The notes below the pieces were generated by a model. The model was not told the origin of the DNA, did not search any database, and saw nothing but the letters and a program-made list of their open reading frames with translations. Shown here piece by piece: positions 1 through 64,000 of a stretch of DNA of 64,000 nt. Numbering within the stretch: position 1 is the stretch's first letter; each line of letters opens with the position of its first letter. This DNA is from an uncultured Gammaproteobacteria bacterium (lineage in GTDB: Bacteria; Pseudomonadota; Gammaproteobacteria; Arenicellales; JAANXG01). The DNA lies in assembly GCA_945787105.1 (NCBI GenBank), contig CALZGZ010000120.1, forward strand, positions 3,159 to 67,158, given 5' to 3'. A program made the translations under genes and the position numbers.

Positions 1-2065
1 GTGGTTGCGCCTGATTGTGCAGATATTGGACGAAGTAGCTGCCGGTAACGTAACCTGGTTCTATGCTTGCCTGAATCTGATTGCGCGCGAAGTGGGCCGC
101 CAAGGCCTGGCGCCCGCACTCATGGCTCTGCGCGGCGGCGAAGTGTTTCGTGTTTGCAGGGTCACGATGGTACAGCACATCCGCGATGTGCCCGATGCTT
201 GCTTCCCCGAATTGGTCGAGGACTTTCAGTGTGAGATCATAAGTCTCACAGCCATTGACAGCGCCTATGCCCCCCAAGTCACGCCACGTATCGGCGCGTA
301 TGAGACAAAAGCGGCCTAGGTAAGGCACTGACCTCAACAGGTCCAAATTGAAATCGGGTTTAAACCTGGGATTATGGCGTTTGCCATCCACGTCGATTTC
401 ATCCTCATCCGTGTAAATGAGCCGCCAGTGCCGATGTAGGTCCATATACGCGGCACAGGTCATCAGCGAATGCGGAGACAAGCGGTCTCCGGGATCGAGA
501 ACTGCTACCCAGTTGCTCTTGGTTCTCTCCACGATGCGGTTTATGGCGCCTACTGGATCACCATGGTGAATGATGCTGCGCACCCGCTTGTGCGGCGCGT
601 CCGCCCGGCGGCGTGCGAATGCGCAGATGACGGTCAAGCGCCAGTTCTCGTATAGCTGGCCGCGCAACGACGCTACCGTCCTCGCCACTGCTGCATCGTT
701 TTCGTCCTCAACCACCATGAGCACCTCAATCTTGCGCCGAGACTGGGGCTTTTTTGCCGATCTCCCGGCACGGATCCGTCGATGAGGCTCCGGCCACGCA
801 TGTTTGTCCATCCACAATCGGTACAACTCCACAGAATCCGACTGCCCCGATGCAGCGTTGCGCAAACTCTGTTGGCGTCTTAATCGATCCAGCGTCAACG
901 CTCTGGTCTGCTGCACGGTGGCGTCAGTAACGGCATAGCGTCGGTAGATCTCTGCATACGGATCGGGAGATTCGTGTTCCGCGGCATACACCGGCTGATG
1001 GATCTCGACAGTGACCCTGGGCATGTGTGTAAACTCGAGCTGTGCGCTGTACCTGAGCAACAAGTCCCAATCTTCGCCAGCAGTTAGTTCTTGATCAAAG
1101 GCCCCCAATGCATCAACGCAAACCCGGCGGTGTGCGCAGGACGTGATCGGAATATAGTTTTGGATCAATAAATTATCCCGACTAAATTCGATACCTTGAA
1201 AGGGCAGATCGGTAAATACCGCAGTCCGTTGCCCATCCTTTACCGCCTCCGTTACCCACCGGGCATCCGTATACACAAAAACCGCTCGCGTCCCCTGCAT
1301 CAGCGCCACCACCGCGGACAGGTGATCCGGAAGATAGAGGTCTGTGGGATTCAAGTAACAGATGATCTCTCCACTGGCTGCATGTATAGCGGCGTTCCTA
1401 TCGGCCGCGGCATTGAAGGGCACACAACGATTGAGATGCAAAACCCGTCTACTGCCGCTGAATTCGGAGCTCGTCGGAACATCCGCACTTTCGTCGCCGA
1501 CGACAATGATCTCCCAGTTTTCATAGTCCTGCGCGAACACCGACCGCAGGGCGTGTCGCAAAAACAGTGCCTGGCCGTGCACAGGGATGACCACAGTGAC
1601 TAGGGGTTGTTCACCAAGCGGTGGCACCGACCTGATTTGGTCACGCGGCGAACGTCGGGACGCGGCCATCGATTTCTCATTACAGGACTGACCTTTGGAT
1701 TCGATCCCGCTAGGTCGTTGTGGTACCGTTTCAGTCGATCGTCGCTTGCGGTAGGCCGTGTGCAGATTCTCCGCGTCCTCGGTCAAACCGAGTTCACGCA
1801 GCAGCGTACACGCGTTGTTCACGAGTTCGGCATGCCCAGAAGATAACTCCAATCCCTGGACAAAGTGTTGCAACGCACGATTCGTGTCACCGAGTTGCAG
1901 AAAACACACGCCGAGGTTATTCAACGTCTCGGGATTCTCGTCATTGATCGCGAATGCGTGTTCAAACTTGACTACGGCTTCGGAAATTTCACCCCGTTCA
2001 AAAAGCAATTCACCTTCACGGTTCAATCGTGAACAGGTTTCTTTTGTCGTTTCGTTATTGTTCAT
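1..2065 (-). CDS. TPR-repeat + family-2 glycosyltransferase multidomain protein (N-terminal ~688 aa; C-terminus runs off the window start)
   Basis: Minus-strand frame is open from ATG at 2065-2063 down to base 1. It is absent from the ORF track, presumably because it has no stop inside the window. My translation gives MNNNETTKETCSRLNREGELLFERGEISEAVVKFEHAFAINDENPETLNNLGVCFLQLGD (TPR-like), then PLVTVVIPVHGQALFLRHALRSVFAQDYENWEIIVVGDES (GT2 signature), then WVAVLDPGDRL...LIYTDEDEIDVDGKRHNPRFKPDFNLDLLRS. I checked the frame at three separate positions (codons at 1603, 370 and 319). The last block parallels aa ~965-1025 of the protein at 28374-33710. Confidence 0.8.
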   Translation of the reverse strand, partial: MNNNETTKETCSRLNREGELLFERGEISEAVVKFEHAFAINDENPETLNNLGVCFLQLGDTNRALQHFVQGLELSSGHAELVNNACTLLRELGLTEDAENLHTAYRKRRSTETVPQRPSGIESKGQSCNEKSMAASRRSPRDQIRSVPPLGEQPLVTVVIPVHGQALFLRHALRSVFAQDYENWEIIVVGDESADVPTSSEFSGSRRVLHLNRCVPFNAAADRNAAIHAASGEIICYLNPTDLYLPDHLSAVVALMQGTRAVFVYTDARWVTEAVKDGQRTAVFTDLPFQGIEFSRDNLLIQNYIPITSCAHRRVCVDALGAFDQELTAGEDWDLLLRYSAQLEFTHMPRVTVEIHQPVYAAEHESPDPYAEIYRRYAVTDATVQQTRALTLDRLRRQQSLRNAASGQSDSVELYRLWMDKHAWPEPHRRIRAGRSAKKPQSRRKIEVLMVVEDENDAAVARTVASLRGQLYENWRLTVICAFARRRADAPHKRVRSIIHHGDPVGAINRIVERTKSNWVAVLDPGDRLSPHSLMTCAAYMDLHRHWRLIYTDEDEIDVDGKRHNPRFKPDFNLDLLRSVPYLGRFCLIRADTWRDLGGIGAVNGCETYDLTLKVLDQFGEASIGHIADVLYHRDPANTKHFAAAQSHECGRQALAAHFARNQIQASIEPGYVTGSYFVQYLHNQAQP

Positions 2066-2306
2066 GTACCAAGGGCACTAGAACGCAAAAAATGGGATTG
2101 GAGTGAACAACTCCGACCCCAGTTTTTCTTTAGATAGAAGCCCAAGTGCAGGCATCGGAGATCGAGTTCGGGCCGGGATAGCCCCGCCTTAAATGATACC
2201 AAGCAACCCGGAGAATCGGATGTCGCTGTTGCCCGCGGAAGACGCTTCGGGTGTCCCCGGTGTGTAGCCATGAATAGGGGCGGGACGCCTCGGTGCAAAA
2301 TGCGGG

Positions 2307-3503
2307 TTAGATGAACTGGAACAGGGACAGGTTCTGAATGCGGGCGAAACTTTGTTGAGCCACCTCCAAGGCAAGCAATTGCCGGTTCAAACGGCTCACC
2401 GCTTCCGCGAGATCGACGTCTTCGATATCCGATATCGATTGCTGGAGCTGAACGCTCATACCCGCATTCAAATTGGATTGGTCATCCAGGACATTGAGCC
2501 TGGCGCCGATTTCGGAGCGCGTGCCAGTTACCTTGTTTAGGACCTGATCCAGGTTGATCAACGCACGATTAACGCCCTGGGTCACTGCGGCCAAGTCGGC
2601 GTCGTCCGACACCGGGATCCTCAGAGCCGTGATGAGGTCGGACACCGTAGTAAACATATCCTGATTCTGGCTCGGCTCAATCGAGAAACTATCGCCTGAC
2701 GCAGGCGCACCTGTGATACGCACTTCGATACCGCTAAAATTGATAGTGTCATTGACAACATACGTCCCACTCGTCACCAACCCCCCTCCACCGTCACGAA
2801 CTTCGTAGGAGTTCGGTGTGATAAATGTGACGGAGTACGTATCCGGAATCCAGAGAGTCGGATCCATGACACTACCGTTGTCCATCACCCCCGATCCCAT
2901 ATTCAGCGCACTCGCACTCACCGTAAACGTGCCATTTCCGGTTCTAATGTCGCGGAAGATTTCCGCTCCCGAATCGGTGACTGGAATCTGTAGCGAAGGG
3001 CTGACCCGTAGATGGCGTTGACCTTCGTCGCCATTATAGTCAAAACCAGATCCCGAGTTCGGCGTAAACGACCGCGTACGGGCTTGAAATCCGGAAAAGA
3101 TGTATTCACCGTTGCTGGCCCTGGTATTGGCGAGCGCCAACAACTCGTTCAGCCGCTCATCAAGCTCCACGGCCATCACAAATCGTTCCTCGTCGGTCAA
3201 CGTACCATTGTTTGCCCCGACTGCGAGTTCACGAACACGCTGCAAAACGTCACTCACGTTCCCCAATACCGACTCCTCGAGAACGATAGAGTTGCGCGCG
3301 CTCATAATGTTTAATTCGTACTGCTCCGTTTGTGCGAGCATATCCCTCTTGTTGAGCGCCTTTGTGGCTCCCGTTGGATCGTCGGACGCCGTTAAGATCC
3401 GTTTCCCGGTGGCGACCTCAATTTGCGTACGGGCCGCACTCGATTGCTGTTTGAGGATCGCGTCCAGGCCCTGGGTAAAAATCTGCGAGGTACTAATGCG
3501 CAT
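2307..3503 (-). CDS. flgL: flagellar hook-associated protein 3 (hook-filament junction) FlgL
   Basis: 398 aa. N-terminus MRISTSQIFTQGLDAILKQQSSAARTQIEVATGKRILTASDDPTGA and a flagellin-like C-terminal helix. Starts 3 nt after the flgK stop. Confidence 0.9.
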   Translation of the reverse strand: MRISTSQIFTQGLDAILKQQSSAARTQIEVATGKRILTASDDPTGATKALNKRDMLAQTEQYELNIMSARNSIVLEESVLGNVSDVLQRVRELAVGANNGTLTDEERFVMAVELDERLNELLALANTRASNGEYIFSGFQARTRSFTPNSGSGFDYNGDEGQRHLRVSPSLQIPVTDSGAEIFRDIRTGNGTFTVSASALNMGSGVMDNGSVMDPTLWIPDTYSVTFITPNSYEVRDGGGGLVTSGTYVVNDTINFSGIEVRITGAPASGDSFSIEPSQNQDMFTTVSDLITALRIPVSDDADLAAVTQGVNRALINLDQVLNKVTGTRSEIGARLNVLDDQSNLNAGMSVQLQQSISDIEDVDLAEAVSRLNRQLLALEVAQQSFARIQNLSLFQFI

Positions 3504-3506
3504 GGC

Positions 3507-5465
3507 TTATCCCCTTACGGCAGCCAATAGTTCCTGAAAGATTTCATTGGCAACGACAATCACCCGTGCCGACGCTTGGTAGGCTTGTTGATAGCGAAGT
3601 AGGTCGGCCGCTTCCTCGTCCAGATTGACCCCCGAGAAAGATTCACGGGTTTCGAGAATAAAATCGCGAGCGCTCTGTTGCGTGTCGCGACTGATTTCCG
3701 TTTGCCTGGTCATCAACCCGCTGTCCCCCACCAGCTGAATGTAAGCGTCCTGGTAGGATGCGCTGCCATTGCTCAACGTCAAGGCATCGCGCAGTTCCGC
3801 CAACATCAATACGTTGCGATTATCTCCGACGCCGTTGATGTTGTCCTGCAGCACGAAGTAGTCGCCTGCAACGGGGATCCCGGAAATCGTGAATGAAAGG
3901 CCGCCGAACGGCGGCGCCAACACGAAAGTCTTGCCGGCACTCTCGGTAGCCGGATCATAGGCCAAGGTGCCGCCTGGACCCCCAGCGACAACAAAGCCCG
4001 GGACCCCGGCACCCATTGCGTCGGGATCAAACGTCAAGGTGATGTCGCCGCCGTTGGAAGACAATGGTATCGACGTTGTATCGGTCACAATCACGTTTGA
4101 AATCGCCCCGGTTCCAAGGTTCGCGGACACCGACTCGCCGCGTACCGGGGACGCTGCCGCGATCCTATCCGGATCGGTAATCGCTTGCGTGATCTGCCCC
4201 GCAACAGCACGTGTGGGTCTGACCAGAAATCGATAGTCATCACCGGCCACTGCACCGAGCGCTTGCACACTGATGCTCAACCCGTCGGCGACAAATGGAT
4301 CGGCATCGGTACCGGTGCCACTCATTGATACCGGCTGGCCGTTTGACTGGCGCGTCAGACTCCATACGGCACCATCGAATCGCAGCAAGTAGTCCGATAC
4401 GGTGAGCTGACCGACATCCGTAATTGTCACCGTCGGGCCACTGGCAGTGGTGTTTTGGGGATGCGGCAATAGCTCCGGACCGGCGGTGTTGAAAAACACC
4501 TGCCCCAGAACGCCATCCAGGTCCTGGCCAAGCTGATGCTGTTGATTGAACGTCTCGGCCAGCCCGATGGCTACACGGCCCAACCCGTTGAAAGCGGGAT
4601 CAAGCATTTGATCGCGAAACCCGAGCAAACCTCCAATGCGTCCGCCGGTCAGTGACTCGGTTATCTCGGTGCCAAACCCGACGGTCATCTCCAACCGTGA
4701 TGGATCGAGAGGGTTATTCGTCACCGAAAGCGGCTGACTCTCGAATCCAAGCACCAGCGATTGCCCGTTTCCAACAGACACCGAGACCGAGCCGTCATCC
4801 AGAGCGACGGTTGATACATCGACGAGTTTGGACAGCTCCAGGATCAATTGGTCACGTTTGTCTAACAGATCGTTGGGGGGCTGATTTGATGCCCGACTCT
4901 GCGCGAACACGATATCGCGATTTATCTTAGCGATGGAGTTTCCGAAGCTGTTGATTTCACTGACTACATTCCTAAGCTCGCCATTGAGTTCCGATCCGAT
5001 GCTTTGCAAGGCTTGATGAAGCAGGTGAAACTGGCCGACCAGCATTTGTCCGCTTCCAACCATGGCACTGCGTGCTGCGAGTGACGACGGGTCGTTGGCG
5101 ACGGTTTCCACCGCGCTGAAGAAATCGTTGAATGTTTGGTTCAAGCCGGTGTCGGGGTCGCCCAACACGGATTCGACACGGCGCGCGAATCCATACAGCA
5201 TGTCGAAATACTCAAACGTGCTGGTATTACTTCGTATCTCCACTTCAAGGAACTGGTCGCGCATGCGCTTCACGGTCGCGATGTCAACGCCATTACCAAT
5301 AAAACCGGCGGCACTGCCGCTCGTGGGCCGTGAAACCAGTTCGGCACGCTGGACGCTGTACCCTTCGGTGTTGACGTTTGCGATATTATGACTGGTCGTG
5401 GCCAGCGCGCGTTGAAACGTCAGCAGCGCAGAAACGCTATTTCCCAGTAAGTCACCAATTGCCAT
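3507..5465 (-). CDS. flgK: flagellar hook-associated protein 1 FlgK
   Basis: 652 aa. N-terminus MAIGDLLGNSVSALLTFQRALATTSHNIANVNTEGYS; C-terminal LDEEAADLLRYQQAYQASARVI axial-protein motif. Confidence 0.95.
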   Translation of the reverse strand: MAIGDLLGNSVSALLTFQRALATTSHNIANVNTEGYSVQRAELVSRPTSGSAAGFIGNGVDIATVKRMRDQFLEVEIRSNTSTFEYFDMLYGFARRVESVLGDPDTGLNQTFNDFFSAVETVANDPSSLAARSAMVGSGQMLVGQFHLLHQALQSIGSELNGELRNVVSEINSFGNSIAKINRDIVFAQSRASNQPPNDLLDKRDQLILELSKLVDVSTVALDDGSVSVSVGNGQSLVLGFESQPLSVTNNPLDPSRLEMTVGFGTEITESLTGGRIGGLLGFRDQMLDPAFNGLGRVAIGLAETFNQQHQLGQDLDGVLGQVFFNTAGPELLPHPQNTTASGPTVTITDVGQLTVSDYLLRFDGAVWSLTRQSNGQPVSMSGTGTDADPFVADGLSISVQALGAVAGDDYRFLVRPTRAVAGQITQAITDPDRIAAASPVRGESVSANLGTGAISNVIVTDTTSIPLSSNGGDITLTFDPDAMGAGVPGFVVAGGPGGTLAYDPATESAGKTFVLAPPFGGLSFTISGIPVAGDYFVLQDNINGVGDNRNVLMLAELRDALTLSNGSASYQDAYIQLVGDSGLMTRQTEISRDTQQSARDFILETRESFSGVNLDEEAADLLRYQQAYQASARVIVVANEIFQELLAAVRG

Positions 5466-5514
5466 TGAGCTTGCGTCTTCTCAAATCATCGCCCGGTCCG
5501 GGCCTTTGTTCGCG

Positions 5515-6582
5515 TTAAGTCGAAGCAGAGCCGGCTCCGTCAGGTTCAAGCTCCGCGATATTGCTCCGCATGATCGATTTAATCTTACTCGCATAGTTCG
5601 GATCGGTAGCAAATCCGGCCCGCTGCAGTGCGCCCGCAAAGGCTTCCGGTTCATCGGCAACCCTCAATACCTCGCGATAACGAGGATTGCCCTTCAGAAA
5701 GTTCACATAGTCGTCGAAACTCTCCGCAAACGAGTCGTAGGCCCTAAACGCCGCGGTCCTCGAAATGTACTGACCGTCGATGACCTCCCGCGTATGCGCA
5801 GTAATCTGCTCACCGTGCCAATTTCCGCCGGCCTTGATGCCAAAGAGATTGTGCGCACTGGTGCCGTCTGCGCGTTGCATTACGGAGCGCCCCCAGCCGG
5901 TTTCCAATGCCGCCTGCGCCAGCAACACGTTGGGGGACACACCGAGTTGCTCTCCGGCGCGTTCGGCCAAAGGCCACAGAGCGCGGACAAATGCTTCCTG
6001 TGAACCAGCGATTTCATGGGCGGACACATCGCTGTCTGCTTCACCGCTGCCGGGCTCCGGTGCGTGAATTGCCGGTCCGCGTCCAGCATTGTGCGTTTCG
6101 GTCTGCTTTGGAGTCTCATCAGCGCGATACAGGTTCTGGACATCTATGTATCGATTAACGGCATGGGTGGACGCGTTCTTTAGCGTTTGTGTCTCGCCGC
6201 GCTGAGATGGGTGTTCCCCCAAGCCGTTGTCGCCGCCGTACGAGCCCGTTTGCGCTCTCAGCTGGCGGGCAATGACATCGGCCAGGCCCAGGTTTTTACC
6301 ACTTACGCTCATAGTCAAGGCAATCTGCTGATCCAGCAGTCCCTGATAAAAACGACTCTGGTCGTTGTCCAGCAGGCCGTCGTCGAAACTGGTCTGCCGC
6401 ATCGCTTTGAGTGCAAACTGGAGGAATATGGACTCGAACTGCGATGCAATCTGCTCCACGGCCTGCGTCGATCCACTTCGCGCCATCGAGCGCAGTCCAT
6501 GAAAGCCGGAAAAATCCAGATAGAAGCGCGCCGTCGGATCAGCTTCGATCAAACTGTTTGTACCTCCGAGTCCTAACATCAC
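5515..6582 (-). CDS. flgJ: flagellar rod assembly protein / peptidoglycan hydrolase FlgJ
   Basis: 355 aa. N-terminal rod-binding region ([17 protein letters not shown]) and C-terminal glucosaminidase ([31 protein letters not shown]). Overlaps the flgI stop by 4 nt. Confidence 0.9.
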
Positions 6583-7682
6583 ATGACCACCAGCTTCGCA
6601 CGTAACGCCCCGGCTTCTCTCAACGCCTCCATAATGGCGACCAGGTCTCCCGGCGCGGCGCCAACTTCGTTGACGGCGCGAACAATCTCGTCCAGGGTGA
6701 CCCCGGGTTGAAATAGGAACATACGGTTTCCCTCTTCGCTGATTTCGATTTCGCTGCGCGGCACGACCACCGTATCACCCTCGGAGAATGGACGGGGTTG
6801 ACTGACGATAGGATCGCTGGTGATGGTCACCGTCAAATTGCCGTGGGAAACTGCCGCCGGGAGGACGCGTACGTGCTGACCGATTACCACCGTGCCGGTG
6901 CGCGCGTTGATGATGACCTTGGCCGGGGATTCCCCAGGATCGATGGTCAAATTCTCGACAACGGAGACAAACTCGACACGGCGGGCCGGGTCCACGGGGG
7001 TCATAACCTCAACGGTCGAACCGTCGATGGCTCGTGCCTGTCCCGCTCCAACCACGGCGTTGATCGTATCGGTCATGCGTTTAGCGGTGGTAAAATCCAT
7101 GTCGTGCAGCTGCAACACGAGGCGATCATTGAATACAAACGGACTCGGTACGCCGCGTTCCACAATAGCGCCGTTGGGAATTCGCCCGGCACTCGGTACG
7201 TTTACGGTGATGCTCGATCCATCGGCTTCGGCGCCAAAACCACTCACGATCAGCTCGCCCTGTGCAATCGCGTACACGCGACCATCGATACCCTTGAGGG
7301 GTGTCATTAGTAAGCTACCACCCCGCAGGCTCTTGGCATTACCCAGCGATGATACCGTCACATCGATGGTGTGGCCGGATTTTGCAAACGGCGGCAACGT
7401 GGCGTGAACGACTACCGCCGCGATATTTTTTGTTTGCGGATCCCTGTTCGGCGGCAGGTTGACTCCGAACTTCTTCAAGAAACTTTTGAGGCTCTGGGTC
7501 GTGAACGGGGTCTGACTGGTCTGATCACCACTCTGATCCAGACCCACCACCAGCCCGTATCCGATCAACTGATTCGTGCGCACGCCGGCGATATTGGCCA
7601 GATCCTTGATTCTTTCAGCCTTGGCGGGTACTGCCAACAGCGCTAGCACCACAAAACCTGTCCACATCCTTTTTCCTTTCAT
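6579..7682 (-). CDS. flgI: flagellar P-ring protein FlgI
   Basis: 367 aa. Signal peptide ([16 protein letters not shown]) followed by [26 protein letters not shown], typical of FlgI. Confidence 0.95.
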
Positions 7683-7705
7683 TTCATTTCACCTTGGTAC
7701 CGGCG

Positions 7706-8416
7706 TCAGTACGGCCATATCGGGGACAGGAAGAAACGCGTTAACCAGCCCAACTTGCTCGCGCTCGCTACCGGACCCTTGCCTTGATATACGATCCGGG
7801 CATTGGCTACCTGGGTGGACAAAACGGTATTTTCAACGCTGACATCCTCAGGGCGGACTATCCCGGCGATCTGGATATACTCGTTGTCCTGATTGAGGCT
7901 GATCCACTTCTGACCACGAACGACCAGGTTTCCATTCAGTAACACGTTTGCCACCGTCACGGTAATTGTGCCGGTCATTGAGTTTCCCTGCTTGCGTTTT
8001 CCTTTCCCGCTAAATTCCTGTGACGATTTGAGCTCCTGGTCAAGGGTGAAGGTCGCGTTACCCCGGGGCAAGGTATAGCCGAACAACTTGGGACTATCGA
8101 TATCGATGTCATTTTCTTTACTGGTATTGGCCTCGGATTCGTTGTCGGCGCTGATCTCTTCGTTGAGAATGACGGTGATCACATCACCAACACCTCTCGC
8201 TCTGCGATCCTCAAACAAATACAGCCTCGTGTAACCCTCCCGGTAGATTGCGCCGTTGATCTGCGGTAGCGGTGTCGCCGTCTCGGGATACGTAACCTCG
8301 AAACCAGACTTCGGTTCGTAATAACTCGCGCACCCAGTCACGACCAGCACGGCCCCCACACACGTCAAACGAAGACATCGACGGACGCCCATCAAACCCG
8401 CTCCGCAAATCGTCAC
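7706..8416 (-). CDS. flgH: flagellar L-ring lipoprotein FlgH
   Basis: 236 aa. Lipobox LVVTGC. FlgH-like blocks [10 protein letters not shown] and [10 protein letters not shown]. The GTG start overlaps the flgG stop; an internal start (MGVRR) is possible. Confidence 0.9.
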
Positions 8417-9198
8417 AGGTTGTTGTTCACGTAAGCGAGCATTTGATCCGTCGCCGATATCGCCTTCGAATTCATTTCGTAGGCCCTTTGGGTTTCAATC
8501 ATATTGACCAGCTCCTCCACCACATTGACGTTGGAACTCTCCACCGACCCTTGGACCAACGTGCCCAAACCGTTCAGACCGGGGGTGCCGGTCTGTGGAG
8601 AACCGCTCGCCGCCGATTCCAGAAACAAGTTCTGACCAACTGCCTGTAACCCGGTCGGATTGATGAAATCCGCGAGCTGAATACTCCCGACCTGGGTTGT
8701 CGCCGCGGAACCTGGCGTCAGCACCGAGACGATGCCGTCGGAGCCCAAGGTTATGGTAATCGCGTTGTCCGAAACGGTAATACTGGGTTGTAACTGATAG
8801 CCGCCGGCGGTGACTATCTCGCCGTCCGCGTTGACCTGAAACGACCCATCCCGGGTATACGCGAGATTGCCGTCGGGGAGTAGGATCTGGAAAAAACCGC
8901 GCCCCTGTATCGCCATATCGAGTGGATTATCGGTTTGTTCGAGATTGCCCTGGCTGTGCAGTTTTTCGGTGGCGACCACGCGCACGCCGGTCCCCAGCGC
9001 GAGACCGGAGGGCAACTGCGTATCCTGCGAGGACTGCGCCCCAACCTGGCGGATGTTTTGATACAACAGATCCTCGAACACGGCGCGATCACGCTTGAAT
9101 CCCGTGCTATTCACGTTTGCGAGATTGTTGGAGATCACCGACATCCGCGTCTGCTGAGCATCCAATCCCGTCTTCGCGATCCACAGTGCTGGGTTCAT
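8413..9198 (-). CDS. flgG: flagellar distal rod protein FlgG
   Basis: 261 aa. [36 protein letters not shown]-terminus; C-terminal [24 protein letters not shown]. Confidence 0.95.
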
Positions 9199-9239
9199 AA
9201 ATCTGCTCCTTTATTCGATCTGTTCGATGTTGCCGGGTG

Positions 9240-9980
9240 TTAACTTATCTGCATCAACTGGGTTGAGGCGCGATCGTTGTCCACGGCAATCTTCATGAGT
9301 TTGATCTGCATCTCGAATTGCCGCGATCGTTCGATAAGCCTGACCATTGCATCCACCGCATTGACATTACTGTTCTCCAGCGCGCCGATATCGAGCCGTA
9401 CGCCGCCATAAGCCGGTGCAATGCTACCGTCTTTGAGACGTATCAAACCGTCGACTCCCTTTGCCAGACTGTCCAGTGGCGGTTTCACCAGCTTGATTCG
9501 ACCGATGATAGCCAGGTTGGCGGGACCCTGGCCGCGTGGCTGGATGGAGATCGTGCCGTCGGGAGCGATCTCCAGCTTCTCGGATGGAGGTATGGCGATC
9601 GGCCCGGCGTCTCCGAGAACCGGATGCCCGGCGCCGGTTTGCAGCAGTCCGTTCGGGGTTAAGCGCAAGTCGCCGGCCCGCGTATACGCCTCTTTACCAT
9701 CCGCACCCTGAACCGCGATCCATCCCGCACCCTGAACCGCGATATCCAGGTCGCGACCGGTCCGTTGCAGACTGCCCGCTGACAAGTCGGCGACCGGTGG
9801 TTCGACGACGCCGTAGACACGCGTTGGATGGCCGGGTCCGAACACCGGCTTGCTGCGGAACGCCGTCAGATCGGCGCGAAATCCCGGAGTACTGACGTTC
9901 GCTAGATTTTGACTGGTCACCGCCTGGTCCAGCATCGCCTCAGTGGCACCGGTCATTGCGATGTAGATCATGTGATCCAT
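9240..9980 (-). CDS. flgF: flagellar proximal rod protein FlgF
   Basis: 246 aa. MDHMIYIAMTGA...SQNLANVSTPGFRADL; C-terminal ENSNVNAVDAMVRLIERSRQFEMQIK. Confidence 0.9.
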   Translation of the reverse strand: MDHMIYIAMTGATEAMLDQAVTSQNLANVSTPGFRADLTAFRSKPVFGPGHPTRVYGVVEPPVADLSAGSLQRTGRDLDIAVQGAGWIAVQGADGKEAYTRAGDLRLTPNGLLQTGAGHPVLGDAGPIAIPPSEKLEIAPDGTISIQPRGQGPANLAIIGRIKLVKPPLDSLAKGVDGLIRLKDGSIAPAYGGVRLDIGALENSNVNAVDAMVRLIERSRQFEMQIKLMKIAVDNDRASTQLMQIS

Positions 9981-10007
9981 GTCAAAACTCCTCGTTGCGG
10001 GTCAAGA

Positions 10008-11297
10008 TTATCTGAGATTGACGATGGTCTGCGTGACGTCGTCGGCGGTGCGGATCACCTGGGCGTTGGCCTGGAAATTGCGCTGGGAGACAATCAGTTT
10101 TACCAGTTCCAAGGTCAGTTCCACATTGGAGTCCTCCAGCGCGCCCGACTGAATCACGCCTAGGCTGGCGGTTGCCGGTGCGCCCAACAGCGCCGGTCCG
10201 GAGTCGGTGGATTCCGCCCACACCGTCTCCGACAGGGGCCGCAAACCCTCTTGATTCGAAAAATTGGCCAGCGCGACCTGGCCCAACACCTGGAGTTCGC
10301 CGTTGGTGTATCGTGCGATCAACTGGCCAGTGTCGTCGACCTCGATGCCACTCAATCGACCAGTGGTGAAGCCGTCCTGTACCAGGGCATTGACGCCGAA
10401 CGCGCTTCCAAATTGCGTAACCTCGGAGAGATCCAGGGCGAAATTGAGGTCCGCAGCGCCACTTCCGACCGGGATGGCGGCATAGTTCAACTCACCAAGC
10501 GGCGGCCCGGCTGGCACGATGACGTTACCGACGTTATCGAACTGAAGGTTGATGCCTTCCGCCGGGACGGTAAACGCCTGATTGTCGATGGACATCTGCA
10601 TTTCCCAATCATTGTCGGCATTCTTGCGGAAATACAACGACCCGCTATGCGGAACGCCGAGGCTGTCGAACACCTGAAACGTCGCCGTGTGGTTGTAGCT
10701 GCTGGGGTCGGGCGATTCGAATCGCGCCGGCACAAAGGGATTACCGTTTGCGTCCAACAAAGGCACGCCCATGGCAAGCACGGGATCACTGGCGATCTTG
10801 GCGTTTTCACCGGCGTCCAGATTGGCGACGAATTCCACATTTGTCGTCGTCTTCGGCGCACTGTCGGCGGCGTCAATCTGCAGATCCTCCACGATGCCGC
10901 TGATGTTGCCGTTTTCAGCGCCAAACCCGGTCAAGCGCATGCCCGACGCGTTGACGACATAGCCCGCCTCATCGACGCCGAAGGCCCCTGCCCGTGAGTA
11001 GATAATCTCGCCACCATTGCTCAGGCGAAAAAAACCGGCACCGTTGATCGCCAGGTCCAGATTATTGTTGGTAAAGGTGGTAGCTCCCTGGGAAAACTGT
11101 TGTCTAACATTGTTGAGGCGGACACCGCCGCCAATCGCGAACGAGCTTGCCCCGAACTGGCTCGCCGGGTACACGTCGGCAAACTCGGCGCGCGACGATT
11201 TGAATCCCGTCGTGTTGCTGTTCGCAACATTATTGCTGATGACCTTTAGGTCGGATTGCGCGGCACTCAGTCCACTCACTGCGGTACGAAAAGGCAT
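10008..11297 (-). CDS. flgE: flagellar hook protein FlgE
   Basis: 429 aa. MPFRTAVSGLSAAQSDLKVISNNVANSNTTGFK; C-terminal LEDSNVELTLELVKLIVSQRNFQANAQVI. Confidence 0.95.
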   Translation of the reverse strand: MPFRTAVSGLSAAQSDLKVISNNVANSNTTGFKSSRAEFADVYPASQFGASSFAIGGGVRLNNVRQQFSQGATTFTNNNLDLAINGAGFFRLSNGGEIIYSRAGAFGVDEAGYVVNASGMRLTGFGAENGNISGIVEDLQIDAADSAPKTTTNVEFVANLDAGENAKIASDPVLAMGVPLLDANGNPFVPARFESPDPSSYNHTATFQVFDSLGVPHSGSLYFRKNADNDWEMQMSIDNQAFTVPAEGINLQFDNVGNVIVPAGPPLGELNYAAIPVGSGAADLNFALDLSEVTQFGSAFGVNALVQDGFTTGRLSGIEVDDTGQLIARYTNGELQVLGQVALANFSNQEGLRPLSETVWAESTDSGPALLGAPATASLGVIQSGALEDSNVELTLELVKLIVSQRNFQANAQVIRTADDVTQTIVNLR

Positions 11298-11526
11298 GAT
11301 CTACCCCCTATAAGGTTGACTGTCGGTGTATTTGCACTAGCCGGCCTTACTCACCGGATCCTATCGCGAGGGACCGCAGGGGCGCGTGGATACAAGGCGT
11401 GCGACAGTTCAGGCGCGCAGACGTACTCGACGGTACGTGGCGCACCCGGAACGAGCGCAACGCAGCAGACATGCGCGCTTGCGGTTCCGCAGCAAGGAGC
11501 TGGGGAGAAATGCGGACTGGGTTCAT

Positions 11527-12210
11527 TTACAAGATCTCATCGACATCAGCCAATGATACGGGACCCACTCCCGCGACATTGAGGGTGATGTCCTGCGCAC
11601 TTCCCTGTCCAAGACTGACGCTTTCGACTTTGGACGCGATCAATGTCGGCACCGCCGACACCTCTCCATCCACCATCGCATCCACACGGATTCGATAATT
11701 GCCGGGCGCGAGCGGCTGGCCAGTATCGCTCAAACCGTCCCAGGTAAACTTCACCTGACCTTCCGGCTGTGGACCGAGTTCAAAGCTGCGCACGGTCTGA
11801 CCGGATTTATCCTGGATGCTCACCGTTGTTGCGGTGGCCGTGGAAGGGACAACCGCCGCGCCCTGGACCACACCGCCCGCTTCCAGGGCCGCTTGATCTC
11901 CGTGCACCATCACTGAGCGACCCACCAGACCGGAGGCTTGCAAGGCTCTATTCGACTGCAGCGAACTCGCGAAATCGTTGAACGCCTCGCTCAAATCCTG
12001 AATGCCGCTAACCGTACTGAATTGGGCCATTTGTCCAATGAATTCTCCATTCTCCAATGGCTTGAGTGGATCTTGATGGCGAAGTTGCGCCAACATCAAC
12101 TGCAGAAAGTCTTCCTGGCCCAGCTTGTTACTAGGCTTGGCGTCATCCTGCTTTAATCCAATTCCAAGACCTTCAAAGGGAGAAGAACTTTTATCGATCG
12201 GGTTCACCAT
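11527..12210 (-). CDS. flgD: flagellar hook capping/assembly protein FlgD
   Basis: 227 aa. LGQEDFLQLMLAQLRHQDPLKPLENGEF motif and a C-terminal beta-rich domain. Confidence 0.9.
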   Translation of the reverse strand: MVNPIDKSSSPFEGLGIGLKQDDAKPSNKLGQEDFLQLMLAQLRHQDPLKPLENGEFIGQMAQFSTVSGIQDLSEAFNDFASSLQSNRALQASGLVGRSVMVHGDQAALEAGGVVQGAAVVPSTATATTVSIQDKSGQTVRSFELGPQPEGQVKFTWDGLSDTGQPLAPGNYRIRVDAMVDGEVSAVPTLIASKVESVSLGQGSAQDITLNVAGVGPVSLADVDEIL

Positions 12211-12244
12211 GGCCGTATCCAGTGCGTTCGTTTGGATTTTCTGC

Positions 12245-12676
12245 TCATTGCCCCAAAGCTAGCGTACGTAGCAATAATTGTTTCGATGTACTGATCAACT
12301 CCACATTCGTTTGGTACGTGCGCGAAGCGGACATCATGTTCGCCATCTCCTCGATAGTGTTTACATTGGCATGGAAAACATAACCCTCGTCGTCCGCAAG
12401 CGGATGTTCAGGTTGGTAACGCCGGTGCGGCGGGGCGTCGCTCTCAACTATGCCTGCGACTCGGACACGGGCTAACGACTGCGCATCGAAATCGTTCATC
12501 ACGTCGATAAAACGAGGCGTCTCTGCAGCAAACACCGGATGTCGCGCACGATAGACCTGGCTGCTGTTTCCGGCCACCGCATCCGCATTGGCAAGGTTGC
12601 TCGCGATCACATTCAATCGCAACGCCTGGGCGCTCATCCCGGATCCCGCAACATCAAACACCGATAATAAGGACAT
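12245..12676 (-). CDS. flgC: flagellar basal-body rod protein FlgC
   Basis: 143 aa. SLLSVFDVAGSGMSAQALRLNVIASNLANADA; C-terminal SNVNTIEEMANMMSASRTYQTNVE. Confidence 0.95.
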   Translation of the reverse strand: MSLLSVFDVAGSGMSAQALRLNVIASNLANADAVAGNSSQVYRARHPVFAAETPRFIDVMNDFDAQSLARVRVAGIVESDAPPHRRYQPEHPLADDEGYVFHANVNTIEEMANMMSASRTYQTNVELISTSKQLLLRTLALGQ

Positions 12677-12678
12677 AC

Positions 12679-13089
12679 CTAATCCCCCTTAACCGCACTG
12701 AGCATCGACTTGAACTTACCTCCCAGCAGCCGCAGGCTGACCAGATAAGCAACGGAGTTCTTGGTAAACTCGCTTCGTTCCACGTCGGCATCCACAGTAT
12801 TCCCGTCCAACGAAGCTTGGGTAGGCACCCGGTATAACGCAGTCGTTCCAAACCACGACTGACCTGCGCCAGTGACATGGTTGGCGTGAGTCCGGATCAG
12901 GCGAATCGATTTTGCAACGTCGGTGTCCGGCTGGGATTGTCGCAGGACATCCTTGAAGTCGAGATCACGTGATTTGTAGTGCGGCGTATCAGCGTTGGCG
13001 AGGTTCGACGCCAGAATCTCGGCCCGCCGCACCCGGATGAGCAGGGCGTCGTCGTGTATTCCCATGGCGCTATCTAAGCTTATTCCCAT
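12679..13089 (-). CDS. flgB: flagellar basal-body rod protein FlgB
   Basis: 136 aa. LLIRVRRAEILASNLANADTPHYKSRDLDF. GGAGA Shine-Dalgarno 4-5 nt upstream of the ATG. Confidence 0.95.
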   Translation of the reverse strand: MGISLDSAMGIHDDALLIRVRRAEILASNLANADTPHYKSRDLDFKDVLRQSQPDTDVAKSIRLIRTHANHVTGAGQSWFGTTALYRVPTQASLDGNTVDADVERSEFTKNSVAYLVSLRLLGGKFKSMLSAVKGD

Positions 13090-13127
13090 CAGTGTCTCCG
13101 CGTATTGAAATCCACGCTAGAGACAAA

Positions 13128-13142
13128 GCAAGTAGCGTGCCA
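13128..13142 (-). promoter_or_regulatory. sigma54 (-24/-12) promoter for flgBCDE...
   Basis: The minus strand reads TGGCACGCTACTTGC, an exact fit to TGGCAC-N5-TTGC. It lies 39-53 nt upstream of the flgB ATG. Confidence 0.75.
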
Positions 13143-13279
13143 ATGCTAAGATCGGGGCGAATTCTGGTGCCGGCCTCACGCAAACCCGCGTGGATTCCCG
13201 CACAGCGGCAAAGAATTACCGCCGGAACGGCAACGCCGAGACGCTCTGGGATAGGGCTGCGTGCATTTCACGCGAACAA

Positions 13280-13894
13280 CTACTTGGGCTTTTCGTGTCG
13301 AAGTTTTGCCGCCTGGCACTTTAGTATGTGTTTAATGAGGATGTCTCGATCGCTCTCATTGATCACTTCGAATTCAACCGCAATCCGATAAGGATGCGTG
13401 GGCAGATACCTCGATCGTCGCTCGCTGCGCACGACGGTCCCTCTGCACATAAGCGCAACGCAGGAGGACATCAGCAACAACTTCAGTTGCAGGTAAACAC
13501 CCGGGCTAATTCTCTCACCGGCGTAGAACGCCAGACCTCCGCCACTCAGACTTGCTTCCTTAACGCTGCCGTAGCCGGTTTCAACTTCCTGCAAAAGCAA
13601 CAGCCGGTACATCTCGTCCACACGAGACTCAAGATGCCGCAGATACTGCGCAACATCGGGCGATTGCTGCTCAATGCGAGAAAGTATCAAATCCTGGTTC
13701 CCGAGCAGACGCTTGGAGCCGCCCCGCAGTGAGTATAAGTCATCGGTATCGCCGTGATCGTCCTGCGCTTCACTGATGACGCGGTATTTGATGACGACTT
13801 GATCAGTGATCCTGAAATAACGCCGCCGCTCGCAACCCTCAAGATCCCCGTCCCGGTTGCGTGCTTGAACAGATTTTTCGATTCCGGTACTCAC
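13280..13894 (-). CDS. PilZ-domain (c-di-GMP receptor-type) protein with a long insertion between the two binding motifs
   Basis: 204 aa. RRxxxR motif (RRRYFR, aa 23-28) and a D/NxSxxG-like motif (SLSGGG, aa 115-120). Starts 20 nt after the motB stop, on the same strand. Confidence 0.7.
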   Translation of the reverse strand: MSTGIEKSVQARNRDGDLEGCERRRYFRITDQVVIKYRVISEAQDDHGDTDDLYSLRGGSKRLLGNQDLILSRIEQQSPDVAQYLRHLESRVDEMYRLLLLQEVETGYGSVKEASLSGGGLAFYAGERISPGVYLQLKLLLMSSCVALMCRGTVVRSERRSRYLPTHPYRIAVEFEVINESDRDILIKHILKCQAAKLRHEKPK

Positions 13895-13914
13895 TTACTA
13901 GTGCCCCAAAAAAG

Positions 13915-14919
13915 TCAATCGGTTTGCGTCGACCCGGTAGAGTTACGCGGCCGATCCTCGCCCCGATCCATGGAGTTGATCATCTCGTCAACGATTCTGG
14001 TGTTTGCCTCCAGGATTCCAAGCGTATTGACCCGAGGGGTACCCGGCGCGCTGACTGAGAAGGCTTCGCCCTGTTTGTCGTCACCACGGATGATCGTCAG
14101 CTCGACACGACGATTCTTTGCGCGTCCAGCTGCAGACTTGTTCTCGCCTATGGGCCGGGTGTCGGCGAATCCGGCTACCTGGAAACGTACCGGATCGAGC
14201 TTTCGGTCGTGGAGCAACTCATGCAGAACAGTCACCGCGCGGGCTGCCGATAACTCCCAGTTGGACCGGTACCGCGCAGTCTTTATCGGTACGTTGTCGC
14301 TATGTCCGGCAATGGTCACCTCGCCCGGGGTGTACTCGAGCACCGCTGCGATCTTTCCCAGAATCGGCTTGAACTGTTGCATCAATTGGGCGCCGCCGGA
14401 TGGAAACGCACCCTTTTCGCGGATGCGGATGACGAGTTTTTTCTCTTCAGTGTCGAGCTCGATCAACCCGCGATCGATCTCCGCCTGCAGCGCATTTTCG
14501 ATCTGCTTTAGCTCGGCGTCGGTCTGGTCACCCGCTCTGGGATCGGCCTGGGTGACGTTGACCTGCGGGTCTCGCTTTGCGCGCATATAGTCCGGCACAT
14601 CCAGGTAATGCTTGAGGTGATCCACCGTCTGTTGCCTGACCCGATTCAGTATGGTTGGATTGGGGCGCCCGGCACTGAATTCTTGGGCAATTACGTTTAC
14701 CCCACGGGGCGGATCCTTGGTTTTCACTTCGCGTTGCAAGCCGAATGCCTCCCGCAGGGAACCCGCCATCTGCTTGTATTTGATCAGGTCCATCTCGGAG
14801 AAACTCAAGATCAAAACAAAGAAACACATCAACAGCGTGGCCAGGTCTGCAAAGGTCGTCATCCACATCGGCGCACCGCCGCCGCCGTCGTTTTTCGGTA
14901 ATGCAACTGGCTCGTCCAT
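13915..14919 (-). CDS. motB: flagellar stator protein MotB/MotD/PomB type (OmpA-like C-terminal domain)
   Basis: 334 aa. N-terminal PMWMTTFADLATLLMCFFVLILSF contains the conserved stator Asp. C-terminal OmpA-like block GHSDNVPI...NWELSAARA...NRRVEL. Confidence 0.85.
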   Translation of the reverse strand: MDEPVALPKNDGGGGAPMWMTTFADLATLLMCFFVLILSFSEMDLIKYKQMAGSLREAFGLQREVKTKDPPRGVNVIAQEFSAGRPNPTILNRVRQQTVDHLKHYLDVPDYMRAKRDPQVNVTQADPRAGDQTDAELKQIENALQAEIDRGLIELDTEEKKLVIRIREKGAFPSGGAQLMQQFKPILGKIAAVLEYTPGEVTIAGHSDNVPIKTARYRSNWELSAARAVTVLHELLHDRKLDPVRFQVAGFADTRPIGENKSAAGRAKNRRVELTIIRGDDKQGEAFSVSAPGTPRVNTLGILEANTRIVDEMINSMDRGEDRPRNSTGSTQTD

Positions 14920-14967
14920 ATTTCGTCGTCACGTGTAATAAGGTTTAAAACCGGGAGATAAGCTGAA

Positions 14968-15744
14968 TCAAGCCGCTTTCTTGGCGTTACGCTGGCTGAC
15001 CGGTAAGTATGTTTTGAGCAAATCCTCCATTACGTGTGGATTAAGGCCTTCTTGTATGGCGCCAACCGTTTCCAGAATAAGGGATTTGTTCGTCCGCTCT
15101 TCTTTGCTGCGGTGTGCCAGTTTCGCCGCGATCGGAATCGCAATGGCGTTCGCGATGACTGCGCCATAAAGCGTCGTGAGCAGTGCGACGGCCATGGCCG
15201 GCCCGATTTTTTTCGGGTCGTCCATGTTGGAAAGCATTTGCACCAAACCCACCAATGTCCCAATCATCCCCATGGCCGGGGCGACATCAGCAATGGCTTT
15301 GAAAATTGCCTGCCCTTCATCGTGGCGTTCGATGGTCAGATTGATGTCTTTCGCCAGCAATCGCCGCACCAACTGTGGATCGTGGCCATCGACGCACAAC
15401 TGAATCCCCTGGCGCAGGAAATCGTTACTGACGTTGGCGTCCTCCAAAGCCAGCAAGCCGCCCTTGCGCGCAATATTGGCAAGTTCAACACCGTTCTTTA
15501 TGAGTTCGTCTGGTTTCTCTGATTTGTGAAAGAAGGCCTTGACCGCGACCTTGAACGCACCCAGCGTGGTGGCCAACGGAAACTTGACCAGGGTCGCCAT
15601 AAAGGTCCCACCTAACACGATAAACAGCCCCGGCAGATTGACGAATATCAGGGCATTTGGCCCCATCAACACGGCGGCGCTAATAATCGACAAACAACCG
15701 ATCAAGCCAATTAATGTTGCGGGATCCACATTTTTCTCCACCAA
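14968..15744 (-). CDS. motA: flagellar stator protein MotA/MotC/PomA type
   Basis: 258 aa (PomA/MotC-like length). Four predicted TM segments. PAMGMIGTLVGLVQML and ALLTTLYGAVIANAIAIP motifs. Confidence 0.9.
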   Translation of the reverse strand: MVEKNVDPATLIGLIGCLSIISAAVLMGPNALIFVNLPGLFIVLGGTFMATLVKFPLATTLGAFKVAVKAFFHKSEKPDELIKNGVELANIARKGGLLALEDANVSNDFLRQGIQLCVDGHDPQLVRRLLAKDINLTIERHDEGQAIFKAIADVAPAMGMIGTLVGLVQMLSNMDDPKKIGPAMAVALLTTLYGAVIANAIAIPIAAKLAHRSKEERTNKSLILETVGAIQEGLNPHVMEDLLKTYLPVSQRNAKKAA

Positions 15745-15876
15745 AACACACGATCATCACCGGCATAATGAGCCAGCATTGTTGGCTCGGCGTGGTTGGC
15801 GCGCGAACCTTTGTACACGCATGCAACCGGGGTGCTGAACAACCTCCATCCCCGCCAGCCGCTAACCTCGTTTGTG

Positions 15877-15904
15877 TTATCGGGAGCGGATGGGAATTTC
15901 TTTA
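15877..15904 (-). promoter_or_regulatory. candidate sigma28 (FliA) promoter for the motA-motB-PilZ operon
   Basis: The minus strand reads TAAAGAAA-N12-CCCGATAA (consensus TAAAGTTT-N11-GCCGATAA), 133 nt upstream of the motA ATG. The spacer is 1 nt long. Confidence 0.45.
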
Positions 15905-15989
15905 GCCCGCATATCGCACCAGCAAATCCGGAATCGTTGCAACAGGATCCTCAGTGCAAATTGCGGGTTGAGTCTTCCATCGTCATTGA

Positions 15990-16005
15990 TGGCATGAAGA
16001 TTGCT
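15990..16005 (+). promoter_or_regulatory. candidate sigma54 promoter for the FliK-like gene at 16050
   Basis: TGGCATGAAGATTGCT has correct GG-N10-GC spacing. It ends 45 nt upstream of the ATG. Confidence 0.55.
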
Positions 16006-16049
16006 TAACACTCCAAACAAACATTTAACGAACGGACCTGGAGATTCTC

Positions 16050-16964
16050 ATGAACTATCTACTTTCCCCGCTGATTGGATCGAACACGCAGACTGCGGTG
16101 CCGGCGAGCGGAGCGGAAGCCGCTGTCCAGGCTGCGCGTTTGAACGAAGGGCAACTGCCGTTCCATTCACTGTTCAATCAGCAACTTCAGTTACTGCAGC
16201 AGCCTGGAATATTGGCGGGTCAGTCTCCTGCCATGATGGCACCCGCACCGTGGCAACCCTTTGCCATGGGCGGCCAAAGCTTGCCGCTGTCGTCCGCTGG
16301 CATAACGCCGTCTTCGGGTATCACTATAGAATCAGTGACCTACTCACGGATTTCAATGAACGGAAACGGAATTCTCAACACGGTCTACGATGGCTTGGAA
16401 CGGGATCCACAAAACGCCCTTGCCCAATTGCTGGCAAATATCGGTGAACCACCATCCAACGAACTATTGGTTACCGGGAAACCGGAAGGGGTAGCGTCGC
16501 ACACCGAGGCCGAGAAGTCGGATGCCAAGGCGGTGAACCGGTTGGCGCCCGGCTCCGACGAACTGAAGAACCCGGAATATCTCGGTGAAAAGATCGCGAA
16601 GGCGGTCGCCAATATCTCTACCGCGCAAGTTCCAAACGCCCAATTCGCTGTCGACCACCCAACGTATGGGCACGTTGAAGCAAGGGTCGATATCACGGAC
16701 GAGTCCGTCGATTTAGCGTTTGCGGTCCAGGACCCGGAGCTGCGCGCGGCACTCGAAGCGGCGAAGACGGCCATTGAACTCGCTCTGAGCAAACAAGGGT
16801 TAACCCTCGCCAAACTTGAAGTGGGGCCACCCCAGGACGTACCCGAAGTGATCACTCCGGGGACCCGCGAAGAATTGTTTGCATCCTACACTTCGCAACT
16901 CGACGCGGCATTGAACCGTATCATCAGTGACCTGGCGCTGGGTGTCCCCGACAATCGTGCGTAG
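16050..16964 (+). CDS. FliK-like protein (C-terminal flagellar hook-length control 'Flg_hook'-type domain)
   Basis: 304 aa. Low-complexity Q/P/A-rich N-terminal half. C-terminal GHVEARVDITDESVDLAFAVQDPELRAALEAAKTAIELALSKQGLTLAKLEVG resembles the FliK C-terminal domain. GGAG Shine-Dalgarno 7 nt upstream. Confidence 0.6.
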   Translation: MNYLLSPLIGSNTQTAVPASGAEAAVQAARLNEGQLPFHSLFNQQLQLLQQPGILAGQSPAMMAPAPWQPFAMGGQSLPLSSAGITPSSGITIESVTYSRISMNGNGILNTVYDGLERDPQNALAQLLANIGEPPSNELLVTGKPEGVASHTEAEKSDAKAVNRLAPGSDELKNPEYLGEKIAKAVANISTAQVPNAQFAVDHPTYGHVEARVDITDESVDLAFAVQDPELRAALEAAKTAIELALSKQGLTLAKLEVGPPQDVPEVITPGTREELFASYTSQLDAALNRIISDLALGVPDNRA

Positions 16965-16993
16965 CCGCATTGTTTCGCCCCGTATCACCGAAA

Positions 16994-17009
16994 TGGCACA
17001 AATTTTGCT
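16994..17009 (+). promoter_or_regulatory. sigma54 (-24/-12) promoter for flgA
   Basis: TGGCACAAATTTTGCT is an exact fit to TGGCAC-N5-TTGCW, 60 nt upstream of the flgA ATG. Confidence 0.75.
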
Positions 17010-17068
17010 GCTATCAACTGCGTAGCGACCGAAACGCCGGAATTTCGACACCGGGATAGGTATTCAAC

Positions 17069-17824
17069 ATGAACAACGGACCTAGCCACATGAGAACTGC
17101 ACGGACTTGGCGACCACACTGGGTTACCGCCCTGATCGTGGCAATGTGTATCGGTGATGGCATCGTATCCCACGCGTCCACTACCGCCTATGCAGTGCAC
17201 GATCTGGACGAGGTGCGCAAAGCGGTGAGCGAGTTTCTTTATTCCAGCAACGGCAGCGTCGCGTCACCGGACCACGTGGAAGTGGGGGTCATCGACTCGC
17301 GATTACGGCTTGCGCGTTGTGGCCAGCCGCTGAAGTTGTTTTTTTCTGCGGGCGGGGCGACTTCCGGAAATACGACCGTTGGCGTACGTTGTCTTGGCCC
17401 ATCGCCGTGGCTGATCTACGTGCCGGGTCGGATCAAAGTGTACCGTACGGTGGTGATAACCACGCGTGCCGTTCCGCGCAAGACCGTCGTCAGTAAAGAC
17501 CACATCAAGCTGGAACAGCGGGACGTATCGAATCTTACCGCCGGTTATCTTGAGGAGACCGACCAGGCCCTGGGTCACGTCACGAGGCGGCCGATGCCGA
17601 TCGGAAGTGTGATCGAACCGGCAGCGCTGGAAAAGCAGCGGCTGGTCAGACGCGGGGAACGGGTGACGATTCTTGCCGATGCCGGTCGGCTAACGGTGCA
17701 AATGAAGGGCAAAGCGTTGATGGATGGCGCCTCTGGAGATCACGTACGAGCAAAGAATCTCAGTTCCGGGCGGGTCGTCGAGGGTACGGTGACCGCCGCC
17801 GGGACAATCCATGTTCGGCATTGA
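17069..17824 (+). CDS. flgA: flagellar P-ring formation chaperone FlgA
   Basis: 251 aa. Signal-like N-terminus. C-terminal RGERVTILADAGRLTVQMKGKALMDGASGDHVRAKNLSSGRVVEGTV is typical of FlgA. An internal start at 17090 is possible. Confidence 0.85.
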   Translation: MNNGPSHMRTARTWRPHWVTALIVAMCIGDGIVSHASTTAYAVHDLDEVRKAVSEFLYSSNGSVASPDHVEVGVIDSRLRLARCGQPLKLFFSAGGATSGNTTVGVRCLGPSPWLIYVPGRIKVYRTVVITTRAVPRKTVVSKDHIKLEQRDVSNLTAGYLEETDQALGHVTRRPMPIGSVIEPAALEKQRLVRRGERVTILADAGRLTVQMKGKALMDGASGDHVRAKNLSSGRVVEGTVTAAGTIHVRH

Positions 17825-17857
17825 GTGTAACCCCTGGATGTTAAATGGGAATCAAGC

Positions 17858-17884
17858 TAAAGTTCTCCCCGAACCGGCCGCTAA
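17858..17884 (+). promoter_or_regulatory. sigma28 (FliA) promoter for flgM-flgN
   Basis: TAAAGTTC-N11-GCCGCTAA (consensus TAAAGTTT-N11-GCCGATAA). It ends 30 nt upstream of the flgM ATG. Confidence 0.7.
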
Positions 17885-17913
17885 TATACATGAACAGCTA
17901 GGAGAAAAAAGCC

Positions 17914-18243
17914 ATGTCCGTCAATGATATTGGTTCCCCTACCACCGGCGCACCCGCTGCGCGCGTCGGGGACGGGTCCGGTGCAGAGCCAAAATCTCAA
18001 CCCACCAGCGAGTCCAGCCGGGGTTCGGGTGAAGCGGGCACAGACGATCGTGTGAGCCTCACATCCACGGCCACCGCACTCCAGCAGGTCGAAGAACAAT
18101 TGGCCAAGCTGCCCGATGTTGACAGTAAGCGGGTTGAAGCCATAAAGCAGGCGATTGAAAATGGGAGTTTTGAGATCGATTCGAACCAGGTTGCCGAAAA
18201 GCTCGTAGCATTCGACAGCGCGCTCGGCAATCGTGGACGCTAA
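17914..18243 (+). CDS. flgM: anti-sigma-28 factor FlgM
   Basis: 109 aa. C-terminal VDSKRVEAIKQAIENGSFEIDSNQVAEKLVAFD is the FlgM signature. GGAG Shine-Dalgarno. Confidence 0.85.
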   Translation: MSVNDIGSPTTGAPAARVGDGSGAEPKSQPTSESSRGSGEAGTDDRVSLTSTATALQQVEEQLAKLPDVDSKRVEAIKQAIENGSFEIDSNQVAEKLVAFDSALGNRGR

Positions 18244-18739
18244 GCTCTCACCGGACCAAATCGCACGTTACGCGGAGTCGCTTCTGACCTTATTCCAGCG
18301 GGAGCATGAGCTCTTGTGCTGTTTGCTTGAATCCATTGATTTGGAATTGGCCGCACTCCAGGCAACCGATGTTGCGGAGATTGAAAACGCCGCCGAGAGT
18401 AAACATCGCCTCATAGAAGAGTTGGAGCAACAGGACAAGGTACGTCGGGCACTGCTGACTGAGGCTGGGTTTATGTCCAATCCTTCCGGCATCGATCAGT
18501 TCATACTGCGATGCGACCCCGAACTCCGTCATGCTTTAAGAGGCACCTGGGACGAGATCCAGGCGCTAATCAGACGCTGTCAAAATGACAATACGAGAAA
18601 TGGTGAACTCAACGCCCTGTCTCAACGGATTGTGAAGCATATGTTGTCTTTTCTACGTGGAGAGTCGCCCGACAACAACGTCTATAACCAGGACGGTCAA
18701 GTTCCAGATATCACACAGAAAGTTTTGGGACGCGTCTAA
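18233..18739 (+). CDS. flgN: flagellar export chaperone FlgN family
   Basis: 168 aa helical protein. Its GTG start overlaps the flgM stop. The FlgN-like N-terminal coiled region and the gene order support the call. Confidence 0.75.
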   Translation: MDAKLSPDQIARYAESLLTLFQREHELLCCLLESIDLELAALQATDVAEIENAAESKHRLIEELEQQDKVRRALLTEAGFMSNPSGIDQFILRCDPELRHALRGTWDEIQALIRRCQNDNTRNGELNALSQRIVKHMLSFLRGESPDNNVYNQDGQVPDITQKVLGRV

Positions 18740-21090
18740 CGAGCCCGGTTGTAAAACGCGTCGATATTTTGTGCCGTGAGCGGCAACGGCCGGGCGACAC
18801 CAAATCCTTGCGCGAAGTTGACGCCTATACGGCGTAACATGTCCAACGCCGGTTTACTCTCCACGTATTCCGCTATGGTCTGCTTCCCCATCAACTGACA
18901 GATTTGATTGATTGCCTTCACCATCGCAAATTCAATTGGATCTTCCTCGATGTTCTTGATGAACAAGCCGTCGATTTTCACATAGTCGACCGGCAACGTC
19001 TTGAGATATGCGAACGACGATAAACCACTGCCGAAGTCATCTAGGGCGAACCGGCAACCGCGTGCTTGAAACACCTGCATGAACGATGCGGTATTGGTGA
19101 GATCGGCGACCGCGGCAGTTTCCGTGATTTCGAAGCAGATCCTGTCCGCAGGAATGCCTTTTTGGTCGAACTGTTCTTCGAGAAAAGTGAGAAACTCGCG
19201 ATCACCGATTGAGTGTCCGGAAAGATTGATCGAACACGAACGCAGCTTTTCAACATGACCAGGATGCTCGACCAACCACGTCAGGCTGGCATCCACGACC
19301 CAGCGATCGATGCGGGTTGACATGGAATAATGTTCGGCGGCGGGCAGGAATTCACCGGGCATTATCAGCTTCCCCGCCTCGTCCCGCATTCTGACCAGGA
19401 TTTCGTATCTGATACCTTGTTCGTAGTAAGGCAGTACGCTGACAATGGGCTGGAAAACAAGCTGAAACCGGTTTTCCTCCAAAGCCCGAGTGATCTCGGA
19501 GACCCACAGCATTTCGCGCCTCCGGCGCACCAACTTTACACCGTGTTCGTCATTGATATGGATGCGATTGCGCCCTTCGCTCTTCGCCACATAGCATGCC
19601 GTATCCGCGGCGCTGAGCACACTCGTAACGCTTTTCGTATGTTCGTTTATCGGAACCACGCCGATGCTGACACCCAAGCTGAATACGGAGGAATCCCAGG
19701 AAAACCGGAATGTTTGGATAGCTTGATACAATGAGTTGGCGATACGCGTCGCGTCTTCGGCTGAACAGTTTTTGATTAGCAATCCGAACTCATCCCCACC
19801 GAGTCTCGCAAGCACGTCTTCTCTCCGGACTTGTTTTGGCAACGACTGTGCCAGTCGACATAACAACGCGTCACCCGCCTCATGTCCACACGTATCGTTG
19901 ATGACCTTGAACTGATCCAGGTCAAGATAACAAAGGTAGTGCACGGATCGATGATTCTTCGTCTCTGCGATGAGCTGCTGCAGATTGACCTCAAACTGCT
20001 GCCTGTTTAACAGGCCAGTCAACGGATCGTGGATCGCGTTATAGGCGAGTTCATCCGATAACTTGTGCGTTTCGGTGACATCCTGGCCGGCACCACGGTA
20101 ACCACGAAACACCCCGTCTTTATCGTAAACCGGCTTTCCATTGACACTCAGTATTCGCGAGTTGCCGTCAGGCCAGCTTGCGACAAACTGGAAGTTTTTG
20201 AAGGGCCGGTGCAGTTCCAGGTCATGGACATGTTTTCCCCATCCTTCGATCTCGTTGTGGTTGGGGATGAATTGGTAGGGTTGCCCGATGACGGTGTGTG
20301 GATCGATGCCGGTGACCCGTTGATAGCGTTCCGAGAGGAAGGTCACGCCGAGATCCGGTCCGGTTTCCCAGAACCAGTCTGCGGCCACCTCAGCGAAGTC
20401 CTGGAAGCGCTCCTTGGCGTCGCGCACCTGGTTTTCGATCCGTTTGCGAACCTCGATTTCCTGCCTCAGGCGATCATTGGCATCGGCGATTTCGCGAGTC
20501 TTCGCATCAACCAGAGATTCCATATCATTGAACAGCCGATGGCTTTTCATCATCTGCCCGAGAAAGCTGCTGAACACCACAAGGGTGCGCCGGCGTGATG
20601 CTTGCTGATCACCCGGATCACGACTGTAGGCGTGGATGACCGCAACCTCGCCGCCGAAAATGCGGACCGGGACACACGCTGGATCATCGGCTTCATGGAG
20701 ACATTTCTGGAATGTTATCGGCGGATCGCCGAGACAGTCTCCGCACAGCGGCGAGAGCTCAACATCCGACAAACATGTTGGGTCGTCACCGGAATCCGCC
20801 GGTGCCAGGTCAGATTGACCACCGGGCTCTGTACATTGCGCATGCACATTGACAACAGTTTCAGCCTGGCAGTCACGCAGCAGAATGAACTTGCAGCGCT
20901 CGAAATCCAGACGTTCGACCACGGCCTCCGCGGCGCACGACAACAGTTCACGTTCCGTCACATTCCGCAGATCGATATCGGACAGCGCCCTGATCGCCGA
21001 TAAGGCCTCGACCAGTGTGTAATACTCAGTGCGAATACGACGTGCCGCCTCAATGCTCGCTAACGAACCGGATATGTGCGTCCTGGTCAT
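18736..21090 (-). CDS. GAF-like/PAS-GGDEF-EAL c-di-GMP turnover protein
   Basis: 784 aa. GGDEF motif RLGGDEFGLL. EAL-domain blocks YEILVR, FEITE, DDFGSGLSS, KIDG and QGF are all present. A PAS-like region (WFWETGPD...) sits upstream. Confidence 0.9.
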   Translation of the reverse strand: MTRTHISGSLASIEAARRIRTEYYTLVEALSAIRALSDIDLRNVTERELLSCAAEAVVERLDFERCKFILLRDCQAETVVNVHAQCTEPGGQSDLAPADSGDDPTCLSDVELSPLCGDCLGDPPITFQKCLHEADDPACVPVRIFGGEVAVIHAYSRDPGDQQASRRRTLVVFSSFLGQMMKSHRLFNDMESLVDAKTREIADANDRLRQEIEVRKRIENQVRDAKERFQDFAEVAADWFWETGPDLGVTFLSERYQRVTGIDPHTVIGQPYQFIPNHNEIEGWGKHVHDLELHRPFKNFQFVASWPDGNSRILSVNGKPVYDKDGVFRGYRGAGQDVTETHKLSDELAYNAIHDPLTGLLNRQQFEVNLQQLIAETKNHRSVHYLCYLDLDQFKVINDTCGHEAGDALLCRLAQSLPKQVRREDVLARLGGDEFGLLIKNCSAEDATRIANSLYQAIQTFRFSWDSSVFSLGVSIGVVPINEHTKSVTSVLSAADTACYVAKSEGRNRIHINDEHGVKLVRRRREMLWVSEITRALEENRFQLVFQPIVSVLPYYEQGIRYEILVRMRDEAGKLIMPGEFLPAAEHYSMSTRIDRWVVDASLTWLVEHPGHVEKLRSCSINLSGHSIGDREFLTFLEEQFDQKGIPADRICFEITETAAVADLTNTASFMQVFQARGCRFALDDFGSGLSSFAYLKTLPVDYVKIDGLFIKNIEEDPIEFAMVKAINQICQLMGKQTIAEYVESKPALDMLRRIGVNFAQGFGVARPLPLTAQNIDAFYNRAR

Positions 21091-21093
21091 GGC

Positions 21094-21969
21094 TTACACA
21101 AACACATCGACCAATTCCAGAACACTTGCGAGCTCCTTTACCGTTCGTTGCGAGACGGCGGCGACCTCATCCGGGGTTATCCGTAACTTCACCAGATCGG
21201 GAAACCGCAGCTCCGCGTCATCATCGCGGTTTAGTATTTGTGAGGCGACATTAGCGCTTGCGCCTACCAGCATACACGATGACCAAAATGTCCCCCAGTA
21301 ATCAACGTCCCGGTGCTTCTCGATCACCGTGCGTACATCTGACGAAAGCTGCCACCGTCGCGCCAATACACCACCGGCCTGTGTGTGATCGAACCCAAGC
21401 ATCTTGGATTCCGCGTCCATCAACGTGCATGCAGGATCTTGCGCTGCCTCTGCGAAGACCATGGACATATCGTCAGGGCACAAATGAGCCAGGACCAGCA
21501 CTCCGATGTTGTGCAGCAGACCGCACAGATAGCACTCATCCGGGTGGGGTCTGTGGAGCGGCGCAGTAATCCTTGCCAGCGAACGCGCCAGGGTTGCGCT
21601 CAACACGGCGCTTGACCAGAAAAGCCGTGAGTTGAAACCGGGGCATCGTCCCGGAGGAAACGAACCGCTCATAATTATGCCGATTACCAAACTCTTGACG
21701 AGGCTGAACCCGAGCACCCGCACGATCGCATCGTGAATCGACCGGCACGGGATACGCTGGGCGAAATACGCCGATCGGGCGAGCCCTAGGATCCGCGCCG
21801 CGACCTCAGGACAGGTCTCGATCGCGTCGGCGAGATCCCGGGCATTCGTGTCGTCGTTCAACACGCTCATCAAACGTTGATGACTTTCGTGTACCGGAGG
21901 GAGTTCGCGCCAACGGCGAATCCCATTCGCTATCTCCAGAGGGAGAACTGTCGAATGCATTGCGTTCAT
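21094..21969 (-). CDS. HDOD-domain signalling protein
   Basis: 291 aa. LPPVHESHQRLMSVL...ADAIETCPEVAARILGLARSAYF...LLHNIGVLVL blocks are typical of HDOD. Its stop lies 3 nt from the start of the GGDEF-EAL gene. Confidence 0.85.
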   Translation of the reverse strand: MNAMHSTVLPLEIANGIRRWRELPPVHESHQRLMSVLNDDTNARDLADAIETCPEVAARILGLARSAYFAQRIPCRSIHDAIVRVLGFSLVKSLVIGIIMSGSFPPGRCPGFNSRLFWSSAVLSATLARSLARITAPLHRPHPDECYLCGLLHNIGVLVLAHLCPDDMSMVFAEAAQDPACTLMDAESKMLGFDHTQAGGVLARRWQLSSDVRTVIEKHRDVDYWGTFWSSCMLVGASANVASQILNRDDDAELRFPDLVKLRITPDEVAAVSQRTVKELASVLELVDVFV

Positions 21970-22073
21970 CCGGACCTCAAACCTTTTTATCGTTAGCGGC
22001 CCCAGGATCCGGATCTTGAGCGCCTTACTACTCGGACTACTCCGATAGTCGAAGCGCTCGATTCGGCGACGGC

Positions 22074-22100
22074 TTTAGTTTTCGTCCAACTGGCCGACTA
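22074..22100 (+). promoter_or_regulatory. weak sigma28-like promoter candidate
   Basis: TTTAGTTT-N11-GCCGACTA, scoring 6/8 and 6/8 against the consensus with correct spacing. It ends 55 nt upstream of ATG 22155. Confidence 0.35.
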
Positions 22101-22154
22101 CTCTCATTAAAGAGCCGCATCGCGAAAAAGTCATCGACCTGAGAGGGATAGGGC

Positions 22155-22502
22155 ATGAATCGGGCTAACCATTGTCAAAACGACACCGACTTAGTGGCGA
22201 ACATCGCACGCATTCGGGGATGGAGTGAATTCGACGTCTTTAAGGCCGCACATAGGGACTGGTTCGAAACCCCCGCAACCGATCGGGAGATCGAGCGCTT
22301 CTTTGTGCCGTATCTGTTTTATCAAGAGGCGCCGCACTGGGTCCGTCATTACGCACGAAATGCTCAACCTAAACCGTCCAGCGACGCGTCCGTCCGCGAG
22401 TTTGACTCCTGTTTCGCGGTGGTCTGCGTGTGGGTGGCCTTGGCCAACGTAATTCGAACGTGCTTGCGGCAATCGAAATCGGACGCACTGCTGGTCGCCT
22501 GA
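22155..22502 (+). CDS. hypothetical small protein (C-terminal hydrophobic segment)
   Basis: 115-aa ORF with a GAGAGGGATAGGG purine-rich stretch just upstream of the ATG. I recognised no family. It is co-directional with the downstream FliK-like/FlhB-like pair. Confidence 0.4.
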   Translation: MNRANHCQNDTDLVANIARIRGWSEFDVFKAAHRDWFETPATDREIERFFVPYLFYQEAPHWVRHYARNAQPKPSSDASVREFDSCFAVVCVWVALANVIRTCLRQSKSDALLVA

Positions 22503-22620
22503 TGCCCGTAGATGCCACGCGCCGGGTCAACCCGATCCATAGTGCCGCACAGACACTGCGCGTTCAAAAACCTTGTATTGAACTGTATGCGTGTCGAGAT
22601 AACACCATGAGACCGTAGTC

Positions 22621-23802
22621 ATGGAATCCATATCAAACTCACTCGTCACCCAGCAGCTGCTCACGGTGTCGTCGAACCATGCCCAGCTCCGTGGGCTCGC
22701 GATCGGGCAGCAGCTCACGGGCACCGTTCTCACTGTGGCGCAACAGGGCACGGTTACACTCCAGGTGAACCAATCCACGTTCAACGCACGGACCACCTTA
22801 CCGTTGATTGCCGGTCAGACCCTGACGCTGGTTGTCGACAAGATTGGCCCGGAGATCCGGCTCAGAATACTGGACCAACAACTTCATTCCTCGAGTCTGG
22901 TCCAGGCAATTCGGCAACAACTGCCGAGACAGGGATCGGTCATTATGTTGTTGATGAATCTTCATCGTATCGCGCGTCAAACCGGCGGGATGCGACTACC
23001 CGGTTCGATTACGCAATTGGCCCGCCAGATCACGCAGGGACTGATGGAGGTCAGCGGTTCTTTGTCCGGGGAAATCGTGAAGCAGGCATTGTTGAACAGC
23101 GGTCATTTCCTGGAGCAACGCTTGTCGAAGCTACTTTCCGAGTTGCGTGACGGCACGTTGGAACGCGATTTCAAGGCAGGCCTAATGCGTCTGCGTACGG
23201 CGCTGTCGAGTGCTCTAGAGCAGATCAGGGCCCAATCCGGGCGTCACGAGAAAAAAACCAGCGTGCCTTCACGGCCGGGCCAACAAACGCGAGGGCCGGC
23301 AAATCCCAATCCGGTTTCGGCACGGGAAGCCGCGTCTCTCAAGGCATTGATCGAATTATCGCAACAGGTGGAAAGTGCGCTTGCCCGAATTCAACTGCAT
23401 CAACTCACCTCCTTGATCGAACAGGAGGGCGCGCGGTCCGTTTGGATGCTGGAACTGCCGGTGCGGGATGGCGAAACGGTACAACTCGTGCGTTTTCGTA
23501 TCGAAAAAGAGCAATCGCGGGACGAACAACAGCCAGATGGGTCTTTTTCTATCGTATTTTCGGTCCAATTACAGGCGCTTGGTGGGGTGCAGGCGCGGCT
23601 TACCTTGTCGGGCAGTTCGATTTCGGTGGTGTTGCAGGCGGAGCGCGATGGGACGGTAAAACTTGCCCGGGCCCATCTCGATGACCTGTGCGGACGCCTG
23701 CAGCAAACCGGGCTGACAGCGGAATCTGTCGTGTGTCTGCATGGACTTCATCTCGAGGAAACCCCAGACTTCCATACACCACTGGTGGATATTCAGGCGT
23801 GA
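22621..23802 (+). CDS. FliK-like hook-length-control family protein (second copy, different subfamily)
   Basis: 393 aa. C-terminal VWMLELPVRDGETVQLVRFRI...FSIVFSVQLQALGGVQARLTLSGSSISVVLQAERDGTVKLARAHLDDLCGRLQQTGL resembles the Flg_hook domain. Confidence 0.65.
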   Translation: MESISNSLVTQQLLTVSSNHAQLRGLAIGQQLTGTVLTVAQQGTVTLQVNQSTFNARTTLPLIAGQTLTLVVDKIGPEIRLRILDQQLHSSSLVQAIRQQLPRQGSVIMLLMNLHRIARQTGGMRLPGSITQLARQITQGLMEVSGSLSGEIVKQALLNSGHFLEQRLSKLLSELRDGTLERDFKAGLMRLRTALSSALEQIRAQSGRHEKKTSVPSRPGQQTRGPANPNPVSAREAASLKALIELSQQVESALARIQLHQLTSLIEQEGARSVWMLELPVRDGETVQLVRFRIEKEQSRDEQQPDGSFSIVFSVQLQALGGVQARLTLSGSSISVVLQAERDGTVKLARAHLDDLCGRLQQTGLTAESVVCLHGLHLEETPDFHTPLVDIQA

Positions 23803-24086
23803 ATAAGAACCGGCACAATGAGTATCGCAACGCGGTCGCGCTTCAGTATGAACGTGACCAAGGTGCGCCCCGGGTGGTGGCGAAGGGACGGGGACTGATC
23901 GCCGAACAAATCATCGGCATCGCCAAACAAGCGGGCGTGCCGCTGCACGAAGATCCCGAACTGGTCGGCCTGCTCGCGCAAGTCGAACTCGATGCCGAAA
24001 TCCCGGTGCAACTCTACCAGGCTGTGGCCGAAGTGTTGGCGTTCATCTACCAGCTGGAAAAATACCAGAACCCTTCAGCAATCTGA
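23799..24086 (+). CDS. free-standing FlhB C-terminal (FlhB_CC)-like protein
   Basis: 95 aa from a GTG that overlaps the upstream stop (GTGA). AVALQYERDQGAPRVVAKGRGLIAEQIIGIAKQAGVPLHEDPELVGLLAQVELDAEIPVQLYQAVAEVLAFIYQL aligns with the FlhB segment just after the NPTH cleavage site. NPTH itself is replaced by NEYR, and there is no TM region. Confidence 0.8.
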   Translation: MNKNRHNEYRNAVALQYERDQGAPRVVAKGRGLIAEQIIGIAKQAGVPLHEDPELVGLLAQVELDAEIPVQLYQAVAEVLAFIYQLEKYQNPSAI

Positions 24087-24289
24087 TAGCGATTTCAACG
24101 ATTCAGATTCTTTGGAAACTGCCGATGTTACCGATATCGGTGCAGTAGTAAATCAGCACCCAGGAACCTAATCCGCATTTCTCTCCAGGAATCCGGATGC
24201 CGCCGTCGTATTCGCGCCGGTGTGCGAGGCGCCGTGGGCTGACGCCGCTGGGTGAGAAATGTGAGCTGACCATTATACGGGGAATCGTG

Positions 24290-24858
24290 ATGACGACCGG
24301 CCGTCAAGCCTCTACAGGATCGAGCACATCGTCGGCAGCTCGCCAGATACTCTGGGGCCATTTCCTGGATCCCGAGTTCTGCCGGCACCCGACGCGGTAT
24401 ATCGCGCAGTGCGGCATCGCAACGCTGACGATATTCATTGTCTTGTTGCTGTTGGACTCGGTGAAACAAACGGTGCTGATTGCCTCGCTGGGAGCAAGCT
24501 CCTTCATCGCCTTCACCATGCCCCATGTCAACGCATCGAAGCGACGCTACCTCATTGGTGGGTACATCGTCGGCACCTGCGTGGGCTGCTTGTGGGCGGG
24601 CACCGCCTCCTTGCTCATGCAAACGGGTATCTGGACCAGCACCGGACCGCTACTCATCGTGTTCGGAGCCGTCGCGACAGGCAGCCGATCCTCGCCATGG
24701 TCGTCACTAAGACCGAACACCCCTCGGCCGCAGCCTTGGCCTTAGGATACGTTCTGAATGAGTGGGATTTCAGCACGATTCTGGTCATCCTGGCCGGGAT
24801 CGTCGCGATCTCAATAGTGAAGGAAGTCTGCAAACCTTTTTTGATCAATCTGTTATAG
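24290..24858 (+). pseudogene. HPP-family membrane protein, reading frame broken by an apparent 1-nt frameshift near 24675-24690
   Basis: Frame A (24290-~24680) gives LIASLGASSFIAFTMPHVNASKRRYLIGGYIVGTCVG. Frame B (to 24858) gives ILAMVVTKTEHPSAAALALGYVLNEW. Together they make one HPP-family protein. Confidence 0.6.
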
Positions 24859-25020
24859 AAATCGGTTTTCTTGGGCGCAATTCGGGGCGTGGCCACGGTG
24901 TTGCCAGCAACCCGATTGACGGTGGATGCACGTCGAAGATTTGCCGCGCCAGGCAACCCTTTGCCGCTTTGGCGCGTCAAATCCTTGACGTATTGCGGAC
25001 CAGCCCGCAGTTTCCAGCAG

Positions 25021-25036
25021 TGGTACGGAACTTGCA
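25021..25036 (+). promoter_or_regulatory. candidate sigma54 promoter for the sugar-modification/glycosyltransferase operon
   Basis: TGGTACGGAACTTGCA has correct GG-N10-GC spacing and one mismatch to TGGCAC. It ends 41 nt upstream of the only available in-frame start (TTG 25077). Confidence 0.55.
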
Positions 25037-25076
25037 CTCGTGAGGATGAAACCAACGGAACAAAAAGACAACGCAA

Positions 25077-26282
25077 TTGGTTCTGCCCGCACCATCGCCG
25101 GCTCATCCTTCGCCACGCCTAGTTGACACCGGTCGCCGGGGCGCCGAGGCGTTTCTAGTCTTTGGCGGGACCAATCTGAGGGCAATTATTGCATTTTGCC
25201 GCGAATTGGAACGGCTGGGGCGGAGTTTTTCGATTATTACCCGCGGCGTAGAAGACGCGTTGCAAAAGACATGCTTCAAGAGCCACATCCATGCAGTGCG
25301 GCGTAAAGACCAGTTGGACTGGACCGATATCTCCCGCGCCATCACCCAGGCTCAACACCAAAGCGGCAAGCATTCCTTTTGTATCTGCCCCTCCTCCGAG
25401 GCGCTCAACCGGTTTTTGCTGGACCATCGCACCGAACTCGCGAAACTCGGATGCACACTGCCGCTCGTGAATGCCGAGACCTATCATCGGATATCCGATA
25501 AGTACAGCTTCCAGTCGATCTGCCAATCCAAAGGACAGCCCGTGCCACGCATGTACTTATCCGTTAATGCTCTCGAATTCCCCTGCGTGGCAAAGCCGTA
25601 TCGGAATCTCGTTGATGGCCGGATTCTGTATCCGGTGATATTGCGCGGCGATACCGACCTTCAGGCGTTCCACCACCAGTGCGATGCAGGAGAGTATTTC
25701 TATCAGGCTTACGTTGCCGGGCCCAGCCACTATCTTTTGTTCTATGTCCGGCGGGACGGAAGCGATGTCCGGTTTTCGCAGGAGAATCTGTTGCAACAGG
25801 CCGGAGGTAAATCGATCGTCATGGCGCGCAGCGCGAATCTGCATCAAGCGCCCATCGCCGAAAGCTACAAGTCCATATTAATCGGACTCGAATTTCACGG
25901 CCTGATAATGATCGAACTGAAAGGAGGCGGCGGTCACTATACGATGATCGAGGCCAACCCGAGGTTGTGGGGACCGCTGCAATTGTCAATGGACGGCGGT
26001 AGCAATCTCGTGCGGGCTTTCATACAGGATCAGTTGGCTGTCCGCGCAATGAGTTCGGGGGCCACCGATATCCGCAGCGCGCGATATTTCTGGCTGGGCG
26101 GCGTACTGCAAAACCTGCTATCACAACATGCTCTGCAGAAACACCCTGATAATCGTCGGCTGCGCTTTTCGGACATTGCTTGTGGCGTGTGCTCCGATAT
26201 CTACCTGCGTCCGGGCACCGCGCGATTATTTCTTCACGAGATCATCCACACGTTCACGATGCGAAGACGGAGGGAAATATGA
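25077..26282 (+). CDS. ATP-grasp fold ligase-like protein
   Basis: 401 aa. N-terminal Rossmann-like FLVFGGTNLRAIIAFCREL; central PCVAKPY...YFYQAYVAG...HGLIMIELKGGGGHYTMIEANPRLWG resembles ATP-grasp. TTG start with a weak RBS. Confidence 0.65.
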   Translation: MVLPAPSPAHPSPRLVDTGRRGAEAFLVFGGTNLRAIIAFCRELERLGRSFSIITRGVEDALQKTCFKSHIHAVRRKDQLDWTDISRAITQAQHQSGKHSFCICPSSEALNRFLLDHRTELAKLGCTLPLVNAETYHRISDKYSFQSICQSKGQPVPRMYLSVNALEFPCVAKPYRNLVDGRILYPVILRGDTDLQAFHHQCDAGEYFYQAYVAGPSHYLLFYVRRDGSDVRFSQENLLQQAGGKSIVMARSANLHQAPIAESYKSILIGLEFHGLIMIELKGGGGHYTMIEANPRLWGPLQLSMDGGSNLVRAFIQDQLAVRAMSSGATDIRSARYFWLGGVLQNLLSQHALQKHPDNRRLRFSDIACGVCSDIYLRPGTARLFLHEIIHTFTMRRRREI

Positions 26283-27154
26283 GGGCGGCGACCGACCTGA
26301 TAACGGAGTTGCGTGCGCTGTACTTCGATGGATCGAAACACACCTCGTATCAGAACGTGCCCGCCTTCGTTGAGGACGCGTTAGGCTTTCAGGTTTCGAT
26401 TGATGAGTGCTGGCGCAGTGACAAACCCCGCTACCGGTATCTGTTGGAACATTGTCCCCCGCAACCTGGTGAGCACGTCATCGACATCGGGGCAAATACC
26501 GGCTATTTCGCACTGAGCCTTGCACAACGCTTTACAAAGTGCCGCTTCACTGCTTACGAGTTCCATCCACAACACGTGGGATTCATGAGGCTTGTGCGCA
26601 TCGCATTTCAGCTGCACAACCTCGAAATCGAACCGAAACCGGTCAAGGTGGCGGATTCACACCGTCTGCCGCCCTACGATCTGGTGCTGTTTATGAACGT
26701 ATTGCACCACCTGGGTTGCGACTTCGACATCGACGTCGGGCGGAGCAACGACGAGTTCCGGGAAATGGCGGTGGCGATGCTAGGCGGTTTGAGGCAAGCG
26801 GGAAACCGAATGCTATTTCAGATGGGCACGAATCGTGGGGGGGATAAGTCCAATCCGATTGTCGACGCCCGAGACGAACCGCGCAAACTCGCCTATCTTA
26901 CCGACCTGCTCCTGGCCGCCGGGTGGGACATTGACCACATCGCCTTTGCACAAAAGCTCCCAGACGGTGACATCCGATTTCGAAACCTTCCGCGGACCCT
27001 GATCAAAGAAATCTGCGACCGGGCTCGCTCGTCCTCGGCAATCACTGCGAAGACCTTGCACGCACGAGCACCGTGGCTCGACCTGGACTGCTTTCCCGGT
27101 GAGTTTTACCGGCGGCCACTGATCGCATGCCGGGCGGTCGGAGGACCATCGTGA
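26279..27154 (+). CDS. class I SAM-dependent methyltransferase
   Basis: I moved the start to ATG 26279, which forms an ATGA overlap with the upstream stop and has GGAGGG 6 nt upstream. SAM motif VIDIGANTGYFALSLAQ; FMNVLHHL block. Confidence 0.75.
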   Translation: MRAATDLITELRALYFDGSKHTSYQNVPAFVEDALGFQVSIDECWRSDKPRYRYLLEHCPPQPGEHVIDIGANTGYFALSLAQRFTKCRFTAYEFHPQHVGFMRLVRIAFQLHNLEIEPKPVKVADSHRLPPYDLVLFMNVLHHLGCDFDIDVGRSNDEFREMAVAMLGGLRQAGNRMLFQMGTNRGGDKSNPIVDARDEPRKLAYLTDLLLAAGWDIDHIAFAQKLPDGDIRFRNLPRTLIKEICDRARSSSAITAKTLHARAPWLDLDCFPGEFYRRPLIACRAVGGPS

Positions 27155-28377
27155 GCATCAAGCGGCTCACCTTGTTCGGCGGTGATCCGGAATTCAGCCG
27201 CACGCTCCATGTCGGTACGCCAAACATCGGCGACACCAAGCGATTTCTAACGCGGGTCGAAAACCTGCTGAACAGGCGCGTACTCACCAACCGCGGTCCA
27301 CTGGTCCGCGAACTGGAGAGTCGCATGACTGAGCTGCTGAGCGTCAAACACTGCGTAACCATGAGCAACGGTACCGCGGCATTGGAAATCGCCACACGGG
27401 CCCTCAATTTCAAGGGCAACGCAATCGTCCCCGCACTGACGTTTGTCGCCACCGCCCATGCGTTGGAATGGCAACGCGTGCGGCCGATATTCGCGGACAT
27501 CATGCCCACCACACACCATCTGGACCCCCGCTGGATCAGACGCTTGGCCACTTCACTGACCAGCGGTGTCATCCCGGTGAATCTGTGGGGGCGCACCGTG
27601 GACATCGACGCGGTCGTGGCAGAGGCTACTATGCGCGACCTGGCCGTCGTGTTTGACTCCTCTCACGCTTTCGGTTGCACCTACAAGGGAAAGCCAGTCG
27701 GTGGATTCGGCGATGCGGAGATTTTTAGCTTCCACGCCACCAAATTCGTCAACACCTTCGAGGGCGGCGCGGTCACAACTAACGACGACGCGTTGGCGGA
27801 ACGGATCAGGTTGATGCAGAACTTCGGTTTCGCGGATCGCGATGAAGTCATACACGTGGGCATCAATGGAAAAATGAATGAAGTCCAAGCCGCCATGGGT
27901 CTCACGTCGGTAGAGGCAATGAAAGGCTTTATCTCACACAATCACGAGAACTATTGTGCCTATCTCGAGGGCCTCAGATACCTGGACGGTATCAACCTCA
28001 TTGAATATGACGCAGCGGAACGAAACAATTACCAGTACATAGTGATTGAAGTCGATGACGTCGTGACCGGACTACACCGGGACCAACTCATGCAGGTGCT
28101 ACATACCGAGGGCGTGGACGCCAGGCGTTACTTCTACCCGGGGTGTCATCGTATGGAACCCTACCGCTCGCGGCCAAAACCCAATGGCCAGGATCTTAAG
28201 CTGACGGACGAGATGCTTGCTCGCGTTTTGACACTGCCCACCGGGACCGCGGTGACCACGGGTGATATACGTCGCGTCGTTGCGCTGATGCAACGCATAC
28301 ACGAACGGCGAAACGACATCTCCCGCAAACTCGCGAAAAACGACCGCACTACTAGATTGACGAACTCGAGAAGGTGA
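27151..28377 (+). CDS. DegT/DnrJ/EryC1/StrS-family PLP-dependent sugar aminotransferase
   Basis: I moved the start to GTG 27151, which forms a GTGA overlap and has GGAGG 7 nt upstream. SNGTAALEIA and FDSSHAFG...EIFSFHATKFVNTFEGGAV are present, the latter holding the PLP-lysine context. Confidence 0.9.
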   Translation: MSIKRLTLFGGDPEFSRTLHVGTPNIGDTKRFLTRVENLLNRRVLTNRGPLVRELESRMTELLSVKHCVTMSNGTAALEIATRALNFKGNAIVPALTFVATAHALEWQRVRPIFADIMPTTHHLDPRWIRRLATSLTSGVIPVNLWGRTVDIDAVVAEATMRDLAVVFDSSHAFGCTYKGKPVGGFGDAEIFSFHATKFVNTFEGGAVTTNDDALAERIRLMQNFGFADRDEVIHVGINGKMNEVQAAMGLTSVEAMKGFISHNHENYCAYLEGLRYLDGINLIEYDAAERNNYQYIVIEVDDVVTGLHRDQLMQVLHTEGVDARRYFYPGCHRMEPYRSRPKPNGQDLKLTDEMLARVLTLPTGTAVTTGDIRRVVALMQRIHERRNDISRKLAKNDRTTRLTNSRR

Positions 28378-31300
28378 ACGACATGGCAGGTCAAATACTC
28401 GTAACCGTGGTGATTTCGACCTACAACCACGAACATTTCATCGGCCGCTGCATTGAAAGTGTTCAACTGCAGAACGTTTCGCCAATGGAGATCATTATTC
28501 TGGATGACTACTCCTCGGACAACACCCCCGGCGTCATCGAAGATTTCCGATGTGACAAACGAATCACCTACGTAAGAAACCCGGAAAACATCGGACCACG
28601 CCTGAACAACACCCGCGCCCTCGAAGTAGGGAGCGGACGATATCATGTCTGGTTGCATGGGGACGACTACCTGCTCCCCGGCCACCTCGAGCGGATCATC
28701 GGTGGTCTCGAACAACGTCCCGAGTGTTCCCTGGGATACGCGCCGCCGGTGTTTGTCGATGCGGCCGGGGAGACCTTACAAACCCCGGACCATCCCGGCC
28801 GTTCCAAACAGGATTATGCCGGTGGCCGCAATGAACTGGCGTTACTGCTCATTCATGACAACTATATTGTCCCTTCGTCCGTGGTGTTCCGGCGGAGCGA
28901 GTTAAACCGGGTCGGCAACTTCCATCCATCCATACCTGGCGCCGACTGGGACCTGTACACGCGTGTCGCGATACAAAATCCCAATTTCTACTACACGAAC
29001 ACCCTCGGCGTCGGCTATCGTTTTCACCCGGGGCAAGTATCGGTGCAGTTCTACGCCAATACCGATCCGCTCAAGGCACATCTCCATGTGGTAGAACAGG
29101 CCATGTATTCCAAAGCCGCCGGCCGGTTGCAGGGTCGCGAACTGGAGATCCTGGACTATCTCAACCGGCGCATCCAATCCTTTGGCGCGGCGGCCTGGAC
29201 ACAAGACCAAGACATACGCCGCGTCCGGGGAATGCTTGCGCGGCACTCATCAGTGCGAACGCCGGCGGCTGTTGGCCGAACGCCAACGATCAGTATCGTT
29301 ATTCCCTGCTACCGGCAGGCGCAGTACCTGACCGACGCGTTGGACAGCGTACTGGCTCAGGGCTTTGAAGACTGGGAGTGCCTGGTTGTCGATGATGGGA
29401 GTCCGGACGACACGGCGCAGGTAGTGACCAGATTCATTAAAGACCACGGCGAATCCAGAATCCGCTTGATCACCAAATCTAACGGCGGGCTCGCCAGCGC
29501 CCGTAACGCCGGCGCCGCGGAATCCCGCGGCCGCTACATCCTGCCGCTGGATGCTGACGACAAACTGCATCCGGACTACCTTACAGAAACGGTAGCCGTT
29601 CTTGATCGCGACCCTGAGACCGATATCGTTTATGTGGACGAACAGAATTTTGGTTTGGCCGGCCACGTGCATGTCAAAACCCAGGTATCCCTGGAAGCGC
29701 TCAAACAGCACAACGTCCACGACTATTGCAGCCTGTACCGCCGCAAAGTCTGGGAGCAAATCGGCGGATATTCGCCGGCCATGTATCTGGGCGGCGAAGA
29801 CTGGCAATTCTGGCTCGCGGCGTCGGCTCACGGTTTCCGGTCGCACCATCTGCGCAAGCCGCTGTTTTTGTACCGAAACCGCGAGCACACCATGGTCAGC
29901 GAGACCCAGGCACATCTCGGTCTCGTACGTGCACAGCTTGTCCTGCATCATCCAGGGATAGTTGGATCCGGTGAGATTCGCGCTGCAGAAGACACTGTGA
30001 AACGGACCCCGGCCCCACTTCGGGAAAAACTCCGGCAGGCGCTGCTTAAGCATACGGACAATCCTTTGTTGTGCCGGTTCAGCCAGCTGGCCGATGCGGG
30101 CGCACGAGACGCCCCGCTGGAACTGCCGTCACTCATTGATCCGCCGCTGGTTTCGGTCATCGTGACGACCATGGACCGTCCGGAGTTTTTAAAGGACGCG
30201 GTAGACTCGTTGGTGAGGCAAACCTACGAGAATTGGGAGGCGATCATCGTCAACGACGGTGGGGATGATATTGGCGATTGGATTACCACCGCCGATCCAA
30301 CCGGCCGGATTCATTACATTCGACATCCGCAAAATTGTGGGCTGTCGGCGGCACGGAACACCGGCATTTCGCTGTCCTCGGGAGAGATTCTGTGCTACCT
30401 GGACGACGATGACCGTTTGTTTCCGGACCACCTTGAAACCATTGTCGACGCCATGCAGACGAACAATACCAGTCTGGTCTATACCGAGGCCGAGTACGTG
30501 CGGGAACTCATCGAAGACGGCCAGCGCAGAGACCTGTCGCGCACGTCGCCGTATTCGCATATCGATTATTCCTTGGAACGGTTGCATATCGGTAACTTCA
30601 TCCCGGTAAACACCTGGGCCCACCGGCGGGAGCTGATCGCTTACGCCGGGGACTTCGACGTGACGCTCCATGCCCTCGAGGACTGGGACCTGTTGCTGCG
30701 GCTCGCGCGCATTACCACACCTGAGCACATCCCGAGGATCACGGCAGAGGTGCGGCTCCGTCCGGGAACGGTGAACGATAACATGAGCCAAAGAGCGCGC
30801 GGCGACTTACCCGCCCTGCATCGCAAGATCTATGCCCGCTACGCAATGCCGGGAAACCACAATGTGGACCGGCAACGAGAACGAATGCTAAAGCAACTCG
30901 AGACGGATCCGGCACCAACCAAACCCGCTGCAGCCACGCAACACCGCTATGACCAATGGCGGCAACGCCACACGCTAACTGAGAGCCAGGCACAGTACAT
31001 GGCGGAGCGAATGATGCTGACGTGGCAGGTACGGCCAAGCATTCAACTTATCGTCACCCACCAGGCGGGACAGGAGGACGCACTGGCCGACACCCTCGAC
31101 AGCCTGGGCCAGCAGTTGTACAAAGGGTGGGGCCTCAGCGTTGTGTCTCCGTGTCCCTGCCCCGACGACAGCTTCAATCGATTACCCAACCTGGAGTGGG
31201 TGGAGGCGCAAGGCGACCGCATCGCCGGTATAAACGGTGTCGTCGGCGATTCTCAGGCTGACTGGATCGTTCAACTCGACGCAGGCACGCGTTTTTCCCC

Positions 31301-33710
31301 GGACGCACTGTTTCGATGGGTCGATTACATCAATCTGCATCCGCATTGGCAGTTGTTCTACTGTGATGAGGACCGCGTTTCGGCCGATGGGATACACCAT
31401 GACCCGCTGTTCAAACCGGACTTTAACTTGGATCTATTGCGATCGACATCCTATATGGGAGATGTGGTACCAGTGCGACGCGAGTTGCTGGCCCGGCTCG
31501 ACGGCTACGGCAGGAGAACGGGTGCTGGTGTCTACGACATGGCGCTGCGCGTGCTCGATGCCGAGGGCGAGTCGATCATCGGTCACATTCCGGAGGTGTT
31601 GATTCACTGCAGAGACCGCCCGGACCCGCAACGCGACGAACAGACCGTCGCCGAGAATCGGCGTCTCACCGTTGAAGACCATTTGCAGCGCAACCACATC
31701 CGGGCAACCGTTGGCCACAATCTGGTCCCCGGTACGTTCTTCGTCGACTATGCCTTAAGCGAGTCGCCGATGGTGTCGATCATCATCCCCTACGGGGACC
31801 AAATCGACCCATCGCGGTTGTGTCTATCGAGCGTACTCGAAAAGACCGACTATCCCCACTACGAGGTCATCGTGGTCGACGATCGTGGTTCGGATTCGGT
31901 CGCCACAAGCGAAATTGGAATGATCAACCAAAGCGCGCGAAACGTACGCGTGGTGCGGAATCCCGAGCCGGGAGGGATCCCGGCGATGCTCAATTTTGCC
32001 GCGCGCGAGGCGCAGGGAGTGTTCCTATTGCTGTTGGATCCCGGAACCCAAGCCATACATGCCGAATGGTTGGCTCGCATGGTGGCGGTCGCACTACGGC
32101 CCGAAGTCGGCGCGGTGGGCGCCAGACTGGTCGATCTCAATGGCCGTATCAAACAGGCGGGACTCGTACTCGGCATGCAGGACGGCGTGGGCCGCCCGTT
32201 CGCCGGAGCCGACATGCAGGCCGCCGGATACCTGGGACGCCACCAGGTGACGCAGAATTACTCCGCGCTTGAAGCGGGGTGCATGCTTGTCAAGCGTGAT
32301 CAGTTCTTACAGCTCGGCGGCTTGAACGCGCAAGAATTCAAGCAATCGTATTTTGACGCCGATTTCTGCCTACGATTGCAGGACGTGGGATGCAAGTTGG
32401 TGTGGACGCCGTTTGCAACCTTGCTGCACCACGGGACCACGGCGGTGCAGGGACAACCGAGCCCTGCGCACAGCAATACCCTTGCTGCGGAACTCACCGC
32501 CTTCCAGCAGCGTTGGCTAACCAGGCTCGCCAGCGATCCGGCGCACAACCCCAATCTGTCACTGGTGGAACAGACTATGCAAATCGAGGTCGAGCTCGCC
32601 GTTCCGTGGCTCGACAGACATCATCCCCGCCCACGGATCTGGGCCTTCCCGCTCAACGACCAGGGTGTCGGACAGTACCGGGTGCGTCAACCGCTTGACG
32701 CTTTGGATCGTGCGGCGCTCGCCGAGCATGCGTTGTTGCCACCCCACGAAAGGGTCGAAAGGGCACGCGTGCCAACGGTGTGCGAACTCGCCCGGGCCGA
32801 TGCCGATACGTTACTGATTCAACACGGATTCAGTGATCTGTTTCTGCGCTGGCTGCCAAAATATCGTGCACTGGATATCGCGTTTCTGGTATTCGGGTTG
32901 GACGATAACCTGCTCGAGATCCCCGAAACAAACGACCGGCGCGATAAACTACCGGCGGATCTCGAGCGGCGCATTCGGGAGGCCTTGTCCCATTGTCACC
33001 GGCTCATCGTGCCGACAGAACCTCTGGTAGAGGTTTACCGGAGATTCATCGACGACGTTCGCGTCGTTCCCAACCAACTTGAACAATGGCGGTGGCAACA
33101 CCTGCGGCCAGACCGTCGGCCAATGAAGGGCAGCGGCGGAAAGCCGCGCGTGGGCTGGGTCGGCGCCCAGCAGCACCGCGGTGATCTGGCTTTGCTGGCG
33201 CCGGTAATGAAGGCCCTGCACGAGGACGTCGATTGGGTCATGATGGGGATGTGTCCCGCGGCGCTTCGGCGCTACGTGCGCGAATTTCACCAACCTGTGC
33301 CCTATAGCCGTTATCCGGAAAAGCTGTCCTCGTTGAACCTGGATCTGGCCGTGGCGCCCCTGGAAATCAATGTGTTCAACGAATGCAAAAGCGATCTGCG
33401 CATCCTCGAGTACGGGGCGCTCGGCTGGCCGGTCGTTGCCACGGACATACATCCGTACCGTGGTAAACCGGTCACCCGCCTGTCGAATAGCGCAACCTTG
33501 TGGATCGACACGATCCGCGAGCGGATCAATGATCTAGAGGCGCTGGCCGCCGAGGGCAGAGCGCTGCGCGAGTGGGTTCACCAACATCGCTTCCTGGAAC
33601 ATCAGCTCATGCCGTGGTTCGAGGCAATGTTATCTGATGCGGTGCTCGGGCGCTTTCCGATGACTTATGGGAACGAGCAGAATGGTATTCCTTCCGCCGT
33701 GGCAAGATGA
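28374..33710 (+). CDS. giant multi-module glycosyltransferase (five GT2/GT-A-type modules + one GT-B-like C-terminal module)
   Basis: 1778 aa. The GTG start overlaps the aminotransferase stop (GTGA). Repeated GT2 signatures: VVISTYN..ILDDYSSDNT..HGDD; SIVIPCY..VVDDGSPDDT..LDADD; SVIVTTM..IVNDGGDD..LDDDD; LDAG..YCDED..FKPDFNLDLL; SIIIPYG..VVDDRGSD. The C-terminal CKSDLRILEYGALGWPVVATD is GT1/GT4-like. Confidence 0.9.
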   Translation: MNDMAGQILVTVVISTYNHEHFIGRCIESVQLQNVSPMEIIILDDYSSDNTPGVIEDFRCDKRITYVRNPENIGPRLNNTRALEVGSGRYHVWLHGDDYLLPGHLERIIGGLEQRPECSLGYAPPVFVDAAGETLQTPDHPGRSKQDYAGGRNELALLLIHDNYIVPSSVVFRRSELNRVGNFHPSIPGADWDLYTRVAIQNPNFYYTNTLGVGYRFHPGQVSVQFYANTDPLKAHLHVVEQAMYSKAAGRLQGRELEILDYLNRRIQSFGAAAWTQDQDIRRVRGMLARHSSVRTPAAVGRTPTISIVIPCYRQAQYLTDALDSVLAQGFEDWECLVVDDGSPDDTAQVVTRFIKDHGESRIRLITKSNGGLASARNAGAAESRGRYILPLDADDKLHPDYLTETVAVLDRDPETDIVYVDEQNFGLAGHVHVKTQVSLEALKQHNVHDYCSLYRRKVWEQIGGYSPAMYLGGEDWQFWLAASAHGFRSHHLRKPLFLYRNREHTMVSETQAHLGLVRAQLVLHHPGIVGSGEIRAAEDTVKRTPAPLREKLRQALLKHTDNPLLCRFSQLADAGARDAPLELPSLIDPPLVSVIVTTMDRPEFLKDAVDSLVRQTYENWEAIIVNDGGDDIGDWITTADPTGRIHYIRHPQNCGLSAARNTGISLSSGEILCYLDDDDRLFPDHLETIVDAMQTNNTSLVYTEAEYVRELIEDGQRRDLSRTSPYSHIDYSLERLHIGNFIPVNTWAHRRELIAYAGDFDVTLHALEDWDLLLRLARITTPEHIPRITAEVRLRPGTVNDNMSQRARGDLPALHRKIYARYAMPGNHNVDRQRERMLKQLETDPAPTKPAAATQHRYDQWRQRHTLTESQAQYMAERMMLTWQVRPSIQLIVTHQAGQEDALADTLDSLGQQLYKGWGLSVVSPCPCPDDSFNRLPNLEWVEAQGDRIAGINGVVGDSQADWIVQLDAGTRFSPDALFRWVDYINLHPHWQLFYCDEDRVSADGIHHDPLFKPDFNLDLLRSTSYMGDVVPVRRELLARLDGYGRRTGAGVYDMALRVLDAEGESIIGHIPEVLIHCRDRPDPQRDEQTVAENRRLTVEDHLQRNHIRATVGHNLVPGTFFVDYALSESPMVSIIIPYGDQIDPSRLCLSSVLEKTDYPHYEVIVVDDRGSDSVATSEIGMINQSARNVRVVRNPEPGGIPAMLNFAAREAQGVFLLLLDPGTQAIHAEWLARMVAVALRPEVGAVGARLVDLNGRIKQAGLVLGMQDGVGRPFAGADMQAAGYLGRHQVTQNYSALEAGCMLVKRDQFLQLGGLNAQEFKQSYFDADFCLRLQDVGCKLVWTPFATLLHHGTTAVQGQPSPAHSNTLAAELTAFQQRWLTRLASDPAHNPNLSLVEQTMQIEVELAVPWLDRHHPRPRIWAFPLNDQGVGQYRVRQPLDALDRAALAEHALLPPHERVERARVPTVCELARADADTLLIQHGFSDLFLRWLPKYRALDIAFLVFGLDDNLLEIPETNDRRDKLPADLERRIREALSHCHRLIVPTEPLVEVYRRFIDDVRVVPNQLEQWRWQHLRPDRRPMKGSGGKPRVGWVGAQQHRGDLALLAPVMKALHEDVDWVMMGMCPAALRRYVREFHQPVPYSRYPEKLSSLNLDLAVAPLEINVFNECKSDLRILEYGALGWPVVATDIHPYRGKPVTRLSNSATLWIDTIRERINDLEALAAEGRALREWVHQHRFLEHQLMPWFEAMLSDAVLGRFPMTYGNEQNGIPSAVAR

Positions 33711-33719
33711 AATGAAAAC

Positions 33720-33745
33720 GGGGTTGCAGTGATGACTCCGACCCC
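33720..33745 (+). terminator. candidate terminator hairpin after the glycosyltransferase operon
   Basis: GGGGTTGCAGT-gatg-ACTCCGACCCC forms an 11-bp stem with 2 mismatches, 10 nt after the stop. It is followed by ATATTCTCC, which is only a weak U-tract. Confidence 0.4.
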
Positions 33746-33846
33746 ATATTCTCCTATGGATCTCGCTCCAGGCGCGGCCTCAGCTGCACGCGTCCTGCGC
33801 CAGCATCCGGGAGCCTGGTGAGCAATGCGGGCGGACCGGTCGTTGC

Positions 33847-36324
33847 TTATCTCCCGCGCGCCGCGGCTGTTTGCGGGGACAGTGTGACAAGCTTTTTCTG
33901 ATAGTCAGACCTTGAACGGCTGGTGTTTTTCTCGTAGCTGAACCGTCCGACCATTTGTTGGAGATTGACGGCCGTCTTGGACAGTTCGACGGCCGCCTGC
34001 TGCGCCTGTGTCGCGCCGCTCAGGGTATCTTGTGCAACCTGGCTCACGCTGGTGATGCTGTGGGCGATCTCGGCACTGCCGGTCGCGGCCCCGGCCAATA
34101 CACGCATGATTTCATCGGTTGTTGTCGCCTGCTGCTCCACACCGCTGGCGATACCTTCCTGTATTTCATGGATCTTGCCAATAATTTCGCCGATCTTCTC
34201 TATTGCCTCGACCGCGCTTCGGGTATCCACCTGAATGGCCTCGATCTTTCTGCTGATGTCATCCGTGGCCTGACCGGTTTCCTTGGCCAGGTCCTTCACT
34301 TCGTTGGCCACCACCGCGAACCCCTTTCCGGCCTCGCCGGCGCGGGCGGCCTCGATGGTTGCGTTCAACGCCAGCAGATTGGTCTGTTCGGCGATGGTCG
34401 TGATCATCTTGATGACGTTGCCGATCTCGTTGCTGCTCTCACCCAGCTTCGCCACCGTGGCGTTGGCGGTTCTTGCGATCTCGACCCCCTGGGTCGCGAC
34501 ACTGGAAGCTGCGTCGGCGCTATCAGCCACAACTCGGATGCTGGCATTCATCTGTTCCGCCGCCGCGGCCACGGTCTCCACGCTGTTGCTCACCTCTCCG
34601 GCAGCCGCCGACACCGCACTCGCCCGATCGGAGGTCGTCTCCGCGTTGTCACTGATCTGCTGTCCGATCGAGGTCAACTGTTCCGATGATGCGGTAAGTC
34701 CCTGGGCATTCAGCGCGATGGTGCCGATGTTGTGTCGTAGTTCCGTTAGAAATCCTTGCAAACCATCTCCCATCTGACCAATTGCGTCCGAACCCAGCAC
34801 CTTTACTTCTTTGGTCAGATCGCCCTTTGCCGCGGCACTGACCACGGAAAGCAATTGATCCACCTTGCTGCGCAGCTTGGCGTTGTTCTGCTCCAGAGCC
34901 ATGGATTGCGTTACCGCCCGCAGACTTACGCCTATATGCACCGCAGCGTGTTTGAGAAAACGTTTTTCCGCCTCACTCGGATCAGCCGCAAACATAAGCA
35001 TCAGTGTGACGGTTTGATTGTCGTCCGGATTCAGCACACTGGTATAGATCTTCTGACCCGAGGCGTGTCCCCGAATTTCCGTCCACTGACCATCACCGTG
35101 GCTCGATACCTCATTCGAAGTACCAACTTCGCCGACCAGCGCGTCGTCACCGTCGCCGTACACCGCCAGTACTGAAGTTTCGTCACCCACCCGGCGTCGC
35201 ACCCAGGCCCCGACCAGGTCGAGCCGTTCATACAAGAACCCGACAGCCTGGTCGAGGAGTTCCTCAATCTGCGCTTCTTCCTGTATCGCTTCCGCTATGA
35301 GACGCAGACTCTCGTTCGTCCAGTTTTCCTGCTCAGCCTGCGCCTGCGCCTTCCGGGCTATCTCGGTCTGCGCCTTTCCCTCACTAACGAGCTTGGCCAG
35401 GTTTCTTCCCATCCGTCCCACCGCCTCCGCGACACCACCGATTTTATCCTTGGAGGTCACCTCGATATGTGCGTCAAGGTCCCCGTCGGCAATGCGTTTT
35501 GCGTATGCCACCACGCGACCCAGACGCCGGTCCAGTAACCGGTATAGCAACAGCATAGCGGCTACGACCACGAGGAGATTAACACCGAGACTCCAACCCG
35601 CACCGTGCTCGACATTACGGAGTATGGCGTGTTGCGCCGCCACGTTGTGGCGCGCTTTGGAAGTGTTTGCCGACGCGAGGTGGGTCCAGCGTTTACTTTC
35701 GGCCTCCAATTGCGTCGCGGCCTGCCTGATGGTCGACTGCAACTGTTGCTGCATATCCTCGGCGTCGTAAAGTAAATCGAACCGTTCATTGTGATCCTCA
35801 GTCGCCAGCAGCTCGTCGGTCATCATCACCATCACCCTGGTATATTCCTTGAGGTCCGCCAGCAACTTCTCTGACATTAGGCTATCGTCGACCAAATCAA
35901 GCGCCTGCAACGTCTGCTGGATCTTGCCTGAGGCAGTGGCCAAAGCCTCGGGGTCACGGTCGGTGTCGATCACCAACATCTCAAATTCAAAGCCATGGAA
36001 TTGCACTGCGTGCTTGAGGTGGTTCAATGACCGCATCATCGGCAGCAAAGCCTGACCCAGCTTACCTACGTTGCGATCGGTCTTCTCGATCAATTCGAGG
36101 TTTTCCCTGGCGTGTTTAGAGGCTTCATCGAGTTTGGTGGCAACATACAGACCACCCACCACGGCGATTAACACCATCACAAACAGGGCAGCACCGATTG
36201 ACCAGGTGACGGCGACTCCCCTTTTGGTTCCGTGAGCCGGCGCGCCGGCATTGATTGGGGCTTTTGCAGGCGCGGTCTCGATGACTTCCTTTGTTTCCGC
36301 TTCGGCTGTGTTTCGATCAGTCAC
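33847..36324 (-). CDS. methyl-accepting chemotaxis protein (periplasmic helical domain, HAMP, cytoplasmic GAF-like insert, MCP signalling domain)
   Basis: 825 aa. Two TM segments flank a helical region of ~200 aa. HAMP (IADGDLDAHIEVTSKDKIGGVAEAVGRM). Hairpin-tip block [35 protein letters not shown]. Confidence 0.9.
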   Translation of the reverse strand: MTDRNTAEAETKEVIETAPAKAPINAGAPAHGTKRGVAVTWSIGAALFVMVLIAVVGGLYVATKLDEASKHARENLELIEKTDRNVGKLGQALLPMMRSLNHLKHAVQFHGFEFEMLVIDTDRDPEALATASGKIQQTLQALDLVDDSLMSEKLLADLKEYTRVMVMMTDELLATEDHNERFDLLYDAEDMQQQLQSTIRQAATQLEAESKRWTHLASANTSKARHNVAAQHAILRNVEHGAGWSLGVNLLVVVAAMLLLYRLLDRRLGRVVAYAKRIADGDLDAHIEVTSKDKIGGVAEAVGRMGRNLAKLVSEGKAQTEIARKAQAQAEQENWTNESLRLIAEAIQEEAQIEELLDQAVGFLYERLDLVGAWVRRRVGDETSVLAVYGDGDDALVGEVGTSNEVSSHGDGQWTEIRGHASGQKIYTSVLNPDDNQTVTLMLMFAADPSEAEKRFLKHAAVHIGVSLRAVTQSMALEQNNAKLRSKVDQLLSVVSAAAKGDLTKEVKVLGSDAIGQMGDGLQGFLTELRHNIGTIALNAQGLTASSEQLTSIGQQISDNAETTSDRASAVSAAAGEVSNSVETVAAAAEQMNASIRVVADSADAASSVATQGVEIARTANATVAKLGESSNEIGNVIKMITTIAEQTNLLALNATIEAARAGEAGKGFAVVANEVKDLAKETGQATDDISRKIEAIQVDTRSAVEAIEKIGEIIGKIHEIQEGIASGVEQQATTTDEIMRVLAGAATGSAEIAHSITSVSQVAQDTLSGATQAQQAAVELSKTAVNLQQMVGRFSYEKNTSRSRSDYQKKLVTLSPQTAAARGR

Positions 36325-36338
36325 GGGGAGATCCGCTG

Positions 36339-37202
36339 TTAGAATTGGAATACCAGGTTGTCTGAGACCGTGTGGTCATCGTCGGCCGAGTGGTCGTAAA
36401 TGGCGATGCCGCCGACCAGCGTGCCACTGGTTGGAAATACGACGTCGTCCGGGTGACCGGTGTCGCGCTTGCGGCGGATCTCCAAACACCATTTGCCGTT
36501 TTGCCACTTCCCTTTGACCTTGACGTCGGCTACCGAACCCTGCGGGTCATTGGCAAGCAAATACTTGGGCATCACGTCTTTCTCGAACTTGGCGTAACGC
36601 TTGGTCGTGTACAACTTGTCCCCGGCGTCGCTGGGACGCGATATATAGACCTTTGCGCCGTTGGCACCGGGAAAATCCCGCGACTTCGTCAGCTTCTTGG
36701 TGCTGATGAACGTCTGTTTATCGTGAATCAGGCCCAGGGGATTGGAGCGCACAGACTTCCAATGCCACATGTCGGCCTTGTACTCCTTGCCCGACAGCCA
36801 GTCGGTCGAATACTCCCCGTCCATCACGAACTGCATTGCGAAACGGTCCTCGCGCTGGGGCCCCGCGACGTATTTGCCTGTTTCCTTGTCCCACACCCAC
36901 GGTTTGTGGACCTTGTCTTCGCTGGAGTCCTCCCACTCAACCAAGAAATAGACATAGTCGCGGTGTAAGCCGCCCTTTACATCGACGCTGTTCACCGCGG
37001 TGGTTACGCCGGACCTGCTCGGCTTAAGCGCGACGCGGGTGACCGGCACATCCGCCCACTCCTTGCCGTCTCCGTCCAGCGCCGGTTCGGACGTCAGCGC
37101 ATGCATGGTGACGGTTGTGGCCACCGCATCCGCCGCCGGCGCCAAAGTGGACGAAAATCCCAAAATCAAACAAATGGTAAAGCTGCTTCGCATCGTAGAC
37201 AT
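36339..37202 (-). CDS. secreted EB_dh/DOMON-like (ethylbenzene-dehydrogenase gamma-like, putative haem- or ligand-binding) protein
   Basis: 287 aa. Signal peptide MSTMRSSFTICLILGFSSTLAPAADA. The blocks LDGDGKEWADVP, EDRFAMQF and ADMWHWKSVRSNPLG resemble my memory of the EB_dh family. Ends 14 nt before the MCP start. Confidence 0.6.
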   Translation of the reverse strand: MSTMRSSFTICLILGFSSTLAPAADAVATTVTMHALTSEPALDGDGKEWADVPVTRVALKPSRSGVTTAVNSVDVKGGLHRDYVYFLVEWEDSSEDKVHKPWVWDKETGKYVAGPQREDRFAMQFVMDGEYSTDWLSGKEYKADMWHWKSVRSNPLGLIHDKQTFISTKKLTKSRDFPGANGAKVYISRPSDAGDKLYTTKRYAKFEKDVMPKYLLANDPQGSVADVKVKGKWQNGKWCLEIRRKRDTGHPDDVVFPTSGTLVGGIAIYDHSADDDHTVSDNLVFQF

Positions 37203-37292
37203 CGGTTGGGTACCTCCTTACCTGGAAATTGCATAATCGACCCAGCCCGGGCATCCCCAACGCCGGGTCGTACGACGTGATATTTAGTAGGG

Positions 37293-37319
37293 CTATCGGC
37301 ACCGACGTGCCTAACTTTA
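37293..37319 (-). promoter_or_regulatory. sigma28 (FliA) promoter for the EB_dh-like/MCP operon
   Basis: The minus strand reads TAAAGTTA-N11-GCCGATAG (7/8 + 7/8, exact spacing), ~90 nt upstream of ATG 37202. Confidence 0.65.
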
Positions 37320-37697
37320 GGACCTGTTCTGCGGTCATCCGACCCCCGCCCGAATACCATTGAACTGCACCCGGACCCCGTGATCCGGCTACAAGCCGGG
37401 AGCGTAGTCTAGGTGCCAACGTTTTGATCAAGTTTCCCGTCGGGCGACCGATATACTTCATTGAACCGATCGCGGCGCGGTCCATACCGTGACGACGCCA
37501 CGATTCCGCCCGCATATCGAACCGGGACAAGTACTGGAAACGCACACAAAGCATTCGACGTAAGTAGTGGGATAGCCGGTAATTCGGAAACCAAGGGGGC
37601 CGAATTGAGTTTAGACCCCAGCTTCCCGAACCCACGAGGACACTGAAATCCATGATAATGAAGCGATTACTGAGTGCGTCGTTGAAGGAGGTGCCCA

Positions 37698-39008
37698 ATG
37701 CGTCAGGCTAGAGCGCCCGCATCATCCAACGAGGCGCATGCGCCACATACCCTCGATCAGGCAGAATCCATTACCGGTGCGGATACCGCAACCATACGGC
37801 GATTCAAGCAGTTCGCGGTACTTTCGGATTCGGCGCTTACTGCAATCGCTGCGCAGTCGGTGGTCGAGAAGATACCGGCGGGACAGCAACTGATGGAAAT
37901 CGGAACCCGCGGAGACTCGGTCTTGTTTCTGTTAACGGGGCGCTTGGAGATGACCTCCGCGAACGGCGCGCCACACGAGATCGAGGGTAGTAGCGCTGAA
38001 GCCGATTACGCGATCTCGTATCTGCAACCACACCGTTATACGGTCACTACCAGCTCGCCCGCGGTGATCCTGCGCGTCAACCGCACCACCTTGGAAAAGT
38101 ATGTCAACGAACGGAATTCCTCCACCTACGACGTCGAGGAGATCGAAGCTGGTGAACAACTCCGCGACAGCCTGTTGTTTCATGAGTTGTACGAAGGTTG
38201 CCGCTCCGATCGCTTGAGGTTGCCGAGTCTGCCGGATATCGCCTTCAAGGTTCGAAAGGCATTCGAAAATAAGCGCTCGGATTTGTGGAGCATCGCGTTG
38301 ATCATCGACTCTGATCCGGCCATCGCGGCAAAGTTAATCCGGGTGGCGAACAGCGCCAACTATCGCGGAGAAAATCCGGCCGACACCACGACCGGGGCAG
38401 TCATCCGCCTGGGCGCGGCGACAACCAAAGAACTGGTCATGAGCTTTGCTATGCGTGAGCTCTTCAACACCCGCTCCGCAACGCTCAATCAGCGCATGCA
38501 CAGTCTATGGAAACACAGTATCGATATAGCGGCGACGTGTTTTGTGGTCGCCGGCAGAACCGCTGATTTCGAGCCGGAAACCGCGTTACTCGCCGGCTTG
38601 CTCGAGTATATCGGCGCCATAGCAATCATCAGCTATGCGGAGAAGTATCCGGAGATCACCGATAACTCAGCCGAGCTCGAGAGAGTAATCAACACGCTGC
38701 ATCCCCATGTCGGTGGGATGATTTTGCATTCCTGGGGATTGCCCGAAAACATTTCCATCGTGCCCGCCGCATCGGAAGACTGGTTCCGGTGCTCAACACA
38801 TACCCCTGATTATTGCGCTCTGGTCATGTTCGCGAAACTGCTCAACCGGCTGCGGCGGGACCAGCATGCGGACGCTCTCCCGCCGATACACGAGTTGCCA
38901 TGCCTGGCGGCCTTGGGTTTCGGCGACTTGACGGTCGAATCCACCTTAGCGATGGCCGCCACGATCAAGGATCAGATCGACAAAATGCGGCGGCTGTTGA
39001 ACACGTAA
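37698..39008 (+). CDS. cyclic-nucleotide-binding-like domain + HDOD domain protein
   Basis: 436 aa. GAAGGAGG Shine-Dalgarno. N-terminal CAP-effector-like IPAGQQLMEIGTRGDSVLFLLTGRLEM. C-terminal HDOD (LPSLPDIAFKVRKAF...DPAIAAKLIRVANSANY...LLEYIGAIAI). Confidence 0.8.
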   Translation: MRQARAPASSNEAHAPHTLDQAESITGADTATIRRFKQFAVLSDSALTAIAAQSVVEKIPAGQQLMEIGTRGDSVLFLLTGRLEMTSANGAPHEIEGSSAEADYAISYLQPHRYTVTTSSPAVILRVNRTTLEKYVNERNSSTYDVEEIEAGEQLRDSLLFHELYEGCRSDRLRLPSLPDIAFKVRKAFENKRSDLWSIALIIDSDPAIAAKLIRVANSANYRGENPADTTTGAVIRLGAATTKELVMSFAMRELFNTRSATLNQRMHSLWKHSIDIAATCFVVAGRTADFEPETALLAGLLEYIGAIAIISYAEKYPEITDNSAELERVINTLHPHVGGMILHSWGLPENISIVPAASEDWFRCSTHTPDYCALVMFAKLLNRLRRDQHADALPPIHELPCLAALGFGDLTVESTLAMAATIKDQIDKMRRLLNT

Positions 39009-39098
39009 GCCATCCCGTATCGTCACCGTCCTCCCCGCATGGCGTTTAGCCGTGCAATCCCTTCGCCATCACCCGGGATCATTGGTGCAATATGCGCG

Positions 39099-39491
39099 CT
39101 ACAGGGCGAAACCCAGTTCTATCAGTTTTTCGCGCAGCTCGTCTTTTGAAAACGGTTTCGTTAAATAATCGGTCGCGCCCAAGCTGATCGCCTCCAGCAT
39201 TTCGTCCAGCTCATTGCGCGTGGAGATCATCAGAATACTCATTCTCTGGTAATTAGGCTTTGCACTCAGGGCGGTAAGCAAACTCAACCCGTTCATCACC
39301 GGCATATTCCAATCAACCATCGCCAGGTCGTAAGGACCGTGAGCGGCGCAACAATTGAGCGCTTCCTGTCCTTGGGTGGCTTCATCCACCTTGAACCCCA
39401 GATCCTCCAAAGTCCGGCGAACGAGCATACGCGTGGCGCTGCAGTCGTCCACGACGAGTGTACAGCGTTTGTAACTAGAATTATTGACCAT
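39099..39491 (-). CDS. single-domain CheY-like response regulator
   Basis: 130 aa. TLVVDDCSATRMLV...DLAMVDWNMPVMNG...MISTRNE...YLTKPF. GGAGA Shine-Dalgarno. Confidence 0.9.
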   Translation of the reverse strand: MVNNSSYKRCTLVVDDCSATRMLVRRTLEDLGFKVDEATQGQEALNCCAAHGPYDLAMVDWNMPVMNGLSLLTALSAKPNYQRMSILMISTRNELDEMLEAISLGATDYLTKPFSKDELREKLIELGFAL

Positions 39492-39576
39492 AACTGTATC
39501 TCCTGGAGCCGAATTAAGGCTTGATTACTCGCAAGGAAGCGTCATCAACCACGCCGACAAGCGGCGGCCATACGGT

Positions 39577-39604
39577 CTATCGGCATCATCGGCGCCTGGC
39601 TTTA
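39577..39604 (-). promoter_or_regulatory. weak sigma28-like promoter candidate upstream of the CheY-like gene
   Basis: The minus strand reads TAAAGCCA-N12-GCCGATAG, 86 nt upstream of ATG 39491. The spacer is 1 nt long and the -35 match is weak. Confidence 0.35.
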
Positions 39605-39650
39605 ATTGCGGTGACGACTCTGCCGATCCAAACGTGTCGCGCGGCGCCAC

Positions 39651-40022
39651 TCAGGATCTATTTTTCCGCATACGCTCCAACAGCATTGCATCGTACTTCT
39701 GCTCCTCTTCCGGAAACTGTGCGACGAATTCCTTGGCCTTAGAACCCAACGTTCGGTGATAAAGTTTATACACTTCACACGCGACACAGTTGCGCTCCTT
39801 TTGCGCCACACTGCCCTGGACCACGCCGCCGCACAGCGTACCCGCGATGGCCCAGCAGCTGTGGCCCAGGCCCTCGATCGCGGCAATACACTCGCCTAAC
39901 TCAGTCACTTTTGCGCCGCCGCTTTCACGCCCACATTGTTTGATATCCCAGCAATTCTTCAACAATTTCGTCATCGTAATTCTGCCTTTTGGTTTGCAAT
40001 ATGTTGATTCATCGGCGCGCAT
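39651..40022 (-). CDS. small Cys-rich 'two-CW'-type domain protein
   Basis: 123 aa, or 107 aa if it starts at ATG 39974. NCWDIKQCGRESGG...GECIAAIEGLGHSCWAIAGTLCGG...RNCVACEVY has 7 Cys and two C-W dipeptides. GAGGG Shine-Dalgarno 6 nt before ATG 40022. Confidence 0.6.
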   Translation of the reverse strand: MRADESTYCKPKGRITMTKLLKNCWDIKQCGRESGGAKVTELGECIAAIEGLGHSCWAIAGTLCGGVVQGSVAQKERNCVACEVYKLYHRTLGSKAKEFVAQFPEEEQKYDAMLLERMRKNRS

Positions 40023-40071
40023 TACTGACCCTCGCGGGCAGGCAACTCAAGGACGCACCGCAACACGTTTG

Positions 40072-40098
40072 TTATCGACATGAAGCGCGAAAACTTGA
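40072..40098 (-). promoter_or_regulatory. sigma28 (FliA) promoter for the two-CW gene (and possibly the CheY-like gene)
   Basis: The minus strand reads TCAAGTTT-N11-GTCGATAA (7/8 + 7/8, exact spacing), ~50 nt upstream of ATG 40022. Confidence 0.6.
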
Positions 40099-40213
40099 AT
40101 CCGATTCCCGCCCTCCAGCCCGGCTTTCTAGAAACAAAGGCCAGCGTTAGCCGAGACCCACGAGTCCCGCGTCTGCGTTTGGAATCCGGGTGACAAATGT
40201 GAGCGCCACACCT

Positions 40214-40240
40214 TAAAGGCTCGTTCGAAGCTGCCGATAT
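40214..40240 (+). promoter_or_regulatory. sigma28 (FliA) promoter for the MCP at 40311
   Basis: TAAAGGCT-N11-GCCGATAT (exact spacing, -10 element 7/8), ~70 nt upstream of the start. Confidence 0.6.
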
Positions 40241-40310
40241 CAGCAATAAGTCACGAACATATACGTCTCCAGCCTGCCTCTCGAAATACTGGTAGACCCA
40301 TGAGGAGGCG

Positions 40311-42923
40311 TTGCTGGCTATGACGCGACGAGGTTCCTATAAACCGGGAGATAACACATTGAAGAACGTTCGTCCCGCACAGGGATCATCTGCATCCGGT
40401 TCGACCACCCCAAATCGGGCCGGCGTATTAGGTATCCGAGGCAAGCTGCTCACGGCCTTCCTGGTCATGGCGGGTACCACCGTGATTGCCAGCGCCGTCG
40501 GTCTGGTGTCCTACAGCAAATTGGGGGACCGCTTCACGCATATCACCAAGGAAAGCGTACCGACCATGTTCCACGCCCTCGAACTCGCAGAATATGGCGC
40601 CAAGTTTGACAAAGGCATCGCCGCGTTTGTCGAATCCGCAACCGACGACGAGCGCCAACACCGGTTGATGATGCTCAGAGAAATCTCCGACGGAATTGTC
40701 GAACACTCGGGACATATTCATAGCCAACGGCATCCCAAACACGACGAAGTCTCCGAGGAAATCGTCGCACCCACGGAACATAGTGTCAGCGAACAGGCGG
40801 CCGTCCACAGCGAACCCTCCTATGCAACCGTGGAACACACCAGCCCTGGTCCCAGCGAACCGGGATCCATCCACAGTAATGCATTGTTGCCGGTCGTCCT
40901 GGCGCGAATCGATCACTTGGGCAAAGAGCGGATACCCACCATCATCGCCTCCCTGGACGAACTGGTGCGGACACGTGTGACGACCAAGGGCGCTCTTGCG
41001 GGACGCCTTGGGGCGCTACGCGCCGACCACGTCGACCTGTCTCAATACCTGAATATCGCCATTTCGGACGCGGTGATGGCCGGCGTGCCGGTAAGCGAAG
41101 TCCAGCAATCGGACCCCCGCCCGGGATTGCTGATGGCGTTACTGGAGACCCAGGCGAGCGTAAACCTGATTCTCAGCGCGTTGTTAGAGGAGAGGTATCT
41201 CCCTGTCGACGCCGACGCCGAGCCCTTGCGGGCACGCTTTGAGGCCGCGATTGGCGCGGTTCGGATGGCGGGGGATAACCTGAAGACCACCGAGCCGGGC
41301 CGGCTCGCCTATGAAAAAACTCTCGCGTTCCTCAACTATGGGTCGGGAGAAAACAACATTGTCGATCTGCGCGTCGCGGAACTCGCCGCCATCGACCGGC
41401 TCACGGCATCGCGCAAAGATCATTCGTCGACTATCGCGAATTACAAGTCCCTGGTCTCCGATCTTATTGCCACCAGTAACACCCAGGTGGACGAAAATTT
41501 CGCCCGGGTCGAGGTGATGATTGCCAATGGCAAGCTGCTGCTGCTGGCGCTCGCCGGGCTCAGCATGCTGATTGCAGCGCTGTTGGGCTGGTTGTACGTC
41601 GGCCGTAATCTCTTGGGCAGGCTGGCCCGCATCACCGGTCAAATGCGCCGCCTGAGTCAGGGGGATTTGGGGTCGCAAATCCGCGTATCCGGGAGCGATG
41701 AACTCGGCGAAATGGCCGTCATCGTTGAGGATTTTCGATTGAAAGGACTAGAGAACCGGCAATTACAGGAGCAACGGCAGATCGCCGCGGCGGAGCGCGA
41801 AAAGGCTGTCGCGGAGACACAACAACAGGAAGAAGCGCGCCTCGAAGCGGAGCAACGTCACCGACACGTCGTACAACAGGCCGCCGAGCGCGAGCAACAC
41901 AAAGCCGCAACGCTGCGGGCTAAGGTGGACGCGCTGCTGGAGGTGGTCAACGCGGCCGCGGAGGGCGACTTGACGGGCAAGGTATCGGTCGGTGGCGATG
42001 ACGCCATCGGCAGGATGAGTAGGGGTCTCGCAGAATTTATCCAGAAACTGCGCACCAACATTGAGACCCCCGCAGAAAACGCGGTTGCGCTGACCGGTTC
42101 CGCAAACGAATTAACCAAGATCCGCGAGAACATAAGCATCAATGCGGAGCAAAACTCCGCCAAGGCCACAGCGGTATCCAACACAGCGCAACAAGTCAGC
42201 AAGAACGTGGAAACCGTGGCAACAGCTGCGGAAGAGATGGATACCAGCATCCGCACCATCGCGAACAACGTTGTACATGCCTCGGAGGTCGCAACCTCCG
42301 CGGTGGACATCGCCAGAGAAACTAATGCCAGTGTTAGCCAGCTGGGCGAGAGCAGCGCCGAAATCGGTAATATCAGCAAGGTCATCACCTCCATCGCGCA
42401 GCAGACTAACCTGCTTGCCCTCAACGCGACCATCGAAGCGGCCCGCGCCGGTGAGGCCGGGAAAGGATTCGCCGTCGTCGCCGGCGAAGTCAAGGACCTC
42501 GCCAAGGCGACCAGCCGGGCAAGCGAGGATATCAGTAAAAAGATCGAAACCATTCAAAAAGACACGGAAACCGCAGTGAAGGCGATCGCGAAAATCGGCA
42601 CGATCATTGATCAAGTCAACGATATCCAAGTGGGTGTGTCTGGAGGCATGGAGGAGCAGACCAAGGTGGCCCGTGACATTGCCAAGGCGGTGTCGGAAGC
42701 GGCGATCGGAAGCGCCGAGATTGCACACAATATATTGAAGGTCAGCGAGACCGCCGGCGGGACGTTGAAGGCCGTCAATGAGGCACGGACCTCACTGAGG
42801 GAGCTGGCGCAAATGGCTACCCAGCTACAGGATTTCGTCGCCCGTTTCAAATATCAAACACACCCGGAGCCCATCCATCTTACCCAGCATCCAGCCTTGA
42901 GCTCCGCAGCCGCGGAAGGTTAG
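40311..42923 (+). CDS. methyl-accepting chemotaxis protein with a large periplasmic domain carrying a His-rich insert
   Basis: 870 aa. TM1 at ~aa 47-68 and TM2 at ~aa 405-430. HAMP ([22 protein letters not shown]). Tip block [35 protein letters not shown]. The start is TTG 40311 or ATG 40320, after a GAGGAGG Shine-Dalgarno. Confidence 0.9.
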
Positions 42924-43229
42924 CCCGAATACTACACCAAGGCGGCAAAAAGAGGCGCCATCAATTTGTTTGCGATGAGGACTTCAATTATTGTTGCGCG
43001 CCACGTTTCGCACCTGGAGCTGGGCCTACTCTAACGCTGGCTTGGTCTCGAACGCCTAACCTTGCACTTCACTCTACCCTTTACCGCGATGCAATTCGCT
43101 CAAGGGGGCGCTTGTCCCCGCCTTGTCCCCGCACAGCAGGGGAACAGCAGGGGGAACCAGCCATCCGATCCGATCGCTATCATCCGGGGTCCTGGGCGCA
43201 CTAGGCGTATTACCAATCTGCCAAAGTGC

Positions 43230-44078
43230 CTACGTAAGCATCTTCGCAAGATCGATAATCGACTGCACTTCCTGGTGGGCGCTGTCGATCACCGCGTTCA
43301 GATCTCCGGCATCCATCTTAAGTTCGCCGACCGCCGTCGTGTCTAGCCGCACGTCGGCCGCTCCCGCGAGGGACTGCCGGGTCCATTCGGCGCATACTCT
43401 TGTTAGCATGCACGCAGGCCATTGCGGGCCCCGGTAGTCCAACGTAGCGAAATTACCAATATTGGTCTGGATCGTATCGGGCATCCCCCACTGCGCAGCG
43501 ATTAACACCCCTGCCTGCCGGTGGTCCAGGCCGATCATCTGTGTTTCGATGTCGTGCAATGGCCGTTCCGGTTCGCGCTTTGCGAGTGTAAACACTGCGT
43601 CCATCTCCTCAGGTGAGACGTGGGCCAGCGCGATCACCCCGATGTTATGGAGGAGTCCATTCAAATAGGCGTCCTCCGGATCCGGCGCCCCCTCGATCCC
43701 AATCACCCGCGCGAGCCTGCGCGCAAGATGGGCGGTAAGTAACGCGCTGCACCAGTACTGATGGGTATCGAAACCGGGACATTTGTCCGTCCGGAAGCTA
43801 GAGCTCGCCGCGAGCGCGACGACCAGACTTCGCACCAGGTCCAGGCCGAGCACGCGAATGATGGCATCCTTGACTGAATTGGCGCGCGAGGGCAGACCGT
43901 AAAAAGCGGAATTTGCCACCTTGATGATACGCGCCGCGATCGGGGGGCTCGACTCGATAACCTTGGCAAGCTCCTGGAAATCCACATTATCGTCGCTCAC
44001 TGCTTTCAGCATCGACTGCATCTCAGCAAGCGGCGGAATTTCCTTGAGCCTGCGAACCAGTGGCTCTACGTCGGACAT
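43230..44078 (-). CDS. HDOD-domain signalling protein (paralog of 21094-21969)
   Basis: 282 aa. IESSPPIAARIIKVANSAFYG...DAIIRVLGLDLVRSL...LLHNIGVIALAH. Collinear similarity to the HDOD protein at 21094-21969. Confidence 0.85.
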   Translation of the reverse strand: MSDVEPLVRRLKEIPPLAEMQSMLKAVSDDNVDFQELAKVIESSPPIAARIIKVANSAFYGLPSRANSVKDAIIRVLGLDLVRSLVVALAASSSFRTDKCPGFDTHQYWCSALLTAHLARRLARVIGIEGAPDPEDAYLNGLLHNIGVIALAHVSPEEMDAVFTLAKREPERPLHDIETQMIGLDHRQAGVLIAAQWGMPDTIQTNIGNFATLDYRGPQWPACMLTRVCAEWTRQSLAGAADVRLDTTAVGELKMDAGDLNAVIDSAHQEVQSIIDLAKMLT

Positions 44079-44169
44079 CTGCCTATCTCGCGCATGGTGT
44101 CGTTAATATATTTCTCTACACATGCGCGAAAGAGTACCAGATAAACGGCGAAATTTGTTCCGCTTTTAC

Positions 44170-44196
44170 TAAATTTTCCAACTCTCGGGTCGATAA
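44170..44196 (+). promoter_or_regulatory. sigma28 (FliA) promoter for the cheA operon
   Basis: TAAATTTT-N11-GTCGATAA (7/8 + 7/8, exact spacing), ~150 nt upstream of the cheA ATG. Confidence 0.65.
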
Positions 44197-44347
44197 CTAA
44201 CTTAGACAACGGCATTCATCAATTCTTGAGGCAGCCAGGTGTGCCAGAGAATAATCCAAGCGAAACCGGGGTTTTAAAACAATTGAAAACTCGGGGCCTG
44301 TGTTTGCGTACACACAGTCTCCAACCGATTGGACACAATTAGGTGTA

Positions 44348-46675
44348 ATGGCGAACAACGAAAACCTACTCGACGGAATGGAAGAGGTGATCCAGGAGTT
44401 CCTCGCCGAGAGCGTGGAAGGACTGGATCAGATGGACAACGATCTTGTTGCCCTGGAAGCCGATCCCGGCGATCCGGACTTGCTCGCCAACATCTTCCGC
44501 ACCATCCACAGCATCAAGGGTACCTGCGGTTTCTTCGGCTATGCCAAGCTGGAGTCGGTCTCCCATGTCGGCGAGAGTCTACTCAGCCAGCTGCGGGACG
44601 GTGAACTGGTGCTAACCCAGGAAATCGCCACGGTGTTACTCAATCTGGTGGACGCGATACGGGAAATGCTGACGGCGATCGAGTCCACGGGTACCGACGG
44701 CGAAAACAAGTACGTGGACCTGGTTGCGACACTGGGGCGACTGAAGGACGGGGCGTCGGCGACACCCGGCCCCCCGGCCAGTAAGTCGAAGAAAGCAAGC
44801 AACCACGCTAAAACAACCCGTAAAAATAAATCGAGCGATACCGAAGCGGCAACGGCCGAGGACGAACAGGCTCCGAGCGTCAAGCCGCAGCGAACCGGAA
44901 AGGACAGCCCTAAACCTGACGCCACAAGCGGCGAACAACCAAACCAGTCGACGCGCGGTGTTGTGTCCGTAGCGGAAAGCGCGATCCGGGTCGATGTGGA
45001 CATACTCGACAACCTAATGAATCTGGTAGGTGAGCTGGTGTTGGCGCGCAACCAGATCCTGGCATCTCCGGTTACCCAAGAAGACCCACTACTCACCAAC
45101 GCCTGCCAACGGTTGAACCTGATAACCAGTGAGCTTCAGCAGGACGTGATGAAGACCCGGATGCAGCCCATCAACACCATATGGAACAAATTCCCGCGGG
45201 TCGTCCGCGACATTGCCAAGGCCTACGGCAAACAGGCCAAGGTGGAAATGGAGGGTAAAGAAACCGAACTCGACAAGAGCCTGATCGAGGCGATGAAGGA
45301 TCCGCTCACTCACCTGATCAGAAATGCGGTGGATCACGGAATTGAAACGCCCGACGAGCGCGTGGCAAATGGGAAACCCGCCGAGGGGCGTGTTGCACTC
45401 ACCGCCTATCATGCGAGCGGCCAGGTGATCATCGAAATCGCTGATGACGGCGCTGGTATCAACGTGGCCCGGATCCGGGAGAAGGCCATCGAACTGGGAT
45501 TGATCACCTCCACCCAGGCATCCCAGATGAGCGAGCGCGATATCACTCGGTTGATATTCGCCCCGGGTATGACGACCTCGAAAAAGGTCACCAATATTTC
45601 CGGCCGCGGGGTAGGCATGGACGTCGTCAGGACCAACCTCGAAAAAATTGGTGGTTTTATTGAACTCGACAGCACACCGGGTCGTGGTTCGAGTTTTCGC
45701 ATCCAGCTGCCGTTGACGCTGGCCATCATCCCCGCGCTGCTGGTACGTAGCGGCAATGAATCTTTTGCTATTCCCCAGGGCAGCATCCTGGAGCTCATCC
45801 GCATAAATCAAGACGACTCCAGTTCCAGCATTGAGATGATTCACGGCGTTCCGGTATTCCGCCTGCGCGGCAAGCTGTTGCCGTTGGTCTACCTGAACCG
45901 CGAGTTGGAGCTGGGCGACACGCGCCAGCCGGACGGCATGTTGAACATCGTCGTGCTTCAAGTTGATCAGAGGAAATTCGGGCTCGTCGTCGAAGCGGTG
46001 GATGACTCCACGGAGATCGTGGTCAAGCCGCTGTCAGAAATCTTAAAGGCAATCCCGGTCTACGCCGGGGCAACAATCACCGGTAACGGTAAGGTGGCAC
46101 TTATTCTCGACGTGCTGGGTCTGGCGCAGCGTGCCAAGCTACTCTCGGAAAGTCAGGATCGATATATGGACGCGAACGCCGAGTCAACGACGCACGGTGG
46201 AGAGGCGGATCGTCGACCGTTCATCATCGCGAACACCACGGACGGTGGACACATTGCCATCCCCGTGGATTCCGTCGTCAGACTGGAGGAGTTCAAACGC
46301 GGTTGCCTGGAACAAGCCGGCAGCCGGACGGTTGTTCAGTACGGCGGCAAGATACTCCCGCTTATCAACCTGGCGGAATTGCTACAGGAGCGGCGCCGAA
46401 AACCCAGGAAAATAGTCGGCCAAGATACCAAGACCGCAAACGACGTCGTGCATGCCATCGTCTATTCCGTGGACGGCTACTCGGTAGGACTGATTGTCGA
46501 CCGAATCCAGGACATCGTGGATCACTCGCAAACAATGCAGGGCCCTCCCACACGCAAGGGAACGCTGGGCACCATAGTCATCCAGGAACGGATCACCGAG
46601 GTGTTCGACGTGGGATCGCTGCAGCGGGAAATCTGCTCCATGCACAAAACACCCCAACGCGCCGCGGGAGGATAG
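44348..46675 (+). CDS. cheA: chemotaxis histidine kinase CheA
   Basis: Hpt motif FRTIHSIKGTCGFFG. HATPase blocks HLIRNAVDHGIE, DDGAGI and GRGVGMDVV. C-terminal CheW-like domain. I placed the start at ATG 44348 (MANNENLL...); the ORF-track GTG at 44300 is also possible. Confidence 0.93.
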   Translation: MANNENLLDGMEEVIQEFLAESVEGLDQMDNDLVALEADPGDPDLLANIFRTIHSIKGTCGFFGYAKLESVSHVGESLLSQLRDGELVLTQEIATVLLNLVDAIREMLTAIESTGTDGENKYVDLVATLGRLKDGASATPGPPASKSKKASNHAKTTRKNKSSDTEAATAEDEQAPSVKPQRTGKDSPKPDATSGEQPNQSTRGVVSVAESAIRVDVDILDNLMNLVGELVLARNQILASPVTQEDPLLTNACQRLNLITSELQQDVMKTRMQPINTIWNKFPRVVRDIAKAYGKQAKVEMEGKETELDKSLIEAMKDPLTHLIRNAVDHGIETPDERVANGKPAEGRVALTAYHASGQVIIEIADDGAGINVARIREKAIELGLITSTQASQMSERDITRLIFAPGMTTSKKVTNISGRGVGMDVVRTNLEKIGGFIELDSTPGRGSSFRIQLPLTLAIIPALLVRSGNESFAIPQGSILELIRINQDDSSSSIEMIHGVPVFRLRGKLLPLVYLNRELELGDTRQPDGMLNIVVLQVDQRKFGLVVEAVDDSTEIVVKPLSEILKAIPVYAGATITGNGKVALILDVLGLAQRAKLLSESQDRYMDANAESTTHGGEADRRPFIIANTTDGGHIAIPVDSVVRLEEFKRGCLEQAGSRTVVQYGGKILPLINLAELLQERRRKPRKIVGQDTKTANDVVHAIVYSVDGYSVGLIVDRIQDIVDHSQTMQGPPTRKGTLGTIVIQERITEVFDVGSLQREICSMHKTPQRAAGG

Positions 46676-47173
46676 GTGAACGCATTGCGGCAAGTTTGCA
46701 CATTCATCGTCGATAGCCACCTGATCGGGTTGGACACGAAACATGTCCGCGAGGTGCTTCGGTTTCAAGAGCTGACCAACGTGCCTCTGTCGCCGCTTAC
46801 GGTCAGTGGGCTCATTAACCTCCGCGGTGAGATCGTAACCGCATTAGATCTGCGCATACGCCTGGAGCTACCCCCGCGGGCCAGCGATCAACCTCCCATC
46901 AACGTCGTAGTGCGGAACAACAGCGAGACGGTGAGTCTGCTCGTCGATGAAATCGGTGACGTGCTCGAAGTCACAGAGGATACCTTTGAACCAGCACCGG
47001 AGCACCTCGAAGGGGCAGCGCATGACCTAATCGTGGGAACCTATCAACTGGAGGATAAGCTTTTGCTCATGCTGAACTTGAAAAACACCATGGATCTCAG
47101 CGATTCGACGACTTCCACACGCAGTGTACACGCCAGTCGAGTCGCGGAAACAGACCTGAGGCAAACACAATGA
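46676..47173 (+). CDS. cheW: chemotaxis coupling protein CheW
   Basis: 165 aa. [22 protein letters not shown]...[15 protein letters not shown]. The GTG start follows the cheA stop immediately. Confidence 0.9.
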
Positions 47174-49338
47174 ACAGGATGCTTGTCCAAATCGGGAATC
47201 TCGGACACTCAACCAAGATACTTATCATCTCAGCAGTCAGCGGTTGTATGATTTTGACCGGCTTTGTGCTCACAGCTTATCGACTGTCCGGATCACAGGA
47301 GGAACCGATCACGCTGCTTCTGGGATTGGGCGCATGGGTGTTACTGATGGGTCTACCGGTGGCAATCGCCGCGCACCGATTCGCACGGCGGATTCGGCCA
47401 GTCACAGGGGCCCTGAAGGCGTTGGCCGCCGGGGACCTGAGTCCCAGAATCGGGTACACGGGGCACGACGAACTCGGTCAAATGGCCGAGGCCGTCAACG
47501 AAACCAATGCCACATTAGGTGAAGTATTCCGCGCGACGAGAGTCGATTGGGGCGAAATCACATTACAAAGTAACGAGTTGTTGCGATTTATGGCGATGAT
47601 AGAAAGTGCATCGGTGAATTTCATCTATGCCGATCGAGATCTCGTGATCCGTTACCTCAATCCATCATCCCGACACACGCTGGCGAAGCTCGCGCCGCAT
47701 ATCTCCCACCCGGTGGATGCGCTGATAGATCAGCCTCTAAAAATACTCCACGCGAAGCTTGAGCCAATCTGGGAGGCACTCGTAGAGCCCAAGGATGCGC
47801 CAGAGCATATGTCGCTGGAATTCGGTCCCGAATCGGTCCGCATCGCGGCATCGCCGGTTTACGAAGCCGATGACAAATGCATCGGAGTCTTGCTGAGTTG
47901 GGAATTGAATACGGATATGCTCAACATGGAGAGCCAGATGCGGGCGTTGCGTGATCAAGAGCGCCTTCTGAATGACGATCTACGAAACAAGCTCGGCAAT
48001 ATTCTGGAAGTGGTACGATCCGCCAACGACGGTGACCTGACCAAGGAAGTGTCATTCACGGGCGAAGACACGGTGGGGCAACTGGGTGAGGGCGTGAGAA
48101 AACTAGTCAGCGGCATGCGTAGCCGGCTGTCCGCCATCGACGAAAGCGCGGATGCAGTCACCTCGTCGTCGGATAGCCTGATGCACATCAGCAAACACAT
48201 ATCGACCACTGCCAACGAGGTCCTCGATGGTGTTAACACGGTGTCCGCCACAACCTTGAACTTGAATGAACGGGTCCAATCCGTGGCTGCCGCAACCGAG
48301 CAGATGACAGCGAGCGTTGCCGAGATCTCAAAAAACGCCGGAAACGCCCTATCGGTCGCGGTAACCGCCATGCAGGCGGCGGAAGACACCAACGAGACGA
48401 TCGGCCGTCTGGGTCAACGGGGCGCGGAAATCGGTGACGTCGTAAAGATGATCACCGCGATCGCCGAACAGACCAACCTACTTGCCCTTAACGCCACTAT
48501 CGAAGCCGCCCGGGCGGGTGACGCGGGCAAGGGATTTGCGGTGGTCGCCAACGAAGTCAAGGAACTCGCGAAACAGACCGCCTGCGCCACCGAGGATATC
48601 GGACAGAAGATCGCCGGTATCCAAGTCGACACCAACATGGCGGTGGACGCCATCGGCGAGATCCACGACATTGTCAATCAAATCAATGATATTCAGACCA
48701 GCATCGCGACCGCAATGGAGCAGCAGATGGTGGTGACTAAAACGATAGCCAAGGATGTTGCCGAGGTCGCCAAAGGCGGTACGCAGATCCCCTCCAACCT
48801 GTCAGGTTTGGCGGAGGCCGCCCAAGGCCCAGTGGATGGCAGCCGGGGAATCGAAGCGGAAGCCGAGCGTCTGACCCGCATGACCTCCGAGTTGAAGGCC
48901 CTGATCAGGCATTTCAGATTCCAGGACGATTTTCAGCCGTCGATTATGTGGGAAGAGGAACTATCGATCGGCGTAGACTCGCTGGACCGGCAACATGAAG
49001 CGCTTGCCAGTTTGATCAACCAGCTCAACCAGGCTGCGGGCGCCGGTCAATCAGCAGACCGACTGATCATGATCCTCGGGATCATTGCCGAGCAGGTGGA
49101 TTCTCACCTCGACCATACGAAAGATCTAATTCGGGAGCTCGGCGATAACGACAGTGACACACCCCTCCCCGAGCACGAGCAATTCGCGCGGGAGTGCTCG
49201 ACGCTGCACCAACAATGTCTGCAAGGTGAGACAACCGTAGACGGAAACTTGGTAGATGTCATCACGCAGCGTTTCCGGTCACATCTGTGCGAAGACAAGA
49301 CCCTGTCAACTCGATTGGTTCACTCACACGCTGCCTGA
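47170..49338 (+). CDS. methyl-accepting chemotaxis protein: TM hairpin-HAMP-PAS-MCP signalling domain-C-terminal hemerythrin-like domain
   Basis: 722 aa. ATGA overlap with cheW. HAMP ([22 protein letters not shown]). PAS-like ([19 protein letters not shown]). Tip block [36 protein letters not shown]-terminal [27 protein letters not shown]...FRSHLCEDK. Confidence 0.9.
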
Positions 49339-49364
49339 TTATCGGATACCCAAGGATCACAAAT

Positions 49365-50489
49365 ATGGAACCCACTCGAGTGCTATTAGTCGATGACGAC
49401 AAGACGGTGACGCGGCTGCTCGTCATGCTGCTGACGGAGGACCCGGAGATCGAAGTGGTCGGCACCGCGCTAAACGGTTTGGAAGCGCTCGCGAAGGTCC
49501 CCGAATTACATCCGGATGTGATCATTCTGGACGTCGAGATGCCGGTCATGGATGGCCTGGAAACGGTGTCTGTGCTTCATAAACGGCATCCGCACGTGAT
49601 CGTCATAATGTTCAGCACATACACCCAACGTGGCGCATCTCAGACCCTGAAGGCCCTCGCACGGGGCGCGAGCGATTACATAACAAAGCCCACCACCGGA
49701 TTGGACGAGGCACGAAACGTCATAAATTTGGAGCTGCGGCCGAAAATCACGGCACTGATGGACCACAAGGTGGGACTAACAAAAAAGTACTCGGTACAAA
49801 ACATCGAGAAACCCAAGGTTCCGGTAGTTGCGCCTGCACCTGTTACGGCCGTCCCCTACCGGCCGACTACGACACCCACGGTGCTGGTGATCGGCGCTTC
49901 CACCGGGGGACCGCAGGCGCTCAGCACGTTATTCGCCACACTACCACCGACTTTCCCGGCCCCGATACTAGTCGTACAACATATGGCGGCGACGTTCACG
50001 CGCTTGTTCGCCCAGCGCTTGGCGCAAAGTTGCGCGATCCCGGTCTCCGAAGGTGCAGACGGCGACCTTGTTCGACCCGGTTGCGTTGTCATAGCACCCG
50101 GCGACTACCACATGGAGCTCGGGAAAAACGGCGAGCAGATCACCGTAAGCTTGAACCAGGCACCGCAACAGAACTTCTGCCGGCCGTCGCTGGACCCCTT
50201 ATTTGTTTCCGCCGCCAGACAATACGGACGCCGCGTGTTAGCAGTAGTCCTCACCGGTATGGGACACGACGGCCTGCGGGGTTGTCAGGCGGTGCGTGAT
50301 GCCGGTGGCCAGGTACTGGTGCAAGACGAAGCGAGCAGCGCGGTGTGGGGAATGCCGAAACACGTTGCTAAAGCAGGACTCGCCGACAAGGTCTTGACGC
50401 TCGATGACCTGGCCCCGTCGATTATGAACATCATGGCGCCGACAGGTACCGCCGGATGGAGCCGGGTAAGCGACGATGCGGCGTCATGA
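49365..50489 (+). CDS. cheB: chemotaxis response regulator protein-glutamate methylesterase CheB
   Basis: I moved the start to ATG 49365 (MEPTRVLLVDDD...). REC domain (DVIILDVEMPVMDG). Esterase blocks VIGASTGGPQAL and GMGHDG. Confidence 0.9.
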   Translation: MEPTRVLLVDDDKTVTRLLVMLLTEDPEIEVVGTALNGLEALAKVPELHPDVIILDVEMPVMDGLETVSVLHKRHPHVIVIMFSTYTQRGASQTLKALARGASDYITKPTTGLDEARNVINLELRPKITALMDHKVGLTKKYSVQNIEKPKVPVVAPAPVTAVPYRPTTTPTVLVIGASTGGPQALSTLFATLPPTFPAPILVVQHMAATFTRLFAQRLAQSCAIPVSEGADGDLVRPGCVVIAPGDYHMELGKNGEQITVSLNQAPQQNFCRPSLDPLFVSAARQYGRRVLAVVLTGMGHDGLRGCQAVRDAGGQVLVQDEASSAVWGMPKHVAKAGLADKVLTLDDLAPSIMNIMAPTGTAGWSRVSDDAAS

Positions 50490-51357
50490 CATCCACTACA
50501 TCTGCGATCTAATCAGATCGTGTGCGGGGATTGAACTCGACGCAAAAGAGTATCTGATGGAACAACGTCTGCAGCCGCTGTGTTACCGTGAAAAGCTGGA
50601 CACCATTGAACAGTTGGTTGCTGTCATGCGTTCACAGACCGATGGGGACTTACTGGATCGGGTGGTCGACGCGTTTACGAACAACGAAACATCGTTCTTT
50701 CGTGATGTGCGCCCGTTTGAGGTATTGTCATCGTCGGTACTACCGGAGATCTTCGAGCGCGTGTACGGGGGACGGGTCAATATCTGGTCCGCCGGCTGCT
50801 CGGCCGGACAGGAAGCATACAGCATCGCCATGTCGCTCAAAGAGCGTTTCACGTCCGCGCAACGACGTCGCGTTCGCATTCTCGCCAGCGACATCTCAGC
50901 GACCATGATCGCACTGGCCAAGAACGGCGTGTACAGCGATTACCAAATTAGCCGGGGTCTCGCTCCTGAATTCAAAGACAAATACTTTGGAAATGATGGC
51001 GGGCTTTGGCGCGTCAACCGCACACTCGCTTCGATGATTGATTTTCGAAAAATCAATTTTCTGGCGCTACCGCCTGACCTGCCGAGAATGGATGTGGTGT
51101 TCCTGCGTAACGTGTTGATATATTTTTCCGAGGAAACCCGCATGCGTGTATTGACACAAATCCACGAGATCCTGCGTCCAGGAGGTTACCTCTTTCTCGG
51201 TGTTCCTGAAACAAACGTCAAGGCGATGGGCAAGTTTGAGAGAATAATCGAGAACAAGACGATGTATTTTCGAGTACCCAACCCATCGGTTGCGACCATC
51301 GATAAAGATTCGCGGCCGACGACCGATAATCCCATTAAAGGTCAGAACACGGGATAG
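50476..51357 (+). CDS. cheR: chemotaxis protein methyltransferase CheR
   Basis: 293 aa. TNNETSFFRD, IWSAGCSAGQEAYSIAM and VFLRNVLIYF blocks. Overlaps cheB by 14 nt. Confidence 0.9.
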   Translation: MRRHDIHYICDLIRSCAGIELDAKEYLMEQRLQPLCYREKLDTIEQLVAVMRSQTDGDLLDRVVDAFTNNETSFFRDVRPFEVLSSSVLPEIFERVYGGRVNIWSAGCSAGQEAYSIAMSLKERFTSAQRRRVRILASDISATMIALAKNGVYSDYQISRGLAPEFKDKYFGNDGGLWRVNRTLASMIDFRKINFLALPPDLPRMDVVFLRNVLIYFSEETRMRVLTQIHEILRPGGYLFLGVPETNVKAMGKFERIIENKTMYFRVPNPSVATIDKDSRPTTDNPIKGQNTG

Positions 51358-51377
51358 ACCGACAAGCTGGAGAAGCC

Positions 51378-51740
51378 ATGAAGATACTGATCGTAGATGA
51401 CAGCAAAGCAATGCGCCTGCTCGTGAAGCGCACCTTGCGAATGGCGGGATTTGGCGACCACGACACCATCGAAGCCACCAACGGCGCGGAGGCGATCGGC
51501 GTGGTGCAGAAGGAGAAACCCGATCTCGTACTTTCCGATTGGAACATGCCGGAGATGAACGGCATCCAGTTGTTGCAGGCACTCAGAGATCAGGGCACCG
51601 ACGTAAACTTCGGATTCGTGACCACAGAGGCCTCCGACGAGATGCGGAAGATGGCCACCGAGGCGGGTGCCAGTTTCTTTATCACCAAGCCGTTTACGCC
51701 GGAATCCATGGAACAGACGTTGGCGCCGGTTATCGGCTAG
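51378..51740 (+). CDS. cheY: chemotaxis response regulator CheY
   Basis: 120 aa. MKILIVDDSKAMR...DLVLSDWNMPEMNG...ITKPF. GGAGA Shine-Dalgarno. Confidence 0.95.
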   Translation: MKILIVDDSKAMRLLVKRTLRMAGFGDHDTIEATNGAEAIGVVQKEKPDLVLSDWNMPEMNGIQLLQALRDQGTDVNFGFVTTEASDEMRKMATEAGASFFITKPFTPESMEQTLAPVIG

Positions 51741-51825
51741 CCCGTATTCCTTGTACAGGCAAGCCGGTAAAATAGACCGGGGATCCGTGAACCGATTCAT
51801 CATTCGATTGTGAGGATTTACCGCT

Positions 51826-52302
51826 ATGGGTGGGGTTTTTTCGTTTCCAAGCTTGAATGAAATTGCCAAGACGTTGACCCTGCTTTTGGGCAAGGACGTT
51901 TCCGTGGCTGCAGGGACACCAATCACCACATCACCGAAGATCGCTGGCGCGTATATCGATCCGCAGGGACAACTCGGCGCGCTGGGTCTGGTCGATCTTC
52001 CCCTGGCCAGCTACAGCGGAGCGGCGCTGACCATGATCCCCTGTAACATGGCTACCACAAACATCAACGCCGGTAAGCTGTCGGATGAGATCCGCGACAA
52101 CCTCCAGGAGGTCTTCAACGTTATGGTCGCCTTCTTTAATCAGGGCGATGTACCGCATATTCGCTTCTCCGAAATGCATATCACGCCACCGGCGTTGCCT
52201 GGCGACATTGATGCGTTATTGGGCGGGGCAGTGCAGCATGCCGACCTCGATGTTGACATTTCGGGATACGGTGGGGGTAAGCTATCGCTGTACGCCATAT
52301 GA
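51826..52302 (+). CDS. CheX/CheC-family CheY-P phosphatase-like protein
   Basis: 158 aa. Contains an exact D-X3-E-X2-N-X22-P motif (DNLQEVFN + 22 aa + P, with E95 and N98). Last gene of the che operon. Confidence 0.55.
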   Translation: MGGVFSFPSLNEIAKTLTLLLGKDVSVAAGTPITTSPKIAGAYIDPQGQLGALGLVDLPLASYSGAALTMIPCNMATTNINAGKLSDEIRDNLQEVFNVMVAFFNQGDVPHIRFSEMHITPPALPGDIDALLGGAVQHADLDVDISGYGGGKLSLYAI

Positions 52303-52325
52303 CGCAAGGCGGCGCGAAAGAATCC

Positions 52326-52356
52326 GGGTCGAAGTGGGACGCTTCGACCCTTTTTT
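52326..52356 (+). terminator. rho-independent terminator of the che operon
   Basis: GGGTCGAAG-tgggacg-CTTCGACCC is a perfect 9-bp stem with a 7-nt loop, followed by TTTTTT. It begins 24 nt after the stop at 52302. Confidence 0.85.
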
Positions 52357-53188
52357 ACGCTGCATCGGTGCTCTGCTGCCGGGCCCCGCAATGGGGACAA
52401 TATGCGAACCGGACCTCGATGGACCTACCGCAGAGCGTGCATTGCGTGCGATTGGTCATCGTGCTGGCGATCTTGTACGACACCACGCCAGTAATCATGG
52501 CAAACATGGCGATCCCCATGATCATCAACAGGGCGGCCAGCAGCTTGCCCGCGGTGGTGTGCGGCACGATGTCGCCATACCCAACCGTGGTCATCGTCAC
52601 TAGGCTCCACCATACACCGCCGAAGGCGTTGGCGACGGTTTCCGGTTCAAGCAGATAAATCACGTTGCCCGCCATCAGCACCGCGACCCCGATGCTGGCG
52701 ACGGCAACCAAAACGATTTCGACGACATCGCGCATGGATGCGATAAACAGCCACAAGGTGCTGAGGTAACGCGCCAGCTTCAGCAGGCGGACGATTCTCA
52801 ACAAGCGCAGTGCGAGCGCCGGATCTCCGGTAAGCAGTAACGGCAATACCGTGAACAGATCCACCAGTCCAAAGAAACCGAAGGCGTATTCTCGACGCCG
52901 CTGGGCGGCGTACAATCGCAGCAGGTATTCGACGGCAAATGCACCCGTTATCGACACCTCTGCGATCCAGATCATCCGGCCCCATCGATGGTGAATTTCC
53001 GGCACAGTGGCCAGCATGGACAGCAGTACCCCACCGATGACAACAAAAATAATAAAGAGATTGACGTTACGGCCGACGGGGTTCTTGAGGTCAAAAAGCA
53101 ACCGGTTGAGCCGTGCACGCAGCGCGCCGAAAAACCCCACCAGGGTTGCTCGGCTTGACGGGACGCGTTCCATGGCACCGCGGTTCAT
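52355..53188 (-). CDS. voltage-gated-type (6TM) potassium channel with C-terminal zinc-ribbon
   Basis: Selectivity filter TTVGYGD. S4-like LRLLRIVRLLKLAR. C-terminal CTLCGRSIEVRFAYCPHCG. The ORF-track start (53419) adds a non-channel-like, R/G-rich 77 aa, so I used internal ATG 53188; 53173 is also possible. Confidence 0.8.
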   Translation of the reverse strand: MNRGAMERVPSSRATLVGFFGALRARLNRLLFDLKNPVGRNVNLFIIFVVIGGVLLSMLATVPEIHHRWGRMIWIAEVSITGAFAVEYLLRLYAAQRRREYAFGFFGLVDLFTVLPLLLTGDPALALRLLRIVRLLKLARYLSTLWLFIASMRDVVEIVLVAVASIGVAVLMAGNVIYLLEPETVANAFGGVWWSLVTMTTVGYGDIVPHTTAGKLLAALLMIMGIAMFAMITGVVSYKIASTMTNRTQCTLCGRSIEVRFAYCPHCGARQQSTDAA

Positions 53189-53645
53189 CGGACATGACCG
53201 GCCGTTGGAGCTCGACGGCCTACATGGCCTACCACCCAGCCCGGTTGCCCGAGCAAAGCAGCGACCGAATCCCGGATTCCAAACAACGTGCCAACCTCGC
53301 TTGCGTGCGGTTTTTGTGAAATTTGTGGGCCGGCGCGGACTCCCACTTTCCGGCTCCCATAATCCATTATCGGCCCGGTGGACAGCGAGCTTTAGCACTA
53401 TTAGTCCTAACCCGCGCATCGCACTAAGGCGGCGAAAAAAACAGCGGTTACATTGACTCCAACCGGCAAGAAAATGAGGTCTGAATTGAAATCAACCGCC
53501 GATTCTCAAAGCGTCGGTGATGGGAGGGAATCAAGAGACAGCGGTAGGTCACCGGCGGGCGCAGGGTGTTCAGATATGGCCAGGTATCGTAACCTCAATT
53601 GTCATCGCACGCAGCTTCCCGGCCCCGGGGGTCGCGCCATCCAGA

Positions 53646-54104
53646 TCATTCCGCAATCGGGCTGTCGATTGCGTTGCCGGCGGAATCGAAAAATCGCACC
53701 GTGTAACAACGATCCTGATCGTATAGATACTCCTCGTAGGACGTCAGTTTACCCTGCGGATCAACGTAATCTCCCCTGGTGGGCCGACCATTCTCATTGA
53801 GCTTGTAGCGTTTGTTGTAGACTGGGCTTTTGTGCTTGTCAAAAACGGACATCGACGACTCATGGATGTTGTTCCCTGCGTAGCGATATGTCGCGAAATG
53901 ATCCACCTCTCCGTTATCCAGGTACTTTACATACTCGGTTAGACGTCCTTTGTCATCGTACACACAGATCGTGTGATTCTTCATGACATGCCGCGCGTCG
54001 TAGTTGGCTATGTGTACCTTCAAACCACTCGCGTTACGGGTTATCACCGTGTGCGCGCCATCCTCCCACTCGTGTACCTCTGTGCTCATGTCCGGAGAAC
54101 GCAT
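53646..54104 (-). CDS. hypothetical protein with YD-repeat-like motifs
   Basis: 152 aa with no signal peptide. ICVYDDKGRLTEYVKY, ATYRYAGNNI and YLYDQDRCYTVRFFDSAGN resemble YxYDxxGRL repeats. Lies in a locally AT-richer, coding-sparse stretch. Confidence 0.45.
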   Translation of the reverse strand: MRSPDMSTEVHEWEDGAHTVITRNASGLKVHIANYDARHVMKNHTICVYDDKGRLTEYVKYLDNGEVDHFATYRYAGNNIHESSMSVFDKHKSPVYNKRYKLNENGRPTRGDYVDPQGKLTSYEEYLYDQDRCYTVRFFDSAGNAIDSPIAE

Positions 54105-54875
54105 CTCTACTCACGTACCTTTGTTCGTCTCACTCATTTGGTTTCTGATTTTTACCTTATGCGTAGAGGCTGCAGTGTTAACCGCTAACGCGCTCCGCAT
54201 TGCATGCCCGTATATAGCAAACGATCAATAAACTTCAACTTTGCAGTACTTCCCGCTGCTGCAAACGCGCGGAACATGCAGATCAACACCATCCGGCGGC
54301 AGAGGTATCATCGCGTCCTCCCATTGCCCGCATCACACCAAACACGTGAGAGCTAACTGATTGTCAGTTATTATTAATCCGTTCTTGAGGGGAAAGTTTT
54401 TCATCATTTTGAACAGCGGTGCCGCTAGCGCCGACTGCGGATTTCCAATTACCCGCGTGGATTGTCTCCGACCTTCCGCATTTACCACGCATCGGTAAAA
54501 AGCTATCGTTCATCAATTCGCTGCCACGTGCCTAATCTACGCGCTAGAGATAACCTCCTGTTATTGAGTGAAGTTTTTGCCGAGCAAAATAGTTATTCAA
54601 TTTTCTGAAAATGCGGTGACGGACATCGCCGCATCCACCTTCGATCTCATGACCATTCCATCAACCCGCGGATTGGCAAACGTATTTCCTCCCCCGGGCT
54701 ATGCCCACGCATACAACGAATTGGGGAGACGCCCGGTGGGCAATGATTCGCTTTATTATCTCGCTACGGGCGACACCGTCGATGTCGCCGGCGTGAATGG
54801 CGAACTCAATAAATGTGGCGGGTGTACTAATCGAGGACTACGAGCAACTAAAATGACGAATCGGACACCCCCAGG

Positions 54876-55316
54876 TCAGTGACCTAAGCGATTGGCTCTC
54901 TCCCTTGCCGCGCGTGCCTTAACCGGGTCCCCCGCACCCTGGTGGGCATCGGCGATCAACCACCAGTTAGCTGCTTGCAGGCGTCTATCCCGGGACAATG
55001 CATTGGACTTCGCCGCGAGCTGCACCGCTTGATGATAGCGTTGTTGCTGGATGCGGACTTTTGCCAATTCATGCCATAACCAGGCATTGCGAGGCTCGAT
55101 GCGCAACGCCTGCTCCAGGGCGAGCACCGCTTGCGAATACTGTCCGGCAGCCGAAGATTGTGTCGAGTCGCGCATTAGGTTGAGCACTACCGGCTTGGCG
55201 GACGCCGGTGCCGGCTCCGGGGCGGGGCTGGTCGGCGTGCCCACGGTCACGCAGCCCGCCAGCGCCGCGATGATCAACAAGGAAACTTGGTGCGATATGC
55301 AGGCCGGATGTCTCAT
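54876..55316 (-). CDS. TPR-repeat lipoprotein
   Basis: I moved the start to ATG 55316 (MRHPACISHQVSLLIIAALAGC, with a lipobox), which shares 1 nt with the PBP1B stop (TGATG). TPR-like AVLALEQALRIEPRNAWLWHELAKV. Confidence 0.65.
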   Translation of the reverse strand: MRHPACISHQVSLLIIAALAGCVTVGTPTSPAPEPAPASAKPVVLNLMRDSTQSSAAGQYSQAVLALEQALRIEPRNAWLWHELAKVRIQQQRYHQAVQLAAKSNALSRDRRLQAANWWLIADAHQGAGDPVKARAARERANRLGH

Positions 55317-57697
55317 CAGCGGCGGAACAGCCGTTCTAACCAATTACGTAGTTTGCCGCCAACCTTACCGTTGACTTGCGGCGCCGCACAGGGCGCCCGC
55401 TCGGTAGGCGCAGAGCCCACGATGAACGGCAACTCGATCACGTTCTCGCAGTGCTTATCTGCCAGACGGCCGGTGCCCGGGTCCACCGCCACCAATTCTA
55501 CATCCAGCGGCAGCGGGAACTCCTCGCGGTGTAAATCCAGCCGGTGCATGATGTCGGCCCACACCAACATCGCACCGGATGCACCGCTCAACCCAACCGG
55601 CTCGTTGTCGTCGCGACCCAACCATACCACCGTTAGATAGCCGCCCGCGTAGCCCGCAAACCAGCTATCCCGGTAGTCGTCGGTGGTTCCGGTCTTACCC
55701 GATACCCGTATAGCTTCAGGGAACCGTCCGCGCAAGACCCGGGCCGTGCCAGAACGCACCACTTCCTGCAAGCCATAGTTCAACAACGCCATGGGGCCGG
55801 GCTGTATGACCTGCTCGACCGACAATGGATAGCGCGCCAGCGGCTGTTGGTCTTGGGACAAGACCGAGCGGATTGATCGCAACGGGGTACGAAAACCACC
55901 GCTGGCAAAAGTGAGATACATCTGCGCCACCTCTACTGGAGTCAACTCTATGGCGCCCAATAACAAAGACGGAAACGGCTGCAAGCGGCGACTGATACCG
56001 AGTTGCCTCATTTCCGCAATGACTGCGTCGACCCCCACTGCCATACCCAATCGCGCCGTCGACACGTTATAGGATTGCGCCAGCGACTGAATCAATAACA
56101 CTTGGCCATGAAATTGTTCATCATAGTTCTTCGGCGTCCAAACCGGACTACCGGCTTGCTTGACACGCAGCGGGGCGTCCTCCAATAAGGTTGCCAAGGT
56201 ATAACGCTGCGGCTGCTGCAGCGCAGCCAGATAGACCACCGGTTTGATCAACGAACCCACCGGCCGCTGCGCATCCAGTGCCCGATTGAAACCCGCGAAC
56301 CGGGACTTTCGCGCGCCCACCATTGCCGCGACCTCACCGCTGTCACTGCGAATCACCACCGCCGCCGCCTCCAACGTGCCGTCCGGCAGTTTGCGGGCGC
56401 GCTCAATAGCTGTGACACGCCGCCGCACCGCGCTTTCGGTTGCTCGCTGGACATCGGGATCAAGCGTGGTAAATATGCGCAGTCCCTCGGTTCTCAGGTC
56501 TTGTTCCCGGTAATCCTGGCGCAACTGCTGACGCACGAAACCCAGATAGGCGGGATACGCGAGTGCCGACTGCACGCCTTCGCTGGAAACGCCCAGCGGC
56601 GCTATCTTCGCCCGTTGTGCGGTCTTATGATCAATAAATCCCAACTCGTTCATCTTGTCCAGTACCAGATCGCGCCGCTCGCGGCTACGCTCGGGGCGGC
56701 GATAAGGATTATAGTGTGAGGGCCCCCGCACCAGGCTCACCAACAGCGCGATCTCGGGAAGCTTAAGTTCGCGTAACGGGCGTCCGAAATAAAACAAACT
56801 GCCAAGACCAAAACCATGGATCGCACGGCTGCCGACCTGGCCCAAGTAGACTTCGTTTAGATAGGCCTCCAGGATCTCGTTTTTTTCATAATGGATTTCC
56901 AGCAACACCGCCATCAGCATTTCATTCAGTTTGCGCGTGAATGTCCGCTCAGCGGTGAGGTAAAAATTCTTGACCAGTTGTTGGGTGAGCGTGCTGCCTC
57001 CCTGGACGACGCGCCCGGCGCTAAGGTTGGCCCACAACGCACGAGCAAGTCCTCTGGGATCTATTCCAATATGACGGTAAAAATCCCGGTCCTCGACGGT
57101 CAGCAGGGCATGAATCAATTCCGGTGGAACCTGATCGAGTTGCACTAGGGTTCGGTCTTCGTGATCTAGCGAAGACACACTGCCAAATAAACGCGGCTCG
57201 AGACGCAACAGGTCAATGGGTCCACCGTCACCAGTCAAACGATCCACTCTACCGCCGCGAAACTGAACTTCAAACGGCAGCTCCGGCCGGGCACCATCCC
57301 AGAAAACAAACGGCCGCGCCATCACTTGTATGACGTTGTTTCCCATCGCATAGCTTCCCTGCTGCTGGGCGTTCTCAACACGGCGGTATCCCAATTCCTG
57401 CAGCTCTTCGATAAAGCGTTCGCGACTGAGGCGTAGTCCCTGGTACAGCTCTAACGGGCGCGTGTAGACATGAGCCGGGATCGGCCAGCGTTGACCCTCG
57501 AAACGATTGCGGATGGTGATATCGAGGTAAACGATATAGGCAAGACACATCACCGCCAGCGCAATACCAAGACGCGAGATCACATAACCCGCACCCGGCC
57601 GGCGCCGGCGGGAAGCGCTTTTACGGCGTCCTCGACGTCGTTTGGTGGTTTTGCTTGTTCTCTTGCTCGACGCGGTGCGTTTCTTGGCTATGGGCAT
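55316..57697 (-). CDS. mrcB: bifunctional penicillin-binding protein 1B (glycosyltransferase/transpeptidase)
   Basis: 793 aa. N-terminal basic tail plus a TM segment. GT51 blocks EDRDFYRHIGID and GGSTLTQQLVKN. Transpeptidase motifs SLIKP, SYN and KTGT. Confidence 0.9.
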   Translation of the reverse strand: MPIAKKRTASSKRTSKTTKRRRGRRKSASRRRRPGAGYVISRLGIALAVMCLAYIVYLDITIRNRFEGQRWPIPAHVYTRPLELYQGLRLSRERFIEELQELGYRRVENAQQQGSYAMGNNVIQVMARPFVFWDGARPELPFEVQFRGGRVDRLTGDGGPIDLLRLEPRLFGSVSSLDHEDRTLVQLDQVPPELIHALLTVEDRDFYRHIGIDPRGLARALWANLSAGRVVQGGSTLTQQLVKNFYLTAERTFTRKLNEMLMAVLLEIHYEKNEILEAYLNEVYLGQVGSRAIHGFGLGSLFYFGRPLRELKLPEIALLVSLVRGPSHYNPYRRPERSRERRDLVLDKMNELGFIDHKTAQRAKIAPLGVSSEGVQSALAYPAYLGFVRQQLRQDYREQDLRTEGLRIFTTLDPDVQRATESAVRRRVTAIERARKLPDGTLEAAAVVIRSDSGEVAAMVGARKSRFAGFNRALDAQRPVGSLIKPVVYLAALQQPQRYTLATLLEDAPLRVKQAGSPVWTPKNYDEQFHGQVLLIQSLAQSYNVSTARLGMAVGVDAVIAEMRQLGISRRLQPFPSLLLGAIELTPVEVAQMYLTFASGGFRTPLRSIRSVLSQDQQPLARYPLSVEQVIQPGPMALLNYGLQEVVRSGTARVLRGRFPEAIRVSGKTGTTDDYRDSWFAGYAGGYLTVVWLGRDDNEPVGLSGASGAMLVWADIMHRLDLHREEFPLPLDVELVAVDPGTGRLADKHCENVIELPFIVGSAPTERAPCAAPQVNGKVGGKLRNWLERLFRR

Positions 57698-57730
57698 GAG
57701 TCAGTGGGCACAAATTAACTCGCCATCTCG

Positions 57731-58036
57731 CTATGGCCGTAATGCACCACAACTCCAGCATAAATCAAATGTTTCGGGATTCTGCTCGCCACAGTGCGCG
57801 CATGTAAACGATTTCAGTGGCCCTTGGGGCTGCTCAAACCGCTCAACGATCCCACGGGCGCGCTCCACATCATAATCCTCCACCCAAAGTTCGGGGTAGG
57901 TGTGGGTGAACGGTAACTCGCCGACACCACCTTGCGCATTTTCGTTGAATACCTGCGCTGCTATCCCCTCGGTTTCCAGCATATGCAACAGCAAGTACGC
58001 TTCGGGTAGATTGCTGGCTGTGTATAATCGTCGCAT
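57731..58036 (-). CDS. DUF2007-like small protein with C-terminal zinc-ribbon
   Basis: 101 aa. LYTASNLPEAYLLLHMLETEGI... followed by CAHCGEQNPETFDLCWSCG. Confidence 0.55.
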   Translation of the reverse strand: MRRLYTASNLPEAYLLLHMLETEGIAAQVFNENAQGGVGELPFTHTYPELWVEDYDVERARGIVERFEQPQGPLKSFTCAHCGEQNPETFDLCWSCGALRP

Positions 58037-58108
58037 GCGAGCGTATCTTCTGTGATGCGTTAGTTTAACCCAGTCACGGCGGTACTGACTAAATCCAGAG
58101 ACCAGTGC

Positions 58109-58711
58109 ATGAACAATACCATTGAATTCTATTTCGACTTTTCGTCACCTTATGGTTACATCGCCAGCACGCAAATCGATGCATTGGCCAACCGCTTTGA
58201 CCGTACCGTGGTATGGCGACCGTTTCTGGTCGGCGCTTCGTTCAAACTCACGGGCCGCAAGCCCTTGCTCGAAGTGCCATTGGTCAGAGAATACATGGCG
58301 CATGACATTGAACGCTTTGCGCGGTTACTAGAGATACCCTTCACGCTTCCCGATCGATTCCCGATCGCCGCAATCACCGCGAGCCGTGGTTTTTACTGGT
58401 TGGAAGAGCAGGATGCCGAGCTTGCCAGATCCTTCGCAAAACGGGTTTACCACGCATACTTCGCCAAGAATCTGGACATCACCAGCAAGGAAGAACTGGC
58501 GGAATTGGCAACATCGTTACGGGTGGATCGCGATCAATGGATCGCGGCAGTGCAATCACAGTCGATCAAAGACCGGTTCCGCGAGGAGAACGATCGCGCA
58601 TTGGAGCGGGGTATCTTCGGATCGCCATTCATCATCATCGATGACGAGGCATTCTGGGGCGCCGATCGTCTACCGCAGGTCGAACAGTGGCTCTCGCGCG
58701 GTGGATGGTAG
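58109..58711 (+). CDS. 2-hydroxychromene-2-carboxylate isomerase family (DsbA-like) protein
   Basis: 200 aa. IEFYFDFSSPYGY N-terminus and C-terminal GIFGSPFIIIDDEAFWGADRL. Confidence 0.85.
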   Translation: MNNTIEFYFDFSSPYGYIASTQIDALANRFDRTVVWRPFLVGASFKLTGRKPLLEVPLVREYMAHDIERFARLLEIPFTLPDRFPIAAITASRGFYWLEEQDAELARSFAKRVYHAYFAKNLDITSKEELAELATSLRVDRDQWIAAVQSQSIKDRFREENDRALERGIFGSPFIIIDDEAFWGADRLPQVEQWLSRGGW

Positions 58712-58740
58712 TAGTTTTTTGTCGCACTGCGATCGGTTAT

Positions 58741-60015
58741 TCAGTCGGCGCCATAGATATACTTTCTCGACCACGGTAGGCGATTATCGTCGCCACGACT
58801 GAACAGCAGTTGAAACAATTGCAGGTCACCGAGCTTGAATGCGCAGATAGATCCGGTTAGATACAGGCGCCATGCACGGACGAAGCGTTCATCGAACTCC
58901 TCGGATATGCCCACGCGATGCTCTTCGAAACGCTGCAACCAGTGCTCAAGTGTCTTAGCGTAGTGCAGACGCAGGTTTTCAATATCGAGAATCGACAAAT
59001 CATAAGGCTCGAAAATGCTCATCATCTCGCTCAGGGCCGGTGGATACGCACCTGGAAAAATTCTCTTTTCGATCCAACGGTTCATTAGCCGTGGCGCGTT
59101 GCGCCCAATGGAGTGGATCAGCCCGCGGCCGTGGGATTTGAGGCAGCGGTCAATTACGCCGCCGAGGGCCCTATAGTTTCGTCTTCCCACATGTTCCAAC
59201 ATGCCGACGGAAACAAAAACGTCGTATTCACCGGTGATATTGCGATAGTCCTCCTCGATATACTCGACCTTTCCTTGCAAACCGGACAGTTTGGCCTTTT
59301 CGATCGCAAAGCTGACCTGCTCGTGGGAAATGTTGTAGGCCCGCACCGTTACCCCGTAACGCTCCGCCATATAGTGCGCCAAGCCGCCCCAGCCACAGCC
59401 TGCCTCGACAACCGTGTCACCCGGTTTGAGCTGCAACTTCCGGCATACGTGTTCCATCTTTGCTACTTGAGCATCCTCCAGGATCATGGCCGGATCGGGA
59501 AAATAGGCGCAGGTATACTGCATATATTGGTGGTCCAACCACAACCGGTAAAAATCGTTACCCAGGTCATAGTGATGGTGAATGTTGTGCCGCGACGCCT
59601 TCAGGTTATTGGTGCGCGGGGTAGGGGCCAACAGCCTTATTGACAGTCCCAGTGGACCGGTCTCGCCGACCAGCTGTGGCCGGTGGAGGGTGGCCAGTTC
59701 GATCATGCGCAACAGATCACCGTCCACCTCGATAGTGCCGTCACTGTAAGCATCGCCGAAATACAGATCCGGATTGGCCAAGATCCCCCACAAAGCTTGG
59801 GGTTCCTTGATGTGCAGGGTCACCTCGGAGGGCTGTGAGGAACCATGTATCTGTTCGCCACTCCATAGTCTCAAGGTCAGCGGCGGATCGCGCATTGCCT
59901 TTAATAATCTGCGCAACAGCCATTTCTCTATCCCGAAGGCGGGACGTGAATTGGCCGCGAATCGCCTCGAACGAGGCTCAAGATTTAACGGTACCTCTTT
60001 GGTCTTAGTGGTCAT
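58741..60015 (-). CDS. cyclopropane-fatty-acyl-phospholipid synthase family SAM methyltransferase
   Basis: 424 aa. HYDLGNDFYRLWLD, VVEAGCGWGGLAHYMAE and SVGMLEHVG blocks. Confidence 0.85.
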   Translation of the reverse strand: MTTKTKEVPLNLEPRSRRFAANSRPAFGIEKWLLRRLLKAMRDPPLTLRLWSGEQIHGSSQPSEVTLHIKEPQALWGILANPDLYFGDAYSDGTIEVDGDLLRMIELATLHRPQLVGETGPLGLSIRLLAPTPRTNNLKASRHNIHHHYDLGNDFYRLWLDHQYMQYTCAYFPDPAMILEDAQVAKMEHVCRKLQLKPGDTVVEAGCGWGGLAHYMAERYGVTVRAYNISHEQVSFAIEKAKLSGLQGKVEYIEEDYRNITGEYDVFVSVGMLEHVGRRNYRALGGVIDRCLKSHGRGLIHSIGRNAPRLMNRWIEKRIFPGAYPPALSEMMSIFEPYDLSILDIENLRLHYAKTLEHWLQRFEEHRVGISEEFDERFVRAWRLYLTGSICAFKLGDLQLFQLLFSRGDDNRLPWSRKYIYGAD

Positions 60016-60093
60016 CGGTCCGGAATCCTTAGCGCAAATATCCTATAGCGAACTTGCGCCACTGACAACACACATCGGTCAACGCAACGCGCT

Positions 60094-60465
60094 TTATTCG
60101 TTGTCCAGTACTTCCAGCCGTTCCCTGGCACCCAACATCACGCGCCGCCCATCGACGGTTCGCAGGTGTCTACCCTCGATCGAGTGGCGAAAGACCTGAT
60201 AAGTGGCAAGGTTTCCGGTGCCACTGTCGATCACCCGGACCGACACCACTTGCCGCTGTGACTGCCAGTGGAAATAGTAGGCCACGGCGGAGATCAAAAT
60301 GAGTACGCCGGCAAAGCCATAACTGACCAGTCGTCCAAAGCGGTTATCCGCATGGTTGTCTGGTTTCGCGGGCTGCGGCCCAGTCCGGCTCCGAAACCGG
60401 TATAGCGCATACACCCCGGCAACGACGAGTGCAGTAAACAACAGCTTGGTAAGCATAGCGCGCAC
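60094..60465 (-). CDS. hypothetical membrane protein (2 TM)
   Basis: 123-aa ORF with two hydrophobic segments (LLFTALVVAGVYALY; VSYGFAGVLILISAVAYYF). I recognised no family. Confidence 0.45.
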   Translation of the reverse strand: MRAMLTKLLFTALVVAGVYALYRFRSRTGPQPAKPDNHADNRFGRLVSYGFAGVLILISAVAYYFHWQSQRQVVSVRVIDSGTGNLATYQVFRHSIEGRHLRTVDGRRVMLGARERLEVLDNE

Positions 60466-60489
60466 CCTAGCATACTTGCCCGTGGATAC

Positions 60490-61086
60490 TCAGCTGAGCA
60501 GCGCGAAAACTCTTGCCCTGACGGTAAACATGCGGTGGTGAGGCAGGCCCCGCCGCAACGCATCGACACGCGCCAACGTGGCGGCCAGCGCCGTCCATTC
60601 GTCATCGACCGGATCGTATCGCAGCAAACGGCCCGACGGGCCGTCGCCGCCGACTGCGAAGATATAGCCGCCCAAGGGAACCGCGGTGCCCGCGTAACGC
60701 GGCTCCGGCATCGATGCAAGGATTGCCCATTTATCGGTGTTGGGGTCGTACGCCCACGCGGTATTGGTAGCACGCCAATTATCGTCGGCGCCGCTAAATA
60801 CGAAGATTCTTCCGCCGTGGGCCGCCACCATCAAGTGGTGTCGACCCGCGGGTAGCGGCGCCAACCCTTGCCAACTATCGGTGGCGATATCATAGGCCTC
60901 AAACGTGCGCATTCCGCCGAGCCCGCCGGGCACGTAGATCTTTCCCTGCCAGTAGGCCGCGGCCATCTCCGAGCGGGGCGTTGGCATAGCTGCCAGTTCC
61001 TCCCAACCCGCCAACGCGGAACCGAGCATCATCCACAGGACGACGCCAGTGCCGCAAGCTGACCCCATAATCACAAATCTTGGCAT
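60490..61086 (-). CDS. Kelch-repeat protein (short, ~3-4 blades)
   Basis: 198 aa. Signal/TM-like N-terminus. Repeated P.PR...aa....g.i.v.GG pattern (MPTPRSEMAAAYWQGKIYVPGG; LPAGRHHLMVAAHGGRIFVFSG; MPEPRYAGTAVPLGGYIFAVGG). Confidence 0.7.
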   Translation of the reverse strand: MPRFVIMGSACGTGVVLWMMLGSALAGWEELAAMPTPRSEMAAAYWQGKIYVPGGLGGMRTFEAYDIATDSWQGLAPLPAGRHHLMVAAHGGRIFVFSGADDNWRATNTAWAYDPNTDKWAILASMPEPRYAGTAVPLGGYIFAVGGDGPSGRLLRYDPVDDEWTALAATLARVDALRRGLPHHRMFTVRARVFALLS

Positions 61087-61275
61087 CGAATCAGGCCTCG
61101 AATCGGAATGGTCGGGGAACCCTTAATCAATCGATTCCGCAACATAACAGACCACACGATCGATGAACCGTTCCTATGTCTATAGCACTGCGCACGGTCA
61201 TCGATCATGCTGAAGGTGTATCGCAGGTGAGCGAAAGTGGCATCACGCGCAAACGTGAGACACCGATAAAATGAA

Positions 61276-61761
61276 TCATTTCCCCCGGGTATGGTCGACA
61301 CGGTAATCCCAATTCAGATTGCCCTTGGGACGCATGTTGGCGAACACAAATTGGTCGGTGATATCCCGCGCCTGCAGTGGCGGTATCACGATATGGATCT
61401 GTTTGGATTGCTGACCGATAACTTCACATTGAACCGAACCCTCGGTAGCGGCGCAGTCGGAGGCAATGACGGTCAGCGCAAAGCGAGTAAGAGTGCGGTC
61501 GGGCGCGGTATTCTTGACCCGCGCTTTGAGTTCGTAGCTACCACCATAAGCCGGCGTCATCTTAGTATTTATGAGTTGCACCGCCGCCACCGGTATCAAA
61601 TCGGATTTTTCTTCGACGCCGACTTCCGCATACCAAATTAAACCGACAATTGATACCAAGACCACCGCCAAGATCAGCAAGATCGACCAACGCAGTCCAA
61701 GCACAATTACCAGTGTCGCCACGGTGAGAGCCGCAGCGATAATCAACAGCACCCAAGCCAT
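61276..61761 (-). CDS. hypothetical membrane protein
   Basis: 161-aa ORF. Two N-terminal TM segments followed by a beta-rich soluble region. I recognised no family. Confidence 0.5.
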   Translation of the reverse strand: MAWVLLIIAAALTVATLVIVLGLRWSILLILAVVLVSIVGLIWYAEVGVEEKSDLIPVAAVQLINTKMTPAYGGSYELKARVKNTAPDRTLTRFALTVIASDCAATEGSVQCEVIGQQSKQIHIVIPPLQARDITDQFVFANMRPKGNLNWDYRVDHTRGK

Positions 61762-61953
61762 TCTTAGTTTTCTATGCTAATTGTTTTGTGTCGCCTTTTC
61801 CGGCTCATCTATGCTTTTTATATTACAAAGCGCGGCGCTAATTTCAAACAGGCTTCTTTCCCCGGGAGTTTACCCCAGCCCTGGATCAAGACGTGACCGT
61901 GATCTACTATCAGCATAACAGTCCGAGAATCATCTTACCGAAGGTAACACAGC

Positions 61954-63753
61954 TTGGTTACGACCTCTCCTGTTAAATCCAAGGACATCGACGACACCTT
62001 GTCGGTTCGTGGCCTACTCGAAGATCTGGTGGCGGACGCCATGATTTCGCCGGAGGAGGCCAAACGGGTGTACACGAACAGCCGAATGAAAGCCGATTCC
62101 ACCAACCATCCGCTAGTCATCATCGCGACATTGCAGCCGGCGGATGCGCGAAGTCCCGGCAAGATTCTGTTGTTGGAGCATCTCGTGGCCTGGTTGGCAA
62201 AGCGGATCGGCATGCCCTACGAACGTATTGACCCGTTGAAGGTCGACGTGCGCAAGGTCGCGCATTTGATTTCCTACGCGTACGCCGCGAAAAGAAATAT
62301 CCTGCCCATTCAGGTCTCCCGCGATACAGTGGTTATCGCCTGCGCCGACCCCTTCAAAGTCGACTGGAAAGACGAAATCAGTCAATTGCTGCGTAAGAAT
62401 GTGTCGTTGGTACTGTCCAATCCATTGGACATTGTACGCTACCTGGACGAATTTTATGACATCGCCCGATCCATCAAGCGGGCCACACGTGAAGGGGATG
62501 AGTCGGGACGACAGATCATCCAAAATCTGGAACAACTCATCGAGCTCGGCCGCCTGGGTCAACTCGATGCCGAAGATCACCATGTCGTTCACATTGTCGA
62601 CTGGTTGTTGCAATACGCGTTCGAACAACGCGCCAGCGATATCCATTTAGAGCCACGACGTGATCAAGGGGAAATCCGGTTTCGCATCGACGGCGTTTTA
62701 CATTCAGTGTATCAAGTGCCGCCTAATGTGATGAATGCCATTATTGGACGCATCAAGACCTTGGGCAGAATGGACATTGCGGAAAAGCGCCGACCCTTGG
62801 ACGGGCGGTTGAAAACTAAAACGCCGGAAGGCAGCGAGATAGAGTTGCGGTTGTCGACGGTCCCAACCGCTCTTGGCGAAAAGATGGTTCTGCGCATCTT
62901 CGATCCGGCGGTGATGCGGCGTAGCTTCGAGGACCTGGGATTATCCAGCCAAGAGTTGGACATCTGGGGAAGCCTGGTACAGCAGCCGCATGGCATTATT
63001 CTCGTCACCGGTCCCACCGGATCCGGTAAGACCACCAGCTTATATTCCACGCTCAAGCAGCTGGCCACCCCGGATGTCAATGTGTGCACCATTGAAGACC
63101 CCATTGAAATGGTGGAGCCGACTTTCAACCAGATACAAGCTCAGCCCAGTATCGACCTCAATTTTGCAGCCGGTGTGCGTGCGTTACTTCGCCAGGACCC
63201 AGATATCATCATGATTGGTGAGATACGTGATCTACAAACCGCGGAGATGGCCGTTCAGGCCGCACTGACGGGCCACCTGGTATTTTCCACCCTGCATACG
63301 AACGACGCACCTTCCGCGATAACCCGTTTGCTCGAGATCGGCGTGCCGGCATATTTGATCAATGCCACGTTATTGGGAGTGGTAGCACAACGCCTGGTGC
63401 GCACCCTCTGTTCGCACTGTAAAACCGAAATGCCGCTTGCAGAGGACGCTTGGCAGGTGTTGGTCGCCCCCTGGGACTTGTTGCTACCGATACCGGCATA
63501 CGGCCTCAAGGGATGCCTGGAGTGCCGGAATACGGGATATTTCGGCCGCATCGGACTGTTCGAAATCTTGCGCATGACGCCGATGCTGCGAAAGCGGGTG
63601 ATATCGTCCGCGGATATTGCCGCCATCCGCGAACAGGCGCTCAAAGATGGCATGCAGCCATTACGGATCAGCGGAGCGAAAAAGATAAGTGCCGGCGTAA
63701 CCACGCTCACGGAAGTCATGCGGGTGATACCCAAAGAAAAACCGGAAATCTAA
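61954..63753 (+). CDS. GspE/PilB-family secretion/pilus assembly ATPase
   Basis: 599 aa with a TTG start. T2SSE N-terminal-type domain. Walker A GPTGSGKTT; Asp box and Walker B (DPDIIMIGEIRD); tetracysteine CSHC...CLEC. Confidence 0.9.
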   Translation: MVTTSPVKSKDIDDTLSVRGLLEDLVADAMISPEEAKRVYTNSRMKADSTNHPLVIIATLQPADARSPGKILLLEHLVAWLAKRIGMPYERIDPLKVDVRKVAHLISYAYAAKRNILPIQVSRDTVVIACADPFKVDWKDEISQLLRKNVSLVLSNPLDIVRYLDEFYDIARSIKRATREGDESGRQIIQNLEQLIELGRLGQLDAEDHHVVHIVDWLLQYAFEQRASDIHLEPRRDQGEIRFRIDGVLHSVYQVPPNVMNAIIGRIKTLGRMDIAEKRRPLDGRLKTKTPEGSEIELRLSTVPTALGEKMVLRIFDPAVMRRSFEDLGLSSQELDIWGSLVQQPHGIILVTGPTGSGKTTSLYSTLKQLATPDVNVCTIEDPIEMVEPTFNQIQAQPSIDLNFAAGVRALLRQDPDIIMIGEIRDLQTAEMAVQAALTGHLVFSTLHTNDAPSAITRLLEIGVPAYLINATLLGVVAQRLVRTLCSHCKTEMPLAEDAWQVLVAPWDLLLPIPAYGLKGCLECRNTGYFGRIGLFEILRMTPMLRKRVISSADIAAIREQALKDGMQPLRISGAKKISAGVTTLTEVMRVIPKEKPEI

Positions 63754-63755
63754 AT

Positions 63756-64000
63756 CTACGCCTGGCAGCTGCGGTTGAACACCATCTCACGGGCTCGTTG
63801 CTCGATGTCGGCGCCAAACACCCGCCTGAGTACCAATGACAAAGCTATGGATCCGCCGGAAAGCAGCTGATCGTGAAAAGTACGCAGGTTAAAACCTGGG
63901 TTTTCCACGCGACAACGATCACGCGCCGCGTTTATCAAAGACCATCCGGTGGCATAGCCCAGGGGTACCGTCGGAGACCGGCTGTACCAGGTCAAGTCCG
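63756..64000 (-). CDS. DUF885-family protein, C-terminal fragment (N-terminus beyond window end)
   Basis: The frame stays open to base 64000, so the TTG 'start' in the ORF track is an edge artefact. PLGYATGWSLINAARDR...GFNLRTFHDQLLSGGSIALSLV resembles the DUF885 C-terminus. Confidence 0.55.
   Translation of the reverse strand, partial: DLTWYSRSPTVPLGYATGWSLINAARDRCRVENPGFNLRTFHDQLLSGGSIALSLVLRRVFGADIEQRAREMVFNRSCQA

Follow-up and report, generated by a model that had tools for sequence, protein, structure and literature searches.

The 64,000-nucleotide stretch of DNA analyzed here (hereafter, the window) comes from an uncultured gammaproteobacterium and is a flagellar and chemotaxis supercluster. 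In it, a small Cys-rich open reading frame and a stand-alone CheY-like gene lie between two MCP operons, with one MCP on each side, as the original prediction had it (Table 1). To our knowledge, few cofactor domains are known to serve as cytoplasmic inputs to chemotaxis and second-messenger signaling, PAS-FAD or haem, hemerythrin, and CZB among them. The question here is what the Cys-rich protein is and whether it may feed a metal or redox signal into the control of swimming.

Table 1. Features of the two-CW/CheY-like locus and its surroundings in window coordinates
Feature	Position	Strand	Basis or remark
Stand-alone two-CW gene, 107 aa plus stop	39651-39974	-	NF045718 match, orthologue starts, codon-position pattern
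Two-CW domain proper, residues 6-73 (C8-W9, C14, C29, H38, C40-W41, C48, C63-x2-C66)	39756-39959	-	NF045718 match region
C-terminal helical tail, residues 75-107	39654-39752	-	Alignments and AlphaFold helices
Sigma-28 (FliA)-type motif upstream of two-CW gene, TCAAGTTT-N11-GTCGATAA	40072-40098	-	14/16 consensus bases
Two-CW/cheY spacer, 159 nt	39492-39650	-	Holds weak sigma-28-like motif
Sigma-28-like motif of CheY-like gene, TAAAGCCA-N12-GCCGATAG	39577-39604	-	12/16, 12-nt spacer
Single-domain CheY-like response regulator, 130 aa	39099-39491	-	PF00072
Sigma-28-like motif of divergent MCP gene, TAAAGGCT-N11-GCCGATAT	40214-40240	+	13/16
Divergent MCP, 870 aa, HAMP plus MCPsignal	40311-42923	+	Pfam
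Convergent cNMP-binding plus HDOD protein, 436 aa	37698-39008	+	Pfam
Flanking operon with its own sigma-28 motif (37293-37319)	33847-37319	-	Pfam, motif, synteny in L003-L005
EB_dh-like secreted protein, first gene of flanking operon	36339-37202	-	Pfam
MCP, second gene of flanking operon	33847-36324	-	Pfam
cheA	44300-46675
flgM (PF04316, 70 bits), with its own sigma-28 motif	17914-18243

A Stand-Alone Member of the Two-CW Family

A protein of about 110-120 amino acids with seven Cys and two C-W dipeptides had been placed at this position and recognized, without a database search, as a two-CW domain. Both parts are borne out by the analysis. The encoded protein contains exactly seven Cys (C8, C14, C29, C40, C48, C63, and C66), two of which form the dipeptides C8-W9 and C40-W41, and it matches the NF045718 "two-CW domain" model at 74.1 bits (cut-off 35, E = 8.7e-21), with residues 6-73 spanning model positions 1-78 of 80. 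We place the start at 39974, where the protein reads MTKLLKNCWDIKQCGRE..., a start that is conserved: M1 aligns with the first residue of the orthologues, and a stop lies upstream in L003 and L004 (L numbers denote the lineages compared). The enclosing minus-strand open reading frame, 39651-40022, offers an alternative upstream ATG at 40022, which would give a 123-aa form and bring in an eighth, nonconserved Cys. Homologues align over the full length at 55-83% identity. Against three orthologues, the gene differs at 17-18, 16-18, and 50-53 sites in codon positions 1, 2, and 3, respectively, with synonymous changes exceeding nonsynonymous ones, and this codon-position pattern indicates that the open reading frame is a real gene under purifying selection.

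Because neither a signal peptide nor a transmembrane segment is visible in its sequence, the protein is predicted to be cytoplasmic. AlphaFold returns a confident all-alpha model (pLDDT 86.5, pTM 0.77), which points to a compact domain and not a disordered peptide. The window protein carries the two C-W dipeptides and the full set of seven Cys conserved in the NF045718 family; the NF045718 model covers residues 6-73 only, and the protein belongs to a stand-alone subfamily of about 105 aa with His38 and a helical tail. The tail is specific to that subfamily; in the alignments, it conserves G77, P88, E90, and Y94, and its predicted helices span residues 80-86 and 88-106 (pLDDT ∼94). The single short-spaced Cys pair is C63-x2-C66, and classical ferredoxin, radical-SAM, and zinc-knuckle patterns are absent from the sequence. 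Pfam yielded no match even at E ≤ 1, searches of the PDB by sequence and by profile gave only noise (E > 0.5), and Foldseek with the AlphaFold model retrieved nothing in the PDB (best E = 9) or BFVD (best E = 1.6). For the NF045718 family itself, we found no Pfam entry, solved structure, or literature, and searches on the family name and accession and on Fe-S or Cys-rich chemoreceptor domains returned nothing relevant, in line with the earlier remark that functional data were not known for this domain. The two-CW domain is, in short, a named and catalogued yet uncharacterized family, of which the window protein is an additional member.

A Conserved Sigma-28-Type Motif Upstream of the Two-CW Gene

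Against a 16-base consensus (TAAAGTTT-N11-GCCGATAA), the motif upstream of the two-CW gene has two mismatches and an 11-nt spacer; its -10 element ends 98 nt before the ATG at 39974, or 50 nt before the alternative ATG at 40022. The window holds seven motifs with three or fewer mismatches, compared with 0.15 expected from shuffles; genes preceded by such a match include flgM, cheA, two MCP operons, and an HDOD gene. The match 30 nt upstream of the verified flgM serves as an internal positive control, and scores of 13 or more occur in 0.2% of control windows. An equivalent motif, scoring 12-15/16, precedes every orthologue found in a chemotaxis context (L003, L004, L005, L083, L084/85, L088, and L089) and is absent upstream of the relatives outside such a context (L086, L087, and L090). 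The sigma-28-type motif reported earlier for this gene is thus both well above chance and conserved. A fliA gene was not seen among the window open reading frames scanned. We propose that sigma-28 RNA polymerase transcribes the two-CW gene from this predicted promoter, along with the late genes for flagella and chemotaxis.

A small gene apparently driven by sigma-28 recalls flgM, and the family is named for its Cys motif, as are some peptide-precursor families, so that the open reading frame could in principle encode a regulator of flagellar expression (an anti-sigma factor or checkpoint protein) or the precursor of a ribosomally made Cys-rich peptide. We consider this very improbable. An FlgM-like anti-sigma identity was rejected since a genuine flgM with a sigma-28 motif of its own is present alongside flgN (together spanning 17914-18739), and the HxxxCxxC motif of zinc anti-sigma factors is absent from the two-CW sequence. 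The compact fold predicted for the protein, the lack of any maturase or radical-SAM family occurring more than three times among the 104 neighboring genes scanned, and the occurrence of the domain within large multidomain signaling proteins likewise argue against a regulator or peptide of this kind.

The CheY-like Gene and Its Probable Cotranscription with the Two-CW Gene

Exactly 159 nt separate the two-CW stop from the downstream gene, as had been stated, and the identification of that gene as a single-domain CheY also proved accurate as far as the receiver is concerned, all of the catalytic residues of CheY being present. PF00072 is its only domain (95.5 bits). Its D15, D16, D60 (in DWNMP), S, Y, and K align with D12, D13, D57, T87, Y106, and K109 of Escherichia coli CheY. 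The best NCBIfam match, to CheY PRK10610 (NF007901), scores 82.7 bits; because this falls below the equivalog cut-off of 189, we file the protein as CheY-like and not as an orthologue of E. coli CheY. A second single-domain receiver occurs in the chemotaxis region of the window, after cheR, and cheA (44300-46675) also lies in genomic proximity to the CheY-like gene. The 130-aa CheY-like protein shares with the stand-alone CheY paralogues of multi-CheY systems the signature DD...DWNMP...S...Y-x2-K and the location in a chemotaxis region, but its gene is paired with the two-CW gene and does not lie inside the che operon. On its sequence, the protein is a candidate motor binder or phosphate sink, or may have another role.

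The CheY-like gene was also said to have a weaker sigma-28-like motif of its own. Such a motif does exist, but random 200-nt windows contain one of equal or better score in ∼5% of cases, and the L004 orthologue lacks it. Because the motif is weak and missing from L004, transcription of both genes from the upstream promoter is the likelier arrangement; in L004, the gap of only 61 nt with no internal motif implies an operon. No terminator-like site was found on the minus strand within the spacer, whose RNA fold is no stabler than that of shuffled sequences (z = -0.28), and Rfam gave no match in the window. Taken at the sequence level, the two genes are probably cotranscribed.

Conservation of the Pair and of Its Neighborhood

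Conservation of the two-CW/CheY pairing, raised in the original prediction as a check, holds in part. The pair occurs in six of eight chemotaxis-context lineages: both genes are intact in the window and in L088, L083, L084/85, and L004, and a contig end leaves the pair only partly visible in L089; the CheY-like gene is lost in L003 and disrupted in L005. CheY identities of 90, 84, 77, 69, and 73% track two-CW identities of 83, 81, 78, 74, and 73%. An orthologous MCP stands at the same position in L003, L084, L085, and L088 (absent in L004, L005, and L083), and the cNMP-binding plus HDOD gene is syntenic in L003, L005, L083, and L084. The genomic comparison restricts conservation of the pair and of its sigma-28 motif to a narrow clade of uncultured Gammaproteobacteria; other members of the family lack the pairing. 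Since the two-CW gene is retained where the CheY-like gene is lost or broken, CheY is not obligatory for two-CW.

More widely, in 20 of 79 two-CW genome loci, from about 10 separate lineages, a chemotaxis gene lies no more than 3 kb away or is fused to the domain. We looked for a universally conserved neighbor and rejected the idea, as no family occurs more than three times among 104 genes flanking full-length orthologues. These observations bear on the explanation that the chemotaxis link is local and incidental, with two-CW acting as a general redox or metal-handling protein (a thiol buffer, metallochaperone, or electron carrier) that sends no signal to CheY or the receptor array. In keeping with it, roughly 75% of the loci lack a chemotaxis neighbor, the genes beside orthologues in other taxa are heterogeneous, and close relatives at 68-73% identity adjoin amidohydrolase, thioesterase, haem-binding, or racemase genes without a CheY; the two lineages with a lost or broken CheY fit it as well. 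Yet the sigma-28 motif is kept in all eight chemotaxis-context lineages despite variable spacing, the association with chemotaxis recurs in about 10 unrelated lineages as a fusion, an operon, or a divergent pair, and covalent fusions are overwhelmingly to signaling modules, not to metabolic enzymes. On balance, we regard an incidental link as unlikely.

Conserved Cysteines and the Range of Fusions

With 1182 clusters at 50% identity and 482 species genomes, two-CW is a moderately large family, and nearly all of the best 80 loci examined come from uncultured lineages. Over 352 distinct two-CW domains, conservation is 99.4% or more for six of the Cys, 96% for the seventh (C48), 100% for W9, and 91% for W41. 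Conservation this strong is consistent with the Cys serving as ligands or in redox chemistry. Losses are too rare to divide the cysteines into sites by co-loss, only C48 varying (14 of 352). Because position 38 is His in only 62% of the domains and Arg in 29%, a scheme with eight ligands would not be universal.

In other species, the domain is fused to sensor and signaling modules, just as the original prediction stated. Among 44 longer family members, we counted MCPsignal 11 times, HATPase_c seven times, and GGDEF, receiver, HisKA, PAS, and CZB four times each, and the same census contained EAL, HD-GYP, Ser/Thr kinase, PP2C, hemerythrin, cNMP, and Hpt modules. Receiver-two-CW, receiver-HD-GYP-two-CW, and GGDEF-two-CW fusions were found, as was a two-CW-CheW fusion located in a CheR/PilZ/MCP cluster, and in short MCPs of 427-434 aa, a C-terminal two-CW is the sole accessory domain recognized in Pfam terms. 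Among the 120 best matches listed by a second profile search, only further stand-alone two-CW proteins appeared. The spread of fusions across MCP, CheW, histidine kinase, GGDEF/EAL, HD-GYP, Ser/Thr kinase, PP2C, and receiver proteins is typical of a signaling input domain. The domain is often C-terminal, following MCPsignal, GGDEF, HD-GYP, or receiver modules, a placement that would equally suit an output or interaction role. Some proteins carry two-CW in tandem, and some paralogues are encoded side by side.

It is in this light that a purely structural role has to be weighed, in which two-CW would be a zinc-thiolate module for interaction or oligomerization (with, for instance, six or seven Cys divided between two Zn sites) that senses nothing, and the stand-alone form would be a constitutively docking adaptor or regulator. 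Six invariant Cys suit a binuclear Zn-thiolate site as well as they suit Fe-S, the frequent position behind an output domain is what an interaction module would show, tandem domains and adjacent paralogues hint at self-association, and the long amphipathic C-terminal helix of the model could dock to a partner. Fusion to at least eight classes of output is, however, the pattern of an input domain and not of a pathway-specific adaptor; the short MCPs have no Pfam-recognized accessory domain besides two-CW, and some two-CW MCPs already carry the zinc-binding CZB, which is unrelated to two-CW. We therefore hold a structural module to be possible but doubtful.

Proposed Function

The reading we prefer, at a probability of about 0.45, is that two-CW is a small cytoplasmic all-alpha module with a Cys-ligated cofactor, Fe-S or zinc-thiolate, that provides a sensory or regulatory input and that in this organism is timed by sigma-28 and acts on a chemosensory partner. 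It is the cysteine pattern that suggests binding of a metal or Fe-S cluster, and what the module senses, which protein it contacts, and in which direction it acts are likewise inferred.

CZB (PF13682) offers a working analogy. CZB senses zinc and oxidants through the Cys of a His3Cys zinc site. Both domains are small, cytoplasmic, helical, and metal-associated (putatively so for two-CW), and each is found alone as well as on MCPs and diguanylate cyclases. Where CZB has a His3Cys site, two-CW has six or seven Cys, none of its His residues being invariant, and kinship between the two was rejected by hhalign (probability 0.05%) and by the Pfam search described above. Because CZB, at the N-terminus, and two-CW, at the C-terminus, are present in the same MCPs, the two are not redundant. 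A second point of comparison is provided by Cys-ligated Fe-S sensors such as the N-terminal cluster of FNR, the PAS domain of NreB, WhiB-like proteins, and OrpR, which sense O2, NO, or redox state through conversion or loss of the cluster. Like two-CW, these are small cytoplasmic modules that are joined to signaling outputs and have a few invariant Cys, but the Cys spacing and fold of two-CW differ, and it shows no sequence or Foldseek likeness to any PDB entry.

Under the preferred reading of two-CW as a cofactor-bearing input, a shift in redox state, O2, NO, or metal status within the cell would alter the oxidation or ligation of the Cys-bound cofactor, and this change would in turn alter the conformation of the two-CW domain and its C-terminal helix. 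The protein would then bind a chemosensory partner in trans, which could be the CheY-like protein encoded next to it or the MCP/CheW/CheA array, thereby biasing the phosphorylation or availability of CheY and, with it, motor switching. The MCP and CheW modules to which other species covalently attach two-CW are the array-side partners of this model. Because the fusions put two-CW on MCP C-termini and on CheW, the receptor array is at least as likely a target as CheY, and the suggestion that the signal would bypass the MCPs is not favored.

A bolder version can be put forward only tentatively: two-CW would be an unrecognized fold of Fe-S or redox zinc-thiolate sensor placed on every major output in bacteria and some archaea, and the stand-alone form, timed by sigma-28, would convey an intracellular redox, O2, or NO signal to chemotaxis through a dedicated CheY paralogue. 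Such a stand-alone protein would then constitute a soluble, trans-acting input for energy taxis, distinct from Aer/PAS-FAD, hemerythrin, and CZB.

The two-CW family recombines with all main signaling outputs, and the modeled fold has no Foldseek match in the PDB. The window protein is a good candidate for feeding metal or redox information into swimming behavior, and its locus is a minimal experimental system for the ligand and the partners of the domain, with a 107-aa two-CW protein and a 130-aa CheY-like putative partner under one predicted promoter. If two-CW is indeed an Fe-S or thiol-based sensor, it would represent a new class of redox input for the control of bacterial behavior, and hundreds of unannotated sensor proteins would become annotatable.

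The two-CW protein and its family

When the two-CW ORF is aligned with its homologues, the conserved start falls at ATG 39974 (MTKLLKNCW...), which gives a protein of 107 aa. The 16 codons from ATG 40022 to ATG 39974 show no conservation among homologues, and the upstream reading from ATG 40022 is closed by an in-frame stop in two orthologues. A 123-aa form starting at ATG 40022 may be an alternative product, because this codon has a better Shine-Dalgarno sequence (GAGGG-N6-ATG) than ATG 39974. Against three orthologues, differences fall at ∼17, 17, and 51 for codon positions 1, 2, and 3; the gene is under purifying selection. The 107-aa protein has exactly the seven Cys and two C-W dipeptides of the original prediction. 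A Pfam search gave no match for it. With NCBIfam NF045718 ("two-CW domain"), whose cut-off is 35 bits, it scores 74.1 bits, so the suggested two-CW identity, for which a profile search had been proposed, was right.

A search of 5.8 billion proteins yielded 211 close homologues; among those listed, nearly all are ∼105 aa, with full-length identities of 54-83%. When 1.84 billion cluster representatives were searched exhaustively with a profile, 1182 matched at E <= 1e-3; in a genome scan, 482 species genomes contained relatives. The best 80 of these 482 are nearly all MAGs and span Gamma- and Alphaproteobacteria, Desulfobulbaceae, Desulfovibrionales, Planctomycetes, Acidobacteria, Verrucomicrobia, Omnitrophota, Chloroflexota, Ignavibacteria, and one Bathyarchaeota. 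Conservation over 352 unique domains is 99.4% or higher for C8, C14, C29, C40, C63, and C66, 96% for C48, 100% for W9, and 91% for W41; H38 is kept in only 62%, with Arg in 29%. Three kinds of site would be compatible with six or seven Cys residues and the lack of an invariant His: a [4Fe-4S] cluster with additional thiols, a 7Fe-type cluster pair, or a binuclear zinc-thiolate site.

Domain architectures

A Pfam scan of 44 longer members of the family gave MCPsignal (11), HATPase_c (7), GGDEF, receiver, HisKA, PAS, and CZB (4 each), and single examples of EAL, HD-GYP, Ser/Thr kinase, PP2C, hemerythrin, cNMP-binding, and Hpt, in keeping with the expectation that the domain is otherwise fused to sensor proteins. 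Among family proteins (P-numbers) and loci with relatives elsewhere (L-numbers), arrangements include two-CW-PAS-GGDEF-EAL (L020, L037), two-CW-CheW within a CheR/PilZ/MCP cluster (L044), receiver-two-CW (P0197), receiver-HD-GYP-two-CW (P0232), and GGDEF-two-CW (P0264). MCPs with a C-terminal two-CW (L060, L068, L081, P0189, and others) occur with or without an N-terminal CZB, a domain unrelated to two-CW, and in short MCPs of 427-434 aa (P0206, P0250) Pfam recognises no accessory domain besides two-CW. Tandem two-domain two-CW proteins and adjacent paralogous genes also occur (L031, 1845-3034; L013, 1149-4585; proteins P0146, P0152, P0172), a hint of self-association or of evolution prone to duplication.

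In recombining with so many outputs, two-CW behaves as sensory input domains do, and this repertoire, together with the MCPs that have no other recognised accessory domain, is why we read two-CW as an input domain. A structural zinc interaction module would be served by a zinc-thiolate site; set beside the fusions, we consider it unlikely.

Sigma-28 motifs and the CheY-like gene

Flagellar and chemotaxis genes make the window a supercluster, with flgL through flgD, motA, motB, and a PilZ protein; flgA, flgM, flgN, and fliK-like genes; a GGDEF-EAL protein, three HDOD proteins, and three MCPs; and cheA, cheW, an MCP, cheB, cheR, and a receiver gene. The consensus TAAAGTTT-N11-GCCGATAA, searched across the whole window with up to 3 mismatches, matches 7 times versus 0.15 expected. 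One match precedes flgM, a textbook sigma-28 target that serves as internal positive control.

Features of the window and their coordinates
Feature	Coordinates	Strand	Remark
Sigma-28-type motif TCAAGTTT-N11-GTCGATAA	40098-40072	-	upstream of two-CW; first element of 39099-40098
Two-CW ORF, longest reading	39651-40022	-	second element
CheY-like ORF, 130 aa	39099-39491	-	third element, after 159-nt gap
Sigma-28 motif	17858-17884	+	upstream of flgM
Sigma-28 motif	40214-40240	+	upstream of divergent MCP
Sigma-28 motif	37293-37319	-	upstream of EB_dh-MCP operon
Sigma-28 motif	37428-37454	+	upstream of cNMP-HDOD gene
Sigma-28 motif	44170-44196	+	upstream of cheA
Sigma-28 motif	51303-51329	+	upstream of second receiver; within 3' end of cheR
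Second single-domain receiver, 120 aa	51378-51740	+	after cheR in main che operon; Phe at Y106 position
flgM (PF04316), flgN (PF05130), motif included	17858-18739	+	directly behind sigma-28-like motif
EB_dh-like secreted protein (PF09459, haem-b-binding family) and MCP, motif included	33847-37319	-	EB_dh-like protein has visible signal peptide and stops 15 nt short of MCP gene; behind sigma-28 motif; syntenic in L003-L005
HDOD proteins	21094-21969; 37698-39008; 43230-44078	-; +; -	one with cNMP-binding domain; one adjoins GGDEF-EAL protein
GGDEF-EAL protein	18736-21090
PilZ-domain protein	13280-13894	-	between motB and flgB end of flg operon
Methyltransferase, DegT-type aminotransferase, 1778-aa protein with many glycosyltransferase domains	25077-33710	+	between flagellar and chemotaxis genes
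FliK hook-length-control domain (PF02120), two ORFs	16050-16964; 22621-23802	+; +
Voltage-gated-type ion channel homologue (Ion_trans / Ion_trans_2)	52355-53419	-	just past che operon

Elsewhere in the window, the EB_dh-like protein may be a periplasmic haem co-sensor for the neighbouring MCP, the PilZ-domain protein may be a c-di-GMP-dependent motor brake, and 25077-33710 may be a flagellin glycosylation island.

The good motif claimed ahead of two-CW is borne out by the window count and by its retention, at 12-15/16, upstream of the orthologues of all chemotaxis-context relatives (L003, L004, L005, L083, L084/85, L088, L089); only 0.2% of control windows score >=13. The motif proposed for cheY itself is weak (12/16, 12-nt spacer) and has no counterpart in L004, whose intergenic gap measures just 61 nt. 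The two-CW/cheY spacer showed neither a terminator-like site nor a stable RNA structure. The most economical reading is that both genes would be co-transcribed from the sigma-28 promoter. A flagellar regulator or peptide precursor could also lie behind such a motif; for a domain with this fusion repertoire, we regard that as highly improbable.

As anticipated, the downstream protein has one receiver domain only, matched by PF00072 at 95.5 bits. Among NCBIfam models it fits CheY best, with 82.7 bits, under the equivalog cut-off of 189. Aligned with E. coli CheY, it retains D12, D13, D57 (in DWNMP), Y106, and K109, with Ser at the T87 position, and we name it CheY-like.

Among 79 other genome loci, a receiver gene lies downstream of two-CW only in the nearest relatives, and metagenomic contigs were added for the closest homologues. 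In the chemotaxis context at >=72% identity, the CheY-like gene is intact in the window, L088 (90% identical), L083 (84%), L004 (73%), and L084/85 (69%), and cut by the contig end in L089 (77% over the 81 aa visible). It is cleanly absent from L003, and in L005 (6416-6740) a frameshift and an internal deletion of residues 95-105 disrupt it, which points to a pseudogene or else to an assembly error. Outside chemotaxis contexts, relatives of 68-73% identity (L086, L087, L090, L091) lack CheY in 4/4 cases, and the first three also lack the sigma-28 motif. Because of these intact, lost, and broken copies and the CheY-less relatives, the pairing, whose conservation was a proposed check, is real and maintained in one narrow clade only, and is dispensable. 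The constant neighbour upstream of two-CW in this close clade is an HDOD gene.

Family-wide, a chemotaxis gene is fused or within 3 kb in 20/79 loci. Desulfovibrionales conserve a divergent Cache-MCP/two-CW pair; in Desulfovibrionales-like MAGs (L042, L045, L046, L048, L049, L051, L055; around 3900-6300), a 99-aa two-CW gene and a divergent 626-aa Cache-HAMP MCP lie 140-190 nt apart, and in some such loci an EF-hand protein comes next after two-CW. In L038, the two-CW gene lies 16 nt upstream of a PAS-Hpt-HATPase kinase. No one family dominates among the genes that flank the other full-length orthologues. An unrelated small redox or metal protein with an incidental chemotaxis neighbourhood would agree with these varied flanks; given the conserved motif and the clade-level pairing, we think it rather improbable.

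Interpretation

The best supported reading, to which we assign a probability of roughly 0.45, takes two-CW to be a cytoplasmic domain with a cysteine-ligated cofactor, serving as a signalling input. The stand-alone form would be expressed alongside the late flagellar and chemotaxis regulon and would act in trans on the co-transcribed CheY-like protein, the receptor array, or both. We consider it chemotaxis-linked here on three grounds: conservation of the sigma-28 motif, the pairing with CheY at clade level, and the gene neighbourhood. The route around the MCPs that was first suggested is not favoured, since the domain has repeatedly been attached to MCPs and CheW in evolution.

The family is already catalogued by NCBI yet uncharacterised, and the window protein is a new member; a literature search found no paper mentioning the family, which accords with the original remark on functional data. 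New here are the architecture census, the cysteine conservation profile, a confident predicted model without structural relatives, the sigma-28 control, and the clade-restricted two-CW/cheY bicistron. In the strongest claim, two-CW may be an Fe-S or redox sensor for taxis. For a specialist the domain would be worth purifying, with this locus as a minimal test system.
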